Origin: a virus
Length of the DNA stretch: 64,000 bases
Virus record (IMG/VR): IMGVR_UViG_3300012521_000003
Location: 4,659 to 68,658 of that record
Direction: 5' to 3' (one strand)
The notes beneath the pieces were generated by a model. That model had not been told where the DNA came from. It ran no database searches and saw only the letters and a list, made by a program, of their open reading frames with translations. Each line of letters opens with the position of its first letter. The first letter of the stretch is position 1. A program made the position numbers and the translations under genes. This document shows positions 1 to 64,000 of the stretch, piece by piece.

Positions 1-372
1 GATATACCATACCTACTCCACTTCGACGAGTTTGAACTATGGACCCTGAGAACCCTCCTTCTAGAGCAAACATCTATAGTCTACGAGAAGGCTATGGAGG
101 GCCTATCAGCTGAAGAAATCGCTAATAGCGACTTCGATACCGAGCCAACAACCAAGCCCTACTACGATCTCTACTGTATCTTCGATATGAAGGTCAATGT
201 CAGAGAGAACTTCATAGTTTTGAGCAAGGATCAGGTTAAGCTGCTGGCTCAAGTTATTGATAAGGCATACAGACAGCTGTTCGAAGAGGACCCGAGAATT
301 GATAACCCGACAGATAAAGACGAAGTTATCCGACACACCAAGGTGTACCTCCAGCAAGTTCTACAGTCATAG
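1..372 (+). CDS. Hypothetical protein, 5'-truncated by window edge
   Basis: Frame 1 is open from base 1 (DIPYLLHFDEFELWTL...) into the listed 94..372 ORF; TAG stop at 370-372. Confidence 0.7.
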   Translation, partial: DIPYLLHFDEFELWTLRTLLLEQTSIVYEKAMEGLSAEEIANSDFDTEPTTKPYYDLYCIFDMKVNVRENFIVLSKDQVKLLAQVIDKAYRQLFEEDPRIDNPTDKDEVIRHTKVYLQQVLQS

Positions 373-459
373 GTTCTGTGGGGTTGTCCTTAACAGCCCC
401 TCTCCAAGGGCCTAGAGCCCTAAAACACGGGTAGTGACCTACACAAGGAGGAACGTAGT

Positions 460-1098
460 ATGAACAACAACGAAGCTCTGGCCAAGAGGATTGAAGAACT
501 CATGGCCGAAGGCAAGACCTTAGCAGAGGCTTTGGCTGAATGTAAGGTCAAGAGCGGAGGCACTAGGAAGAGAGAGAAGATTGAGGACCGAGTAGCATAC
601 ATCAAGGGCCTCAATAACATTACAGAGGTTAGGAAGGCTTCCAAAGCCGCCTTCGCCAAGAGAGCCAAAGCAAAGGATACCGCCGCTGAAGACCGCTATG
701 GTGATGAGATCAGAGCGGCAAGAGAGCGTCTCGAGGAGCTCAATGAGATGATAATGACCGCGGATGATCCGCTCGCAAAAGCTATTGAGCTCGGGGAGGA
801 TCCGTCAGGTGTAGTACAGAGAATGCTCGACACCTATAAGGGTCTCGACGACAGACTCAGCGAAGCTCTGAGGAAGATCGACATGCCGAAGAAGACAGCT
901 AAGACCCTTATGAAAAACATCCCAGCTGACCAGATCCCCCAAGAGATCGTTGAGAAGCTGAACAAATTAGGCCCTGAGTATCTGCCTATCTACCAGCAGA
1001 GGGTCAAGCGTAATGACCAGAGATGCATTACCGTAAACAGGACTCTTAACTTCTTGACTGACCTTACGGTTAACTCCAAGAAGTATAAGAAGTCCTGA
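460..1098 (+). CDS. Hypothetical helical, basic protein
   Basis: 212 aa ORF with RBS AAGGAGG upstream; no family recognised. Confidence 0.75.
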   Translation: MNNNEALAKRIEELMAEGKTLAEALAECKVKSGGTRKREKIEDRVAYIKGLNNITEVRKASKAAFAKRAKAKDTAAEDRYGDEIRAARERLEELNEMIMTADDPLAKAIELGEDPSGVVQRMLDTYKGLDDRLSEALRKIDMPKKTAKTLMKNIPADQIPQEIVEKLNKLGPEYLPIYQQRVKRNDQRCITVNRTLNFLTDLTVNSKKYKKS

Positions 1099-1122
1099 GA
1101 TCTCAGGGAGGGAGGATAGGAT

Positions 1123-1377
1123 ATGTCAGTAACAGATAAATGGTATACTACCGAAGAGACCCTGGTCGAGATACCAAAAGGTAGGGACCTGATAAGGGTC
1201 GTGATTGGTAAGAAGCTCGTGAGAGACGAACCCAAAGTCTACTTGGACATCAGGACTTGGTACAGAGACGATGAAGATAAGCTCTGTCCAGGTAAGGGAT
1301 TTGCTAAGCCTGTGACTAAAGAGGAGCTAATTCAGATAGCTGATGCCCTTAAAGACTTTGGGGGTAGATGGGATTGA
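1123..1377 (+). CDS. PC4/YdbC-like ssDNA-binding protein
   Basis: YLDIRTWYRDDEDKLCPGKG resembles the PC4 family signature; RBS GGAGG. Confidence 0.7.
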   Translation: MSVTDKWYTTEETLVEIPKGRDLIRVVIGKKLVRDEPKVYLDIRTWYRDDEDKLCPGKGFAKPVTKEELIQIADALKDFGGRWD

Positions 1378-1592
1378 TATTCTCTCTACTACCCATAATT
1401 GCCGGAGGAATATTCATCATTATTAAGGCGGGTATAATACTCCTGACCCTTATACTCACAATCGTCGCATTGATTATGCCTGACAGAAGTAATCGTTGTA
1501 AAGGGAGTACATGGGAGGAATATAAGAGGGCCGAGAGAGAATATAGAAAGGTCCTCGGGCTTCCAGAAGAGGAAGATAAGGCTGGTAAGTGA
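1368..1592 (+). CDS. Small membrane protein
   Basis: Long hydrophobic N-terminus followed by a charged tail. Confidence 0.65.
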   Translation: MGLIFSLLPIIAGGIFIIIKAGIILLTLILTIVALIMPDRSNRCKGSTWEEYKRAEREYRKVLGLPEEEDKAGK

Positions 1593-1732
1593 GACACATT
1601 TACCAGCCTGTCTTACTAAAAGGAGACCCCGTATAAGCTTAAAATATCCTATAATAGACTAGGATGCGCGTTAAATTTTTTCCAAGACTACTAAGACCTG
1701 GAAATTTCCGGGGTAATAAAGGAGGGCTAAAA

Positions 1733-1774
1733 ATGAAAACAAGATTTAATCGGGAGGTTGTAGAGAATGTCTGA
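1733..1774 (+). CDS. Putative 13-aa leader ORF (MKTRFNREVVENV)
   Basis: Strong RBS AAGGAGGG before ATG 1733; TGA stop lies just after the 1767 start codon. Confidence 0.3.
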   Translation: MKTRFNREVVENV

Positions 1775-3626
1775 ACTTCAGATAAAAACTGATATCATCG
1801 GTCAGCTAAAGCTGTTCAGATCTAGCACATTCATCGATCCATATGCTTTCATTCAGGAGGCTATACAGAACTCCCAGAGGGCTAAGGCTAGTAAACTACA
1901 AGTTTTAACTGACGTACATTCCGACGGTAGCTATGAGATAACATTCATTGATGATGGAGCTGGTCTCAGTGATCCTGAGGACCTATTCACTCTTACTAAA
2001 ACTGGCTGGGATAATGATACAATCGAGTCTGAGCAACCCTTCGGTATCGGCTTCTTCTCATGCATGGCCATGGCCAATAAAGTAGAGGTCGAGTCTAAGG
2101 GTAAGAAATATTCCTTCGACTACGAGGAGATAATGGCAACTGGTACTCCTTCTGTTAAGGTAGAGGATAGCTCTTTCGAGGACGGGTTCATGGTAACCCT
2201 GAAGAGCTTCGTACCTGACTTCAATATCCATACGTTCATAGTCAGGTTCAAAGAAGCTGCTAAACTTTGTCTCTCACTGAAATGCTCCATTGACGGTGAG
2301 TCCATACTCCCGGTGGACTATCTCAGACCACCAGAGACACTGAAGCATTATCGTAAAGTTCGCTTCGGCACTGTGAATGGCTGGATAGGTCCGAGTAGCT
2401 CTTCCTGGGAGGGTGCCATAAAGATCTACCATCAAGACCGGTTTGTTACCGATCTCCCTTTCCCTGGTATAATAGGGGCTCTCTCAGTAGGCTTAGCTGA
2501 TCTTACACTAAGGGCTCCGGATCGTCGCTCCATCATCGAGGACCAAAAGTACCAGGACTTCAAATCCACATTACGAGAGAGCTTCGTAAAGCCTCTGCTG
2601 ATAAAGATGATACAGGACCCGGAACTAAATGTGTATCAGACTGATATAGCTAATATGTATCTCTCTGTTGATGACTACGCTGATAAGCTGAGATATGTCA
2701 TGATCTCTAGCCTGGACACTGTGGACAGACTCGCTAATCTTGATGAGTATGACCTCCGTCATATGACCAGAGAAGAACTCCTCGATCTTATAGAGTCTAC
2801 CCCAGATCCTCAGGAGATTGAAGAGCCTGTAGATCTTATTGAGAGAACTATAGAGTTTAAACCCAGTAACAGAGCGATTAATACTGGTTCTGTCTATTCA
2901 GCTCCTCTAGCTAGCTCTTACGATAACCCCTATGTTGGTCCAGTTAAAGAGGTTAAGGCCAAGTCAAAGGCCCTGAGAACCCTTAACAATCTGGCTAAAA
3001 AGCGCGTACTATACTATGTGACCCCTAGGGATTTAGCCACTCACCGTAATATCATAGGGGAAGCGTTAAATGCGGGTATTCCCATCGTACTCGCTAGAAC
3101 TGAGCTAGAGAAACGCAGCCTAGAGAGTAAGCTCAGGGCTATAAGAGTCTCTGACGTCACTTACGCCAAGAAGCTGGAGATCCGTGTAACCCCAGATAAG
3201 GCTAGCTTAAAGGCTCGTCGAGTGGGTAGACTGATCGGCTATCTTCTAAAGAAGATGGAGATAGAGAATATAGACATCAAGCTAGGAAACATCGAAGCCC
3301 GTCATAATATCCTACTATCCGGCGACGTTGTAGCTTCCACTCCGACGCGGCTGAGCATAGCTCGGGAGAATAACACCATCTACATTGACACAACTTCGGT
3401 CAACCGTTCAAGAGTTCTGAATATGTCGGATGACCGAGTTGATATAGGTGAGCTCTTCTTCTTAATGGGTCGATTCGATGAATTAAGAGAAGCTCTCACC
3501 GGCCTTATAAAGTGCGACGTATCGGATGTGGACTCCTATATAATAAAGAGTCTCGCTTCCATAGAGGCCAGTTGGATTGTCACCAATCGCATAGCACAAG
3601 AGGAGTCTCCATCCAACGAGCCTTAA
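1767..3626 (+). CDS. GHKL (HSP90/MutL-like) ATPase domain protein, rIIA-like architecture
   Basis: Bergerat-fold motifs EAIQNSQRA, DDGAGL, PFGIGFFS in the N-terminus; long unassigned C-terminus. Confidence 0.8.
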   Translation: MSELQIKTDIIGQLKLFRSSTFIDPYAFIQEAIQNSQRAKASKLQVLTDVHSDGSYEITFIDDGAGLSDPEDLFTLTKTGWDNDTIESEQPFGIGFFSCMAMANKVEVESKGKKYSFDYEEIMATGTPSVKVEDSSFEDGFMVTLKSFVPDFNIHTFIVRFKEAAKLCLSLKCSIDGESILPVDYLRPPETLKHYRKVRFGTVNGWIGPSSSSWEGAIKIYHQDRFVTDLPFPGIIGALSVGLADLTLRAPDRRSIIEDQKYQDFKSTLRESFVKPLLIKMIQDPELNVYQTDIANMYLSVDDYADKLRYVMISSLDTVDRLANLDEYDLRHMTREELLDLIESTPDPQEIEEPVDLIERTIEFKPSNRAINTGSVYSAPLASSYDNPYVGPVKEVKAKSKALRTLNNLAKKRVLYYVTPRDLATHRNIIGEALNAGIPIVLARTELEKRSLESKLRAIRVSDVTYAKKLEIRVTPDKASLKARRVGRLIGYLLKKMEIENIDIKLGNIEARHNILLSGDVVASTPTRLSIARENNTIYIDTTSVNRSRVLNMSDDRVDIGELFFLMGRFDELREALTGLIKCDVSDVDSYIIKSLASIEASWIVTNRIAQEESPSNEP

Positions 3627-3634
3627 TTACAAAG

Positions 3635-3667
3635 ATACCTGGAGCTGAGGGTATCGGCTCCAGGTAT
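3635..3667 (+). terminator. Hairpin after the GHKL gene
   Basis: Inverted repeat ATACCTGGAGC...GCTCCAGGTAT. Confidence 0.5.
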
Positions 3668-3689
3668 TAAATTAAGAGAGGATGGTTAA

Positions 3690-3821
3690 GTGAAACAGCG
3701 CAATTGGAGGCCCAGTAGAGTTAGGGTCTGGTTAAGGAAGTATGGGTGGGTAATAAAGATGATATGTTGTGTGTTGCTTATATTGCTTATTTTCCATAAC
3801 CGCTTAGCCCCCCGCCCCTAA
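3690..3821 (+). CDS. N-terminal signal-anchor segment of the cell-wall hydrolase gene, ending at CCC-TAA
   Basis: GTG start; KQRNWRPSRVRVWLRKYGWVIKMICCVLLILLIFHNRLAPRP*; basic then hydrophobic; the +1 frame continues into 3877..4383. Confidence 0.6.
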   Translation: MKQRNWRPSRVRVWLRKYGWVIKMICCVLLILLIFHNRLAPRP

Positions 3822-3858
3822 AGTTCAGGAACCAACACCTACAACGGTTATACTGACT

Positions 3859-3916
3859 CCAGAGCCAACGACACTTATGACCCCAGAGCCAACGACACTT
3901 ATGACCCCAGAGCCAA
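3859..3916 (+). repeat. 24-bp tandem repeat (2.4 copies) encoding PEPTTLMT
   Basis: CCAGAGCCAACGACACTTATGACC twice plus a partial copy. Confidence 0.9.
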
Positions 3917-4383
3917 GTCCCGAGGTCATCCCAGTAGAGGAGCCTGTAATAGAAGAACCTATGGTAGAGGAGCCAGAGGATCGATTATCCTGCGACCCTA
4001 TTTACATAGATGACAGGCTCAGAGACATGATTGCAACTCAGATAGCGATAGAGGCTGAGGGTTGCGAATTCGAGGTAAAATGTATGATTGCCCAATGTAT
4101 CTATGACAGAACAGTTCTTAAGATAGGCTCAGACGGTACTGTCGAAAGTACGTTAACCTGGCCAGGACAGTTTGATTACAGAGGCAATTATAGACTACAG
4201 CAATCGGACTATGATGCCATATCCTGGGTCTTTGATCAGGGTAATAGGGTAACAGAGGAACCTATCATATTCTTCTGTAACCCAGACCTAGTAAGCGACG
4301 CTGCAAGGGAATGGTTCTACTCCTTTAAGCTGATTACTGAAGGCGGCGGTATGGCCTTCTTCTCACACGAGCGGATTTCATAG
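3877..4383 (+). CDS. SleB/CwlJ-like cell wall hydrolase (Hydrolase_2) with Pro/Thr/Glu linker
   Basis: IAIEAEGCEFEVKCMIAQCIYDR...TWPGQF pattern matches Hydrolase_2; the true start is probably 3690 via a frameshift. Confidence 0.7.
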   Translation: MTPEPTTLMTPEPSPEVIPVEEPVIEEPMVEEPEDRLSCDPIYIDDRLRDMIATQIAIEAEGCEFEVKCMIAQCIYDRTVLKIGSDGTVESTLTWPGQFDYRGNYRLQQSDYDAISWVFDQGNRVTEEPIIFFCNPDLVSDAAREWFYSFKLITEGGGMAFFSHERIS

Positions 4384-4390
4384 TAAACCG

Positions 4391-4471
4391 AATTAGGTCC
4401 TCGATTTTTAAGCCATATAATTACAAGGGCCTAGCTTAAAACCTTCTAAAATACTTGTATGCGCGAACTTT
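4391..4471 (+). repeat. Conserved ~80 bp intergenic element, copy A
   Basis: AATTAGGTC-N4-ATTTTTAAGCCAT, with ATGCGCG 68 nt downstream of the first base. Confidence 0.7.
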
Positions 4472-4481
4472 ATAAGGCATT

Positions 4482-4524
4482 AAAAAGGGCTCAAGCTAAT
4501 TGATTTAGCTTGAGCCTTCTTTTT
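4482..4524. terminator. Bidirectional rho-independent terminator between convergent arms
   Basis: 12-bp stem GGCTCAAGCTAA/TTAGCTTGAGCC flanked by an A-tract and a T-tract. Confidence 0.85.
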
Positions 4525-4618
4525 GTCCTCTAGGTTAGAGCTTAGATCTGAGTGAGAGCTCTAGTGTGTTGCTATCGGCTAATTTTTTAGAGTGTAGCTC
4601 CATTCGGTTTCTCATCGT

Positions 4619-5887
4619 TTACTCCTTATCGGGTCTGATTTTTACAAACCTAGGGAACCTAAGAGACCTGGTGCCGTTTGCATTAGTCGAGATCTCCTGG
4701 AATTTTATCTCGATTATCTTTCCAACTATAGCTGTAGGATTGTGCCACCAAAGGATCCTTTGCTCATCTGTGAGTCCCGAGCCGACACGTACCTCATTAC
4801 CCTCGAAGTTACAGACGAGTCGTCCGACACAGCCTACATATTTAGTATCGGGTTCGCCTTCCTCGATGCCTATGACCCTGAGGTCAATTGTCTTAACGGG
4901 CTTAAGTTTCTGCCATGCATATGTACGTTTCTTCTCATAGGGAGCATCAGCATCCTTTATCATTATACCCTCGTAGCCTTGGTCTAGGACCTTGCGATAA
5001 TAGTCGTCCATTACTCTGAGGATCTCTTCTTTTTCCCGTCCATGAGTGGAGATAAATTTGAACGGTACTAGAGATATATTCTTGACATTGTGGTATGCTA
5101 GTACGTCTGCAAGCTTTGTGGCCCGGGTTATCTGGGCCTCTTCACATACTCCAGACTCTGGAATAAGGTCGAAGGCATTTAAGATACCCTGCTTGTCTGA
5201 GGACTTTCTGAAAGCTTGGGTCTGAGTCCCTTTGAAGTCGCTGCTCATTATCTCGCCATCTACGTAGTAGCCTTTAGGTAGCTTGAGAAGCTCCTCAGAA
5301 ATACTATCATAGCCTGAGATGATTTTACCGTTCCTGCTGTAGAGTAAACCAGTTGTCGTACAGCCTAGTGCTCTATAGCCGTCGAGCTTAGGCTGCAATA
5401 TCATCCGGCTAGGAATACGACCTGCAAATTCCTGAGCGAGTTGGACCCCGAACTTTTCAATAAGGCCTGGTATAGCTGCATTTATAGTCTTTACCTGTAT
5501 GCCTATATTCAGGTCCTTCTTTATTACTCTGGAATACCACTTGACCTCTTGTGGGCTGCAGCCTCTGATGAAGTAGATAACTTCATCTATAGCCTCATGG
5601 CCAGTAACTTGTCTTGTCTCTAGTCTGCTTAACAGCCGAGTAAAGAGTTCGAAGTTTTCTGGCCGAGATCTATAATTGACAAGTGGGTCAATTCCCTCAG
5701 GTATCTGCTTGATGTAGTAGACACGGTTGGGATCATAGGCTGCTTTCAGTAATTCGCGGAGAGCTGTATTGTCTCTTTCACGCTGTAGATAGGACTGTTT
5801 CTCGAGAGTACTCGTAGTGGACTCTATGGATTCCAGGGTTTGAAAGGCTCTTGAGATCTCTAAGTCCTGGATAGAATACTGACTCAT
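4619..5887 (-). CDS. lig: ATP-dependent DNA ligase
   Basis: Motifs KLDGYR, VDGEI, EGIMIK, WQKLKP; OB domain VGSG...SLRFPRF. Confidence 0.95.
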   Translation of the reverse strand: MSQYSIQDLEISRAFQTLESIESTTSTLEKQSYLQRERDNTALRELLKAAYDPNRVYYIKQIPEGIDPLVNYRSRPENFELFTRLLSRLETRQVTGHEAIDEVIYFIRGCSPQEVKWYSRVIKKDLNIGIQVKTINAAIPGLIEKFGVQLAQEFAGRIPSRMILQPKLDGYRALGCTTTGLLYSRNGKIISGYDSISEELLKLPKGYYVDGEIMSSDFKGTQTQAFRKSSDKQGILNAFDLIPESGVCEEAQITRATKLADVLAYHNVKNISLVPFKFISTHGREKEEILRVMDDYYRKVLDQGYEGIMIKDADAPYEKKRTYAWQKLKPVKTIDLRVIGIEEGEPDTKYVGCVGRLVCNFEGNEVRVGSGLTDEQRILWWHNPTAIVGKIIEIKFQEISTNANGTRSLRFPRFVKIRPDKE

Positions 5888-5909
5888 TTATTCATACCTC
5901 CTTAGACTA

Positions 5910-5939
5910 ATTTTATCACAACAGACTCTCTGTCGTTAA
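5910..5939 (-). promoter_or_regulatory. Putative sigmaA-type promoter for the ligase gene
   Basis: TTAACG-N18-TAAAAT with TGn extension. Confidence 0.45.
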
Positions 5940-6463
5940 TTCCCCGCCCCTAAATTTAGCGGATCCATAGAAATCTCGTCTAGCTCTGGGTGAGACGTCA
6001 ACATAGAAGCCAACTGGTCACACATGTTATTGAACTCATTATCAGCATGACCCTTTACGAGTATAAACTCGACAGAGGCTAGTCGGTTAGTAGCTCTTAT
6101 AAGTTGGTTCCAGAGATCCATGTTTGCTGGTCTCTTACCAGCTGAATTCTTACCGGTCTTACTCCAGGACTTATACCATTTCTGGTTCATACCATTAACT
6201 ACATAGGCTGAGTCACTGAAGATTGTAACCCTGTCTTCCGGTGAACACTGGTTAAGGGCAGAGATTACAGCCATCATTTCCATTCTCTGATTTGTGGGCG
6301 TCATACCTGACAGGTCTTTACTGCTAGCATACTTGCGTACGAGGTATCCGTCAGTGTTTATCTCTACCCAGGCGTAGGCTCCTATAGCTCCAGGTCTGCC
6401 ATTATTCTTAACGGAGCCATCAGTATAAAACAGTCGTTCCATTTTGTTCCTCCGATTTAACAT
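5936..6463 (-). CDS. rnhA: Ribonuclease HI
   Basis: YTDGS, TNQRMEMMA, SDSAYV, N.DLW, VKGHA..EFNNMCDQLA. Confidence 0.95.
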   Translation of the reverse strand: MLNRRNKMERLFYTDGSVKNNGRPGAIGAYAWVEINTDGYLVRKYASSKDLSGMTPTNQRMEMMAVISALNQCSPEDRVTIFSDSAYVVNGMNQKWYKSWSKTGKNSAGKRPANMDLWNQLIRATNRLASVEFILVKGHADNEFNNMCDQLASMLTSHPELDEISMDPLNLGAGN

Positions 6464-6807
6464 TAAGTATCTGACTCGGGGTTATATTGATAATAGTCTT
6501 GAAGTAGCACAGGGTTCTTAAACATCATATGGGCGGTTGGATTATACTTGCAGCGTAGACAGGGCATGCTAGAAGGGTAGTTATGAGACCCCTTACAGGT
6601 CGAGCACTGGGGTATGCTCTTCTTTAGGACCCTATACAGGTCTATACCTATATAGATACCTCCTAAGAGAAGAGGCGGGAACCAGAGATACGATAATAGG
6701 AGTATCCAAGGCTTATCGGTGTATCCGAGAAGTTTAGCTGGTATTACTAAGGCTGTCAACCCAGCTAGGAGAGCTATCCAACTACGTAGCGCTTTACGCC
6801 ATGTCAA
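6463..6807 (-). CDS. Membrane protein with a C-terminal CxxC...CxxC motif
   Basis: Two hydrophobic segments; CSTC and CLRC. Confidence 0.65.
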   Translation of the reverse strand: MTWRKALRSWIALLAGLTALVIPAKLLGYTDKPWILLLSYLWFPPLLLGGIYIGIDLYRVLKKSIPQCSTCKGSHNYPSSMPCLRCKYNPTAHMMFKNPVLLQDYYQYNPESDT

Positions 6808-7106
6808 GATAATGAACCCCTTTCGAGGTCTTTTTTAATCTTCAGTGCACAGGTCCGGCAATACTTAAATCGGGTCTTAATCCCAGTTGTGTCTTGTATC
6901 TCTATTTCCTGAACGTCTTTATCACCCCCACATATCATACAGACACTACCATATTTCTCGATTACTACCCGGGGACCATCAACACTAAATTCCACGAGAT
7001 CGCCGTCTCGAAGATTTAGAGACATCCTCAGCTCTGAAGGTATCGAGACCCTTCCTAGCTTATCGAGCTTCCTAATGAGACCGCTCCTATTCATTATACT
7101 TATCAC
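6804..7106 (-). CDS. abrB: AbrB/SpoVT-family transition-state regulator
   Basis: GLIRKLDKLGRVSIPSELR closely matches the AbrB N-terminus; C-terminal CMIC...CRTC. Confidence 0.9.
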   Translation of the reverse strand: MISIMNRSGLIRKLDKLGRVSIPSELRMSLNLRDGDLVEFSVDGPRVVIEKYGSVCMICGGDKDVQEIEIQDTTGIKTRFKYCRTCALKIKKDLERGSLS

Positions 7107-7329
7107 CCTCTATCTCAATTCCTAGTCTTAATTTATCTCGCTTGCTGAGATCGGAGAATGGTAGCTCCCTCCTCTGCCTCCTAGCTAGCTGATATTCTGA
7201 TAAGAAGTCTATGCTCTTGGCTTTATTACTCTTTGTGTTTTTCAGCTCCTGCTCGAGAATTCTATCAGCCTCGAGCTCGAGCGGAGACTTACCTGAAGTC
7301 TGTGTCCTCCGACCGTACTTTTGGCACAA
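7087..7329 (-). CDS. Hypothetical protein
   Basis: 80 aa ORF in an operon-like overlap with its neighbours. Confidence 0.55.
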   Translation of the reverse strand: MCQKYGRRTQTSGKSPLELEADRILEQELKNTKSNKAKSIDFLSEYQLARRQRRELPFSDLSKRDKLRLGIEIEGDKYNE

Positions 7330-7798
7330 CTCCTATCAACCCTTTCTCTCTTAAGTATCTGATTTTATTACGGATAGACTTAAGGGGCTTATTGAGCTCG
7401 ATAGCTATGGATTTCTCCGAGTGACCCTTATTGTATAGCTCAACCACTCTCTGTGTCTCAGCTTGGGTGAATGACACTGTTTTCTTCGGCTGGGTATCCG
7501 TGAGTAGCTTATACAGTTTGACGAGAGCAGCAGATAAAGAATAGGATACGGACTGTTGGGATATTCCCAGTTCTTTAGAGACCTCTTGTTCAGTATAACC
7601 TTCGATTAGGCACCTACGGAGTACATATCTCTGTCTCTCCGTGAACTTTGACCCCCGCTTCTTAAAGAGTAGATCCTCGAGATCTATGACCGCTATCATG
7701 TTGTCCAGATCTTCACCAACATCGCCAGAGGCCATAGCCCCAGGAAGTGCCCTTATAGCTTTTTTTAATCGGGATATGGTCTCACGATCTGGCTTCAT
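7289..7798 (-). CDS. Sigma-70 region 4-like double HTH DNA-binding protein
   Basis: FTERQRYVL...YTEQEVSKELGISQQSVS and a second HTH SEKSIAIELNKPLKSIRNK. Confidence 0.75.
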   Translation of the reverse strand: MKPDRETISRLKKAIRALPGAMASGDVGEDLDNMIAVIDLEDLLFKKRGSKFTERQRYVLRRCLIEGYTEQEVSKELGISQQSVSYSLSAALVKLYKLLTDTQPKKTVSFTQAETQRVVELYNKGHSEKSIAIELNKPLKSIRNKIRYLREKGLIGVVPKVRSEDTDFR

Positions 7799-7799
7799 A

Positions 7800-8609
7800 T
7801 TAGACCTCCGGGAGTGTTATGAATTTACGACTTGCTATGTAATCAGCAAGGTGTGTCAGCTTCTCAAGAGGGGTCTCAGGTATGGGTAGTGTAACATGAC
7901 TCCTTCCCCAAGAGTCTTTATTCCAAGGTCCCATGTGGCTGTCTATAGCGCTGAGTACCTGATCGACGATTTCCTCTTGTTCTGGAGTAAATCCGAGGGT
8001 CCCTTTGAGCTCTTTCTCATAGACCCTTCTCGGCCACAGAGGATGCTCAAAAGCATAGCCATCAAAGTTGAGACCCTGCTTAAAGCTATCATGGAAAGCA
8101 AGGGCTACTCGGAGCATCTGATCTCCCAGCTCCGGAAGTTCAGAAGTAAATAAGGGATTGTCTAGGAGCTCTTCAGCGACCTTCAGGCAGCCCATGGTGT
8201 GTCTTACAAGGCCGCCTGTACCTTGAGCAAACTGGGGATGATTTTTACCTCCAGTAGAAGCAGGTACCCTGTAGAAGTAATCCGGAACTTTTTCGATGAG
8301 TGCTTCTGAAAACTTCCGTAGAGTCGGGTCTGTTACGCCTCTTAGAAGATACTCGAAGATCGACTTGTCATACATACCAGAGTCTGGTTTTACGAGCTCG
8401 GATGGAACAGGAGAAGCGTTACGAATGTGATTACGGAGCTCCGCTTTCCACTCCTCGACAGTCACCTTATAACCGCTCTTGAGTTTGTCTATCAACCAGC
8501 TAGCGGCCTTTACCGGGGTGTCATTATCTATGGAGTAGTCTTCTACAGAAGCTCCCATCACCTTACTGAGGAGAGACTTGAGATAATTTATCTGCGCTGT
8601 ACTTGCCAT
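7800..8609 (-). CDS. HD-domain phosphohydrolase/nuclease
   Basis: PASTGGKNH...GLVRHT...AFHDSFK...SHMG...HLADYIAS. Confidence 0.9.
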   Translation of the reverse strand: MASTAQINYLKSLLSKVMGASVEDYSIDNDTPVKAASWLIDKLKSGYKVTVEEWKAELRNHIRNASPVPSELVKPDSGMYDKSIFEYLLRGVTDPTLRKFSEALIEKVPDYFYRVPASTGGKNHPQFAQGTGGLVRHTMGCLKVAEELLDNPLFTSELPELGDQMLRVALAFHDSFKQGLNFDGYAFEHPLWPRRVYEKELKGTLGFTPEQEEIVDQVLSAIDSHMGPWNKDSWGRSHVTLPIPETPLEKLTHLADYIASRKFITLPEV

Positions 8610-8643
8610 TACATGAACTCCTTTCTGAATATCTCTATATTGA

Positions 8644-8674
8644 ATTATACGCGAGTTTTACAAGTTTTGGTAAA
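8644..8674 (-). promoter_or_regulatory. Putative promoter for the HD gene operon
   Basis: GCGTATAATTC -10 box; TTTACC/TTACCA at 18-19 nt spacing. Confidence 0.45.
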
Positions 8675-8679
8675 GACAA

Positions 8680-8713
8680 ATATTAAGAGAGACCCGTATA
8701 ATACGGGCCTCTC
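8680..8713 (-). terminator. Terminator after thyX
   Basis: Stem GAGAGGCCCGTA/TACGGGTCTCTC (one G-U pair on the minus strand) followed by an AT-rich tail. Confidence 0.65.
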
Positions 8714-8719
8714 GAGTTA

Positions 8720-9412
8720 TTAATCTCGGATACCTGCTGATAGATCTGTAAGTATTTCTATCTTCGCGAGGTCTGATATGGATAGCTTTCTGGGATTCTC
8801 CGGGTCCGGTAAAGCAGGAAGATCTGCGAACCAACTCGCGTCCATGATACCAAAGGCCTCAGGCCAGCGTGAACGACAGAACATTGCTAGGGGTATAGCA
8901 ATCTGTCTCATCTTCATGACGATTGTGGCCTTAGTAGAGTTAGGAAGTACGGCTCTCGCCTGCTGGGGGGAACAGCCGAGATCCTTAATCAGCGTATTAT
9001 AGTAGTACTCTATCTCCGCCATAGCCTCCATCCAGGTATTGAGCTCCTTAGTCCCCTCTCTAAAGAAGAAGGGTCTAACAAAGGCTATGCCTCCCTCGAA
9101 CTTGTGTTCTTTGGTATAGTTACAATACCTTGTACTCTCCTGTGCAAAGCTTGCCATTCTGTGTCTGACAAGCTCATGAGTGACCCCTCGATCTGTGGTA
9201 ACGGCGAAGGTGAGATCCTGGAACTCGATCATTGCATGATGCCCAGTAGCGACTATCTTATCTCGGATAAACGGTCCTGCGGATCCCTCTTTTATATAGC
9301 TCTCAGACTTGTAAGGTACCCTCGCCACGGTCTCAAGGAATTTTATAGCATAGTCGTTATCAAGTACTGTCTGACTTGGGAGTATGGTTATCTTAGGCTC
9401 TACTATTCTCAT
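8720..9412 (-). CDS. thyX: FAD-dependent thymidylate synthase ThyX with an apparent internal in-frame deletion (possibly inactive)
   Basis: THELVRHRMASFAQESTRY motif intact; the usual N-x-R-x3-H-F-x2-L-R segment after RAVLPN is absent; likely start MRIVEP at 9412. Confidence 0.85.
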   Translation of the reverse strand: MRIVEPKITILPSQTVLDNDYAIKFLETVARVPYKSESYIKEGSAGPFIRDKIVATGHHAMIEFQDLTFAVTTDRGVTHELVRHRMASFAQESTRYCNYTKEHKFEGGIAFVRPFFFREGTKELNTWMEAMAEIEYYYNTLIKDLGCSPQQARAVLPNSTKATIVMKMRQIAIPLAMFCRSRWPEAFGIMDASWFADLPALPDPENPRKLSISDLAKIEILTDLSAGIRD

Positions 9413-9650
9413 CAGTCTTGCTCCTTTCACCTGTCTTAGGTCCTATGGCTTCTTCTCCGAGGTATAATCTCGTACCCAACTCGATGGCTCTCTTAGAGAG
9501 CTCATAAAGGGCTATGGGTTTAGGGGCTACTTTTCTGTACTCTAAGTCTAACTGACTCAGAGTAAGATAGGGGTCCTTAATAATGGGGTCCTTCTGGTTG
9601 GGTTCTCTAGAAGGATACCTACTGGACTCACTTTCCAGGGAGGGCGACAT
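9393..9650 (-). CDS. Hypothetical protein
   Basis: RBS AAGGAGGT; 85 aa. Confidence 0.65.
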   Translation of the reverse strand: MSPSLESESSRYPSREPNQKDPIIKDPYLTLSQLDLEYRKVAPKPIALYELSKRAIELGTRLYLGEEAIGPKTGERSKTDENSRA

Positions 9651-9700
9651 TTATGATTACCTCCTTAAAATTAAGTTAGTTTAAGTTTAAAGGCCCATTT

Positions 9701-9781
9701 TAAGCACGCGCTTTTTAGTGTACGTGAATTTTTAAAAGGGGCCCTTATAAATTACATGCCTTAAAAATTAGTGACCTAATT
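9701..9781 (-). repeat. Conserved ~80 bp intergenic element, copy B
   Basis: On the minus strand: AATTAGGTC-N4-ATTTTTAAGGCAT, with AAGCGCG at the same 68 nt offset. Confidence 0.7.
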
Positions 9782-9791
9782 CTATTTTACA

Positions 9792-12026
9792 TTACCCACA
9801 ATATCCAGACCTACAGCCAGAGGCCTTATTTAGTTCTTCCAAAGAGATTATTGGACCGTCCACCTCAATCTTAGGGAGGAATACAGTTTTATCCTGCAGA
9901 CTCGATACTCGCTCGTTAAGTTTGTTGAGAAGATCATCCCACTCTTCCTGCCTGTAGAGTGCTAGGAATTGCTCGAGCTGTCTGGCTATAGCGTCTGAGC
10001 AGCTTTGGACCCTGCACTTATTATTGGCTATTGCTCTAGAGCACTTGACAGACTTAAGCTGGTCTATGATCTCCTGAATGGGAATATTATGTCTCGCTCC
10101 GCTAGAGATGAGTCTAGAGATAGTCTGTATGTTAGCTGTGCAGCCACCGTCTGAGCCAGCAGTAGCGAAGACTTCTCGGATCCTTCCCTTATACGGGTTA
10201 ATAGTGACCCAGATCTTACCACATCCAGATTGGATCTTTGTTGTAAGCCCGATTAGTAGCTCGGGTCTTGTCCCAGCATCGAGGGTCTCAACCTTCTCAG
10301 TAGTAAGGACTCCTGTAAGAGAGCCGTCACGATAGATAGTTATACCTTTGCAACCCATTGACCAGGCTCTGATAATAATATCCTTAACTGCAGATACCTC
10401 AGTCTCCTGAGGTATGTTAACAGTCTTGGATATTGAGTTGTCCACGTAGGGCTGAAGAGCCGCTTGCATTGCTACGTGGTCCTTCGGATCGATTTCTCTG
10501 GCTGTTATAAATAATCTTTGCCACTTTGCAGGTATCTCGTCTACCCCTGTAGCCCGTCCTCTATTTTTTGCAACCTTCTCTATAACTTCCTCAGTGAGCC
10601 AGCCCTCTTGCTCACCGATCTCTCTAAAGAGCGGGTTTACCATGTTCTTTATTTGACCTAGGATGTTTCTCTTATAGACAAGAGCGAAGATAGGTTCACA
10701 ACCCGAGGATACAGCATCGAGTATCATACTGATTGTTCCTGTAGGTGCTATGCAGGTTCTTGTGAGATTACGAACCTTTATACCATCGACACAGTACTTT
10801 GACTCGTACCATCCTTCGGGTACTCCGCGGGACTCGGCAAGCTTGGTTGAAGTCTCAAAGGCGACGTCATTGATGTACTTCATGACCTCAGAAGCTTTCT
10901 CTGTGGCCTCCGGAGTATCATAGGCGAGTCCTAACTTAATGAGCATACCCTGGAGCCCCATTATTCCTAGACCAAGTTTTCTTGTGTACTTTACCTTCTT
11001 CTCGATCTCAGGTAGGGGATAAGAGCTTACTTCAATGGCATCGTCCATGAACCTTATAGCATTCGCTACAATTCTTCCGAGTTCTATCCAGTCCACAGTT
11101 GGCTCGTCATCTCCATTCTGGACTACGAACTCGGATAGATTTATACTGGTGAGATTACAGGCTTCGTGATCCTCGAGTGGAATCTCGCCACATGGGTTGG
11201 TAGTTCTGATAATATGATGATCCCCGAGCATGGGGTTAGCTCTGTTTATGGCATCGACGAATAGTACTCCAGGATCTCCACAGGCCCAGCTATTACTGAC
11301 CATCAGATTGAAGACCTCTCGGGCGTCAAGCTTGCCAGTGTCCTTACCAACCAGATTAGTAGGCTCTCCGCTACCGTCTCTTACGTGATAGGTAGGATCG
11401 GGATCTTCCCCTGTGACCTTTCTCATGAACCAGTCGGGTATCTGTATAGAGAGATTGAAGTTCTGGAATTTTTTCTTATCTACCTTTGCGTTTATGAAGT
11501 CGATTATTTCGGGGTGGTCTATGCGGAGGGATCCAAGATTAGCGCTTCTGCGTTTACCTCCCTGCTTTATCACTTCAGCTTCGCAGTCGAACAACTGCAT
11601 GAAGCTAAGTACACCGGAAGCCTTACCCCCAGTCGAGCTTACAGGGGTTCCTCTTCCTCTTATCTTACTCAGATCAAATCCAGTACCACCACCCATCTTA
11701 TGAATAAGAGCAGCATCGTGGAGAGACTGGAAGATGCTAGAGATGCTGTCATCTATGCCAAGAACGAAGCAGGCGAACAACATGGGGTTCTGGGTACCAG
11801 CGTTCATCAAGAATGGGGTACTAGGAATCCACTTCTTGGTGAGTATGGCCTCTCTCATCTCTTTCTTGAAGGCCTTAATCTCCCTGGCCGGAGTACCGAA
11901 CTTTACCTCCGCCCCTACGACAAAGTCGACTACTCTGTCCACGAGTCTTGTAAAGTCGCCCTTATCAGAGGGTTGGAAGTATTGATTGTCTAATACTTCT
12001 TTAATGTAGTCTGGGGTCTTGAACAT
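9792..12026 (-). CDS. nrdJ: Class II (adenosylcobalamin-dependent) ribonucleotide reductase
   Basis: PSTPFLMNAG, LFACFV, TNPCGEIPL, EACNL, IAPTGTIS, QPYVDNSISKTVN; C-terminal Cys-rich TSCPD-like domain; no beta subunit gene nearby. Confidence 0.92.
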   Translation of the reverse strand: MFKTPDYIKEVLDNQYFQPSDKGDFTRLVDRVVDFVVGAEVKFGTPAREIKAFKKEMREAILTKKWIPSTPFLMNAGTQNPMLFACFVLGIDDSISSIFQSLHDAALIHKMGGGTGFDLSKIRGRGTPVSSTGGKASGVLSFMQLFDCEAEVIKQGGKRRSANLGSLRIDHPEIIDFINAKVDKKKFQNFNLSIQIPDWFMRKVTGEDPDPTYHVRDGSGEPTNLVGKDTGKLDAREVFNLMVSNSWACGDPGVLFVDAINRANPMLGDHHIIRTTNPCGEIPLEDHEACNLTSINLSEFVVQNGDDEPTVDWIELGRIVANAIRFMDDAIEVSSYPLPEIEKKVKYTRKLGLGIMGLQGMLIKLGLAYDTPEATEKASEVMKYINDVAFETSTKLAESRGVPEGWYESKYCVDGIKVRNLTRTCIAPTGTISMILDAVSSGCEPIFALVYKRNILGQIKNMVNPLFREIGEQEGWLTEEVIEKVAKNRGRATGVDEIPAKWQRLFITAREIDPKDHVAMQAALQPYVDNSISKTVNIPQETEVSAVKDIIIRAWSMGCKGITIYRDGSLTGVLTTEKVETLDAGTRPELLIGLTTKIQSGCGKIWVTINPYKGRIREVFATAGSDGGCTANIQTISRLISSGARHNIPIQEIIDQLKSVKCSRAIANNKCRVQSCSDAIARQLEQFLALYRQEEWDDLLNKLNERVSSLQDKTVFLPKIEVDGPIISLEELNKASGCRSGYCG

Positions 12027-12546
12027 ACTGCGCTCTCTCCTTATTATAAAGTTCTATGTAGTTGTCCAGATAGGTTATCGCTAATGGAGTACTACCGTCT
12101 TTATAACTTATCTGAACCATAGGAAATGCTCCACTAATTAAAGCTCTATATAAAGAGGTGTCTAGGGCTGAGAGGCTTATGGATTTAGATTTCAGATAGT
12201 CGTCCCAAAGGGAGGAGTCCTCACTGACAGGAATTGAAGCTCCTAAGCTTATTAGTTGCTTTAACTCAGTCAAGACATAGTCCTCGCCTACCCCGGGGTC
12301 TATTACTATAGCCCAATAAGGTTTACCCATTGAGAAGGCCTGCTGTCGAACCTTCTTAATCCATTCTTTATCGAAGTGTAGAGTCCCGGGTTTAGCATAC
12401 CCGGTTTTTGTCTCTACGAAGAGATCTGGGCCACCGAGATCGCCTCGGTGGCCAGCTACTGCGCCTGAGTTAGCCCTTATCCGGAGCCCAGTTTTCTTGG
12501 AGACTCTCTTATCTTGTCTCTGGGCTATCTTTTTCATAGAGCTCAT
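12001..12546 (-). CDS. PD-(D/E)XK nuclease, Holliday junction resolvase-like
   Basis: SGA...GD...LFVETK motif. Confidence 0.7.
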   Translation of the reverse strand: MSSMKKIAQRQDKRVSKKTGLRIRANSGAVAGHRGDLGGPDLFVETKTGYAKPGTLHFDKEWIKKVRQQAFSMGKPYWAIVIDPGVGEDYVLTELKQLISLGASIPVSEDSSLWDDYLKSKSISLSALDTSLYRALISGAFPMVQISYKDGSTPLAITYLDNYIELYNKERAQYVQDPRLH

Positions 12547-12839
12547 TAGGACTGCTCCTTAGTATGGATTTCTACGAGGGTCATGAGAGCGTAGTTTGCG
12601 AGGTCTCTCAATGTATCAGTTACCGACTCATCAACCTGAGGTGCAGCTCCACCGACGAGGAGAGTCTCTATACGGTTTAGTTTCTCCTGCATCTTGTCGA
12701 GAGCGTACACGTAGCCTCGCTTCTGGATCATTTTACCGAAGGCATCTCCATAGTCTGTGTTCTTACGACGGTATAAGATCTTCAGACCATCGCAGAGATC
12801 ACTGTGGTATCTGTATTTTTTCTCGAGTTTGTCTTCCAT
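12546..12839 (-). CDS. DUF1599 / nucleotide modification-associated domain protein
   Basis: RKNTDYGDAF...KLNRI...ESVTDTLRDLANYALM. Confidence 0.8.
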   Translation of the reverse strand: MEDKLEKKYRYHSDLCDGLKILYRRKNTDYGDAFGKMIQKRGYVYALDKMQEKLNRIETLLVGGAAPQVDESVTDTLRDLANYALMTLVEIHTKEQS

Positions 12840-12840
12840 A

Positions 12841-13854
12841 TTATTTACCTCCTAGTATTAAATCTCTTATATGAGTCTTCAAAGCTGCATAGACCTCTCG
12901 ATGTTCTAGCAGCCATTGAGCCTGTTGTGCACGCCCCTGACCCATCTGCTCCCCGTTGTAGTATCCCCATGTGCCTGATAGCTCAATTAGTCCATATTTT
13001 TCAGCGAACTGTAGTACATCGAACAATGGGTTAAATCCAGAGGTGAAGTACAAGCTAGCTGTACTCTCTCGATAAGGGAACCGACACTTATTCTTAGCAT
13101 TGATTAGTCGGATCTCCTTACCTATTTTAACGGCATCTTTACCTGGAGAGTCAAGAATATAATCACCGTCTCGAGTATAGGTTATTATGCTTGAGTTGTG
13201 GGCTAGAGACTTACCTCCCGGTATCCTCTCAGTGTGGAACCTAGCTCCGATAACATCTCTCGGTTGATTAATCAGGATAAGATTGGTACCACTGTTGGCG
13301 AGTATACCAGGACCTATTATTTTGTCAAAGAATTGAGAGAGCACTGCAGCATTACCACCGTAGTGCTTATCCTCCATACTATCTTCAAGAGTAGCCCTTG
13401 GGCAGAGAGCCGTAACGGAGTCTAGAGCAATGACATCTATATTACCTAGCTTAAGCATATCTATTACTACGTCCAGGGTGGTCTCCGCTGAGTCGTAATT
13501 CTCTGGGACATAGAGTAACAGACTGTCTAGGTCTACTCCTAGCTTAGCTGCCCAGAGTTTGTCAAGACTGTGCTCAACATCCACATAAGCAGCTACTAGA
13601 CCGTTTCTCTGAGCCTCTGCTATCCGTCTCAGGACTATAGAGGTTTTACCTGTACTCTTAGCTCCGACGATTTGTTCTACTCGCCCTCTGGGTCCACCGC
13701 CTCCGTTCACCCAGTCGAGAGCTAGGATCCCTGTTGGTATCCATTCAATAGAGGGTAGCTCAGAGGCCGGCTTTAAGAAGGGGATATTCTTCTTATATTT
13801 CTTTGCGAGTCTAGCATTCAGAGCATCTAATGCCTCCTTAGCCTGCTCAGTCAT
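12841..13854 (-). CDS. recA: RecA-like recombinase
   Basis: IPTGILALD, GAKSTGKT Walker A, YVDVEHSLD, IALDSV, INQPRDVIG, PGGKSLAH. Confidence 0.95.
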   Translation of the reverse strand: MTEQAKEALDALNARLAKKYKKNIPFLKPASELPSIEWIPTGILALDWVNGGGGPRGRVEQIVGAKSTGKTSIVLRRIAEAQRNGLVAAYVDVEHSLDKLWAAKLGVDLDSLLLYVPENYDSAETTLDVVIDMLKLGNIDVIALDSVTALCPRATLEDSMEDKHYGGNAAVLSQFFDKIIGPGILANSGTNLILINQPRDVIGARFHTERIPGGKSLAHNSSIITYTRDGDYILDSPGKDAVKIGKEIRLINAKNKCRFPYRESTASLYFTSGFNPLFDVLQFAEKYGLIELSGTWGYYNGEQMGQGRAQQAQWLLEHREVYAALKTHIRDLILGGK

Positions 13855-13869
13855 TTAATTCAACCTCCC

Positions 13870-14517
13870 CTAGAAATCATCGCCCTCTGGCTCTAAGTCC
13901 GCTGTATCTGCTAGCTCTTCTGGTATTAAGCTATCATCGAGGTCTTTTCTAAATACCTCTCTAGCTACTATTCTAGAGGTTAAGATTTTCTTGATAGCCT
14001 CTAGAACTCTATTAGCTGCCTTAATCTTTGCAGCTAGGGAATTATAGGCCCTCTGAAAGAGTGCCTCCACTTGTTTCTCCTCCCAGACATGCTCCTCCGC
14101 TTGAGCCTTCTTGTCGGGGATGGTGCCTTCCTGTATTTTCTTATAGACTTCAGCGAACTTCTGCTCCCTGGCCATACGAGCCATATCAGACTGTCCTCCA
14201 AGTATACCAAGTCCCTCAGCTGCCTTATACATAGCATGGGCGAGAGCTAAGCAACGCATCTCGAGCTGAAGATCCCCGTAGTTTGTAATTCTACCAGCTC
14301 TGATATCTCGGACTAACATATCCATGCTGTCGGACAGACTATCGAGGTCAGCGGAGTAAGGTGAGACAAGACCTTCTATTATCTCGTTATAGAAGCTGGC
14401 GTCTTCTCTTATCTCTTCGACCCGCCCCTTTATTTTATTAGCTCGCTCCTGTCGTTCCTGCGATTTTAGTGCCTCTTTGATACTCAAAGTCGAGTCTACC
14501 TCCTTGAGATTTGACAT
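13870..14517 (-). CDS. Helical protein next to recA, possible recombination mediator
   Basis: 215 aa, coiled-coil-like; the functional guess rests on position only. Confidence 0.55.
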   Translation of the reverse strand: MSNLKEVDSTLSIKEALKSQERQERANKIKGRVEEIREDASFYNEIIEGLVSPYSADLDSLSDSMDMLVRDIRAGRITNYGDLQLEMRCLALAHAMYKAAEGLGILGGQSDMARMAREQKFAEVYKKIQEGTIPDKKAQAEEHVWEEKQVEALFQRAYNSLAAKIKAANRVLEAIKKILTSRIVAREVFRKDLDDSLIPEELADTADLEPEGDDF

Positions 14518-15043
14518 AAGGTATAAAAGCGAGGGCTAGACCAAGAGCGTCCGTCCCGTCGAGTTTATAGCTTCTGACTCGTCCTTTCTTCTCCCCAGTT
14601 TTATAGGTTTCTACCTTTACCAGGTTCTCGTAGGGTATAGAGAATAGCTCTGCAATCTTCGTAGCTACTTCTTCCTTTGTGGACCAGCCATAGCCAGTTA
14701 CTAGCTTTTTCATCGTACTAGGTGGGATCTCTTTAAAGGGATACCCAGCAGTCATCAGGATGTACTTGATGATACCGACTAGCTCCGTTAGGGCCTGAGT
14801 AGCCTTGAAGCCCCTATTGTCCTTAGGAGCTTCCAAGGCTACCATATCAGGCTTTAGTTCTGCTAACAAATCTCTTACACTGTTTCCCATATACCTGAGG
14901 GTATCTGGATAGTTGAGACCCTTCGGTTTCTCTAGATAGCCATGTGCTATATACTCATAGTCGAGTTGGCCATCGATAAGCTCGGCTCTTATGAGTCCCC
15001 AACCAGTACAAGCCGTCGAATGGTCTATACCCAATATCCTCAT
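14438..15043 (-). CDS. ruvC: RuvC-like Holliday junction resolvase
   Basis: RILGIDHSTACTGWG, VALEAP, IPPSTMKKLVTG...KEEV, DGTDALGLAL. Confidence 0.9.
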   Translation of the reverse strand: MRILGIDHSTACTGWGLIRAELIDGQLDYEYIAHGYLEKPKGLNYPDTLRYMGNSVRDLLAELKPDMVALEAPKDNRGFKATQALTELVGIIKYILMTAGYPFKEIPPSTMKKLVTGYGWSTKEEVATKIAELFSIPYENLVKVETYKTGEKKGRVRSYKLDGTDALGLALAFIPYVKSQGGRLDFEYQRGTKIAGTTGAS

Positions 15044-15052
15044 AAGCTACCC

Positions 15053-15853
15053 CTAAGCTATCTCAGCTAATGGATTCAGATTTGACTTACAGGCCTTTGT
15101 GTAATCGCAATATTTGCAGGCAGTACACTTAACAGCTTCTGGAAGAGTCTTAGAGTCTACGTGTTTCTTAGCGGTTCTCATTTTCTCCTTGGCACGCTCT
15201 TTCATCTCTTCGGTTATCGTTATTCTATAAGCCTTGATGGTCATATAGTTTCTATCTACGTAGAGAAAAATAACCTCGTCCATATCGAGGCCGATAGAAT
15301 AATAAGTGGCCTGCTCTATATGCTGGTCATCCGGTGCTATTCTCTTCATCCATTTAAAATGATCCTCCGATTTTATCTCAATCAGGATACTACGGTTCTT
15401 AAAAAGTATAGCACCGTCGAACATGAATGAGAGGTTCCACTCGTCATTTATACAGTGGCACTCATATGGGTTATCGGTAGAATGAGTTGTCTCTGCTACC
15501 CTTGTAGGTATACCCCGCTCTGCAGCTAGAGCGACAACAGCTCTGGGCTCCTTGAATATAATACCTTGATTGGATCCTTGAAACATAGCCTCCTGTATCA
15601 GAGAATGGATAAAGGTTCCGACCTTCTGTATCATTATCAGCTTCGGGTCGGTAGTTGTTACTGCATTAGCAGGAGCTCCGGTTAATATGTAGTACATCTG
15701 CCTCAGGCACATTGTCTTAGAAGGCTTTATGTTCTGCTTTGTCCTTTGGCTAGGAGGGTTGTTCACCCTTATAGAGTCGAATATAGCCTCTACTAGAGAA
15801 TTCTCAATATCCTGCTGCTTGGTCTGCTTGTTAATCAATCCGGCTAAGCCCAT
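15053..15853 (-). CDS. Cas4-like PD-(D/E)XK exonuclease with Fe-S cysteines
   Basis: PSKTMCLRQ, GTFIH, FDG...IEIKS, QATYY, CTACKYCDYTKAC. Confidence 0.85.
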   Translation of the reverse strand: MGLAGLINKQTKQQDIENSLVEAIFDSIRVNNPPSQRTKQNIKPSKTMCLRQMYYILTGAPANAVTTTDPKLIMIQKVGTFIHSLIQEAMFQGSNQGIIFKEPRAVVALAAERGIPTRVAETTHSTDNPYECHCINDEWNLSFMFDGAILFKNRSILIEIKSEDHFKWMKRIAPDDQHIEQATYYSIGLDMDEVIFLYVDRNYMTIKAYRITITEEMKERAKEKMRTAKKHVDSKTLPEAVKCTACKYCDYTKACKSNLNPLAEIA

Positions 15854-16328
15854 CTATTTCGCCTCCTGGCATTATAACTTTTATCAGCTCAATCCCGGCA
15901 GATAATAGAAGATCTTTACCGAGATTATTGCCATAATCCTCTATATAGAATATCCGTCTAAAATATCTCCTTTTGAGTATCTCTATACAGCAGTCTATAC
16001 AGGGAAACAGGGTCACATATAGATATCTATTCAATATAGAGTCTGGTGGAACCAGGTTGTCTGAAGCTTCCAGAGCCATGACCTCTGCGTGTTCTCCGTT
16101 ACAGGGTTTCTCAGTACCAGGTTCCATGCCTTTATGAGAACAGTGGTCTCCATGAAGACATCCACTGCCATTAAATCCAGAGGTTACTATAAGGTCTTCA
16201 GTAACTCTCACCACTGCACCTACATGCCTGCGAGAGCACTCACTCTCTTTCGCACTCTTTACAGCATAGGCTAGCAGCTTTTGGTCTAGAGGATCGAGAG
16301 TCTCAAAGGAGACAGTCTGGAGACCCAT
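15831..16328 (-). CDS. dCMP deaminase
   Basis: SECSRRHVGAV, SGFNG, HAE, PCIDC zinc motifs. Confidence 0.92.
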   Translation of the reverse strand: MGLQTVSFETLDPLDQKLLAYAVKSAKESECSRRHVGAVVRVTEDLIVTSGFNGSGCLHGDHCSHKGMEPGTEKPCNGEHAEVMALEASDNLVPPDSILNRYLYVTLFPCIDCCIEILKRRYFRRIFYIEDYGNNLGKDLLLSAGIELIKVIMPGGEIDGLSRID

Positions 16329-16918
16329 TATTCGCGGCCTCCAGACATATAATAGTGGGCACTTCCGATATGCACCACCAGCTCCTCTTCAACAGGACCC
16401 TCCTCGGGCTTTATATACTCGGTATTCATCCTACGGAGTATCTTAGCAAGAGCCATCAGATCCATGGGAAGTAGGCTTACAACATCTGAACTTCTCATAT
16501 AGACTATAAGCTTAGTCTTATTACCCCTCTTGATATACTGAGCTAAGCTTATACAGTCATTGCTGAAGACTACGGTCTTACGATTTTCGAGGGGAGCCTT
16601 AAAGAAGTATGCTAGCTCCTTGACCTTGTGGAGCAGGCTGTACTCCAGCTGCTTATAGTGGTACTCCTCGTCGCGGTACTTACGTCGATAGTATTTACCG
16701 TAATAGTCCACTACACCATCTTCTACCTCGTCTAGGTATACGGACCTATGCTTGTTGGCGAAATGGTCAAACCAAGCTGTGTGGATATGTAAGGTTACAT
16801 CCACAAGCTCCTTCGTAGTCTCGTGTGTCTCTCCTTCTAGGTCTATCTTATCCTTGAGCTCCTTGCAGGCATTCAGTATTGGATTCATTATGTACTCGGG
16901 TTTATTCAGATCCAGCAT
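16328..16918 (-). CDS. Thymidylate synthase-fold protein B (divergent, dCMP-type Asp)
   Basis: NDCISLAQY...YMRSSDVVSLLPMDL...IGSAHYY aligns with the ThyA catalytic core. Confidence 0.8.
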   Translation of the reverse strand: MLDLNKPEYIMNPILNACKELKDKIDLEGETHETTKELVDVTLHIHTAWFDHFANKHRSVYLDEVEDGVVDYYGKYYRRKYRDEEYHYKQLEYSLLHKVKELAYFFKAPLENRKTVVFSNDCISLAQYIKRGNKTKLIVYMRSSDVVSLLPMDLMALAKILRRMNTEYIKPEEGPVEEELVVHIGSAHYYMSGGRE

Positions 16919-17394
16919 CGTAAGTCCTCTCCTCTGTAAGCTTTGACAAAGTTGACTATCTGGTTTACAACTTGCTGTGGGTCTCCTCTTGAGGTATCGA
17001 TTATCAGCTTATGGGCTATGTTAGACCACTGTATGTAGTCTCTGAAGAGTCTGTCGATTTTCAGATAGTTTTCGAGGGCTCTCTCCTTGTCAATACCCTG
17101 TTCCTCCTTACAGATCCTAACTCTCTGAGTGTCAGGATCTGTTACCAGCAGGATCAGGTACACATCGAATATTTTGAGGAGCTCAGTCTCTGCCTCGCGA
17201 TACTTGTTCAGATCACTCTCCCTGCCATAGAACTGGTCGTAGACAATATTGGAGCCGATAAAGCGATCTATGACCAAGGGCTGATAGTCGGTTGATCTTC
17301 TTAGTAATTGATATACTGTAGACTTCCCTACCTTGTCCCCGCCCTCTAATATTAGAAGGATTGGCTTGGGGGTCTCAATAGCGTACGAACTCAT
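16906..17394 (-). CDS. Thymidylate kinase-like dNMP kinase
   Basis: ILEGGDKVGKST P-loop, VIDRF..S..VY, IIDTS. Confidence 0.88.
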   Translation of the reverse strand: MSSYAIETPKPILLILEGGDKVGKSTVYQLLRRSTDYQPLVIDRFIGSNIVYDQFYGRESDLNKYREAETELLKIFDVYLILLVTDPDTQRVRICKEEQGIDKERALENYLKIDRLFRDYIQWSNIAHKLIIDTSRGDPQQVVNQIVNFVKAYRGEDLRCWI

Positions 17395-17968
17395 AGTCTA
17401 GTATCTCCCTTAAGTCTTTTATTCTGTAGACTCCGTTTTCAAGGTAGCCTTGATTGTACTGGTTATCGACTAGGAAAGCTTTATAATTCCATCTCGCTAC
17501 CGAGTTGGCATAATAGCGGTGGTCGTCAACCAGGAAGCGAAGATTCGGCGCCTTGGTGAGAACTTCGACATACTTATTCTTACCGAAGATTATACCGTCG
17601 TAGGGGAGCTTGTTCTTGGAGAGCCAGTCCGTCGTTTGCTTGAACAGACTCTTATGCTCTTCGAAGGGCCTGGAGGTTATGATAAGTATTGTGTATCCCA
17701 TATGTTTGAGCTCTTTAAGGGTCTCTTTAGCCCCCGCCCTTACTTTTAGATTTGCCTTAACTCCCGACTCTCTATACTCATACTTGAGGTCCCTATATAA
17801 TTGGTATGGGATGTTCCTCTTCGCGTCATTAAGATCCCGATACTTCTCTGCGGAGTTCCGGTTTATAAACTCTACCCAGGGGTCCGGGTAGTAGTTTAGT
17901 ACCCCATCGACATCAAAAGCGCAGATTTTCTGGTCCTGCTCATCCTCCCATCGATTTTGCATATTCAT
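17375..17968 (-). CDS. HAD-superfamily 5'(3')-deoxyribonucleotidase-like phosphatase
   Basis: FDVDGVL motif I, ITSR motif II, K, LVDD motif IV. Confidence 0.85.
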   Translation of the reverse strand: MNMQNRWEDEQDQKICAFDVDGVLNYYPDPWVEFINRNSAEKYRDLNDAKRNIPYQLYRDLKYEYRESGVKANLKVRAGAKETLKELKHMGYTILIITSRPFEEHKSLFKQTTDWLSKNKLPYDGIIFGKNKYVEVLTKAPNLRFLVDDHRYYANSVARWNYKAFLVDNQYNQGYLENGVYRIKDLREILDYEFVRY

Positions 17969-25702: not shown

Positions 25703-26317
25703 TTAGATGACCTCTTCCAAATCGTTTTGGAGCCTCTTACCTATACCTCTTAGTATCTGGGAGACCCTATTTCTACTTACACCTAAGGCTGCTCCTATCT
25801 GAGTATTATTCATTCCTACCAGCACCATCTGAAGACACTGACGCTCCCTCTTGCTAAGAGATAGACCACAGAGGAATTCAGTGGCCCCGAGATCATCTGT
25901 AACACTGGGCTCATCAGGTCTATATTCATCTCCGTCATTATCGGTGACGAATTGATCCAGACGAACCATATCCTCATAATTTAATTTGCGTGCGTTAGTC
26001 TCAAGCTGCTTCCTGAGTATCCACCTGATTTGGTTTGATAGGCTCTCGGTAAGGTATGTAATGAACTTAACTCCCTTTTCTGGGTCCCATTTATCACAGC
26101 AGTGTAGTAATCTGATTGCAAGCTCTTGATAGAGATCATCGGGATCCATACCAGGCATCTTTGTTTGGCTCTTCGATACTAGGAGGTTATGGTATCTTAA
26201 GAGCACCTGGTCGAAAGAGCATTCACGCCTTCGGAAGTGCATCACTACTTCTTCGTTAGACTTTCCTTTATATTGGTCCTCTGGGAGGTTTCTTCTTATT
26301 GACTCGGCTACCATCAT
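25703..26317 (-). CDS. Sigma-70 family alternative sigma factor (sporulation-sigma-like)
   Basis: Region 2 DDLYQE...CDKWDPEKGVKFITY; region 4 LSKRERQ...TQIGAALGVSRNRVSQI. Confidence 0.88.
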   Translation of the reverse strand: MMVAESIRRNLPEDQYKGKSNEEVVMHFRRRECSFDQVLLRYHNLLVSKSQTKMPGMDPDDLYQELAIRLLHCCDKWDPEKGVKFITYLTESLSNQIRWILRKQLETNARKLNYEDMVRLDQFVTDNDGDEYRPDEPSVTDDLGATEFLCGLSLSKRERQCLQMVLVGMNNTQIGAALGVSRNRVSQILRGIGKRLQNDLEEVI

Positions 26318-26336
26318 ACCATGCTCCTTTACTAAT

Positions 26337-27329
26337 TTAGTCTAAGATAGATAGGGGTCTTATCTCACATTTATCTAGGAGACCTGCTTGTAGTAGCGAG
26401 TTAGGATCCTTGAAGTACTGATCCCTCGGGTATACGAGCTCATATAAAGGGAAATAAGGCCTCAGCTTGTCCGCTGCCTTTTTCTTACATACGTACCCAG
26501 CTTTATCGTTGTCGAATGCGAGACATATAGGCTTGCCCTTTGCTACTCTGAGCAACTGCTTCAGCTGACTATCGAAGAGCTCCGCACCCTGGATACCTAC
26601 GCCATATTTCTCTATACAGTACCATGATAAGGTATCCATCTCGCCCTCTGACATATAGATCATGTCGACTTTTGGAAGGCATCGCTTTATCATAAACAAT
26701 CCATAGAGTAGGTCCTTCTTATCCGCCCCCTCCTCAATTATATACTTGGCAAACTTTGTATGGCTCAACGGCCTCTTCTTTATGAACATTATTTCTCCCT
26801 CTGCATTCCTCATTGGAATAGTCAGGGAATCGGTCTCGGGGTCGTATCCTATGTCGAACCAAGCTAATACCTCAGGTGTGAGTCCTCGCTTAAACATATA
26901 TGGATGGTCATAGTTATATAGATCTAGTACGGACTCAGGTATTGTTATTTTCTTGACATTTCTAGATCCGCCGATATTTAGGCTCTTTCTATGACCAGCG
27001 GCGGGGGTACTGAATTTCTTTAGTATCCACTTATAGCCACTTACAGCATTCTCTAGACCTAAGATATGAGCAACCATACCAGCTACTGTGTCGGCATAAC
27101 CGCAGCCAAAACAGTGTACTAGACCCTCATCCTTGCTTATAGCACAGCTCGGGGTTCTCTCTGGTTTGCCTCCGTGTAAATCGTATCGGGGGCATGTAAC
27201 AAAGATGTCATTCGAGCTATTTGTCCTATTCTTAAGGTAGTCTCCCTTACCTTGGATCAGAGCCTCTACTCTGATTGCATCGAGTAGCTCAGAGAGGTCC
27301 ACTGCGATCTGTCTTCCCCAGATAATCAT
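26337..27329 (-). CDS. dnaG: DNA primase
   Basis: CP..H....PS...HCFGC zinc finger; TOPRIM EGEMD and AFDNDKAG. Confidence 0.93.
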   Translation of the reverse strand: MIIWGRQIAVDLSELLDAIRVEALIQGKGDYLKNRTNSSNDIFVTCPRYDLHGGKPERTPSCAISKDEGLVHCFGCGYADTVAGMVAHILGLENAVSGYKWILKKFSTPAAGHRKSLNIGGSRNVKKITIPESVLDLYNYDHPYMFKRGLTPEVLAWFDIGYDPETDSLTIPMRNAEGEIMFIKKRPLSHTKFAKYIIEEGADKKDLLYGLFMIKRCLPKVDMIYMSEGEMDTLSWYCIEKYGVGIQGAELFDSQLKQLLRVAKGKPICLAFDNDKAGYVCKKKAADKLRPYFPLYELVYPRDQYFKDPNSLLQAGLLDKCEIRPLSILD

Positions 27330-27343
27330 AGTGGTCCCCCTAG

Positions 27344-27646
27344 TTATTCTTCGTCTACGTCATCGAATACTGATACGAACTCATGCTGACTATTAACGGG
27401 TACTATGAAATGATCTCCACTCAGGTCCTTAAACACCGCTCGGTCGAATGGCTTTGCATGCCTGATACGCTCAGTATGTACGGAGGATCTCATGGCTTCC
27501 TCGTCGCCATTAAAGAAGTATCTTAGTACTTCTGTCTCCGACAGTGGGATATGCCTCGGGAAGTACTTTATTAATTCTCCTGTGCCAATGATACCGAATT
27601 CTCTACTATAAACAGTATACTTTCGTCCTAACAATAAACGGACCAT
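27344..27646 (-). CDS. Hypothetical protein
   Basis: 100 aa with RBS AGGAGG. Confidence 0.7.
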   Translation of the reverse strand: MVRLLLGRKYTVYSREFGIIGTGELIKYFPRHIPLSETEVLRYFFNGDEEAMRSSVHTERIRHAKPFDRAVFKDLSGDHFIVPVNSQHEFVSVFDDVDEE

Positions 27647-27656
27647 AAGCTACCTC

Positions 27657-29012
27657 CTAGAATTGACTTGCCAAATTTTCGAGATCCTGAGCCGAGATCG
27701 GTTTCAGCAGACCGGTGTCAATATCCCAAGCCATTGCTGTGTCGAGGTTTGATCTACCGGTAGTGTTCTTCTTAAGGGAGATCTTGAGGATCCCATCCAG
27801 ATTCCTTATAGTGAGAATCTTGGTAGCGTCTTGTCCAACAGAGTCGGACTCAGCTATGTGTGAGAGCTCGGGTGTATTCTCCTTATTCTTTCCATGTAGC
27901 TTAGCGGCCTCTCTACCGGCCTGACAGTTGAGGTAGAATGGAATGTGGAGCTCATTGACTGCTTGTCTGATTGTTCTAGTTATGTGTATGTAGGATTCTC
28001 TGATGGACTTAAATCTTTGGCTGGGAGCTAACAAGCTTAGCTGGTCTATACCGACGATGTCTGGCTTTCTCTCTTGGACTATTTCTATAATATCCTCAAT
28101 CGTGTAGAACCCTTTGACACTGTCGCTATTGTCCATTACTTCAAACGGTACCTCGGAGCGAGAAATTGTCTCAATCCATTCTCTATAGTCTTCGGTGCTC
28201 TTGGCGGGACGACCATTCTCCCAATTGACAACATCACGACCGGTCATAAGAGCGAAGTTGCTGAAATGTGCTAGGAGAGAGTCTGCTCTGAAACCTACAA
28301 CCTCTTTAGGATTTTCTAGAGAGAAGAGCAGCACGCTCTTGTTCTGCATCTGCCATGGGTTAAGGAGTAGATATTCGAGTATCCAAGATTTACCCTCACC
28401 GGGTCTACCGACTATACCTACAAAGTCCGTCTCCCATACGCCACCGGTCTCTTCGTCAAATGATTTTATTCCGAAGACAGAGCCTATCTTACCTCTTAAC
28501 TCGAGACGCCTCAGATACTCTTGGTACCTGATGTGAGCCTCCTTGAAGATATCCATTCCTCTGGAGAATCTGACGAGGCTAACTTCCTTGAGTATAGCCT
28601 CCGCCTTCTCCTTCATTAAACGGGCTGCTTCAATACTATCACTCTTGGCTACATCGTCGATTTCTCTCAGAGCCGTAGCAACTAGAGAATAACCTTTTTC
28701 CTCCTTGATGCGGAAGACCATTGCTTGCTCCGCCTCATTGACGTCGAAGCAGGGGAAGTCTGGATACTTGTCCAAGAAGGTGGTCTCATCTGGGACTCTA
28801 CGGTACTTAGCCTCATGGTCTAGTATAAACTTGAATTCCTCGTCATAGGAGGTAAAGTAGCTGGAATCGAGACCGTTTGATGTTACTATAGAGAGGGATC
28901 GAGTTTGGAGTATGTAGTTTATTATTTGTGCTTCTACTACTGAGCCTACTGAGGGCTCTTCTTGTCCCCCGGCCTCATTTTCATCATCGTATATGATATT
29001 CTCGTCGCTCAT
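27657..29012 (-). CDS. dnaB: Replicative DNA helicase
   Basis: GRPGEGKS, FSLE, IDQLSLL, IAESDSVGQDA, LKKNTTG. Confidence 0.93.
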   Translation of the reverse strand: MSDENIIYDDENEAGGQEEPSVGSVVEAQIINYILQTRSLSIVTSNGLDSSYFTSYDEEFKFILDHEAKYRRVPDETTFLDKYPDFPCFDVNEAEQAMVFRIKEEKGYSLVATALREIDDVAKSDSIEAARLMKEKAEAILKEVSLVRFSRGMDIFKEAHIRYQEYLRRLELRGKIGSVFGIKSFDEETGGVWETDFVGIVGRPGEGKSWILEYLLLNPWQMQNKSVLLFSLENPKEVVGFRADSLLAHFSNFALMTGRDVVNWENGRPAKSTEDYREWIETISRSEVPFEVMDNSDSVKGFYTIEDIIEIVQERKPDIVGIDQLSLLAPSQRFKSIRESYIHITRTIRQAVNELHIPFYLNCQAGREAAKLHGKNKENTPELSHIAESDSVGQDATKILTIRNLDGILKISLKKNTTGRSNLDTAMAWDIDTGLLKPISAQDLENLASQF

Positions 29013-29014
29013 AT

Positions 29015-29716
29015 TCAGCCTCCTACTCTATGGTCGGTACCTTTGAAGGGTACCTGTATAGTGCTCCCGACTATTCTGCTGTATATTCTTGAGCCTAGAG
29101 TATCTTGGAGCTCCTCTGGGGTACAGTTACTTGTATAGATTGTCGCGAGCTTGTGGTTTACTCTGAAGTTAATTAGCGAGTATAATCGTTCCTTAACCCA
29201 GTCACTCGGTTTCTCAGCTCCTATATCATCGAGTAATAGGAGTGCGGGGGCCGTAGTAGGGCTGAATTGGAGCTCCATGAACCGAGTCATCCAATCTGAG
29301 GGGTTGTTCATCTCTCTTCTGAGAGTCTCTAGGTAGTCAACTACATTTATGTATGCCACTGGAGTATCGACGTCAGTAGTGATAAATCTACCTGCCGTGT
29401 GGTAGAGATATTTGAGAAGTAGGGCGCATCCTACAGTGGTTTTCCCGTTTCCAGTTGTTCTACTATAAATAAAAGCGCCCTCGCCATTGTCTACGCGTTG
29501 AGTTAGCTCTCTAACATAAGCCCTGAACCCAGAGCCTTGTATTCTGATTATATCTCCTGGATGTACATTACCGGGTAGATAGGCTGGGGGCATTCCGGCT
29601 TTTTTAAGATAGACATGAGTGGCTAGATAGTTCATACCAGTCTTCGAGCATTCTGTGCAATTGACTTCATCAAGTGCACAGACATAATAGAAGGGACAGT
29701 CCCGGGGCTTAGGCAT
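29015..29716 (-). CDS. dnaC: DnaC/IstB-like helicase loader ATPase
   Basis: TGNGKT, LLLDDIGAE, RLYSLINFR, TIYTSN, RIYSRI. Confidence 0.9.
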   Translation of the reverse strand: MPKPRDCPFYYVCALDEVNCTECSKTGMNYLATHVYLKKAGMPPAYLPGNVHPGDIIRIQGSGFRAYVRELTQRVDNGEGAFIYSRTTGNGKTTVGCALLLKYLYHTAGRFITTDVDTPVAYINVVDYLETLRREMNNPSDWMTRFMELQFSPTTAPALLLLDDIGAEKPSDWVKERLYSLINFRVNHKLATIYTSNCTPEELQDTLGSRIYSRIVGSTIQVPFKGTDHRVGG

Positions 29717-31127
29717 TTTCTAACTCCTCCTTTATTCGTTCGATCGGATAGCTCATATCAGTTAACCAAGGCTTGTCGTTAAGGAGCCCTTGCTCATACT
29801 TCTCATTAAAGAGGTCTACTAGTCTATCTCCCTCAGGACCAAGCTCATCGAATCTGTAAATCAATCTCATGTCGAATGGAGCCAGCGCTATTTTCTGAGC
29901 TTTTGATTTCTGACCCTCGAGTCTAAGCTCGGTAGCCTTCTTGAGCTTTTCGGCCCTCTTAGCAGTGGCTAATATGAGAGAAATTAACCAAGGCTGAGTC
30001 AGACTGGTTACTGTAGGGTACGGATACTTGTCCTTCGGGATACTCGGACATTTGTCATAATATTCGATCACTGAGTCTATTATAGAGACCCACTGATCCA
30101 TTGGATACTTGTCCATGAAGGAGTTCTTTAGTATCGCCAGGCTCTTTGGGGACGTGTCGTTCTTACGATAGTAAGGGAGATTGAAGGTCTCGAGGTATTT
30201 CTTCGCGAAGTACTCTACTATATCCTTGGCAGTAGCTTCACCGCCGGAGAGTAAACGTTCAATTCCCTTGAGCTTCTTGGCTTTAGCCTTTGAAGTTATA
30301 GGGTTCTGACTCTCAGTTATCCCAAAGTTAGTTGGTATGGAGTCCAGTTCTGCCCCGATCGCCGAAACGTTTACGATTTCGACTACCTGGTTTCTTGGGG
30401 ACGGGGAATACTCAAGACTAGGAATCTCCTCCCCTTCTCCATCTTCGCGAGGCTCGACCTCGCGAGTAGTTTTATAACTATTGTTTTTATTAGTATTGTT
30501 ATTAGTATAAGCACCACGTACGGTGCCTGTGTAACCTTTTGAGCACTGCGTACGGTGCCTGTGTGACCTTTCATCGTCAGCGCAAATGGTGCCTGTGTAA
30601 CCAACTTCCAAAGGTAATTCACTGACCTCATCGTCTTCTTTGAGCCGAGGAGACTCCTCTCTACGAAAGCGTTTCTTAACCCCGGTGTCCTTGAGCAGCT
30701 TATCGATGTCTCGCTGTACCGCAACCATCACCCTGAAATCGTAATACTTGGTGTTGAACCTATTACCGGGAATTCTCTCTGACTTAACTAGGCCTAGATC
30801 AGATAGTACAGCTAAGTGTCTGCGCACAGTGTTAACATGGAGATCGAGATATTCAGCTATTATCTCATCGCTGACGTGACACATACCTGTGTTGGCCCAC
30901 TTATCGCCAAGATGGCCGACCTCTTCTAGGGACAAAATAGCTAGGAATACCCTGAGCGTTCCGCCATCGCTCAGAATTCTCTCTAGCCCTTTTGGTACCT
31001 TATTGTAGGAGCATTTTAATTGGTCGAGGTCATAGATCCGATTGTCTTTGAAGTCGCTTGTCAACTCATATGTACTCGATGTATTCATCTTAGCCCCGCC
31101 CCCGAATTTTTGATTTAACGAGCTCAA
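29709..31127 (-). CDS. Replication initiator protein (winged HTH); start may be 31088
   Basis: N-terminal HTH IAEYLDLHVNTVRRHLAVLSDLGLV; internal iterons; lies upstream of dnaC and dnaB. Confidence 0.8.
   Translation of the reverse strand: MSSLNQKFGGGAKMNTSSTYELTSDFKDNRIYDLDQLKCSYNKVPKGLERILSDGGTLRVFLAILSLEEVGHLGDKWANTGMCHVSDEIIAEYLDLHVNTVRRHLAVLSDLGLVKSERIPGNRFNTKYYDFRVMVAVQRDIDKLLKDTGVKKRFRREESPRLKEDDEVSELPLEVGYTGTICADDERSHRHRTQCSKGYTGTVRGAYTNNNTNKNNSYKTTREVEPREDGEGEEIPSLEYSPSPRNQVVEIVNVSAIGAELDSIPTNFGITESQNPITSKAKAKKLKGIERLLSGGEATAKDIVEYFAKKYLETFNLPYYRKNDTSPKSLAILKNSFMDKYPMDQWVSIIDSVIEYYDKCPSIPKDKYPYPTVTSLTQPWLISLILATAKRAEKLKKATELRLEGQKSKAQKIALAPFDMRLIYRFDELGPEGDRLVDLFNEKYEQGLLNDKPWLTDMSYPIERIKEELENA
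30470..30602. promoter_or_regulatory. Replication origin: three iterons plus an AT-rich tract
   Basis: GGTGCCTGTGTRACC at 30522, 30554 and 30588; AT-rich 30470-30510; inside the initiator gene. Confidence 0.75.
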
Positions 31128-31521
31128 TTGCAGCCTCTACCTTATCCGGCTGAGTGAACAGACACCTAAGCTCTTTAGATAGTTCCTCAAGTTCCTCGTC
31201 GGGGTCAAGAAACTCCAAGATCGGTTCACCATTCACTCTTAGTGTCTCTAGCTCATTAAGGGCTGCATTGAACTGAGCCTTGGTCATAGTCGACTTGAAG
31301 TTCTCCTCGTAGATGACCTCAAGAGGGGGAACCTTTGTCTCATACTTTATACTCTCGTAGAGATAAAGGGTACAGTATACAGACCAAGCCTCGGGGGACA
31401 TGAGAGGCTTTATCTTACTAACAACAAACCGATCGAGCTGTATAGGGAGTGCCCTATTTATAACTCGGTCGACCTGAGAGTCTGGAGTATAATAGCCATT
31501 CAGTCTGAGCCTTATGTACAT
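31090..31521 (-). CDS. Hypothetical protein, possible winged helix
   Basis: 143 aa; AWSVYCTLYL...TKAQFNAALNELE. Confidence 0.65.
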   Translation of the reverse strand: MYIRLRLNGYYTPDSQVDRVINRALPIQLDRFVVSKIKPLMSPEAWSVYCTLYLYESIKYETKVPPLEVIYEENFKSTMTKAQFNAALNELETLRVNGEPILEFLDPDEELEELSKELRCLFTQPDKVEAAIELVKSKIRGRG

Positions 31522-31535
31522 GATTGCCCTCCTAC

Positions 31536-31745
31536 TTACTCGGAGTCGTCGCTCATGTCTATACCATAGTCTTCTAGCTGCTTAGAGAGCTCGTTGTCTA
31601 CAACTTCGAAGGCGCGCTTGAAACAAGCTTGTAAGTCGTCGCTCTCTTCTACTGTTACTGTTATTCCTGTATTAGCTTTCAGCCAAACACCCTTTTTATC
31701 GATGGATACTCCAACGGAGACGTTAATTTCTCGAACTTTTGCCAT
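31536..31745 (-). CDS. Hypothetical protein
   Basis: 69 aa with RBS GGGAGG. Confidence 0.7.
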   Translation of the reverse strand: MAKVREINVSVGVSIDKKGVWLKANTGITVTVEESDDLQACFKRAFEVVDNELSKQLEDYGIDMSDDSE

Positions 31746-31887
31746 AGTCTGCCCTCCCTACTATCTGTTCTAGTTGTTTACGATACTCAATCGCGTCCTC
31801 CTCTGTGAAGGAGTTGGCAGGCTCACAGAGATAGCAGCTACTGCAATCTCCAAGGCCCTCTATCTGACATCTCTCACACTGATCCAT
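31723..31887 (-). CDS. Small Cys-rich protein (54 aa), absent from the ORF track
   Basis: AGGAGG RBS; MDQCERCQIEGLGDCSSCYLCEP...; fills the gap between neighbouring genes. Confidence 0.65.
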   Translation of the reverse strand: MDQCERCQIEGLGDCSSCYLCEPANSFTEEDAIEYRKQLEQIVGRADYGKSSRN

Positions 31888-32413
31888 TCTGAACCTCCTG
31901 TAATTTCTTTAGTCCTTCTAGTACAGATCTAGATCTGTCTCTCATCTCCACATAATAGGCTGGTCTGTGGAGATCCTTAACATCTATTCTGTTCTGCCAG
32001 TGAGCCAGGGCCTCGGAGACTATGTCTATCATAGTTTGATAGTTCTTTTCTCTGAACCAAGCTTTGCAGAGCTTTCTAGCCAACTGTATCTTCGGTTGAC
32101 GTAGAGTATAAGGTATATCTCGCTTTAATAGCTCGGATCTTAGAAAATCTCTCCTGACCTGTTTCTCGACTACAATCGAGGTAGAGATTAGAAGAGGGAT
32201 TACATCCCGGAGGTCTGACTCGTCATCCTTACGAGCTTTCTTCTGGTCTAAAGCCTCACATACGGCACACTTTTCAGTGATACCGTAAGCTTTAAGCATA
32301 GACTCTGGGGCTACTATCACCTTAGCTTCCGGATTAAGGGTCTTACATCTTGGGTAAGAGTGCCACTTGGTACCCGGAGACCCTGTGGCACTCCTCTGAA
32401 TGTACTTCTTCAT
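31874..32413 (-). CDS. Hypothetical protein with N-terminal His/Cys metal-binding motif
   Basis: WHSYPRC...CAVC. Confidence 0.7.
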   Translation of the reverse strand: MKKYIQRSATGSPGTKWHSYPRCKTLNPEAKVIVAPESMLKAYGITEKCAVCEALDQKKARKDDESDLRDVIPLLISTSIVVEKQVRRDFLRSELLKRDIPYTLRQPKIQLARKLCKAWFREKNYQTMIDIVSEALAHWQNRIDVKDLHRPAYYVEMRDRSRSVLEGLKKLQEVQNGSV

Positions 32414-33027
32414 TTTACCGACAGGGAGACTACGAGATTTTCGTTTATACAGGCTTCCTTAAACTTCCTTGCGTCTATCTCCCTGTTATAAACAGCCCTC
32501 TCGAGAGCAGACTCATTGACTACCTCTTTCAGGGCTATAAGATCCTCTCTACCAATAGACTTCAGATAAGCTACTGCTCTATCCTCGTCTATCTTGGACC
32601 TATCCTGTATAGAGGTCGATACCTTAAAGCCCTCGATCACCATTGAGAACTTAGTATGGGCGAGAACCTTATAAGGATCTCTAGAGAGATAGTCATTTAT
32701 CATCTCCTCAGTTATGCCCTCCTCGTTGAGCTTGTCCAAGAGACCATTTATTTCATTCTCTATCTCAGCCAGCTCGGTAGGATCCTCTGTCTCACCTAAC
32801 TGATTACGGAGCTGATTGATCCTATCTATGTCCTCTTGATGGGGCTCTATAGCGTCCTCAAGGTTACTGTAGAGAAATTCTGCCAATATCCTCTTGATCT
32901 CCTTGTTCAGGATGTTGGCTTCGTTCTCTAGGTCCTTTATCTGTGCCTTGAGTCCATAGAACCTACTAAGGGTCTCTTTGGGAATAATCGGGGTAGATGA
33001 CAAGGTTTCGGCTAGATTTTCCATCAT
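32410..33027 (-). CDS. Hypothetical coiled-coil phage protein
   Basis: 205 aa; RBS AAGGAGG; promoter upstream. Confidence 0.7.
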   Translation of the reverse strand: MMENLAETLSSTPIIPKETLSRFYGLKAQIKDLENEANILNKEIKRILAEFLYSNLEDAIEPHQEDIDRINQLRNQLGETEDPTELAEIENEINGLLDKLNEEGITEEMINDYLSRDPYKVLAHTKFSMVIEGFKVSTSIQDRSKIDEDRAVAYLKSIGREDLIALKEVVNESALERAVYNREIDARKFKEACINENLVVSLSVK

Positions 33028-33048
33028 AATTTTTCCTCCTTCATAAAA

Positions 33049-33077
33049 ATTATAGCACTAGAGGCATTATTTGTAAA
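33049..33077 (-). promoter_or_regulatory. Strong sigmaA-type promoter
   Basis: TTTACA-N17-TATAAT with TGn extension. Confidence 0.75.
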
Positions 33078-33419
33078 CTAGCTAAGAGACGAAACGGCTC
33101 GTATAACGCCTTCAGAGTTTAAAAGGTCCATACTTACGAAGCGTCTCTCACGTCTCTTACCCTTAATTTCTGCTACAATACTTATGTAGATACCGAGGCC
33201 CAGATCCTTATTATATTCTAGGAGATGCTCCTCAACCTCATCTTCGGTAACACAGAGGTCCTCGGACAGTTCTTTTACTAAGTTCTGAAAAGAATAATTA
33301 CCAAGTCGAACGAGTCTCTTTATATCCATAGATACTATCGCTCTGAGAGCTGTGCCCTCAAGCTTAGTCGGCCATTCGTACTCTTCGGTACAGGCTCCAT
33401 TTATTCTCACAATTCTCAT
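33078..33419 (-). CDS. Hypothetical protein
   Basis: 113 aa ORF in operon. Confidence 0.65.
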   Translation of the reverse strand: MRIVRINGACTEEYEWPTKLEGTALRAIVSMDIKRLVRLGNYSFQNLVKELSEDLCVTEDEVEEHLLEYNKDLGLGIYISIVAEIKGKRRERRFVSMDLLNSEGVIRAVSSLS

Positions 33420-33421
33420 CT

Positions 33422-33640
33422 CTATTCTCCTTTCAGATAGGTATTAATGTAGATGCAGTCTCTTCCGACTTTTAGCTGAGAGAACTTAACAGGCTTCTTA
33501 TAGATTAAGCCTTCTCTGGGCTTAAATACAGAGGACTGAACGAGTAGATCTCCATCGAACTGGAGGAGAAAGTCTATAAGATCCGCCACGGTCATCTCAT
33601 GGTCGAAGTCAAATCTACGTTTAATTGCCATGTTCATCAC
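33422..33640 (-). CDS. Hypothetical protein
   Basis: 72 aa ORF in operon. Confidence 0.6.
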   Translation of the reverse strand: MMNMAIKRRFDFDHEMTVADLIDFLLQFDGDLLVQSSVFKPREGLIYKKPVKFSQLKVGRDCIYINTYLKGE

Positions 33641-35360
33641 TCCCCTCTATACCTAATAATTTATAGACTAGATCCTTGCGGAATACTTGAACGGATTTAT
33701 CCTCTGCGCCAACTAACTGATCTATGAGGTCCTTGTCATTAACGAGGATTTCGAGTACATGCTCATCGACTGTGTTCTCACAGTATAGATAATAGATATT
33801 TACTGTGTTCTGCTGTCCTCTTCTCCAAGCACGTGTGATAGCCTGCTCATTGTCGTTGACATTGTAGCTCATGTCTAGGAGAATAACATTCGAGGCTGCA
33901 TACATATCATAAGACTCTTTGCAAGCATGTATCGAGCCTACCATCACCCAGCAGTTGGGATCCTCCTGGAATCTATCAACCTCCGCTTGAGCCTTCTTTG
34001 AAGACATACTGCCGACTACATGGGCGGGGTTGAATTCCTTCAATAGTTCTACTAATCTTAGGACCTCTTCAACGTATATAGAGAATATTATTACTTTCTC
34101 CTCGTTAGCTACCATATTCTTAACCATCTCTAGGACGACCTCTTCTTTTATAGAGGGAGCGTCTGAGCCTACTAGCATTGGGTTAGAAGTTATCTGACGT
34201 AGCCTCAAGATTTTAGTCATCTGTGACGCTGTAATAGCCTTGGTGCCCTTAAGCTCCTCTCTAAGCTGTAGTAGACAGCTATTATAGAAGGCTGCTTGCT
34301 TTGGATGCATCTCTAGGGCTACATACTCTGGTCTTGGTTCTTTCAGATGGAGTAGCCCCTTAGGTCTACGGATCATTATGGATTGCAGCTTCTGAGAAAG
34401 CTCCTGTAGGTTCTTATATCCAGTTATTCTACCCCAATGGTCGAATATACAGTAGCGATTCTTGAAAGACCATATATCCCTGGTCTCAACTTTCATAAGT
34501 CTGAGAGTACTATACAGGTCCTCAGCCTTCTTACCGACTGGAGTACCAGTACCCATTATGAGTAGCTCTGGATCTATGTACTCGATTAGATTGACTATCT
34601 TAACAGTCAGATGCTTTTTCTGTTCGGAGACGTTCTTACGAACTTCGAAGTTTTTGATCTTCTGACTCTCATCTATGATGACTCCATCGAATATCAGATT
34701 GTCGGCTAGTTTCTTAAGCTCCTCTCGATGGTTTGCCGCAGCCTCATAGCCGATTATCAGATAGTAGTCATCATTATAATAGAAGTCCCTCATCTGCTGT
34801 AGTCTCTTTTCTCTGGGCCCATCGACTACTGTGGCAGTACTATTGGTATGGATCTTTATCTGGCGGAGCATATTGTACTTATACTTTGCTCCACATATGA
34901 ATAGTATCTTCCTATACCCCCGGGCTATTTTTCGGTACTCACAAACGTCTAGATACTCTTTTGTTTTACCGAGTCCCATTGGGTCTGCGTTTAGAACTCT
35001 GTCTCTCTTGAGCATCTCGTTAAAGAACTCTATCTGCCAAGGATCCATTGGAGTCTTAGGCTGATAATCCGCCTGTATCGTGAGCGTCTTGAGATACTCC
35101 TCATATTCCTGAAGGCTTGAGAAGTTACGGACCCGCTCCTCCTCAATTTCACCGTAGAAGGAAATATTCGGAAACTTCTTAACTATGTCACTGAAATAAG
35201 AGAGTGGAACCTCCCACATCTTCAGGTCTTTATGATAGTGCCTCATAGGGAACTCTCTGATAGCAGCGACAAAGAGTTCGTCATAAGGCTTAGACCAAAG
35301 CCAGAGGCTCTCGGGTCTGTTTTTATACTGCTTAGACGGAGCTTTCTTACAATAGATCAT
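33621..35360 (-). CDS. SNF2-family helicase
   Basis: ADPMGLGKT, IIDESQKIKN, GTGTP, QAITRAWRRGQ. Confidence 0.92.
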   Translation of the reverse strand: MIYCKKAPSKQYKNRPESLWLWSKPYDELFVAAIREFPMRHYHKDLKMWEVPLSYFSDIVKKFPNISFYGEIEEERVRNFSSLQEYEEYLKTLTIQADYQPKTPMDPWQIEFFNEMLKRDRVLNADPMGLGKTKEYLDVCEYRKIARGYRKILFICGAKYKYNMLRQIKIHTNSTATVVDGPREKRLQQMRDFYYNDDYYLIIGYEAAANHREELKKLADNLIFDGVIIDESQKIKNFEVRKNVSEQKKHLTVKIVNLIEYIDPELLIMGTGTPVGKKAEDLYSTLRLMKVETRDIWSFKNRYCIFDHWGRITGYKNLQELSQKLQSIMIRRPKGLLHLKEPRPEYVALEMHPKQAAFYNSCLLQLREELKGTKAITASQMTKILRLRQITSNPMLVGSDAPSIKEEVVLEMVKNMVANEEKVIIFSIYVEEVLRLVELLKEFNPAHVVGSMSSKKAQAEVDRFQEDPNCWVMVGSIHACKESYDMYAASNVILLDMSYNVNDNEQAITRAWRRGQQNTVNIYYLYCENTVDEHVLEILVNDKDLIDQLVGAEDKSVQVFRKDLVYKLLGIEGSDEHGN

Positions 35361-35722
35361 CCTATTACCTCCATCTGTGGGATAACCCCTTCAGCATTTA
35401 ACCTTTTAAAAAACGCGTACGCGCTCTCGCTATAAGCACATAGACGAACCGGTCGATTACGGTCGATAACTCTCGAGATAAGATACTTACCAAGACCCTC
35501 AGATCTACGGCTCTCAAGGATATCAATGAATAGTATATCCTGGGAGGGTCCGTTATCATTAACAGCTATATATCCAAGTATCTTCTGACCCTCATACAAA
35601 ATATATATGGGGGAGTCTTCAAGGATCTCAGCCGTATCCTCTGTATTGAATACAAAGCCCTTAAGACCTAGTACCTTTTCGAAAGTACCGATTTCGATTC
35701 TACGTTCGCTACCTTTGAGCAC
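35357..35722 (-). CDS. GNAT-family acetyltransferase-like protein
   Basis: ILGYIAV...RRSEGLGKYLI...SAYAFFKRL resembles GNAT motifs A and B; GTG start. Confidence 0.6.
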   Translation of the reverse strand: MLKGSERRIEIGTFEKVLGLKGFVFNTEDTAEILEDSPIYILYEGQKILGYIAVNDNGPSQDILFIDILESRRSEGLGKYLISRVIDRNRPVRLCAYSESAYAFFKRLNAEGVIPQMEVIG

Positions 35723-35761
35723 TTACCAGACCTCCACAACTTAATTTCTATCTTCTCTTGA

Positions 35762-35790
35762 ATTATATGCGATCCGGAGTCAAAAATAAA
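35762..35790 (-). promoter_or_regulatory. Putative promoter for the GNAT/helicase operon
   Basis: TTTATT-N17-TATAAT (context GCATATAATTC). Confidence 0.55.
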
Positions 35791-35823
35791 CTAGGAAGGG
35801 GAGCAAAAGGACTTATAGATAAT

Positions 35824-35856
35824 GAGATACCTGTAGGCAGTACCTACAGGTATCTC
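35824..35856 (-). terminator. Hairpin ending the late (structural) operon
   Basis: 14-bp perfect stem GAGATACCTGTAGG/CCTACAGGTATCTC. Confidence 0.7.
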
Positions 35857-35867
35857 AGAGACCTATA

Positions 35868-36173
35868 TTACAGAAGGCGCCCTTTTGTCTGCTCTTGACA
35901 GAACTTATTATATTCATCCTCTGCTTGGGTAAAGAGCTTCCGAGCTGCTTTGAGTTCTCCATTTACCTTATGTTCCTCGTAACAGATTGCGGTGGCCTCA
36001 GCTAACTTTCCACTGGCATATACCAAGTTGAGTAATAGCAAGGCTTCCTTTCTCCTAGACTCTTCAAGAACCCTTGCTCTTTTTCGCTCTCTAGCTGCTA
36101 GGGCCTCTATTACAGCGACAACTATTGCAGTAAGGGCTGGGATGATATATGGAGCTAGTTCTTTCATAGGCAT
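35868..36173 (-). CDS. Single-pass membrane protein, possibly holin-related
   Basis: N-terminal transmembrane segment then charged helix; last gene of the tail module. Confidence 0.6.
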   Translation of the reverse strand: MPMKELAPYIIPALTAIVVAVIEALAARERKRARVLEESRRKEALLLLNLVYASGKLAEATAICYEEHKVNGELKAARKLFTQAEDEYNKFCQEQTKGRLL

Positions 36174-36179
36174 TTCCTC

Positions 36180-37889
36180 CTACTTAATATTATTTACACG
36201 GAACTTAACACCTATATCTATATTTGGCTTGGTCCCGTTGACTACAAACATGAATTGGTCTTGAGTACCAGATACAGGCCATATAGAGAAGCATGCCTTA
36301 GTAGCCGCTTCGACTTCACTAGCATTAGTACTAGAGAGCGAGAATTCAATGTCCTGAGTAGCTGGATTTACAGTAACGCCAGATAGGGTTATCGTCTGCT
36401 GGTAAGGTTGAGTCGTACTCCAACCAGAGGCGGATAATGTAAAGGATTGGTCGGTACCTATAGAATAGGTTCTAGCCATTGCTGCCTGTAGTTGAGTGGT
36501 GGTTACATAGTCGCCGCCAACAATCTCACTTGCCTCATCCCTAGCGGCTTCAGCAGCAATTCTAGCTGCTTCTGCTGCATCTCTAGCCATCTCAGCAGCG
36601 GTCTTAGCACTCTCAGCAGAGTCTCGGTAGTCCTTTGCAGTATTCATGTACGTCTGAGCATTTGTGGCAGACGTAGAGGCCTCACTAGCTTTCTCACTAG
36701 CAGTACTTGCTGAATTAGCCGCGGCAGTAGCTGAATTTGCGGCGTCAGTGGCAGATGTAGCTGCAGCAGTGGCTGAATTAGCTGCTAGTGTCTGGGAGGC
36801 TGCTGCAGCTGAAGCAGAGTTAGCTGCACTACCAGCTGAGTTAGCTGCAGCAGCTGCTGCATTCTCCGCTTCATCTCTGGCTGTTTCTGCAGCGGTCTGT
36901 GCCGCTTGAGCCCCAAGCATAGCAGACTCTGCATCATCCTTATGAGACTTCGCTGTATTCATGTAGCTCTGCGCTGTAGAAGCTGAATTAGCAGCATTAG
37001 TAGCAGATGTAGCTGCAGCACTGGCTGAATTTGCTGCATTTGTTGCTGAGGTACTAGCCGAGGTGGCTGAGCTAGCTGCGTTTGTGGCTGAAGTTGCGGC
37101 TGCATCCCTCGCAGACTCAGCTGAAGTCTTAGCGGATTCAGCGTCTAATTTAGCCCTCTCGGCAGCTTCTTTATAAGTCTTAGCAGTATTCATATATGCC
37201 TGCGCATCGGTAGCCGAATTGGAAGCCTCAGTAGCTTTGGTGCTAGCGGTGTTTGCAGAGTTAGCAGCTGCTGTAGCTGAATTAGCAGCATTAGTAGCAG
37301 AGGTAGCTGCGGCACTGGCTGAATTAGCTGCAGCGGTCTGAGAAGCAGAAGCTGCTGAAGCTGACAACTCAGCTGAATTAGCCGAGCTCTGGGCATTATA
37401 GGCTGACTGAGCCGCACTATCAGCAGACGCTTGAGCCTGGTCTCTATACTCCTCAGTATCATCAGCTAGCTCCATAGCTTTACTCAGAGTATTATTAGCT
37501 ATTTGTATTACACCTGGATAGACCGGGAGAGGTGAGTCGCCAAGCCATTGGCTCCGGGTCAATTGACCATAGGCTAGAGTACTGCGTATAACTATTGAGT
37601 CATCGGGACTAATCAGAACTAGTTGAACTGCCAATGTGCCGAATTTTACGGTCATTTGTTGGTCTAGGAGATAAGTGAATTTTAACTGTGTATCCTCAAT
37701 GGTCTTATTCATCAGAACCATCGGAACCTTATCCAATACCAGATTTCCCTTAAAGTTTGTAACGTCCATACCAAGTACGGTCTTGGGGCAGGTTATCTCT
37801 AAGGTGACCGCCTTGTCGTCGTACTGAACACCAAGGTCGGCGTCGATAGTGGATAAGACTCTGTTACTATCCATTGCGAATTTAGCCAT
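36180..37889 (-). CDS. Tail fibre / upper baseplate protein with Ala/Ser-rich repeats
   Basis: BppU-like N-terminus; repeated ATSATNAANSA and three YMNTAK units. Confidence 0.75.
   Translation of the reverse strand: MAKFAMDSNRVLSTIDADLGVQYDDKAVTLEITCPKTVLGMDVTNFKGNLVLDKVPMVLMNKTIEDTQLKFTYLLDQQMTVKFGTLAVQLVLISPDDSIVIRSTLAYGQLTRSQWLGDSPLPVYPGVIQIANNTLSKAMELADDTEEYRDQAQASADSAAQSAYNAQSSANSAELSASAASASQTAAANSASAAATSATNAANSATAAANSANTASTKATEASNSATDAQAYMNTAKTYKEAAERAKLDAESAKTSAESARDAAATSATNAASSATSASTSATNAANSASAAATSATNAANSASTAQSYMNTAKSHKDDAESAMLGAQAAQTAAETARDEAENAAAAAANSAGSAANSASAAAASQTLAANSATAAATSATDAANSATAAANSASTASEKASEASTSATNAQTYMNTAKDYRDSAESAKTAAEMARDAAEAARIAAEAARDEASEIVGGDYVTTTQLQAAMARTYSIGTDQSFTLSASGWSTTQPYQQTITLSGVTVNPATQDIEFSLSSTNASEVEAATKACFSIWPVSGTQDQFMFVVNGTKPNIDIGVKFRVNNIK
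36520..37450 (-). repeat. Degenerate internal repeats of the fibre shaft
   Basis: Three YMNTAK-terminated modules and many GCTGAATTAGC/GCTGCAGCA motifs. Confidence 0.8.
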
Positions 37890-37911
37890 TCGTTACGCCC
37901 CCTCCTATTAT

Positions 37912-38559
37912 TTAAGGAATTGAATTAAGTGCCCAAGAAAGAGTAGTAAAGTAATATCCGTAAATCGTGTCCCCGGGGTATACAGTCGGAATACCGGTAG
38001 GCTTCATATAGTCTATGGTATACTTTACCTGATTAAACTTAGCTGCAGTTACATCCTCTCCAGGACTCACATAATATGACCCACCAACCTGGGGAGCTGT
38101 TTTATAAGCAGCGAATAGGTTGACTCTGTCGATAAAGGCATTCCATCTACTAGCGGTTAGGGTTGAGATCAGCCCATGATTATTAAATGCGTTCAATTCT
38201 GATTGAGTCCAGGACCAGTTATCGGGCCTTGGAATACCTGCTTCTGTTATTGCTGTGATATATAAGGAGGTAAGAAATCCTTTATTCGGTGAGTAGATAG
38301 AGCAGGAGATCATGTAAGCGGTACCTGGCAATAGTCCAGTGAGTGTTATATCTCCACCTTGGGTATAACCGGAATTTGGATATGAGCCAGGTAGATAAGT
38401 TGTACCAGCATACGTGTCATGGCTATCCCCTGAGGCTCTATAATACCACTCTACATTTCGGGTGTCGTTATCAGGAGCATCGCCCCAAGCGGGATCTAGT
38501 CCTGCTACATATAATGAGATACTGGTTCTCGTGACCTCCGAGACTATTAGGTATGCCAT
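37912..38559 (-). CDS. Tail tip protein with an Ig/FnIII-like N-terminus
   Basis: VSEVTRTSISLYV...LTGLLPGTAYMISC FnIII-like pattern. Confidence 0.65.
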   Translation of the reverse strand: MAYLIVSEVTRTSISLYVAGLDPAWGDAPDNDTRNVEWYYRASGDSHDTYAGTTYLPGSYPNSGYTQGGDITLTGLLPGTAYMISCSIYSPNKGFLTSLYITAITEAGIPRPDNWSWTQSELNAFNNHGLISTLTASRWNAFIDRVNLFAAYKTAPQVGGSYYVSPGEDVTAAKFNQVKYTIDYMKPTGIPTVYPGDTIYGYYFTTLSWALNSIP

Positions 38560-38571
38560 ATAATCACCTCA

Positions 38572-41136
38572 TTATCCGAAGCGTCCAACTATACCTGTAG
38601 GGGGATTAGCAAAGTGGACCTGTCCATAGAAGTTGACGTGGTTGTCAAAATCTGTTACAGGATATCTCCACTTCGCATAGCAGTTTCCAATAGTATCGAA
38701 TACAGCATATGGGGCTACATCCCCACCGTAATAGTAGAATTTTACTGGCGACAACTTCATACCATTGTACATTACCTGGAACTCCAGACCATGATCCGAA
38801 CCTGGAGGTGTGCTACTACTACCGGGACTCGGCGGTATATAGATCTGTACTATATTTCCCCTTATGAGATGGGCTTCTATTTCGTTAGGGCCTATAACAG
38901 TCTGGGTAATATATCCAGGTACAGAGGCGTCGCTACCATCTCTACCGTCTCTACCAACAAACTGATAACCCGGAGTCCAAGTATTACCGCCATCAGTACT
39001 ATCTCTTCTGTATATATCACCCGGCTGCATTGTACTATGCCAATTAACATTATCAGAGGAGTACTGATACCTTATTGGGGAGCTAGACTGGCTCCACTGA
39101 ATAACGCCATTAGAGAGATTTATATTACCCTCAAGTGTTATGTCTCCGGTAGTACCATCTATCTTAATCTTTCCTAGGTCAAGCATTGAGCTCTTCCACT
39201 TACCATTAGCTAGGAGGGAGTTTCCAAACTCATCCTGGAAATCTGTGGCTCTAACTATTCCAGCGAAGACTCCATCAGTAGCATTAACAGTTCCAGTAAA
39301 GGAGCCACTGGAGGCTTCAACATGACCCTTGAAATAAGCATTGCCGTTCATGGTTACACCGAAGACTAGGGAGTCTCCAGTATAGTTGCCGGAACTATCG
39401 AAGTCACCATTCCAAAGAGCGAAGCCATAAGCATTACCTGGCATGTCATCGCTGGCTTTCATGGTAGCCTTAAATCTCTTGTCAGCTGACTGAACTACTA
39501 TACCCTCTGTGTTGTTCAGTCGAACACCACAAGAATTAGGCTCGATTACGATACCATCCGAGCCTACACTGAGTACATGTATTGAATTAGCCAGAACCTT
39601 CTCAGCTAGTACACCCTCACCAGTTATAGCATTCTCGTAGGTGACCCCAAAGTTTGTACTTACTCCTAGTCCATTAGGGGTTAGTCTGACCTGGTTACCA
39701 GTAGGTTTGCCCTCAGCATCAAGGGCTATGGCAGTAAGCTGCCCATCCTTCCATACGAGATCGCCACGTCCAGAGTTTATGGTCGTGGTGAAAGTGCTTA
39801 TATAACCCTTTAGAAGTTCTGAGACAGCCGGATTTTCTGAGAGCTTCTTATTATACTCTATCGAACTGGTTATTGCTTCAGCGAATAGCTCATCCTTATT
39901 AGAGAGCTCACATGAACTCTTTTCGGGGAATCCAGGATAGATATTCGTAGAGAGTACTCTGACTTTTATATCAACCCCGAGCTCTAGATCTCTGACATAG
40001 ACCCAGTCACCAATATCGAAGGTCTCATCAGCATCTTCGACTAGGAGATCGGAGAGTCTCACATAATCAACTGAATAGGAGACCTCAGGCTTAGACATCT
40101 TAGCTAGCTGCTTCCGACCCTCTATCAATAGCTGGTCTGCGTCAACGAAGTCATCGAGTTTAAGGTGGCCTATCCTTATGAACTTACTGGCATCCCCATT
40201 GGCCATTATATCTTCATAGATCTCAGTCTCCGTATATCCCTGTTCAAGGAAGAAAGAGAAATCGGTTATAAAGCTCTGACCATTCTGAAGCTGGTCAAGC
40301 GGGCTCTCATCTGGACCATGGATATTGACTTCGTTAACTGTCAGGTCCTCATCGCCATATAGATAGAGCTTAGTGATAAAGTCGGTAGAGTCGGCAGACT
40401 TTCTTATACCTGTTAAGTTCTTACCATACTCTATTGTCGCTCCTGTATCCCGCCCGGGCTCTTTTACAAAGTCGACCTTCCGGTCACGAGGTCTATATAC
40501 TATATGGCAGTCAAATTTCTCTGCCATTTCCTGAAGTAGCGAGGGGACAGACATCCACTCTCCTGAGAATGTCCTAGCTGCTCCATCGTCATCTACTACA
40601 CCAGGAGTCCATCCAGTATTCTCAAGTGCAAAGCTCATCATCTCTCGGGCGGAGAGTACTAGTTCCGCAAGCTCACTCTGAATATTACAAGTTGTCCAGA
40701 AATTCCACTGGCTACCAGATAGAGAACTACCAGAGGTATGACCAATGACACATTCGTAGACTACTCCGTAGTGCTTTATTCTATCTCCTCTATTATACCG
40801 ATGTAAAGCTTCCCAGTTAGAATATTGCTCTGCTCCTATGTAAGTACCTACAACCTGTCTGGGTTTGTAGTTAAGCTCAATCGCTATAGAAGGAGCCGTA
40901 ACAGAGATAATGCGAGATCCTCCGGAGTCTCTGGTCGGACTAGTGTTCTTGACTATAAAGGGCTCTCCGCAGAACTCTAGTATAACTTCATTCTGGAGAA
41001 GAACCCTGTTTTTATCGGTCGCGGGAACCGTAAATGTCATCTCGGGCCATGAGTCTAATCGACTAGAGATGCAGAGGTCTCTATACTTGGTTATAGTGCC
41101 TATAGGCCTACCAAGCAAGTCGAAAACCTGGATCAT
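38572..41136 (-). CDS. Tail-associated hub protein (Tal / prophage endopeptidase tail family)
   Basis: IEYGKNLTGIRKSADSTDFITKLY, P.VSY.VD; inserted chitin-binding-like WEALHRYNRGDRIKHYGVVYEC. Confidence 0.8.
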   Translation of the reverse strand: MIQVFDLLGRPIGTITKYRDLCISSRLDSWPEMTFTVPATDKNRVLLQNEVILEFCGEPFIVKNTSPTRDSGGSRIISVTAPSIAIELNYKPRQVVGTYIGAEQYSNWEALHRYNRGDRIKHYGVVYECVIGHTSGSSLSGSQWNFWTTCNIQSELAELVLSAREMMSFALENTGWTPGVVDDDGAARTFSGEWMSVPSLLQEMAEKFDCHIVYRPRDRKVDFVKEPGRDTGATIEYGKNLTGIRKSADSTDFITKLYLYGDEDLTVNEVNIHGPDESPLDQLQNGQSFITDFSFFLEQGYTETEIYEDIMANGDASKFIRIGHLKLDDFVDADQLLIEGRKQLAKMSKPEVSYSVDYVRLSDLLVEDADETFDIGDWVYVRDLELGVDIKVRVLSTNIYPGFPEKSSCELSNKDELFAEAITSSIEYNKKLSENPAVSELLKGYISTFTTTINSGRGDLVWKDGQLTAIALDAEGKPTGNQVRLTPNGLGVSTNFGVTYENAITGEGVLAEKVLANSIHVLSVGSDGIVIEPNSCGVRLNNTEGIVVQSADKRFKATMKASDDMPGNAYGFALWNGDFDSSGNYTGDSLVFGVTMNGNAYFKGHVEASSGSFTGTVNATDGVFAGIVRATDFQDEFGNSLLANGKWKSSMLDLGKIKIDGTTGDITLEGNINLSNGVIQWSQSSSPIRYQYSSDNVNWHSTMQPGDIYRRDSTDGGNTWTPGYQFVGRDGRDGSDASVPGYITQTVIGPNEIEAHLIRGNIVQIYIPPSPGSSSTPPGSDHGLEFQVMYNGMKLSPVKFYYYGGDVAPYAVFDTIGNCYAKWRYPVTDFDNHVNFYGQVHFANPPTGIVGRFG

Positions 41137-41223
41137 TTGATCTCTCCTTTCAATCGTAGACTCTCACCTTATAATCTAAGTCAAATTTTACAGGGTAGAA
41201 CAAGTAGAAGCTCCTATTAAAGA

Positions 41224-41943
41224 TTATAGATAGGTGTCCCTGTATATGATTCGGAGGTTCGGCGCATTGGTCTCAATACGATTACTCTCTGGATACAGTC
41301 TAAGTACACCAGCTGAGGCGCTGCTAGATATAGGAGTTCCATTGAAGAGTGCTATGTTTGTACGACAGTTGAGGACAAGTATGTCGCTAGCTCCTAGAGA
41401 TATATTGTTGAAAGTCTTAAGCTGTACACCCTCTGATGTAATTATCTTGATATATGGGTTCTCTACCGGGCCAGTAATCTTAAAGGCGGGGTAATGAAGC
41501 GTATTGCCACCTGGGACTATTTCATCATAGACCTCAACATCGTGTTCATCCAAGCCTAGGAAGAATGGGAACTCCGCCAGAAGTTTCAAGCGTACCTCTG
41601 TATAGCTTGGCGTGTCCTTAACCTCTATACTACCATCGAGCCTGCAGTCTATGAAGCGATCAGGTCGTTCCTCAAAGATAAGTCTACCGGGGGTCATAAA
41701 GAGTTCGATTAGGTTACGGATTCGAGTATCAGGATTGGTCTGATTCTCGACATATAGAGATAAGTTAATCTCCTTAGGTGAAAACTCTGCGTACTGCATC
41801 TCATCCCCGCCCCCTAAATCTGTATCAAAGGTTGCAACATTTAGAGGGGGAACCTTAAAGGCGTCATGGTCGACTACGTAGATACCGAGATCCTCTAAGT
41901 TCTGACCTCTATAAGAGGTCTGATAATAAGCTAGATTAGTCAT
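41224..41943 (-). CDS. Distal tail protein (Dit)-like, copy 2
   Basis: GRLIFEERPDRF..C.LDG, AEFPFF, YPAFKITGPVENP, L.PESNRI. Confidence 0.75.
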   Translation of the reverse strand: MTNLAYYQTSYRGQNLEDLGIYVVDHDAFKVPPLNVATFDTDLGGGDEMQYAEFSPKEINLSLYVENQTNPDTRIRNLIELFMTPGRLIFEERPDRFIDCRLDGSIEVKDTPSYTEVRLKLLAEFPFFLGLDEHDVEVYDEIVPGGNTLHYPAFKITGPVENPYIKIITSEGVQLKTFNNISLGASDILVLNCRTNIALFNGTPISSSASAGVLRLYPESNRIETNAPNLRIIYRDTYL

Positions 41944-41952
41944 AAGTACCTC

Positions 41953-42735
41953 CTAATATAAAGACTTAGTCCGATATACAATCCTAGCATTAGCAACAGA
42001 GCCATCTTGGTTAGTAACGAGTACAAACATTTGTTCTCCCTTATCTATGTAGGGGAAGTCTCCGTATAGAATGGGCCTATAGTTAGTTCCAGAGGGACCA
42101 GTAACAGTTCTCTCCTCACCATCTAATGTTACGCATTCCCCTTGGCTAAGGGTTACATTTAGATGGCAAACTCGTTTGTTGGAGGTGATAACAGGGTTTA
42201 CAACGGGACCGTAGATAAATATCTGAGGGTAGATCCGCTCGGTTCCATCATTCTCATGGATAACTCTGGGGGCTGGACTATCCTGGATTGTAGTTGGACC
42301 ATAGATATATGGGTCGTAACATAGAAGTGTATATTCGACCTGGCTGTCCGAGACCCAGAACTTAGGAACTGTGGACTCCTTATAATAGGCTTTATAGAAC
42401 CGACCCTCCTCATCTGTGAATTCGAGTTCAACGGGGTTACCGTAGTTGTAAAGCAGATTCGAGAGAAAACTCTCGAGATCATCGATAGTGCTGTTATAGA
42501 AGGTGGAGTAGGGATCGATCTCAGAAAGACCAAACATTACCGAGAGCCTTATTCTTCTAGGGTATATTTTGCTACCCGAGGTGTAACCCCCGGGTAGCCC
42601 AAGAGCAGTCGCACGATTGTGGGTTATTGTCGGTAGACGCTCTATCGTCGTATCTCTAGTAAGAGTAGCTCCCATAGAGGATAGCAGAAAGCCCTCTTTA
42701 TATTTATTTGTATAGATTTTCAGATCTGAGAACAT
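41953..42735 (-). CDS. Distal tail protein (Dit)-like, copy 1
   Basis: LEFTDEEGRFYKAY, CYDPYIYG, YPQIFIYGPVVNP, GDFPYIDKGE; directly follows the TMP gene. Confidence 0.8.
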   Translation of the reverse strand: MFSDLKIYTNKYKEGFLLSSMGATLTRDTTIERLPTITHNRATALGLPGGYTSGSKIYPRRIRLSVMFGLSEIDPYSTFYNSTIDDLESFLSNLLYNYGNPVELEFTDEEGRFYKAYYKESTVPKFWVSDSQVEYTLLCYDPYIYGPTTIQDSPAPRVIHENDGTERIYPQIFIYGPVVNPVITSNKRVCHLNVTLSQGECVTLDGEERTVTGPSGTNYRPILYGDFPYIDKGEQMFVLVTNQDGSVANARIVYRTKSLY

Positions 42736-42762
42736 GTTACCCTCCTATTTGCTCGAAACCTT

Positions 42763-42843
42763 AATCAGGTCCTTTATTTTTAAGGCATGAATTTATTAAG
42801 GCGGGATAATTTAATTTTTAAGTTACCTGAATGCGCGAGCTTT
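42763..42843 (+). repeat. Conserved ~80 bp intergenic element, copy C
   Basis: AATCAGGTC-N4-ATTTTTAAGGCAT, with ATGCGCG at 68 nt offset; oriented opposite to the flanking genes. Confidence 0.7.
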
Positions 42844-42868
42844 AAATTGTATCTGGAAGCTATTTTTA

Positions 42869-45800
42869 TTAGCGGTTACGTGGTTTTGGGTTTGTTATTC
42901 CTCTACGGCTTAGCTGAGATCTAATATACCTACCAGCCACAGACTCGAGAGTGTCTACGTCAAAGTCACTCGAGAAGACCGCATTCTCTATGTTCATTAC
43001 CTTGTCGATTGTTACACTATTATCGACGTTGGTGCTTGAGGCTGAGGACTTGGTATATAGCGGGGCCACCCTCAAACGGAGTAGATCTCTCATGTCTATA
43101 CTCTTGAGTAGATTAGCCATCTGATCTCTAGGTACCATATATTCGCCTTCGAGAGCCTTTACTAAGGCCTCTTTGGGCCCAAGACCTAGGAGTCTAGAGA
43201 GCTCATTAGGTAGAGTGTTCTTACCAACCACGCCACCTGAGTGATATGTGGGTATACGAGCACCTGACTGTATAAACTCCCAGAATGTTCTCTGGAAATC
43301 TGAGGTCGGGGCATAGTCGAGACCCATCGAGTTGATCTTTGCATTGCGCTGACGCTCCAGCTGCTGGAGCCTTGAGTAGGTCTCCTGAGCTACAGAATAC
43401 TGACCGGACTTTATCTGGCTCTCGAGGGAGGACATCAGCGGTAGCATTAGAGCCATGTAGTCCGTATCTGGGTTAAAGTTTGTGCCGGAGGGTTTGGTCG
43501 AACCGTCGTTACCGAAAAGATTTCCGGGAGTCTGTTTGCTATAATCATCGGAGGGGGATATAGAGGGTGATAGGAGGTTCAATCCAGCATAGTAAGCTGC
43601 ATTCGCAGCCTCAGCAGCCTCTCTATACTTGCTGAGTAGAGACTCAGATGTTAAGTAAGCTAGAACATCGTTCTGGCCGGACATGTATCTATCTACGAGA
43701 CCCTGAGCGAAGTACTCAGCATTATCTAGGAGAATCTTATAGTGCTTATTGATCGCCCTCTCCTCGGCCTCCCAGTCCTTCATCTTCTCGTCATACTCTT
43801 TTTCTAGAGCCTCACGCTCTTCCTCAATCTGATCTCTAATAGCGTCTCTAGCCATCTGACGTTTTTTATCGTCATACTGCTTCTGGAGGTTATTGAGTTC
43901 ATCCTGAGCTTCTTTAAGGAGCTTTCTACCATACTGGCTTGTATCCCCTGCGAGTCTGCGAATACGGATCTGAACTAGTGCCATCTCCTGCTCTAGATCA
44001 GCTAGCTCTCTTTGGTCGTCTTCAGCTTTCCAAGAATCCTCTAAGTGCTTCAGGTACTCTTCGAGGTACTTTATCTTTTCATCATGTAGCTTCTGATATT
44101 CATCTCTGAGGTCTGAGATGTTCTCTAGCTCCTTCTCAAGGCCCTTATTATAAGCATCCGTGAGATAGGTAGAGAATACCTGTACAAGGGCTATTCTGGC
44201 ATCTTCAGCGGAACTCTCAAGCTCAACTAGCTTGTTCTGCAGCTCCTCGATGTATTTTCTTAGGCTGTTGATCCTACCTTCAGCAGAGTTTCTCTCAAAA
44301 GCAGAGGTAGCATTCTTAGCAGCGAGGCTCATAGACTTGAGTTCTTCAGAGGCTCTGTCTATCTCTCTAGATACGGTAGCCATCTGGTCCTCATAGTTTC
44401 TAAGCTGAGTATTGAGTCTGAGGGTAGCTATGGTTAGCTCCTGCTCGTTGTGGATGAAGCCCCTGAGCTTAGTAGTCATTAGGTCTATTTTATTAATAGC
44501 TCTAGATAAGCTACTCTCTAGCTCCGTTAGGCTATCCGTGTAGTAGCTCCGCATCAGCTGGCTTCTTACGTTATAGGCCTCGTATAGCGCCTGAGTATAA
44601 GACTCAATCTTGTCGGTTACTTCGTCATACTTGTCTTCCTCAGTACTTATCTTGCTTCGGAGTTCGACTAGCTGATTTATAGAGTCTACATACTGGTCTA
44701 TCAGCTGCTCCTGTAGCTTAAGTGCTCTAGAAAGATAGGTAGGGTTAGTTAGGTCCTCAGACCATATAGCCTGGAGTATAGAGATGTTATTGGTTATGCG
44801 CTTGATGGCATTCTCCAGTTTGTTCATGGCCTCATCAAGCCACTTCCATTTAGCATCGTCGCCTACGAGTTCTCCGACTCTCGTGGCTAGGGAAACTTCA
44901 GACCCGGGCTCAGGTAGGTTATCTAATACCTGCCTCCAAGAAGCCTGATTTCCACCGAAGGTCTTAAGGATCTGCTGCAGGAATGTTGCAAAAGCAGACG
45001 CCTCATTGTAGTGTTTTGTGTCACCCTCAGCTCTCAGTATTCTCATTAGGTCAAGAGTATCATTGAGCATCTGTCTGGTTTGCTCCACTGCCGTATTAGC
45101 TATTTGTAGCTGGGCTTTTGCGTAGTCATAGGCATACTTGCTTCTCTGAGTGAGATGGGTGCTGAGAGTATTTGTAATGGTGTCTATATTGTTATAGATC
45201 TGTACCTCAGACATAGCACCGAGTAGCTGTCCTGAGATCTCGAGATCACCGAAGAGGAGCTTTAGCTGGTATGCACCCTCTCGGACGGAACGCTCAGTAG
45301 CATAAGTGGCGTCTTTTATCTGCGATATGGCCTGGGCAGCCATTTCTAATTGCTCTTCGAGAGGTATAGCATCCTTATCTCTAAGACCTATATAGCCTAT
45401 GATGTCAGCTTCTCCTATTTCCTCGATCTTAGCCTTGAGCTCTGGGAAGGTCTCGGAGAATAAAGCATAGCCGTCTATCAGTTCAAATAAGCCTGAACCG
45501 AGATCCCCGAACTTAGATACGACGGTCTTAGAGTACTCCTGGAGTCTCATTATATTATAATCAAGGGAGGTTAGGACATAGTCATTAGAGTCGACTAGGG
45601 AGTTATTGATAGCATAGATTATGTCTAAGAAGTTATTAAGTATCTCGTCTCGTGTCAGCTCAGAGATTGTCTTTTTAGCCCCCTCGATCTCTATTGTCTT
45701 GGAGCCAAAGTAATCTTTAAGCTCCTTGACCGCGTCAGTGGCATCAGCGGGAGTACCTGCTCCGAGGATCTTTTCTATTATATCTCTGGCTATACCCTCA

Positions 45801-48800
45801 TAGGTGGGTATACCAAAGTCTATATCCTCGAGAAGTATGGAGGATAACTCACTCTCGCCTTCTACAATCTTGGTCCTGAGCTCAGCGATCACTGTTTTTA
45901 ACTGGCTTGATTCTGACTCTATCTCGGTGATCTGGTCACTAATTGCCCTGATAGCTCCTTCATATTCTAGTTTAGCCGCGTCTAGCTCTTCACTTATGCT
46001 CTTAGGTAGAGTACCTTTCTCGTAGGCTTGTATGAAGGTCTCAAAATCAGGGTACTTTTCAAGAATTGGTTTAAGTCTGTTATAAGTGTCAAAATCGAGA
46101 GAAGTTACTTTACCCTCAGATATATTCTTTGCAGCCTTATTGTAATCAGCGACTAGATTATCATAAGTTTCCCTGATTGAGTTAGATAGAGCTTCCTGAT
46201 AGTAGGCGAGGGAAGTCTTCTTTCTAGACAAGACTTCCTCATACTCTTGTAATTTTTCCTCATGTGTAGTAAGTTCATCCTGAACCAAGGCTATCTCTTG
46301 CTCAAGGGTTGAGGATGAGTCAAGCAGGTCAGACCTTACACGCTCTGCAAGAGCCTGAGAGATCTCATGGAGATTGTCTTTTACTTCGCCCTGCAGACCG
46401 AGTTGACGAAGGGTCTTCTGCGAACCATCTCTCAGAGTAACGATTAGGTCTCCATAACCCGCATCTATGAGGCTGCTGTAAGCTTTCTTAAACTGGTCAG
46501 AGTCTGGACTCTTCTTCAGCATTACACTAAGATAGTTTCTAACCTTCTCAGCGATATTGTTGGAGTTCTCCTGCAGATCGGATATAAACCCGGAGATCCT
46601 ACCTGTAGCACTCTTAACAGCATCGACAGATCTGTCTAGTGTAACCTCCAAGGCTTCTTCTGGGTTGCGGTCTAAGAATAGAGAGGCTGCGGCCTGTATC
46701 CGCTGTTCTCTGAGCTGAGCTATTTTCTCGAGATACTTCTGGTTCTCTTCTTCTATTTCAGTATATCTGACATAGAGTTTCCTATAGTCAGACTCGAGAT
46801 GTTTTTTACTGAAAACTGACAATATATTAGTACCAGGGGAACCCGCGCTCTTAAACTCCTCTCTGGTTATACCTGCCTTCTCGAGTAGAGTATCGAAATC
46901 ATCATTTGCAGTATTAGTAGAATAGTCGGAGGGGTAGTCAGCGAGTGCGCGGAGGAGCTTACTTATTATCTGACCCTTAGGACTATTGAGCTCTTCTAGA
47001 TTCTTCTCTAGCTTATCCTGGAGTTCATCTATCTGATAACCCGCTAGGTCATTTATGAAGGAGACATTGGACTCGAGGATCTGCTGTTTGTATCTGAGAT
47101 ACTCCCTGAGAGCCTCTGTGTTCCTTATTATCAAGCCGTTCTCTTGGTCGTAATAGTCAGCTAGCGCTGGAGCCTGATCAGCCATCGCAGCGCCAACCTC
47201 AATTAGTTGGCGATCTATCGCTAGGGTGTCTTCACCGGATTCAGCTAGCTTTTTCCTCTGTTCGGTGAGGGTCTCGTGCTTGTCTATAAGGCTAGAGATT
47301 GTCTTGATCTCTTTCTTGAGCTCCGCATTTGTTACTAGGGCTTGTTCATAGCGCTCTTGGAGCATCTTTTTCTCTCTGGCTGATTCCGTGGCCCATCTAA
47401 TAATTAGTCCTATACCGATGCTTATAGCTGTAGATAGTAGTCCCTGAGCCAAGGTTGCCTTGGCAGCCATAGCGGAAGCTGCCCGATTAGCTGCAGCCTC
47501 TGCCTGCTTAGCAGTTGCCGCCTTGTAGGCAGCGGTAGCGGAAGCGTCAGTAGCTACAGTATTCTGGGTCTTTGAGGCGGTGTTCTCATTAGTGGCTCTG
47601 GTGTTAGTATTCGTAGAACTCGTCTCTACAGTAGTAGCAGTAGCTTCAGCGGTCTGAGCGGCGGTGCTAGCAGCTGTTGCAGCAGTCGCACCAACTTGAG
47701 CAGCTTGATATTCCTCTAGTAGACGGTTATATATTCTCTGCTGAGCATTCAGGTCCCCAAGTCGGGCTAGCTGCTCGTCTATGAGGATGTTCATGGACTC
47801 GTCATAGGACTTACCCGTGGTCTGAGACATGAACTCGGCCATATTCTTAAAGGCATCGCTATTCTTCAACTTCTCAGCCAGGTCAGAGTACTTGGTAAGA
47901 ATACCCCCAAGAGAGTCGGTGAATGAGCTCTCCGCTATGCTCTTCGCGGCATCTTTGAAGGTCTTGTCGGTCTCATGAACAACCTTAACGACCCTTCCCA
48001 TATTAACAATGAAATTGAGAAGTCCCTTAGAGAGACTCGTACCAAAGGCCTGCTGTAGGATCTTATTAACGGTAGCCATTGTAACACCGAACATGGTCCA
48101 GTACGAGATCTGCTCTTGTATTTCGGGGTTAAGGTTAGCGAAGCCATCGAATATCTTTGAGAGGAAATCTACCGTGCCTTTCATGATGTCCGTTAGTCCC
48201 CACTTACCGAAGGCATTAGCTGCCTCTGTAAAGGAGGCCTTTAACCTCTGGGACTTACGCTCTAGAGTGTCCAGAGTCATCTCGAACTTCTTGGCCGAGT
48301 AGCCTGCGCTCTCCATTGAGAGCTGAGCGTAGTTTATAGCAGAGGTTCCTGTGGAACTAAAGCCGGTGGTGTTCCAACTAGAGAGTAGGGCCATGACGTA
48401 GTTCCTTTGCCTACTCTCGCCTAGGGCTCCTATTAACCTATTGAGGTCCTCTGTCATCTCGCCAAAGCCACCAGCCTGTAGCTGTAGCTCCTGATACTTC
48501 TTAGCAACCTCATCTATTATTTCTACATAGGACTTAAACTTTCCGACCGAAGCCGCGGCCGTTTCACCAGTCTCGTAGACATCAATGCCCAGATCCTTAA
48601 ATATCTGGAGGTTCTTATCCTTGTAGATGCTGCTGAACATCATTCTCAAGGCGGTACCAACCTCAGCGCCGCTTCTTCCTGTGTTCTGTATAAGCGTAGC
48701 TATTATAGCATTTAACTCTGTATAGTCCAGACCGACAGCTCTTGCATATCCAGCGGCTTTCTGATAAGCCTCAGCAAAGTCTGAAGTATCTGCCGTGGTA

Positions 48801-51800
48801 GCATCTGCTAGCTTGTTCCAGGAGTCTAGGAGTAGTTGAGCCTGCTCATAAGACATACCCATCTGGACCAAGGCGGAGTTAAGATAGGTTACAGCATTAG
48901 ATGCGTCTTTTATGTCTGAAGTGTTAAGGGCAAGTATGGAGGTCTCAGTAAGGGTCTCTAGGGAGTCAGCATCAACTACGCCCACCTTCGCCCATTCTTC
49001 CTGTACTGTAGCGACATTCTGTATAGTCTCACCATACTCGATCGCTATCTCGTTCAGGTCCTTCAGGGCCTTAAGGGTCTCTGCAGCAGGTACATCCTGC
49101 CAGACTCGTTTCAAGTTAACGACTGCGGTCTCGTAGTCTTTGATGTTTTGGATGGCTTGCTTTATTAATTGTATTGAGCTCATTACTCCAGTGAGTCCGC
49201 CTATGACGCCCCACCCGGTTGTTTTAGCTCCCCACTTGAGTGCAGCCCAATTATCCTCACCTCTAGCGGAACCAAACCAATTGAGCCCAGAGGCTTCCGG
49301 ACCTACGCCAGACTTATCACCTATGATGCGGAAGACACTCGAGAGAAGCCCTCGATTACCTATAGCCTGCTGTATATCGTAGGAAGATCTACCAGACCCT
49401 GAGCCTAGATATGACCGCTCACGAACCAGCCTATTTATTTTTTCCTCGATATCCAGTCGCATCTTCTGAGTCTTAAGATGCTCCTGCATAATGAGGTCTT
49501 CCTTGGTTCTCTCCGCGATCTCCGCCTTGATGGCCGACATGCGACTTGTAGCGGCAGAGATATCAGCCTTATTACGCTGTATGGCCTCGTTAGCTAGTTT
49601 AGCCGACAGCTCGCTCTCGAGAGTTAGGCGCTCTTTGACCAGCTCTAACTCCTCTTTACGAGCCTGTATCGAAGCAGCGGCGGACTCCTGTCTCTTAGCA
49701 GCGAGTTTATTTATCTCCTCTACTTCAGCTTGTAGAAGGGAGATTCGGTTCTTTTCTTCTTCGTCAACGGAGCTTAGGAGAGCCGCTCTTATCATCTCAG
49801 TACCTTTATCAGTACTAGGATATCTAGCATTAATAGCATCGCGCTGAGCCTGAGCAGCCTGCTTAATAGTGTCTAACTGAGCTTTATAATATTGACTTGC
49901 TCTCTCCGCTTCCTTAGCTATATCAGCGGAGGATCTACGATACTCCGATATAGCTCTACCAAGAGCATTTAGTCTAGTCTCTATCTGCTTACTAGACTCG
50001 TCACTAAGGTCATAGTCCCCTTTCATAGACTCCATAGAGAGCTTAGCTGCATGGGCGGCAGATTGAGCGTATTCAGCGACTCGGGCTCTCTGGTCGGCAG
50101 TCAGTGACTCTTCTAGTCTAAGCCTATTGGCTTTTACAGAAGCTATTTTATCCTCTATAGTAGCCTCTTCTCTTGCTGCTTTAGCTCTGGCTTCAGCAGC
50201 CCTAGCAATAGCAGTATCAGCCTCAGCTCGTTTCTTAGTGGAGATCGCTTCAGAGTCCTTTATAGCCTGGAGGGTCTTCTGCGCAGTCTCTTCTGCTCTA
50301 GCAGCCATGAGGGCTTCTTTAGCCTGAGACTCCTTAATCTTCTGGGCCTCTCGAGCTTGCTTTACAATATCAGCCTCTACTCTAGCTGCTTCTTTAAGGT
50401 AAGCTAGTCCAGAGACATTTTCTCGATAGGTCCTAGCATTCTCAATAGCGATTCTCTGAGCCTTTACCTCAGTCAGCTGGTCCTCAGGAGATAGGCTAGC
50501 TAGACTCTGAGCAGTTCTTTCTATATAAGACCTTAAGAGAGCCTCACTATTCGCTATGGCCTCTGTCTTATTAAACCCTAGAGGCTGATCCCCGAGAACC
50601 TCTTTAGCCAGGCTACTAGCTGCCAGGTCACGGAGCTTGTCTCTATACTCTTCGAGAGAGGACTTAACGTTCTGGTCAAGAGGCCTAGGAGTAGGCGACT
50701 TTGCTAAGCGTTCAAGCGTCTGGTCCCTCTGCTGGGTGAGCTTCGCCATCGTGGAGAAACCGGACAGGTCCTCCTTGAGCTTTGCTGCGGGATTCGTTCC
50801 GAGGATCTGATCAGCCTTAGATCCCATAGAGGCTATATTCTCAGACACGCCAACAGTCTCATCCATGACCGCGCTCCAGAACTCATTAAGTGCCCTGGAT
50901 ATCTGGTCTAGCTGCTGGACTGCTTCCTGATTCTTAGCCCCTTTTAGCTCAGCCTTAATCGGATCGAGTAGCTTATTATTAAGTAGGAAGGCTGCAGCGA
51001 GAGCGGGGTCTGCCTTAGCTATCGCGGCACCGAACATCTTATAGTCGGTTTCACCTGGAGCCATCTTATTATAGGCCAATATGCTCTCTAGTGCGTTCTT
51101 CTTATCTGTGATAGATAGAGCAGCACTACCACCGGCTCCTCGTGCCCAATGTAGTAAGCTAAGACCTTCCTTTGTATTACTTGTAGAGCTATAGACGTAC
51201 TCTGGAATACCGAGTTCTCTTAGCAGACTTACGGCGGCATCTCTCGAAGGACCTGCACTAAGGCCAGTGGCTCTCCATAGGGTCTGTAGGAATCTCTCGG
51301 CGGGGTTAAGAGTGGAGAGAGCCTTGAGGTTATAGCTTATCTGATCTGTACCTAGAGGAGACGAATGAGAGTCTATAGGTATAGCGTACATCCCCTCTAG
51401 CTTATAACCGAGATTACGAGCACTATAAGCATCACCGCCTTTTAGTAGAGCGGTGATTACTGCCTGGTCTACATCCTTGTTGGATATAGGGCTATGATGT
51501 CCCTGAGCTGCCTTTATGGCACTATCAAGCATATCCCTAGCCTGACTGCGGACTTCCTCAGGTAGGGCATCGATTATGGCTCTAGAGACCTCTTCTTTCA
51601 GTATCTGGGTTATAACCTCGGGATGGGTATCTCCTCCACCTTGAGCGGTACCAACACCTCCCTTGGATAGACCTAGCTGACCAGCAGCCTTACCTATATC
51701 GTGGAGTATGGCACTGAGCTTGAAGGTCTCCATAGCCTTGGGATCCATAAGGGTCTTTTTCAAAGCACTTACCGGATCCTGTATGCCAGCTTCAACCAAT

Positions 51801-52681
51801 TCTCTATAGGCTAGATCGAGAGCCGAAAACTGTGTTTTCTCATCCCATAGTCCAGTCTTAGTGAATTTAGCTCTCTCGAGCTCATATTTCTTTTTAACTA
51901 GCTGGAGCTGTTTATCGAGTTCCTTCTCGTCAGGTATATCCAGGAACTGAGCTATTATATCAGCCGAATGAACTGCAAGGTCAGACCAGGTGTTATGATA
52001 CTTACCTGAAGTAGAGGCTGGGAATGTAAATATCTTGGAGACAAGATCCTTAGCTGAGAGCTGTTTCATCAGCTCCTGAACCATCTTCTCCCCAATATTT
52101 GTGGACATGGCACCCTTAAACATCGAGGTTACGGCGCCACCATAGTCTAGCTTACTATCCGCGAAGGCCTTGCCACTTATAGTGGGCTTACTACCCTTAG
52201 GAGCAAAGAAGCTATTAATAGCCTCAAGGTTCTTCTGAGCCTTTGCTATATTAGTCTGGAGGTTCTTGAAGACCTTGGTCAACTCTCGGTTGAAGGCCTC
52301 CATTTCCTTACTAATATTGCCAGAGCCCTTACGGTTGCTGATGAACTCACTGAAGACCATTTGGAGGCCCTTCTTCATTTGAGCTATCTGCTCCTTACTG
52401 TACTTAGCTAGAGCCTCGAAATCACCCCTGGAGATAAGGTCTATATCTCTAGGAATATCTCCCTTAAGGGAGTTAAACTGCTTAACGACTTCTAGGAATG
52501 TATTGAGGTTCGGAACGATATAACCAATCTTATCGGCGACCTGGGGCATTACAGCGTTAGCCTTGGCTGTGTTGCTTCCCAGCGCCATGAGGGCCTCGGC
52601 GAACACCTCAATATTCTTGGAAGAGTCGACAAGACTATCAACTATACTCTCAAGTATTGCGTCTCCATTTTCTTTTGCCAT
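42869..52681 (-). CDS. Tape measure protein (3270 aa) with an N-terminal HD domain
   Basis: TP901-type core (YETAVVNLKRV...SAKKFEMTLDTLERKSQRLK), long coiled coils, C-terminal YHSGGVVG; follows the tail chaperone genes. Confidence 0.93.
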   Translation of the reverse strand: MAKENGDAILESIVDSLVDSSKNIEVFAEALMALGSNTAKANAVMPQVADKIGYIVPNLNTFLEVVKQFNSLKGDIPRDIDLISRGDFEALAKYSKEQIAQMKKGLQMVFSEFISNRKGSGNISKEMEAFNRELTKVFKNLQTNIAKAQKNLEAINSFFAPKGSKPTISGKAFADSKLDYGGAVTSMFKGAMSTNIGEKMVQELMKQLSAKDLVSKIFTFPASTSGKYHNTWSDLAVHSADIIAQFLDIPDEKELDKQLQLVKKKYELERAKFTKTGLWDEKTQFSALDLAYRELVEAGIQDPVSALKKTLMDPKAMETFKLSAILHDIGKAAGQLGLSKGGVGTAQGGGDTHPEVITQILKEEVSRAIIDALPEEVRSQARDMLDSAIKAAQGHHSPISNKDVDQAVITALLKGGDAYSARNLGYKLEGMYAIPIDSHSSPLGTDQISYNLKALSTLNPAERFLQTLWRATGLSAGPSRDAAVSLLRELGIPEYVYSSTSNTKEGLSLLHWARGAGGSAALSITDKKNALESILAYNKMAPGETDYKMFGAAIAKADPALAAAFLLNNKLLDPIKAELKGAKNQEAVQQLDQISRALNEFWSAVMDETVGVSENIASMGSKADQILGTNPAAKLKEDLSGFSTMAKLTQQRDQTLERLAKSPTPRPLDQNVKSSLEEYRDKLRDLAASSLAKEVLGDQPLGFNKTEAIANSEALLRSYIERTAQSLASLSPEDQLTEVKAQRIAIENARTYRENVSGLAYLKEAARVEADIVKQAREAQKIKESQAKEALMAARAEETAQKTLQAIKDSEAISTKKRAEADTAIARAAEARAKAAREEATIEDKIASVKANRLRLEESLTADQRARVAEYAQSAAHAAKLSMESMKGDYDLSDESSKQIETRLNALGRAISEYRRSSADIAKEAERASQYYKAQLDTIKQAAQAQRDAINARYPSTDKGTEMIRAALLSSVDEEEKNRISLLQAEVEEINKLAAKRQESAAASIQARKEELELVKERLTLESELSAKLANEAIQRNKADISAATSRMSAIKAEIAERTKEDLIMQEHLKTQKMRLDIEEKINRLVRERSYLGSGSGRSSYDIQQAIGNRGLLSSVFRIIGDKSGVGPEASGLNWFGSARGEDNWAALKWGAKTTGWGVIGGLTGVMSSIQLIKQAIQNIKDYETAVVNLKRVWQDVPAAETLKALKDLNEIAIEYGETIQNVATVQEEWAKVGVVDADSLETLTETSILALNTSDIKDASNAVTYLNSALVQMGMSYEQAQLLLDSWNKLADATTADTSDFAEAYQKAAGYARAVGLDYTELNAIIATLIQNTGRSGAEVGTALRMMFSSIYKDKNLQIFKDLGIDVYETGETAAASVGKFKSYVEIIDEVAKKYQELQLQAGGFGEMTEDLNRLIGALGESRQRNYVMALLSSWNTTGFSSTGTSAINYAQLSMESAGYSAKKFEMTLDTLERKSQRLKASFTEAANAFGKWGLTDIMKGTVDFLSKIFDGFANLNPEIQEQISYWTMFGVTMATVNKILQQAFGTSLSKGLLNFIVNMGRVVKVVHETDKTFKDAAKSIAESSFTDSLGGILTKYSDLAEKLKNSDAFKNMAEFMSQTTGKSYDESMNILIDEQLARLGDLNAQQRIYNRLLEEYQAAQVGATAATAASTAAQTAEATATTVETSSTNTNTRATNENTASKTQNTVATDASATAAYKAATAKQAEAAANRAASAMAAKATLAQGLLSTAISIGIGLIIRWATESAREKKMLQERYEQALVTNAELKKEIKTISSLIDKHETLTEQRKKLAESGEDTLAIDRQLIEVGAAMADQAPALADYYDQENGLIIRNTEALREYLRYKQQILESNVSFINDLAGYQIDELQDKLEKNLEELNSPKGQIISKLLRALADYPSDYSTNTANDDFDTLLEKAGITREEFKSAGSPGTNILSVFSKKHLESDYRKLYVRYTEIEEENQKYLEKIAQLREQRIQAAASLFLDRNPEEALEVTLDRSVDAVKSATGRISGFISDLQENSNNIAEKVRNYLSVMLKKSPDSDQFKKAYSSLIDAGYGDLIVTLRDGSQKTLRQLGLQGEVKDNLHEISQALAERVRSDLLDSSSTLEQEIALVQDELTTHEEKLQEYEEVLSRKKTSLAYYQEALSNSIRETYDNLVADYNKAAKNISEGKVTSLDFDTYNRLKPILEKYPDFETFIQAYEKGTLPKSISEELDAAKLEYEGAIRAISDQITEIESESSQLKTVIAELRTKIVEGESELSSILLEDIDFGIPTYEGIARDIIEKILGAGTPADATDAVKELKDYFGSKTIEIEGAKKTISELTRDEILNNFLDIIYAINNSLVDSNDYVLTSLDYNIMRLQEYSKTVVSKFGDLGSGLFELIDGYALFSETFPELKAKIEEIGEADIIGYIGLRDKDAIPLEEQLEMAAQAISQIKDATYATERSVREGAYQLKLLFGDLEISGQLLGAMSEVQIYNNIDTITNTLSTHLTQRSKYAYDYAKAQLQIANTAVEQTRQMLNDTLDLMRILRAEGDTKHYNEASAFATFLQQILKTFGGNQASWRQVLDNLPEPGSEVSLATRVGELVGDDAKWKWLDEAMNKLENAIKRITNNISILQAIWSEDLTNPTYLSRALKLQEQLIDQYVDSINQLVELRSKISTEEDKYDEVTDKIESYTQALYEAYNVRSQLMRSYYTDSLTELESSLSRAINKIDLMTTKLRGFIHNEQELTIATLRLNTQLRNYEDQMATVSREIDRASEELKSMSLAAKNATSAFERNSAEGRINSLRKYIEELQNKLVELESSAEDARIALVQVFSTYLTDAYNKGLEKELENISDLRDEYQKLHDEKIKYLEEYLKHLEDSWKAEDDQRELADLEQEMALVQIRIRRLAGDTSQYGRKLLKEAQDELNNLQKQYDDKKRQMARDAIRDQIEEEREALEKEYDEKMKDWEAEERAINKHYKILLDNAEYFAQGLVDRYMSGQNDVLAYLTSESLLSKYREAAEAANAAYYAGLNLLSPSISPSDDYSKQTPGNLFGNDGSTKPSGTNFNPDTDYMALMLPLMSSLESQIKSGQYSVAQETYSRLQQLERQRNAKINSMGLDYAPTSDFQRTFWEFIQSGARIPTYHSGGVVGKNTLPNELSRLLGLGPKEALVKALEGEYMVPRDQMANLLKSIDMRDLLRLRVAPLYTKSSASSTNVDNSVTIDKVMNIENAVFSSDFDVDTLESVAGRYIRSQLSRRGITNPKPRNR

Positions 52682-52774
52682 ATTTACACCCCCGCCTATA
52701 TTTTGAAGGGATTGACCCGGATTTGCTACTCTATATAATAGTCCTGGAGAGCCAGTTATACGACTCTCCAGATA

Positions 52775-53068
52775 CTATTCTCTACGAACGAATTCTCTCA
52801 TTGCTTCTTCAAATGCGTCGAATGATAGGTCAGTGTCTTTAGTCTTTACAGCCCCGCGCTCTTGACGTACTATCCTAGTATCGGGAGCAAGCGGATGGAA
52901 TTCCTGCTTAAGCTCATTACCTGCGGGTAGAGCTGCAAGATGTACTTCCCAATTAATCTTACGGCTCAGTTGATATATAAGCTCAGAGAATTGGACCATA
53001 CTTAATTCGCCGATCTCTGAGGGTAATTTATTGAGCCATACCGCCAGGATATAGATCCCATCTTCCAT
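52775..53068 (-). CDS. Tail assembly chaperone, frameshift extension (gpT-like)
   Basis: In the -1 frame of the upstream ORF; lies just before the TMP gene. Confidence 0.75.
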   Translation of the reverse strand: MEDGIYILAVWLNKLPSEIGELSMVQFSELIYQLSRKINWEVHLAALPAGNELKQEFHPLAPDTRIVRQERGAVKTKDTDLSFDAFEEAMREFVRRE

Positions 53069-53451
53069 TAAGAGAGCGGGGTCTGAGCGTTTTTTTGGTT
53101 ACCTGTAAGCTTAGCTAGCTTGCTGTGGAGCCTCTCCATGTCAATGTCGTTCTGCTCCATCAGTGTAGCCCTCAGTTCTCTGTATTCATCATTCGTGATA
53201 GAATCTATGAGTTCTACTAGATCGGTCCTCTCTGACTCTTCGGATCTGGCAGCTATTAGGGCCAGTGTACGTAGACTATCGATACCCTGTAAATACGCAA
53301 TATCGGCCAGGGACTCAAAGTCTAGAATGTAGATTACCTTTGAGGCCTCTGGCCAGTCTTTTATTCTTATAGGATATATATCTACTACCGCATTTCCTAT
53401 CCGAAGTGCCCTCGGCCTGGCCAGAGAGTTTTCAAGTGATTTCTCTGCCAT
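53068..53451 (-). CDS. Tail assembly chaperone (gpG-like)
   Basis: Between the tail tube and TMP genes; slippery site near its 3' end. Confidence 0.75.
   Translation of the reverse strand: MAEKSLENSLARPRALRIGNAVVDIYPIRIKDWPEASKVIYILDFESLADIAYLQGIDSLRTLALIAARSEESERTDLVELIDSITNDEYRELRATLMEQNDIDMERLHSKLAKLTGNQKNAQTPLS
53089..53095 (-). promoter_or_regulatory. Programmed -1 frameshift site A AAA AAC
   Basis: In-frame CAA AAA AAC; the -1 frame reads KRSDPALL directly into MEDG of 52775..53068. Confidence 0.8.
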
Positions 53452-53477
53452 AATGTCCTCCTACTATACTAATATAG

Positions 53478-53502
53478 AGGGAGGGAGGTTGTCTCCCTCC
53501 CT
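53478..53502 (-). terminator. Hairpin after the major tail gene
   Basis: 10-bp stem AGGGAGGGAG/CTCCCTCCCT; weak U-tract. Confidence 0.5.
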
Positions 53503-53517
53503 ACAAGCTTATTAGAC

Positions 53518-54324
53518 TCAGCCGCCGGCAGCGGGTGTAACGGGCTCCCAAGTTCTCTTGAAGATCTTCTTGTCCGGTCTCTGCGGATCGAGAAGCTCGA
53601 AGGTGATCTGGGGAGCATAGGCGGCTCTCTCCTGATAGTCTTCTCTGAACTCCGGAGAAGTCTGGAGCTTGAAGAACTCGATGAACTGGGTACCAGTGAC
53701 CTTGTTGTCATTATCAAAGGTAGGCTGCTTGTGGATAGCCTTGACCGTCTTCGGCACAGAGTCTGCGAGGGTCGAGACAGACTTCGAGCCTGCAGCAGAC
53801 ATGTACTTGTAGACGAGCTCGACTTCCTTGCCCTTATCGGCCTCTGCGAAGGTGAGCTTATCGCCGTTGAGGGAGTACTTGCCGGCATCGGCTTCGGTTG
53901 CTGCCTCCATCAGGCTCCCATCGTCGAGTCTGACGATAAGGGAATCAGCGATCGGGCTATTGGGAAGCTGGATCTCGAAGGGAGCGGTGGTGGGGATTAC
54001 GAACTTGTAGTCGGAACCAAAAGCCCAGACTTCAGTAGCGCCGGTCTCTATATCCTCACCAGAGGTAAGAGAGGCATACCTGAAGTCCATCTCGCAATCG
54101 GTAAGCTCCAGAGTCGCGCTCTGGCTGGTCTTAAAGCGTCTCTTGGGGAAGAGGCTACGGCCGCCAGTGACGTCCTCCATGTCAGCACTACCGCTTATGC
54201 TGGCACTCTTGCAGGTGACAACAGCAATGATCTTGTTAGGATCCGGGTTGGTGAAGTCAAAATCAGTTGTGGTGATCAGAACCTCACCAGGACCGTCGAT
54301 GTAGTATCTGAGCTGGTCTTTCAT
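53518..54324 (-). CDS. Major tail (tube) protein
   Basis: Position; strong RBS; highly-expressed-type codon usage; size. Confidence 0.75.
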   Translation of the reverse strand: MKDQLRYYIDGPGEVLITTTDFDFTNPDPNKIIAVVTCKSASISGSADMEDVTGGRSLFPKRRFKTSQSATLELTDCEMDFRYASLTSGEDIETGATEVWAFGSDYKFVIPTTAPFEIQLPNSPIADSLIVRLDDGSLMEAATEADAGKYSLNGDKLTFAEADKGKEVELVYKYMSAAGSKSVSTLADSVPKTVKAIHKQPTFDNDNKVTGTQFIEFFKLQTSPEFREDYQERAAYAPQITFELLDPQRPDKKIFKRTWEPVTPAAGG

Positions 54325-54342
54325 TATTGAGTTTCCTCCTTC

Positions 54343-54759
54343 TTAGTAAAAGATAGATCTAAAGGTGAATTGGACTGTTGCTTTGTGCCATCCTGTAGTA
54401 GTTGGCCTATCGGGGTCTATATTGTAGAACTCTAGGCCCCTTCCTACAGAGGCACCATCTAATACCTCGCAGACTCTCTTGGCTATATCGTAACCCACGC
54501 CGGTGGCCCTTTGGACAGTCAGCGGGGTATAGATGTCAACAAGTAGGGTGTTACTAGTAGTCTTACCGCCTAGGTTAACACCACCTCTAACCCAGACGCT
54601 TATCAAGGGGTCAGTGAAACTCGGATTGGGTTGCTGTCTCATGGGGACTAGCCGAAGTGCTTTATCGTCTCGGGTCTTGAATTTGGCTAACCTACAGATC
54701 TCAGAGTCGCGACCTAGGAGATTTGTGGCTAAGGCAACATCAGATTTAAGGTCACTCAT
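54343..54759 (-). CDS. Tail terminator/completion protein
   Basis: LLVDIYTP...IAKRVCEVLDG; positioned before the tail tube gene. Confidence 0.65.
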   Translation of the reverse strand: MSDLKSDVALATNLLGRDSEICRLAKFKTRDDKALRLVPMRQQPNPSFTDPLISVWVRGGVNLGGKTTSNTLLVDIYTPLTVQRATGVGYDIAKRVCEVLDGASVGRGLEFYNIDPDRPTTTGWHKATVQFTFRSIFY

Positions 54760-55585
54760 CGTGTATCACTCCCTCAGCGAAGTCGACATACAGAGCCTGC
54801 ATGTGTCTTATTCTAGTGGGATCTCTACCGATTACCCTTAGTGTTTCTCCCTCAGCCTCTAGTATGTCTCCTATCTTAATGGGAAGCCAGATTGGAACGA
54901 CATACATTCGATTAAGATTTGGGAGATAGCCGACTTCTTCTAGTCTCGAGTATACTGAGAGCTGTTCTTGATAAGCCAGTATATCCTTTCCCTTTAGGAT
55001 TAGAGATTGATACTTCGGCCAATCTCTCGGCTCTGGATCGGAACCCCAATTAACAACGTCCCCTTCGTCAATAGACTGGTCTGGAAGATCCTCTTTGGCA
55101 TACCAATCTATGGTAACATTGGCTAACTTGAGACCTAGAGATATGCTACTATCGCCTTCCTGATATCCAGAGACGAAGTATTTACTCATATCGAAGGTTA
55201 GTATTGATCCGAACGATACTACCAGATCGTTCGGAACTCTTATCCTTCTGCTAAACTCAACCGAGTCTCTCGTAATCGTCCTCCCGGGGGCTACAAAAAG
55301 GGCTCGGGAGACTGAGTGAATGGTTAATAGTGTATCCTTTGGTATATCTACAGTCAAGGGGCTCTCAAGCTCTGTTATTGGCCCCGCCGACCTTATTTTT
55401 ATCGTGTGGACAACCCCATCAGCCTCATACTTGAATTCGGCTCCTGGTAACAGACCTACAGGGTCATGGAGCTTTATACTCTTGTCGCCCACTTTAGCAT
55501 CGGCGGTCACCCAGAAGGTAGCGTCTATAGTGACCTCTTTACCCCATTTGTTTATGAGCCTTTTGGTCCCCCTAGAACTTGCCAT
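54752..55585 (-). CDS. Head closure / neck protein
   Basis: Position; GDILEAEGETLRV resembles head-closure proteins. Confidence 0.55.
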   Translation of the reverse strand: MASSRGTKRLINKWGKEVTIDATFWVTADAKVGDKSIKLHDPVGLLPGAEFKYEADGVVHTIKIRSAGPITELESPLTVDIPKDTLLTIHSVSRALFVAPGRTITRDSVEFSRRIRVPNDLVVSFGSILTFDMSKYFVSGYQEGDSSISLGLKLANVTIDWYAKEDLPDQSIDEGDVVNWGSDPEPRDWPKYQSLILKGKDILAYQEQLSVYSRLEEVGYLPNLNRMYVVPIWLPIKIGDILEAEGETLRVIGRDPTRIRHMQALYVDFAEGVIHDE

Positions 55586-56166
55586 TAGATCACCCCGATC
55601 CTGAAACTCGGCCTGGTAGATCTCTTGGGTAGAGACCTTTGTCTGTAGGGTGCCAGCTTTGAGAGGATCTTCAATTCAGTTACATCTGAGTTGGTGTAGG
55701 ACCTATCCTCCATCCCCTCGGACTTATAGAAGAACCCATCTCCACTAGAAGCTTTAAAAGCCCAGTACCTGACGAGCTCCTCCGCTACTATGTAACACAT
55801 CTGCGGTATCGTCTCTAGACCAGCTTCATAAGAGATCTTGAGGTTCTTCCTACCGGGGGTCACGTTAGGTAGCGATATTCTGTCAGGGTAGACGTAGAAG
55901 TCTGTGTTCTCAGCCAGAGGTGTTTCTGAGTCCCCAGAGATTAAGACTATGGACTCTACCGACTTTATCGGCATGTGGTAGAGAATCAGGGTTGACGCTG
56001 CATCATAGACTTCATTTTCATAGGACTTAACCTCTAGGGTAGTATCGAGGTACTCCTCGATGAGGGAGGAGACTCTCTGGTTCACCTGACCTATAGTCTC
56101 AATAAACGACTCCTCATCAACATCGAGTAGAGTTTTAAGAAAGTCATTAGATATAAGGTTTACCAT
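55585..56166 (-). CDS. Head-tail adaptor protein
   Basis: IEEYLDTTL, PIKSVESI, ISYEAG...IP, KSEGMEDRSYT; follows the MCP gene. Confidence 0.75.
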   Translation of the reverse strand: MVNLISNDFLKTLLDVDEESFIETIGQVNQRVSSLIEEYLDTTLEVKSYENEVYDAASTLILYHMPIKSVESIVLISGDSETPLAENTDFYVYPDRISLPNVTPGRKNLKISYEAGLETIPQMCYIVAEELVRYWAFKASSGDGFFYKSEGMEDRSYTNSDVTELKILSKLAPYRQRSLPKRSTRPSFRIGVI

Positions 56167-56223
56167 GAGAGACCTCCTCCCTAAGCTTCGAGTGGTTCAC
56201 TTAGCCATCAGGCCGCCTGTAGA

Positions 56224-57195
56224 TTAATCGCCGTCAGTCTCGCCAGTCCCGTCAGGCTCGTTGTCAATCGCCATCTGGTTAACCAGTACGTTGTCGAGGA
56301 GACCGCAAGCGTCAGCTTCCTCGATTGCGAAGTCAACCTTGACTGTAACAACGATAATGATCTGGCGGGCCGAGATATCCTTATCAGTCTCGATCTGGAC
56401 CTTGCGGGTAAAGCCAGCGATAAGGTTCTTCGGGTGGGTGAGCAGAGCCTTCGTGAGGTTGTCGTCGGATACCGGCACCATTGCGCAGGGCTGAATCTCA
56501 TAGCCGAGAGCCGTAGCATTGGTGTTCTGGAGTAGGAAGCGGTCACCAGCAACAGTGTTGCGAGAAGCGATAGCTTCTTTCCAGTCGAGGTCAAGAGCAT
56601 GAGAGGTGTAAATTCTCCAGTCAGCCGGGTTCCTGCGGTACTTGGGCGGGACAGCACCGATGAGGCGTCTCCAAGCATTCGTATTAATCGGGGAGCCGTT
56701 GGCATCGACGACATGCTGGTTGGCCTTCTTGAGGATACCATCTACAAGCTTGAGGTACGGGTCAGAAGAGGTGGTGTCGCCGTTCAGCATAAGCTCTTCG
56801 AGGTCGAGAGCTACACGCTCCTGAATCATAGACATAATCGTATTCTTCAGCTGACCTCTCTCAATGTTGTTCTCAAGAGTGTCATAAGAGATACGAACTT
56901 CGGCTATGACTTCCTTTGTGGTGAGCTCAACCTTGCCGAAGGAGGGCTTTGCATACTGGTCAGAGGTCAGGGCTACGTTCTCTACCGCGGGTCTCAGGAT
57001 ACGGGATCCAAAGCCGATTTTCTCAATCTTCTTGGACTCGCCATCGATGAGAACTGTGCGGCAGGCTCTCAGAAGTGTGGGCTGGTCGATAACGCCGCGC
57101 AGGAACTTCTCCGACTGCATGGGATTAAGATAACCCCCGGACTGAAGGTCAGCAGAAGCAAGTGCGCCTTTTACCAAGGTTTCAGTATTCTCCAT
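56224..57195 (-). CDS. Major capsid protein (HK97 fold)
   Basis: GGYLNPMQSEKFL, KIEKIGFGSRIL, ALDLEELMLNGD, LLTHPKNLI. Confidence 0.92.
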   Translation of the reverse strand: MENTETLVKGALASADLQSGGYLNPMQSEKFLRGVIDQPTLLRACRTVLIDGESKKIEKIGFGSRILRPAVENVALTSDQYAKPSFGKVELTTKEVIAEVRISYDTLENNIERGQLKNTIMSMIQERVALDLEELMLNGDTTSSDPYLKLVDGILKKANQHVVDANGSPINTNAWRRLIGAVPPKYRRNPADWRIYTSHALDLDWKEAIASRNTVAGDRFLLQNTNATALGYEIQPCAMVPVSDDNLTKALLTHPKNLIAGFTRKVQIETDKDISARQIIIVVTVKVDFAIEEADACGLLDNVLVNQMAIDNEPDGTGETDGD

Positions 57196-57230
57196 TGTAG
57201 TTCCTCCTTATAAGTTAGTAGTATTCAGAG

Positions 57231-58148
57231 TTAGATGGGAAAATTGATCTCGGGCCAGGGATCGTCCTCTTTCTCAACCTTCTTGGTCGAGACGTCGGCT
57301 GCGCTCTTAGCGAGGCCTCTCATGTTCTCCATGATAGTTATTCTCTCAGAGACATCCTCAAGACTCTTTACTATCGGAGTAAGAGCCTCGGCAACTACCG
57401 ACTTCAGAACCTCGATCTCGCTAGGAGCTGCGCTCTTCTGAACCTCAGCCTCGGGTTCCTTGTTCTCCGGTTCTGCGGTCTGGGCCGTTTTCTCCAGGGT
57501 CTCCAACTTGGCCGACAGATCCTCTAGCGATTTAGTCACCGGGGACAGGGCCTCGGAGAGCATAGCCTGTACATCTTTCCTCTTCACGTTCTCGGCTCCT
57601 TTCTCAAAGTATTGTTTCTGGATAACGACATCTTCAGAGAGTATCTTCTCGATGTAGCTTCTGAAGTCGTCGATATTCTGGAGTATACGCTCCCTGCCAT
57701 TAGTTATCTTCTGGTCCCAGAAGATCTCAAGAATAGACCATCTGAGCATGTCTATGGCTTCCTGGAAGCGGTACTCCGGGTTGTTAAGCATGGAGGTGAA
57801 CGAGGCGTAGTCAATATCATTATTGATATCTGCCGCCTTCTCGACCTGAGTCTCGATTAGTCCTAGACCTTCCAGCAGGGGTCTAAACATCTTTGCAAGG
57901 AAGTTCTTAGACTCCTTAGCCACTGCCTCCTCAATAGAGGGTGCCTGGTCAGTTACAGTCTCTTCGGCCTTAGCAACGTCCTCAGTAGTCTCAGGCTCCT
58001 GAGCTGTAGCTTCACCCATAGTAGCTGTATCTTCCGGCTCTCCAGCTACAGTGGCATCGGCCGACTTGTAGATCTGTATGGGTTCGCCGTTGGCGCCCTG
58101 ATTAACGAGGCTAATCAGTTCTACACGAACGTCTCTAAGCTCTCCCAT
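57231..58148 (-). CDS. Scaffold-like protein with an XkdF-type N-terminal motif
   Basis: ELISLVNQGAN motif, then acidic coiled coil; directly upstream of the MCP gene. Confidence 0.65.
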   Translation of the reverse strand: MGELRDVRVELISLVNQGANGEPIQIYKSADATVAGEPEDTATMGEATAQEPETTEDVAKAEETVTDQAPSIEEAVAKESKNFLAKMFRPLLEGLGLIETQVEKAADINNDIDYASFTSMLNNPEYRFQEAIDMLRWSILEIFWDQKITNGRERILQNIDDFRSYIEKILSEDVVIQKQYFEKGAENVKRKDVQAMLSEALSPVTKSLEDLSAKLETLEKTAQTAEPENKEPEAEVQKSAAPSEIEVLKSVVAEALTPIVKSLEDVSERITIMENMRGLAKSAADVSTKKVEKEDDPWPEINFPI

Positions 58149-58172
58149 AGGGTTACTCCTTTCCTTGAATTA

Positions 58173-58577
58173 TTATACCGGGGGTGCTGCTGTATCGTCT
58201 CTTATACCCGTGCCGTATAGAGAAAGACCTCCGAAAGTTCCATTCTCTACACCTGCCCAGATATTAGGATCCTCGATCTTGATAGCTACTACCCAGGAAC
58301 CTTCAGGATAACCATCGGGATCGTTTTTCTGGGCTATATAGCTCTCACAGATGTAGGCGGGAACGAGGTTCATGTCGTGGTTAGTATCGACACTCCCCAT
58401 GGCCGACCTCTTCATAAAGGAATAAGCCATCTTCTCGACCTCTTCAGCAGTCATCCAGTCGCCCTGTGAGTCTACCTCGTTGGGCTTATAGACTACTCCC
58501 TTAATGATATGCTTAGAGGAGTTTTTCTTAAGGGTTGAGATTGTGATCCTCATTATAGTCACCTCAGAAGTGGGCAT
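58173..58577 (-). CDS. XkdF-like prohead serine protease
   Basis: GVVYKPNEVDSQGDWMTAEEVEKMAYSFM, DTNHD, ESYIA, GSWV, GLSLYG. Confidence 0.85.
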   Translation of the reverse strand: MPTSEVTIMRITISTLKKNSSKHIIKGVVYKPNEVDSQGDWMTAEEVEKMAYSFMKRSAMGSVDTNHDMNLVPAYICESYIAQKNDPDGYPEGSWVVAIKIEDPNIWAGVENGTFGGLSLYGTGIRDDTAAPPV

Positions 58578-58656
58578 AGTCTAAGTGAATCCTGATCTGT
58601 TCAGTTGCTAGCTTAAAAGCGGACCCGTTTAACAGGGTATACATCTCTACTCAGAG

Positions 58657-59262
58657 CTAGAGGTAATTTATATCAATGGCCGTAGGTCCTTTTACTATCG
58701 CTATTGTCAGGTGAATATCTACAATAGGCTGGATTCCATTCGCTCTTATGTCTAGAGCTCCGGGCCTCTGGTTTATACCCTCAAGGCAAGCCATCTGAGC
58801 AACCAGGATCTCAGAGGGCGGGAGATTTTCGGCTAGAGATATAGAGATGATGCTATCCTCTGTTATGTCTTCTAGTTCTACTTGGTAGAGTCCCTCCTTC
58901 CATCCATCTTGTCTCAGAGTAATATGATGTATCTTCGCGGGCTCGCTTAAGACTTGTCCGAATTTTGTAGTCCTCTGAAGAGTTACCTCCCCAGACTTAT
59001 CTACCTTTACTACTAGCTGAATACTGTCCATGTCACATACAAACCTCTCATGAGAGATCAGCTTGCCCAATAACATAAAGGTACCCTCTGAGGTGAGCTC
59101 GGTAGTGTAGAACCCATCAGGAACGAATACTTCACCAACGGGAGTCTCTACTATAGAGCCGCGAGCCCAGAGGCTTTTCCCTACTACTCGGGTACCCTGT
59201 TGGGAAGGGCCGAGGAGAGTGGCATTGTGTATTATTGAATAGTTGTTGTGCTCCATATACAC
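58657..59262 (-). CDS. Hypothetical protein in the head module
   Basis: 201 aa, beta-rich; no family recognised. Confidence 0.7.
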   Translation of the reverse strand: MYMEHNNYSIIHNATLLGPSQQGTRVVGKSLWARGSIVETPVGEVFVPDGFYTTELTSEGTFMLLGKLISHERFVCDMDSIQLVVKVDKSGEVTLQRTTKFGQVLSEPAKIHHITLRQDGWKEGLYQVELEDITEDSIISISLAENLPPSEILVAQMACLEGINQRPGALDIRANGIQPIVDIHLTIAIVKGPTAIDINYL

Positions 59263-59277
59263 CCCGGCCCCTTTTAT

Positions 59278-60198
59278 TTATTTCTTGAGCTTCTGATCTA
59301 TGTACCTCTTAGCAATGATTACTCCTTTTAGAGTCTGCTCATTGAGATTAACATCAGAGGGATTGACTGACTTCGGCGTACCTCCGTTGATAATCTCATC
59401 TTTCAGCAGCTCTGCAACGTCCTTTTGCCAATAAGGCGGGACATCCGAGAGACTAGCATAGTTGGGATTGTTTTTCCTCATCCACTTGTCCATAGCCTTC
59501 TCGAACATCGCGTCGAATTTATCTTGGGTCATCTCGTCATCCTCCTCCGGTTCAAGGTATTTTACTCCAAAGTAGTCACAGACCCCTTTACAAATTTCCT
59601 CAGCACACTCAGTCTGAAAAGCATCCGAGACCATTAGTAGGGCTTCTCTGTAGTTTGTCATGAAAGCTAGCTCTACCAGTACTGAGGCCTTAGTCCCCAT
59701 CGCAGCCGCATTACAGAGAGCGAAGTCATCGGCTAATACGCCTCTATTACGCTGCTGGGTTCCTTCAGCGAGTCTGTTAACTATACACTGGGCTAGCCTA
59801 CGGCTATCTTTTACCTTAGCAGCTACGCTGCTTATAAAGACACAGAAGCCATCAGCTGAGTTAAACGAGTAACCATCTCCAAAGGCATTAAAGTGAACAC
59901 TAATAGAGATGTCACAATTAGCCGCCTTAATAGCAGCCTGTCTCTCGTCGAGCTCAGGATTCGGGTCGTCCTTTTCGCTTTCCCAATCCCAAGCAACAGC
60001 AAAGGTGTCAAATCCGCATCGCCGAAGAGCTGTGTCAAGCTTCCTACAGACGAAAACGGCTGCCCAATGTTCCCTGTACTGAGATCCTTTCTCTATGTCT
60101 ATTCGACCGTCTCCGTCTATATCTACCGACTGAGGGAAAGGTGGAGTTCTCTTGCCGGGGGTATCGCTACCATGGCCTGCATCAATAGCGACTCTCAT
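59278..60198 (-). CDS. N-acetylmuramoyl-L-alanine amidase endolysin (Amidase_3)
   Basis: IDAGHG, YREH, SVHFNA, VLVELAFMTN; C-terminal wall-binding-like domain. Confidence 0.92.
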   Translation of the reverse strand: MRVAIDAGHGSDTPGKRTPPFPQSVDIDGDGRIDIEKGSQYREHWAAVFVCRKLDTALRRCGFDTFAVAWDWESEKDDPNPELDERQAAIKAANCDISISVHFNAFGDGYSFNSADGFCVFISSVAAKVKDSRRLAQCIVNRLAEGTQQRNRGVLADDFALCNAAAMGTKASVLVELAFMTNYREALLMVSDAFQTECAEEICKGVCDYFGVKYLEPEEDDEMTQDKFDAMFEKAMDKWMRKNNPNYASLSDVPPYWQKDVAELLKDEIINGGTPKSVNPSDVNLNEQTLKGVIIAKRYIDQKLKK

Positions 60199-60209
60199 CT
60201 AATCACCTC

Positions 60210-60563
60210 CTAAGCATCTTTCTCTCCTAGTGTGGAGATCGACCCGTCTGAATAGTCCTCTTCCTCAGGCCTCTTGGACCTGAAGATCTCGTTGTATTTA
60301 AAGACATTCTCGATAAGGGACTTAACACCCGATGTAACTGCAACTCCTAGAATAGCAGTAACTACGGTCTGTGCCAGGGCCTCGGCTATCTGTATCTTAT
60401 CGAGGAAGGCGAGTACATAGGATAAGTAGACCCAGACTATCGCATGGTTAATGATACGAGAGACTACTCTCTTAGTATACTCTCTCTGGCGTCTATCCAT
60501 AAGAGATTTGAGTAGGGTCTTCAGTCTAGAGAAAGGGGCCTTTTTCTCCTTCTTATCCTCCAT
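60210..60563 (-). CDS. Holin-like membrane protein
   Basis: Two hydrophobic segments; directly upstream of the amidase gene. Confidence 0.65.
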   Translation of the reverse strand: MEDKKEKKAPFSRLKTLLKSLMDRRQREYTKRVVSRIINHAIVWVYLSYVLAFLDKIQIAEALAQTVVTAILGVAVTSGVKSLIENVFKYNEIFRSKRPEEEDYSDGSISTLGEKDA

Positions 60564-60566
60564 ACA

Positions 60567-62213
60567 TTATTCCTCCTCTGACTCGGTGGTATTCTCAGTG
60601 CTCTCCGGATCCTCTGTATTCATCTCAGCAGCAGCTTCATTGTCCGTGTATGTCGGGTTAGCCTTGGGTTTAACAACGAGGTCCTCAATCTCCAGCTTAC
60701 CCTGCTTAACAAGCTCAAGGACTATATTGATCGGTAGATTACCCCAATCTGCTGAGATCGGTTCGAGATCCTGATTGAGAAGAGCAGATACAGCATCAAT
60801 GACCATATTCGGAGTAATGACTCCAGTCTTATGGTATACAGCAACAGCCTCAGCGAGATCCTTCTTATTAGTGATGTCGGGACCATTGAGTCTCATTTCA
60901 ACGTACTTTATACCGAGAGCCTGATTTACGAGCCTACTGATCCTTTCACTAATTTTCTGACGCTCAGGCTGGAACACCTGCTCTTCTGTTATAGCCCTAG
61001 CGACATCGGCTGTAGCCCTTGTATAGTCTTTGCTGGCTCCAGTGTATATAGGAGCGAGTCTCATAGACTCTCGTAGGCTATCTTTATTATTCTTAATGTA
61101 CTCCTGGAATAGACCATCATTCTGTATGGCATCCAGGAGCGGCTTAATCTGTATGTTTACTTTCTGCTGGGAGGTCGATGTGGGGTCACCATCGTCGAAA
61201 CCAGCACCCTCTAGTACAAGGTAGCCGAAGGCACCTTCTACTCCCTGTATGTCATTAACATAACCCTGAAGTACATCCAGACTGCTATCAGTAAGAGTCC
61301 CGTTGTTGACTATGATTGCTAGAGGAGTATGTCTGCCCTTCTGGAAGTACCTATAGTTGAGTTCTTCGGCTCGTCTAGTACCCTGTATGTTCATCATATT
61401 CCCGAGCCATCTGGGGAGCCCGTATACAGTATAAGGGGCTGGGATGTTGAATACCAGAAGTGAAGATGCCTCATCCTCGGGTGATATATCAGTCTTAATC
61501 GGATTACCTTCCGAGTCAAACTCGATCTCGAACTTTCCAGTGTTCTTGTCCATACGGCGAGGATCACCGAATTCCTTAAACCATATGGTTGTGTTGGTAC
61601 CCTCAATCTTCTGACAGTAGCGTCTGAAGCATTTCTGGAAGATAATCTTTGTGGTCTTGCCGTTCTCATCAACTGTCTCGAGAGTAACAGGCTGGGGGTC
61701 AGGGTGAATCTTAGATATCCTAATGGTATGTGCTGGAACGTACTCAAAGCCTGCTGTACGTCCCTTACCATCAGTGATTACTTCCATGCAACCAAAGCCC
61801 ATGTACTCTCTGTCATCGATTACCTTTTGGAGTATCTCACAGAAGGATGAGTCGAAGTTACAATACTTATAGAAGTTATCAGCAACAACCCACTCCTGCT
61901 TGGCCTTCTCCTTTATGGCTTCGTCGATGTCGTCGCTGTTGATGTCTACATTATAATATAGCTTATAGCCAAAGCCTGCTATATTCGTCTTGTAGGCATC
62001 AACCATAGCGCTTAGGGCACTGCTAGTCTCCCTAAATCTAGCCAACTCCTCTAGAGGATAAGGAGGGGATATAAGACCATCTTCCTCCTCTTGTTCTGCT
62101 GTGGGGTCTGTTGAGGCCTTCGAGTCTGATCCCTTAGGGACCATATTCTTAGCCTTTATGAGCATAGCTTTAACGGTCTGTTTCTTCTTATTCTCGCTAG
62201 ACAATGTTATCAT
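60567..62213 (-). CDS. Portal protein (PBSX-like)
   Basis: ISPPYPLEEL, FEYVPAHTIR, YGLPRW, NYRYFQKG, QVFQPE; follows terL. Confidence 0.92.
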   Translation of the reverse strand: MITLSSENKKKQTVKAMLIKAKNMVPKGSDSKASTDPTAEQEEEDGLISPPYPLEELARFRETSSALSAMVDAYKTNIAGFGYKLYYNVDINSDDIDEAIKEKAKQEWVVADNFYKYCNFDSSFCEILQKVIDDREYMGFGCMEVITDGKGRTAGFEYVPAHTIRISKIHPDPQPVTLETVDENGKTTKIIFQKCFRRYCQKIEGTNTTIWFKEFGDPRRMDKNTGKFEIEFDSEGNPIKTDISPEDEASSLLVFNIPAPYTVYGLPRWLGNMMNIQGTRRAEELNYRYFQKGRHTPLAIIVNNGTLTDSSLDVLQGYVNDIQGVEGAFGYLVLEGAGFDDGDPTSTSQQKVNIQIKPLLDAIQNDGLFQEYIKNNKDSLRESMRLAPIYTGASKDYTRATADVARAITEEQVFQPERQKISERISRLVNQALGIKYVEMRLNGPDITNKKDLAEAVAVYHKTGVITPNMVIDAVSALLNQDLEPISADWGNLPINIVLELVKQGKLEIEDLVVKPKANPTYTDNEAAAEMNTEDPESTENTTESEEE

Positions 62214-63924
62214 CTCCTGACTGATAGTCTTTACACTGGTACCTAGGAAGATTGCTCTTACTCGCTATCATTCTGGCCTTGCCCTTACGCCGGGTTCCTA
62301 TCCTATCTCTCTTAGAGAGAATAGCTACCAGATCCTCCATGTAAGCGAGTGCGTCCATAAGGTCATCGTGAGCTGCTGCCGGGAAATACATATACTCGTC
62401 CTCGAAAGCTTCGACGAGGTCGACAGTTTGGCCGAAGGAGTTTGTTTTAACAATAGAGGGGGGAAGAAAAACGGTGCCGTACTCGAACCTTGGTATAAGG
62501 CGTTTAATTCTATCCTCTTTCGCTACCCCGCCTGTCTTTAATTCTGTAATTCTGAAGAAGCGGTTCTGCTTCCTCATCTCTTCTATCAGCATGTAGTTAA
62601 TGGCCTCTTTACCAACTTCCTCCAGACCGAGTAGTATGGGGTCATACTTATCTTCTACCCAGAAAATCTTACGGACAATCTCTCCTGGATTAAGACTATT
62701 ACGGTCAAGGTCAATTATGTACCAATCTCCGTTATCGGCAAGAGCTAGTACAATAATAGCGGTAAAGTCTGAGTTCTTTTTCTTCTTATTGTTCGGGTCT
62801 ACTGTGACAAGTATTCTTATCTTATGTTTAATCGGGAACTCGTAGCCCTCGAGGGTGTTTTTCTTATGATCTCCTAGCCAATCAACCACAAGTATCGGAG
62901 TGTTATCGTCCGGGTTAATCTCTATATGAGACCTATGATATCTGAGCCACTCCCTCTTGAAGTCTGCGGTCTCAGCATCGACGGGATTGAGCATATACTG
63001 ACAGTTAAATATATAGGTACCTTGGGATTTTCTCTGGGACTTAAGGAATTCTTCCGTTAGTCTTTCCGGAAATAGTAGATCCCCGGGTTTGTAGGGGCCA
63101 AACTCAGCGACTATCTCTGGGAACCTAACATTAAGGATATGAGCTATATCAGGGTTTAATATAGCAGGTATTATCAAGTGGTCAAAGGTATCTCGCTCCT
63201 CTGTCAGTAGATAACCATAGAGGTCGGCGTAATTGTAACGGGTACCCACTACGATGACTGTACCGTCAGGTTCTAGAAGCGACAGAGCAAGCCTATAGTG
63301 GTCTTTAACTTTCTCTATCTGCTCTTTTGTCGTAACATTTCGAGAGGATACAAGGTCGTCCATGATTATTAGGTCATAGTGCATGCCTACCTTAATCTGG
63401 TCCAAGCCAGCGCATGAGATAGTAGGCTCTTTTCTAACTTTGGTACGACCCTCAACAATAATAGTTGACTCAGTAAGACCCTCATTTATCCTCTTGTTGG
63501 GTCTTAATTGCGGATAGAGTCTTAGTACCTCCTCGTTCTCTAGATGAGACCTTATTTCTCGAAGAAATGCCTTCGAGTTACCATAGACTTCATTATCTAT
63601 CAATATTCGGATGTCTGGGTTCTTAGCTACCTCTCTAATAGTATAGCCTATGGTAACGACTGAGCTCTTAAAACAGCCTCGGGGTAACTCAAGGTGTTTA
63701 CGCTTTGAAGGGCTATCTAGGAACTTACAGACGGGCCTATGTGTTTTATCAGCCATATCTTTATACCCGAGTATGTACTTATCGAAGTAGAAAAGGTCCT
63801 CTAAACCCTTCTGGGCTTCCTCTTTTAATAATAGGGCCTCAAGCTCAACGAGATCGTCGTCAGACATATTATCAAGGTCGTCTATCGAGTCTAGGTAGCT
63901 ATTAGTCATTAGGTTCAACATCAA
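62197..63924 (-). CDS. terL: Terminase large subunit
   Basis: LPRGCFKS, LIIMDDLV, VGTRY, FNCQY, VDP...SDFTA, HDDLMDALAY. Confidence 0.95.
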   Translation of the reverse strand: MMLNLMTNSYLDSIDDLDNMSDDDLVELEALLLKEEAQKGLEDLFYFDKYILGYKDMADKTHRPVCKFLDSPSKRKHLELPRGCFKSSVVTIGYTIREVAKNPDIRILIDNEVYGNSKAFLREIRSHLENEEVLRLYPQLRPNKRINEGLTESTIIVEGRTKVRKEPTISCAGLDQIKVGMHYDLIIMDDLVSSRNVTTKEQIEKVKDHYRLALSLLEPDGTVIVVGTRYNYADLYGYLLTEERDTFDHLIIPAILNPDIAHILNVRFPEIVAEFGPYKPGDLLFPERLTEEFLKSQRKSQGTYIFNCQYMLNPVDAETADFKREWLRYHRSHIEINPDDNTPILVVDWLGDHKKNTLEGYEFPIKHKIRILVTVDPNNKKKKNSDFTAIIVLALADNGDWYIIDLDRNSLNPGEIVRKIFWVEDKYDPILLGLEEVGKEAINYMLIEEMRKQNRFFRITELKTGGVAKEDRIKRLIPRFEYGTVFLPPSIVKTNSFGQTVDLVEAFEDEYMYFPAAAHDDLMDALAYMEDLVAILSKRDRIGTRRKGKARMIASKSNLPRYQCKDYQSGDDNIV

Positions 63925-64000
63925 CTACCTCTCCTTCATCGATAGCTAGGTTTATACCTAGTCTTCTTATACGCTCCTTTATAGAGGCGAGTCGCTCCTC
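63902..64000 (-). CDS. C-terminus of the upstream gene, probably terminase small subunit (partial)
   Basis: Open frame EERLASIKERIRRLGINLAIDEGEVVDVEPND* overlapping the terL start; identity inferred from position only. Confidence 0.5.
   Translation of the reverse strand, partial: EERLASIKERIRRLGINLAIDEGEVVDVEPND

Follow-up and report, generated by a model that had tools for sequence, protein, structure and literature searches.

The window analysed here, a stretch of 64,000 nucleotides from the IMG/VR virus record IMGVR_UViG_3300012521_000003 (positions 4,659 to 68,658), encodes a tape measure protein (TMP) in which the first-pass annotation had placed an HD phosphohydrolase domain, and the locus raises the question of whether this domain is genuine and what such an enzyme may do within a tail-length ruler. 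The protein carrying it (P0001) is a bona fide tape measure protein. It is encoded on the minus strand by a single uninterrupted ORF of 3270 aa (42869..52681), scores 99.4 bits against TIGR01760 (tape_meas_TP901, cut-off 28.8), matches phrog_4211 (E 1e-33) and phrog_28 (E 1e-17), and is also recorded with PF10145. The conserved TMP core (TIGR01760/PF10145) lies at residues ~1204-1532 (48086..49072, minus strand), and ~770 residues separate its start from the HD domain upstream. The latter is a fixed module of a ~1130-residue N-terminal extension ahead of this core. A hydrophobic, transmembrane-like segment at residues 1742-1762 (47396..47458, minus strand) is the sole stretch of the protein exceeding 1.5 in a 19-residue Kyte-Doolittle window. 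The gene sits between the capsid/small-ORF block and the gene coding for a tail-associated lysin (Tal), the minus-strand succession being capsid (56224-57195), small ORFs (52775-53451), TMP, a pair of ORFs of ~250 aa, and Tal (38572..41136; Pfam Prophage_tail, 128.6 bits). At an orthologous locus, a YomU_Tube gene is present upstream of the TMP.

TMP orthologues of 3406 and 3533 aa with the same architecture as P0001 were identified in independent assemblies, and this architecture recurs in such assemblies across three lineages. The orthologous TMPs harbor LysM at their C-terminus and otherwise no peptidoglycan-hydrolase-type domain, and no Lysozyme, transglycosylase or peptidase Pfam family was found anywhere in P0001. 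The nearest TMP cores are those of SPbeta-like phages of Staphylococcus, Mammaliicoccus and Lysinibacillus (~25% identity), some of them annotated with lysostaphin-type domains. The clade with an HD-bearing TMP is small, consisting of siphophages of 72-92 kb whose hosts are probably spore-forming Bacillota; a sister phage encodes SASP and the orthologous TMPs carry LysM, which makes a Gram-positive spore former the likely host. These phages are represented by metagenomic records only.

The HD domain spans residues 205-435 (51377..52069, minus strand); the interval originally annotated, 51410-52030, corresponds to residues 218-424. All the motifs quoted by the first-pass annotation between residues 221 and 422 are present as claimed, including the HD at 51698-51703. 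On the minus strand, the domain carries the pre-motif PASTSGKYH (residues 221-229, 51995..52021), in which A222, G226 and H229 are invariant in 28 free-standing HD proteins as well as in the TMP domains, and which aligns with a “PAA..HH” stretch in YhaM/Cbf1, the 3'-5' exonuclease of B. subtilis and S. aureus (PDB 9h3f, 9o7t). The first putative metal ligand, H238 in LAVHS (51968..51970), is invariant in alignments A4 and A5. It is separated from the HD dyad by a helical insertion of ~80 residues (240-322, 51716..51964), whose helices are predicted with a pLDDT of 85-96 and which is shorter in the orthologues P0004 and P0005 and missing from the free-standing HD family. The dyad H327-D328 and K331 (ILHDIGK, 51689..51703; codons at 51698-51703 and 51689-51691, respectively) are invariant in the three TMP lineages and in the free-standing family, H353 (THPE, 51623..51625) is invariant in alignments A5 and A6, the doublet H395-H396 (GHH, 51494..51499) is invariant in all TMP lineages, and the last ligand, D417 (GGDAYSAR, 51431..51433), is likewise invariant. 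Of the 22 His in the whole TMP, six fall within the 231 residues of the domain, where 1.55 would be expected (hypergeometric P = 0.003). Each of the six occupies a proposed ligand position, a clustering that places the motif set beyond chance. Moreover, the sole HH dipeptide of the protein and one of its two HD dipeptides lie inside the domain, and two fully read orthologues also have exactly six His in the domain region, at aligned positions.

Conservation across lineages is consistent with a functional site. H238, H327-D328, K331, H353, H395-H396 and D417 are invariant in two orthologous TMP lineages represented by full-length sequences, and a third lineage (P0019, partial, from about residue 254) keeps HD-K, H, HH and D from H327 onward. 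Identity among the three lineages is 23-30%; for example, P0001 and P0004 share 23% over their N-terminal 700 residues, with every ligand retained. Invariance of the ligands among homologous TMPs was one of the two points on which the first-pass annotation had staked its proposal in advance, and the proposal withstands this test. No GC anomaly is observed at the domain, giving no sign of recent insertion, and a recent horizontal insertion of the domain is therefore unsupported.

The fold itself, the other point that could have refuted the proposal and for which domain HMMs and structure prediction had been suggested as checks, is supported as well. Against Pfam HD (PF01966, gathering threshold 22 bits), the domain of the window scores 18.2 bits, just below the threshold, and its counterparts in P0004 and P0005 exceed it with 26.5 and 23.9 bits, respectively. 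The AF2 model has a pLDDT of 82.2 and a pTM of 0.81 and was obtained from an alignment made up mainly of free-standing HD proteins; with no sequences other than the three TMPs, the model is unusable (pLDDT 47), so that part of the modelled fold is inherited from these free-standing sequences. A structure search of all PDB representative chains returned YhaM first (9h3f_A, Z 9.6 over 134 residues, 18% identity), the Z score being a modest value for an all-helical domain, which we count against the reading preferred below. The best 50 structural matches nearly all belong to the HD superfamily, the others than YhaM including HD-GYP proteins, PPX/GppA, the HD domains of Cas10 and Cas3, PhnZ, SAMHD1, PgpH and PDEs. 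Foldseek against PDB, AFDB clusters, Swiss-Prot models and BFVD gave nothing significant, HD proteins being enriched solely among the higher-probability rows; a feature search of the ESM Atlas gave a weak signal, with an HD cluster ranked fourth at 0.90 and recognition under the reliable level; and neither the single domain nor the three-sequence profile had a relevant match among PDB sequences. When the TMP domains were aligned by MAFFT with the 28 free-standing HD proteins, exactly the motif residues were invariant, and the joint profile matches the HD domain of YhaM/Cbf1 with an E-value of 4.5e-10, making this nuclease the best match by sequence profile as well as by structure. A chance coincidence of motifs in a helical TMP segment having no HD fold would account for the sub-threshold Pfam score of the window copy, the failure of the shallow-alignment model and the lack of a significant Foldseek match, but it is hard to reconcile with ligands invariant in three lineages, with six of six His being ligands, with orthologues over the Pfam cut-off, with the profile match to YhaM and with the near-uniform HD membership of the structural top 50; this reading is hardly credible and largely refuted already. 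Taken together, the evidence shows that residues ~205-435 are a real domain of HD fold whose ligand set is complete and conserved. The domain belongs to a YhaM-like branch with the ligand pattern H..HD..H..HH..D and is probably catalytically competent with two metal ions.

Membership of the YhaM-like HD nucleases would entail Mn2+-dependent 3'-5' exonuclease activity on ssDNA/RNA. YhaM is a 3'-exonuclease (3'-deoxyribonuclease) on single-stranded nucleic acid, holds two Mg2+ through H163, H193, D194, H250, H251 and D274, and assembles as a hexameric ring around ssDNA and dsDNA (PMC12107432). Residues H238, H327, D328, H395, H396 and D417 of the TMP correspond to these two-metal ligands one-to-one, and both proteins share the H..HD..HH..D arrangement and are alike in the PA-x-x-x-x-H pre-motif and the (I/V)LHD(I/L)GK context of the dyad. 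However, the TMP domain lacks the N-terminal OB fold of YhaM, carries the ~80-residue insertion between the first His and the dyad, and is part of a 3270-aa virion protein, whereas YhaM is a 35-kDa soluble hexamer. TMP residues 1-700 gave no match to an OB fold or any other nucleic-acid-binding family; residues 1-200 of this stretch are helical-looking. In addition, the NCBIfam model for the YhaM equivalog (NF010007, 460 bits) has no match in the TMP domain and none in the phage genome, the free-standing HD protein of the same phage scoring 17.3 bits against these 460.

This free-standing protein (P0002, 269 aa; 7800..8609, minus strand) belongs to phrog_5889 (E 5.8e-40), a family whose homologues include SPO1 gp32.6 and the HD protein of Clostridium phage c-st and whose profile matches the HD domain of YhaM/Cbf1. 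Its gene is placed in a nucleotide-metabolism module and is syntenic in two related phages. The motifs PASTGGKNH, LVRHT, FHDSFK, SHM and LADY, previously reported for it, are all present. The relationship between this protein and the TMP domain, as first proposed, is upheld insofar as both fall in the same YhaM-like branch and have nine invariant columns in common along with the PAS-x-x-GK-x-H pre-motif, but it is a distant one, with 15-19% identity. BLASTP between the TMP domain and the solo protein aligns the 9-residue motif alone, and hhalign gives a probability of 50% over 35 columns. An HMM of the free-standing family scores 14.6 bits on P0001 and treats P0004 and P0005 like shuffled sequences, and phrog_5889 matches the TMP domain with an E-value of 5e-5 over ~60 residues around the pre-motif, not over the full length. 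The columns common to phrog_5889 and the TMP domain are PAS-x-x-GK-x-H, H, HD-x-x-K, HP, H and D-x-x-(A/S)-(S/A)-(R/x), and both occur in the same genomes; unlike the TMP domain, phrog_5889 has H-M for H-H at the fifth ligand position, lacks the insertion, and is free-standing in all 45 of the known phage records with a match. The TMP domain and the free-standing gene coexist in the three phage lineages examined (3/3), indicating an old pairing. Capture by duplication of the solo gene, as had been suggested, is thus possible as an ancient event, whereas a recent duplication is ruled out by the divergence and by this coexistence. A weak similarity of the N-terminal 80 residues of the solo protein to a chain labelled “Acb2 homolog” (E 0.012) was not reproduced with the single sequence and carries no weight here.

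No HD-bearing TMP came to light in the searched phage collections. A tblastn search with the domain against 50,697 phage records gave no match. A word-indexed search of 5.8 billion protein clusters returned the query alone for the TMP region, and P0004 and P0005 alone when P0004 was used as query. HMMER on 1.84 billion cluster representatives gave two matches, of which P0004 is genuine; the other (P0003), a 4149-aa SecA/DnaJ repeat protein missing every ligand, is spurious. Pattern scans with the TMP-domain alignment over IMG/VR, JGI metagenome contigs and GTDB genomes gave no confirmed case. In the literature, no TMP was found described as carrying an HD or phosphohydrolase domain, the hits being coincidental co-mentions alone. 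In papers on the lambda tail, “HD” does not designate the HD enzyme domain. This enzyme class in a TMP is therefore not described in the literature found, and it belongs to the known theme of enzymes embedded in TMPs.

TMPs are generally taken to be trimers, and about three copies of the domain are expected per virion, a small dose against diffusible signals. In lambda, the C-terminal helix of gpH is located in the tail tip, and the TMP and the DNA end occupy the same tube (PMC10721106). Since the TMP C-terminus is in the tail tip in solved siphophage tails, the N-terminal HD domain would occupy the part of the tail lumen nearest the head, adjoining the leading DNA end, and would be the last part of the protein to leave the tail, immediately before the DNA. 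The best explanation as a whole, to which we assign a probability of about 55%, is that this two-metal YhaM-like domain hydrolyses phosphodiesters in the infected cell at genome entry, ahead of phage gene expression. Candidate substrates would be single-stranded nucleic acid 3' ends, the type of substrate on which YhaM acts, or else a nucleotide second messenger; by analogy, 3' ends may be at least as likely as cyclic nucleotides, since the closest solved relative is a 3'-exonuclease (PMC12107432). As a point against this reading, three folded 25-kDa domains at one height should be too bulky for the narrow tail-tube lumen, and the domain would have to be unfolded, staggered or outside the tube in the virion; alternatively, it could be cleaved off during maturation. 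More specifically, the TMP may be a vehicle for a cytoplasm-directed HD phosphodiesterase that destroys host immune signalling nucleotides or attacks 3' ends of host nucleic acids. The signals would be products of CBASS, type III CRISPR, Thoeris or Pycsar systems, or alarmones, and the pre-made enzyme would enter with the first DNA and act ahead of all phage transcription. We regard this version as possible but doubtful; if true, the virion would bring along a type of counter-defence or takeover enzyme undescribed for siphophage TMPs.

Other roles have to be weighed against phosphodiester hydrolysis at genome entry. The HD domains might act on the phage genome itself, holding, trimming or protecting its 3' end around ejection, for example from host exonucleases, or ringing the DNA as YhaM hexamers do. 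This is unlikely overall, an OB fold or other nucleic-acid-binding domain not having been detected beside the HD domain, but it would fit the few copies per virion, which suit a single-molecule substrate, the head-proximal position of the TMP N-terminus with the DNA end in a shared tube (PMC10721106), and the ring formed around ssDNA and dsDNA by the closest relative, a 3'-exonuclease (PMC12107432). We also consider it improbable that the domain serves in the producing cell or in assembly and is not delivered, whether as a late soluble phosphohydrolase of unassembled TMP, as a head-proximal plug or chaperone-docking module, or as a cleaved pro-region. Proteolytic processing of the TMP is known in some phages, a trimer of folded HD domains should be too large for the lumen of the tube, and the free-standing paralogue in the nucleotide-metabolism module indicates that HD chemistry is used inside the infected cell; however, with a soluble paralogue already available for intracellular work, an additional copy tethered to the TMP is less likely to serve that purpose, and a purely structural role needs no strict conservation of all metal ligands at 23-30% identity.

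Finally, the domain might be directed at the envelope, as a phosphodiesterase cleaving teichoic acids of a Gram-positive host wall and aiding penetration. TMP-embedded enzymes normally degrade the envelope, as in the case of peptidoglycan hydrolase domains, and a Gram-positive, spore-forming host is likely (SASP gene, LysM). Yet the domain is in the last part of the TMP to leave the tail and not at the tip, cytoplasmic enzymes of nucleic acids and nucleotides are the closest to it, and we know of no HD-domain teichoicase that could serve as a precedent, all of which make this role very unlikely.

A conserved HD domain with all its ligands, placed at what is predicted to be the DNA-proximal end of a TMP, suggests an ability of siphophages to deliver a phosphodiesterase or nuclease in finished form along with the genome, which would widen the concept of ejection proteins to long-tailed phages of Gram-positive bacteria and provides a concrete candidate for counter-defence preceding gene expression or for DNA-end handling. 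It also raises the structural question of how a 25-kDa helical enzyme may be stored in a tail tube, and ties the abundant uncharacterised family phrog_5889, including SPO1 gp32.6, to the recently solved nuclease YhaM. Enzyme-bearing TMPs are represented by pb2 of phage T5 with its metallopeptidase, by mycobacteriophage TMPs with Rpf or peptidase motifs, and by SPbeta-type TMPs with a transglycosylase or M23 domain. Like them, the protein described here has a catalytic domain, in this case a predicted one, within a tail-length ruler expelled on infection. However, those enzymes cut peptidoglycan, whereas the HD domain is predicted to be a phosphoesterase of nucleic-acid/nucleotide families and is N-terminal and head-proximal, unlike the known TMP-embedded peptidoglycan enzymes; to our knowledge, TMPs carry wall-degrading enzymes and none from nucleic-acid or nucleotide families. 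A further likeness is offered by Sle1 of Streptomyces, described as a TMP-related modular effector of a contractile injection system (CIS), in which a TMP-like scaffold carries exchangeable functional domains and is ejected from a tail-like tube (PMC13277306). Unlike a phage TMP, Sle1 belongs to an intracellular actinobacterial CIS, and its functional domain is at the C-terminus.

The tape measure protein (TMP) of this virus, P0001, is encoded by a single, uninterrupted ORF of 3270 codons (42869-52681, minus strand), in an IMG/VR viral record that is 72,643 bp long as a whole. P0001 is a tape measure protein, with a TIGR01760 match at residues ~1204-1532 (99.4 bits, cut-off 28.8), matches of TMP PHROGs to its later parts (phrog_4211, E 1e-33) and a gene position between a capsid/small-ORF block and a Prophage_tail (Tal) gene. 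The closest TMP cores among known phages, at ~25% identity, are those of SPbeta-like Staphylococcus, Mammaliicoccus and Lysinibacillus phages. Ahead of the TMP core lies an N-terminal extension of ~1130 residues, which looks unusually long and includes the HD-like region. All the motifs quoted for this region in the first-pass annotation are present in P0001 where it had placed them: PASTSGKYH at residues 221-229, H238, ILHDIGK at residues 325-331 (HD codons at 51698-51703, minus strand), H353, the H395-H396 doublet and D417. Histidine is very rare in P0001 (22 of 3270 residues), and the 231-residue domain holds six of these where 1.55 would be expected (P = 0.003). The proposed metal ligands account for all six, and the sole HH dipeptide of the protein is also inside the domain.

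The sequence of the window, taken alone, would make only a weak case for an HD domain: Pfam HD scores 18.2 bits (cut-off 22), Cas3_HD 16.4 bits, and phrog_5889, the family of the free-standing HD protein, matches at E 5e-5 over only ~60 residues. HMMER, run exhaustively over 1.84 billion representatives, retrieved one true relative, P0004, a 3406-aa TMP matching at residues 201-433, the same position as in P0001; a second TMP, P0005, which shares 78% identity with P0004, came from a word search. Across the first 700 residues P0001 and P0004 share only 23% identity, and all ligands are nonetheless kept. The HD regions of P0004 and P0005 each contain exactly six histidines, and these domains exceed the Pfam HD threshold (26.5 and 23.9 bits). 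A third lineage encodes a 3533-aa TMP on a 90-kb Logan contig, of which the partial sequence P0019 (from about residue 254; 25% identity with the window TMP) retains VHDLVK, DH, THH and LLDGISA. The ligands are therefore conserved among homologous TMPs, and on this point the proposed HD phosphohydrolase domain clearly stands. P0004 and P0005 also carry a C-terminal LysM (residues ~3216-3265), absent from the C-terminus of the window TMP (42869-43900), which would fit the C-terminal end of the TMP meeting the cell wall.

AlphaFold2 (AF2) gave an unusable model from the three TMP sequences only (pLDDT 47), and a model with pLDDT 82.2 and pTM 0.81 from a joint alignment of the TMP domains with 28 diverse free-standing phage HD proteins taken from the protein search and IMG/VR; the latter model depends partly on the alignment of the free-standing family. 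The invariant columns of the joint alignment are A222, G226, H229, H238, H327, D328, K331, H353 (H395 in a smaller alignment) and D417. Among ~48,000 PDB representative chains compared with VIA-align 2, the top match is the exonuclease YhaM (9h3f_A; 134 residues, rmsd 4.2 Å, 18% identity) at Z 9.6, in a range (below ~13) that is not decisive for helical domains. The other top-50 structures belong almost all to the HD superfamily (HD-GYP, PPX/GppA, the HD domains of Cas10 and Cas3, PhnZ, TmpB, SAMHD1, MIOX, PgpH and PDEs), and Foldseek returned no significant match for the domain model. From the model, the structural matches and the ligand conservation, we consider it highly probable (about 0.9) that this region of P0001 is a true HD fold, as the first-pass annotation had proposed. 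Between H238 and H327, AF2 places a helical insertion of ~80 residues (residues 240-322; 51716-51964, minus strand), whose long helices reach pLDDT 85-96 despite almost no alignment depth; as modelled, it may be a coiled-coil arm joining the HD domain to the TMP helical bundle.

HD-bearing TMPs are known here from three lineages, and no others were found in INPHARED phages, IMG/VR, JGI metagenome contigs or GTDB genomes. The three share the gene order of a replication and nucleotide-metabolism module (DnaB, primase, Pol A, dUTPase_2, thymidylate-synthase fold, Thy1, dCMP deaminase, RuvC, RecA, HD, sigma factor, RNase H, ligase). A small acid-soluble spore protein gene in one of them (L084:16161-16541, the sister phage on a 90-kb Logan contig) points to endospore-forming Bacillota and suggests that these are the hosts of the clade. 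In the third lineage (L092/L093, Logan SRR15237815) the TMP, two ~250-aa genes and the Tal gene are all kept, and the distal tail genes downstream of the TMP differ (a Gp80-like protein and proteins of 1537 and 1008 aa), so the receptor-binding module was exchanged and the HD-bearing TMP retained. In the phage of P0005 (ENA ERZ28575252 scaffold_131), the gene for a 1014-aa Big_3/DUF6273 protein of the tail region is followed after ~1.5 kb by a short reverse-transcriptase gene (RVT_1, 210 aa; L085:14923-15555), which could represent a diversity-generating retroelement.

The free-standing HD protein of the window, P0002 (7800-8609, minus strand), is a clear member of phrog_5889 (E 5.8e-40), whose relatives include SPO1 gp32.6, SP8, SP82G, CampHawk, CP-51, Clostridium phage c-st and some haloviruses. 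In phage records these are always free-standing and never under a TMP annotation, and ~350 copies of the family were found in IMG/VR. The P0002 gene adjoins thyX, near a pyrimidine-modification cluster. Directly downstream lies a gene of the sigma-70 region 4 / LuxR type (7289-7798, minus strand; PF08281, 41.7 bits), an adjacency kept in both sister phages. Residues 1-80 of P0002 form an extra N-terminal domain with a conserved DTPxKAASWLIDxLK motif; family members of 263-280 aa have this domain and those of 192-204 aa lack it. The family profile matches the PDB chain "Acb2 homolog 43" weakly (E 0.012), a match not reproduced with the single P0002 sequence. SPO1, SP8, SP82G and CampHawk are hydroxymethyluracil phages. 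The free-standing protein might conceivably help to exclude canonical pyrimidine nucleotides.

The kinship suggested earlier between the two HD genes of the window holds in part. Their similarity is restricted to motif columns: BLASTP finds only the 9-residue pre-motif, and hhalign gives 50% probability over 35 columns. The family HMM scores 14.6 bits on P0001 against 6.8 for the best of 300 shuffled sequences, but no better than shuffles on P0004 and P0005. A free-standing copy is also present in the phage of P0005; it shares 49% identity with P0002 and occupies the equivalent position, flanked by a Thy1 gene and a sigma-factor region-4 gene. The third lineage too has both the fusion and the free-standing gene. 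The two have thus coexisted since before the lineages split, which speaks against a recent duplication of the solo gene; one may derive from the other, but this would be an ancient event.

The pattern H..HD..H..HH..D marks two-metal HD phosphodiesterases (YhaM, RNase Y, YqeK, PgpH, HD-GYP, Cas3) and not single-metal dNTPases and 5'-nucleotidases. Its occurrence in the TMP domain favours a phosphodiester substrate (nucleic acid or di-/cyclic nucleotide) over a dNTP or dNMP. A search with the free-standing family profile alone detects S. aureus Cbf1 and B. subtilis YhaM (E 2.6e-5), and adding the TMP rows improves the E-value to 4.5e-10. By cryo-EM, YhaM holds two Mg2+ through H163, H193, D194, H250, H251 and D274; the same paper reports that it is a 3'-deoxyribonuclease on single-stranded DNA and that it assembles as a hexameric ring encircling DNA (PMC12107432). 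H238, H327, D328, H395, H396 and D417 of the TMP match these ligands one for one, with similar post-dyad spacings (67 and 22 residues in the TMP; 57 and 24 in YhaM), and the H-H doublet is common to both, whereas the free-standing phage family has H-M. Unlike YhaM, the TMP domain has no OB fold and carries the helical insertion.

Lambda's TMP reaches into the tail tip with its C-terminal helix, and the DNA end lies within the tube as well (PMC10721106). By this anatomy the N-terminal HD domain would be head-proximal, beside the DNA end, and would exit after the rest of the TMP; a rival reading is that it handles this end of the phage's own DNA. We favour the reading that it acts in the host as the genome enters. 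The only strongly hydrophobic segment of P0001 (residues 1742-1762) is located in the C-terminal half, which would fit this half engaging the membrane and the soluble N-terminal 1130 residues following. Three folded 25-kDa HD domains in register should be too large for the narrow tube lumen, so the domain is probably stored unfolded or extended and would refold once ejected, an assumption also made for enzymes carried by other TMPs. With its metals bound, the refolded domain would cleave a phosphodiester, with host nucleic-acid 3' ends or signalling nucleotides as candidate substrates. Two other rivals to action in the host are cleavage of teichoic acid and a module that serves assembly only or is cleaved off.

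Full-text literature searches returned no description of an HD- or phosphohydrolase-bearing TMP. Carriage of peptidoglycan hydrolases by TMPs is established, and a recent paper describes TMP-related modular effectors in an actinobacterial contractile injection system (PMC13277306). The HD domain in the TMP is therefore a new variation, in three lineages so far, on a known theme.
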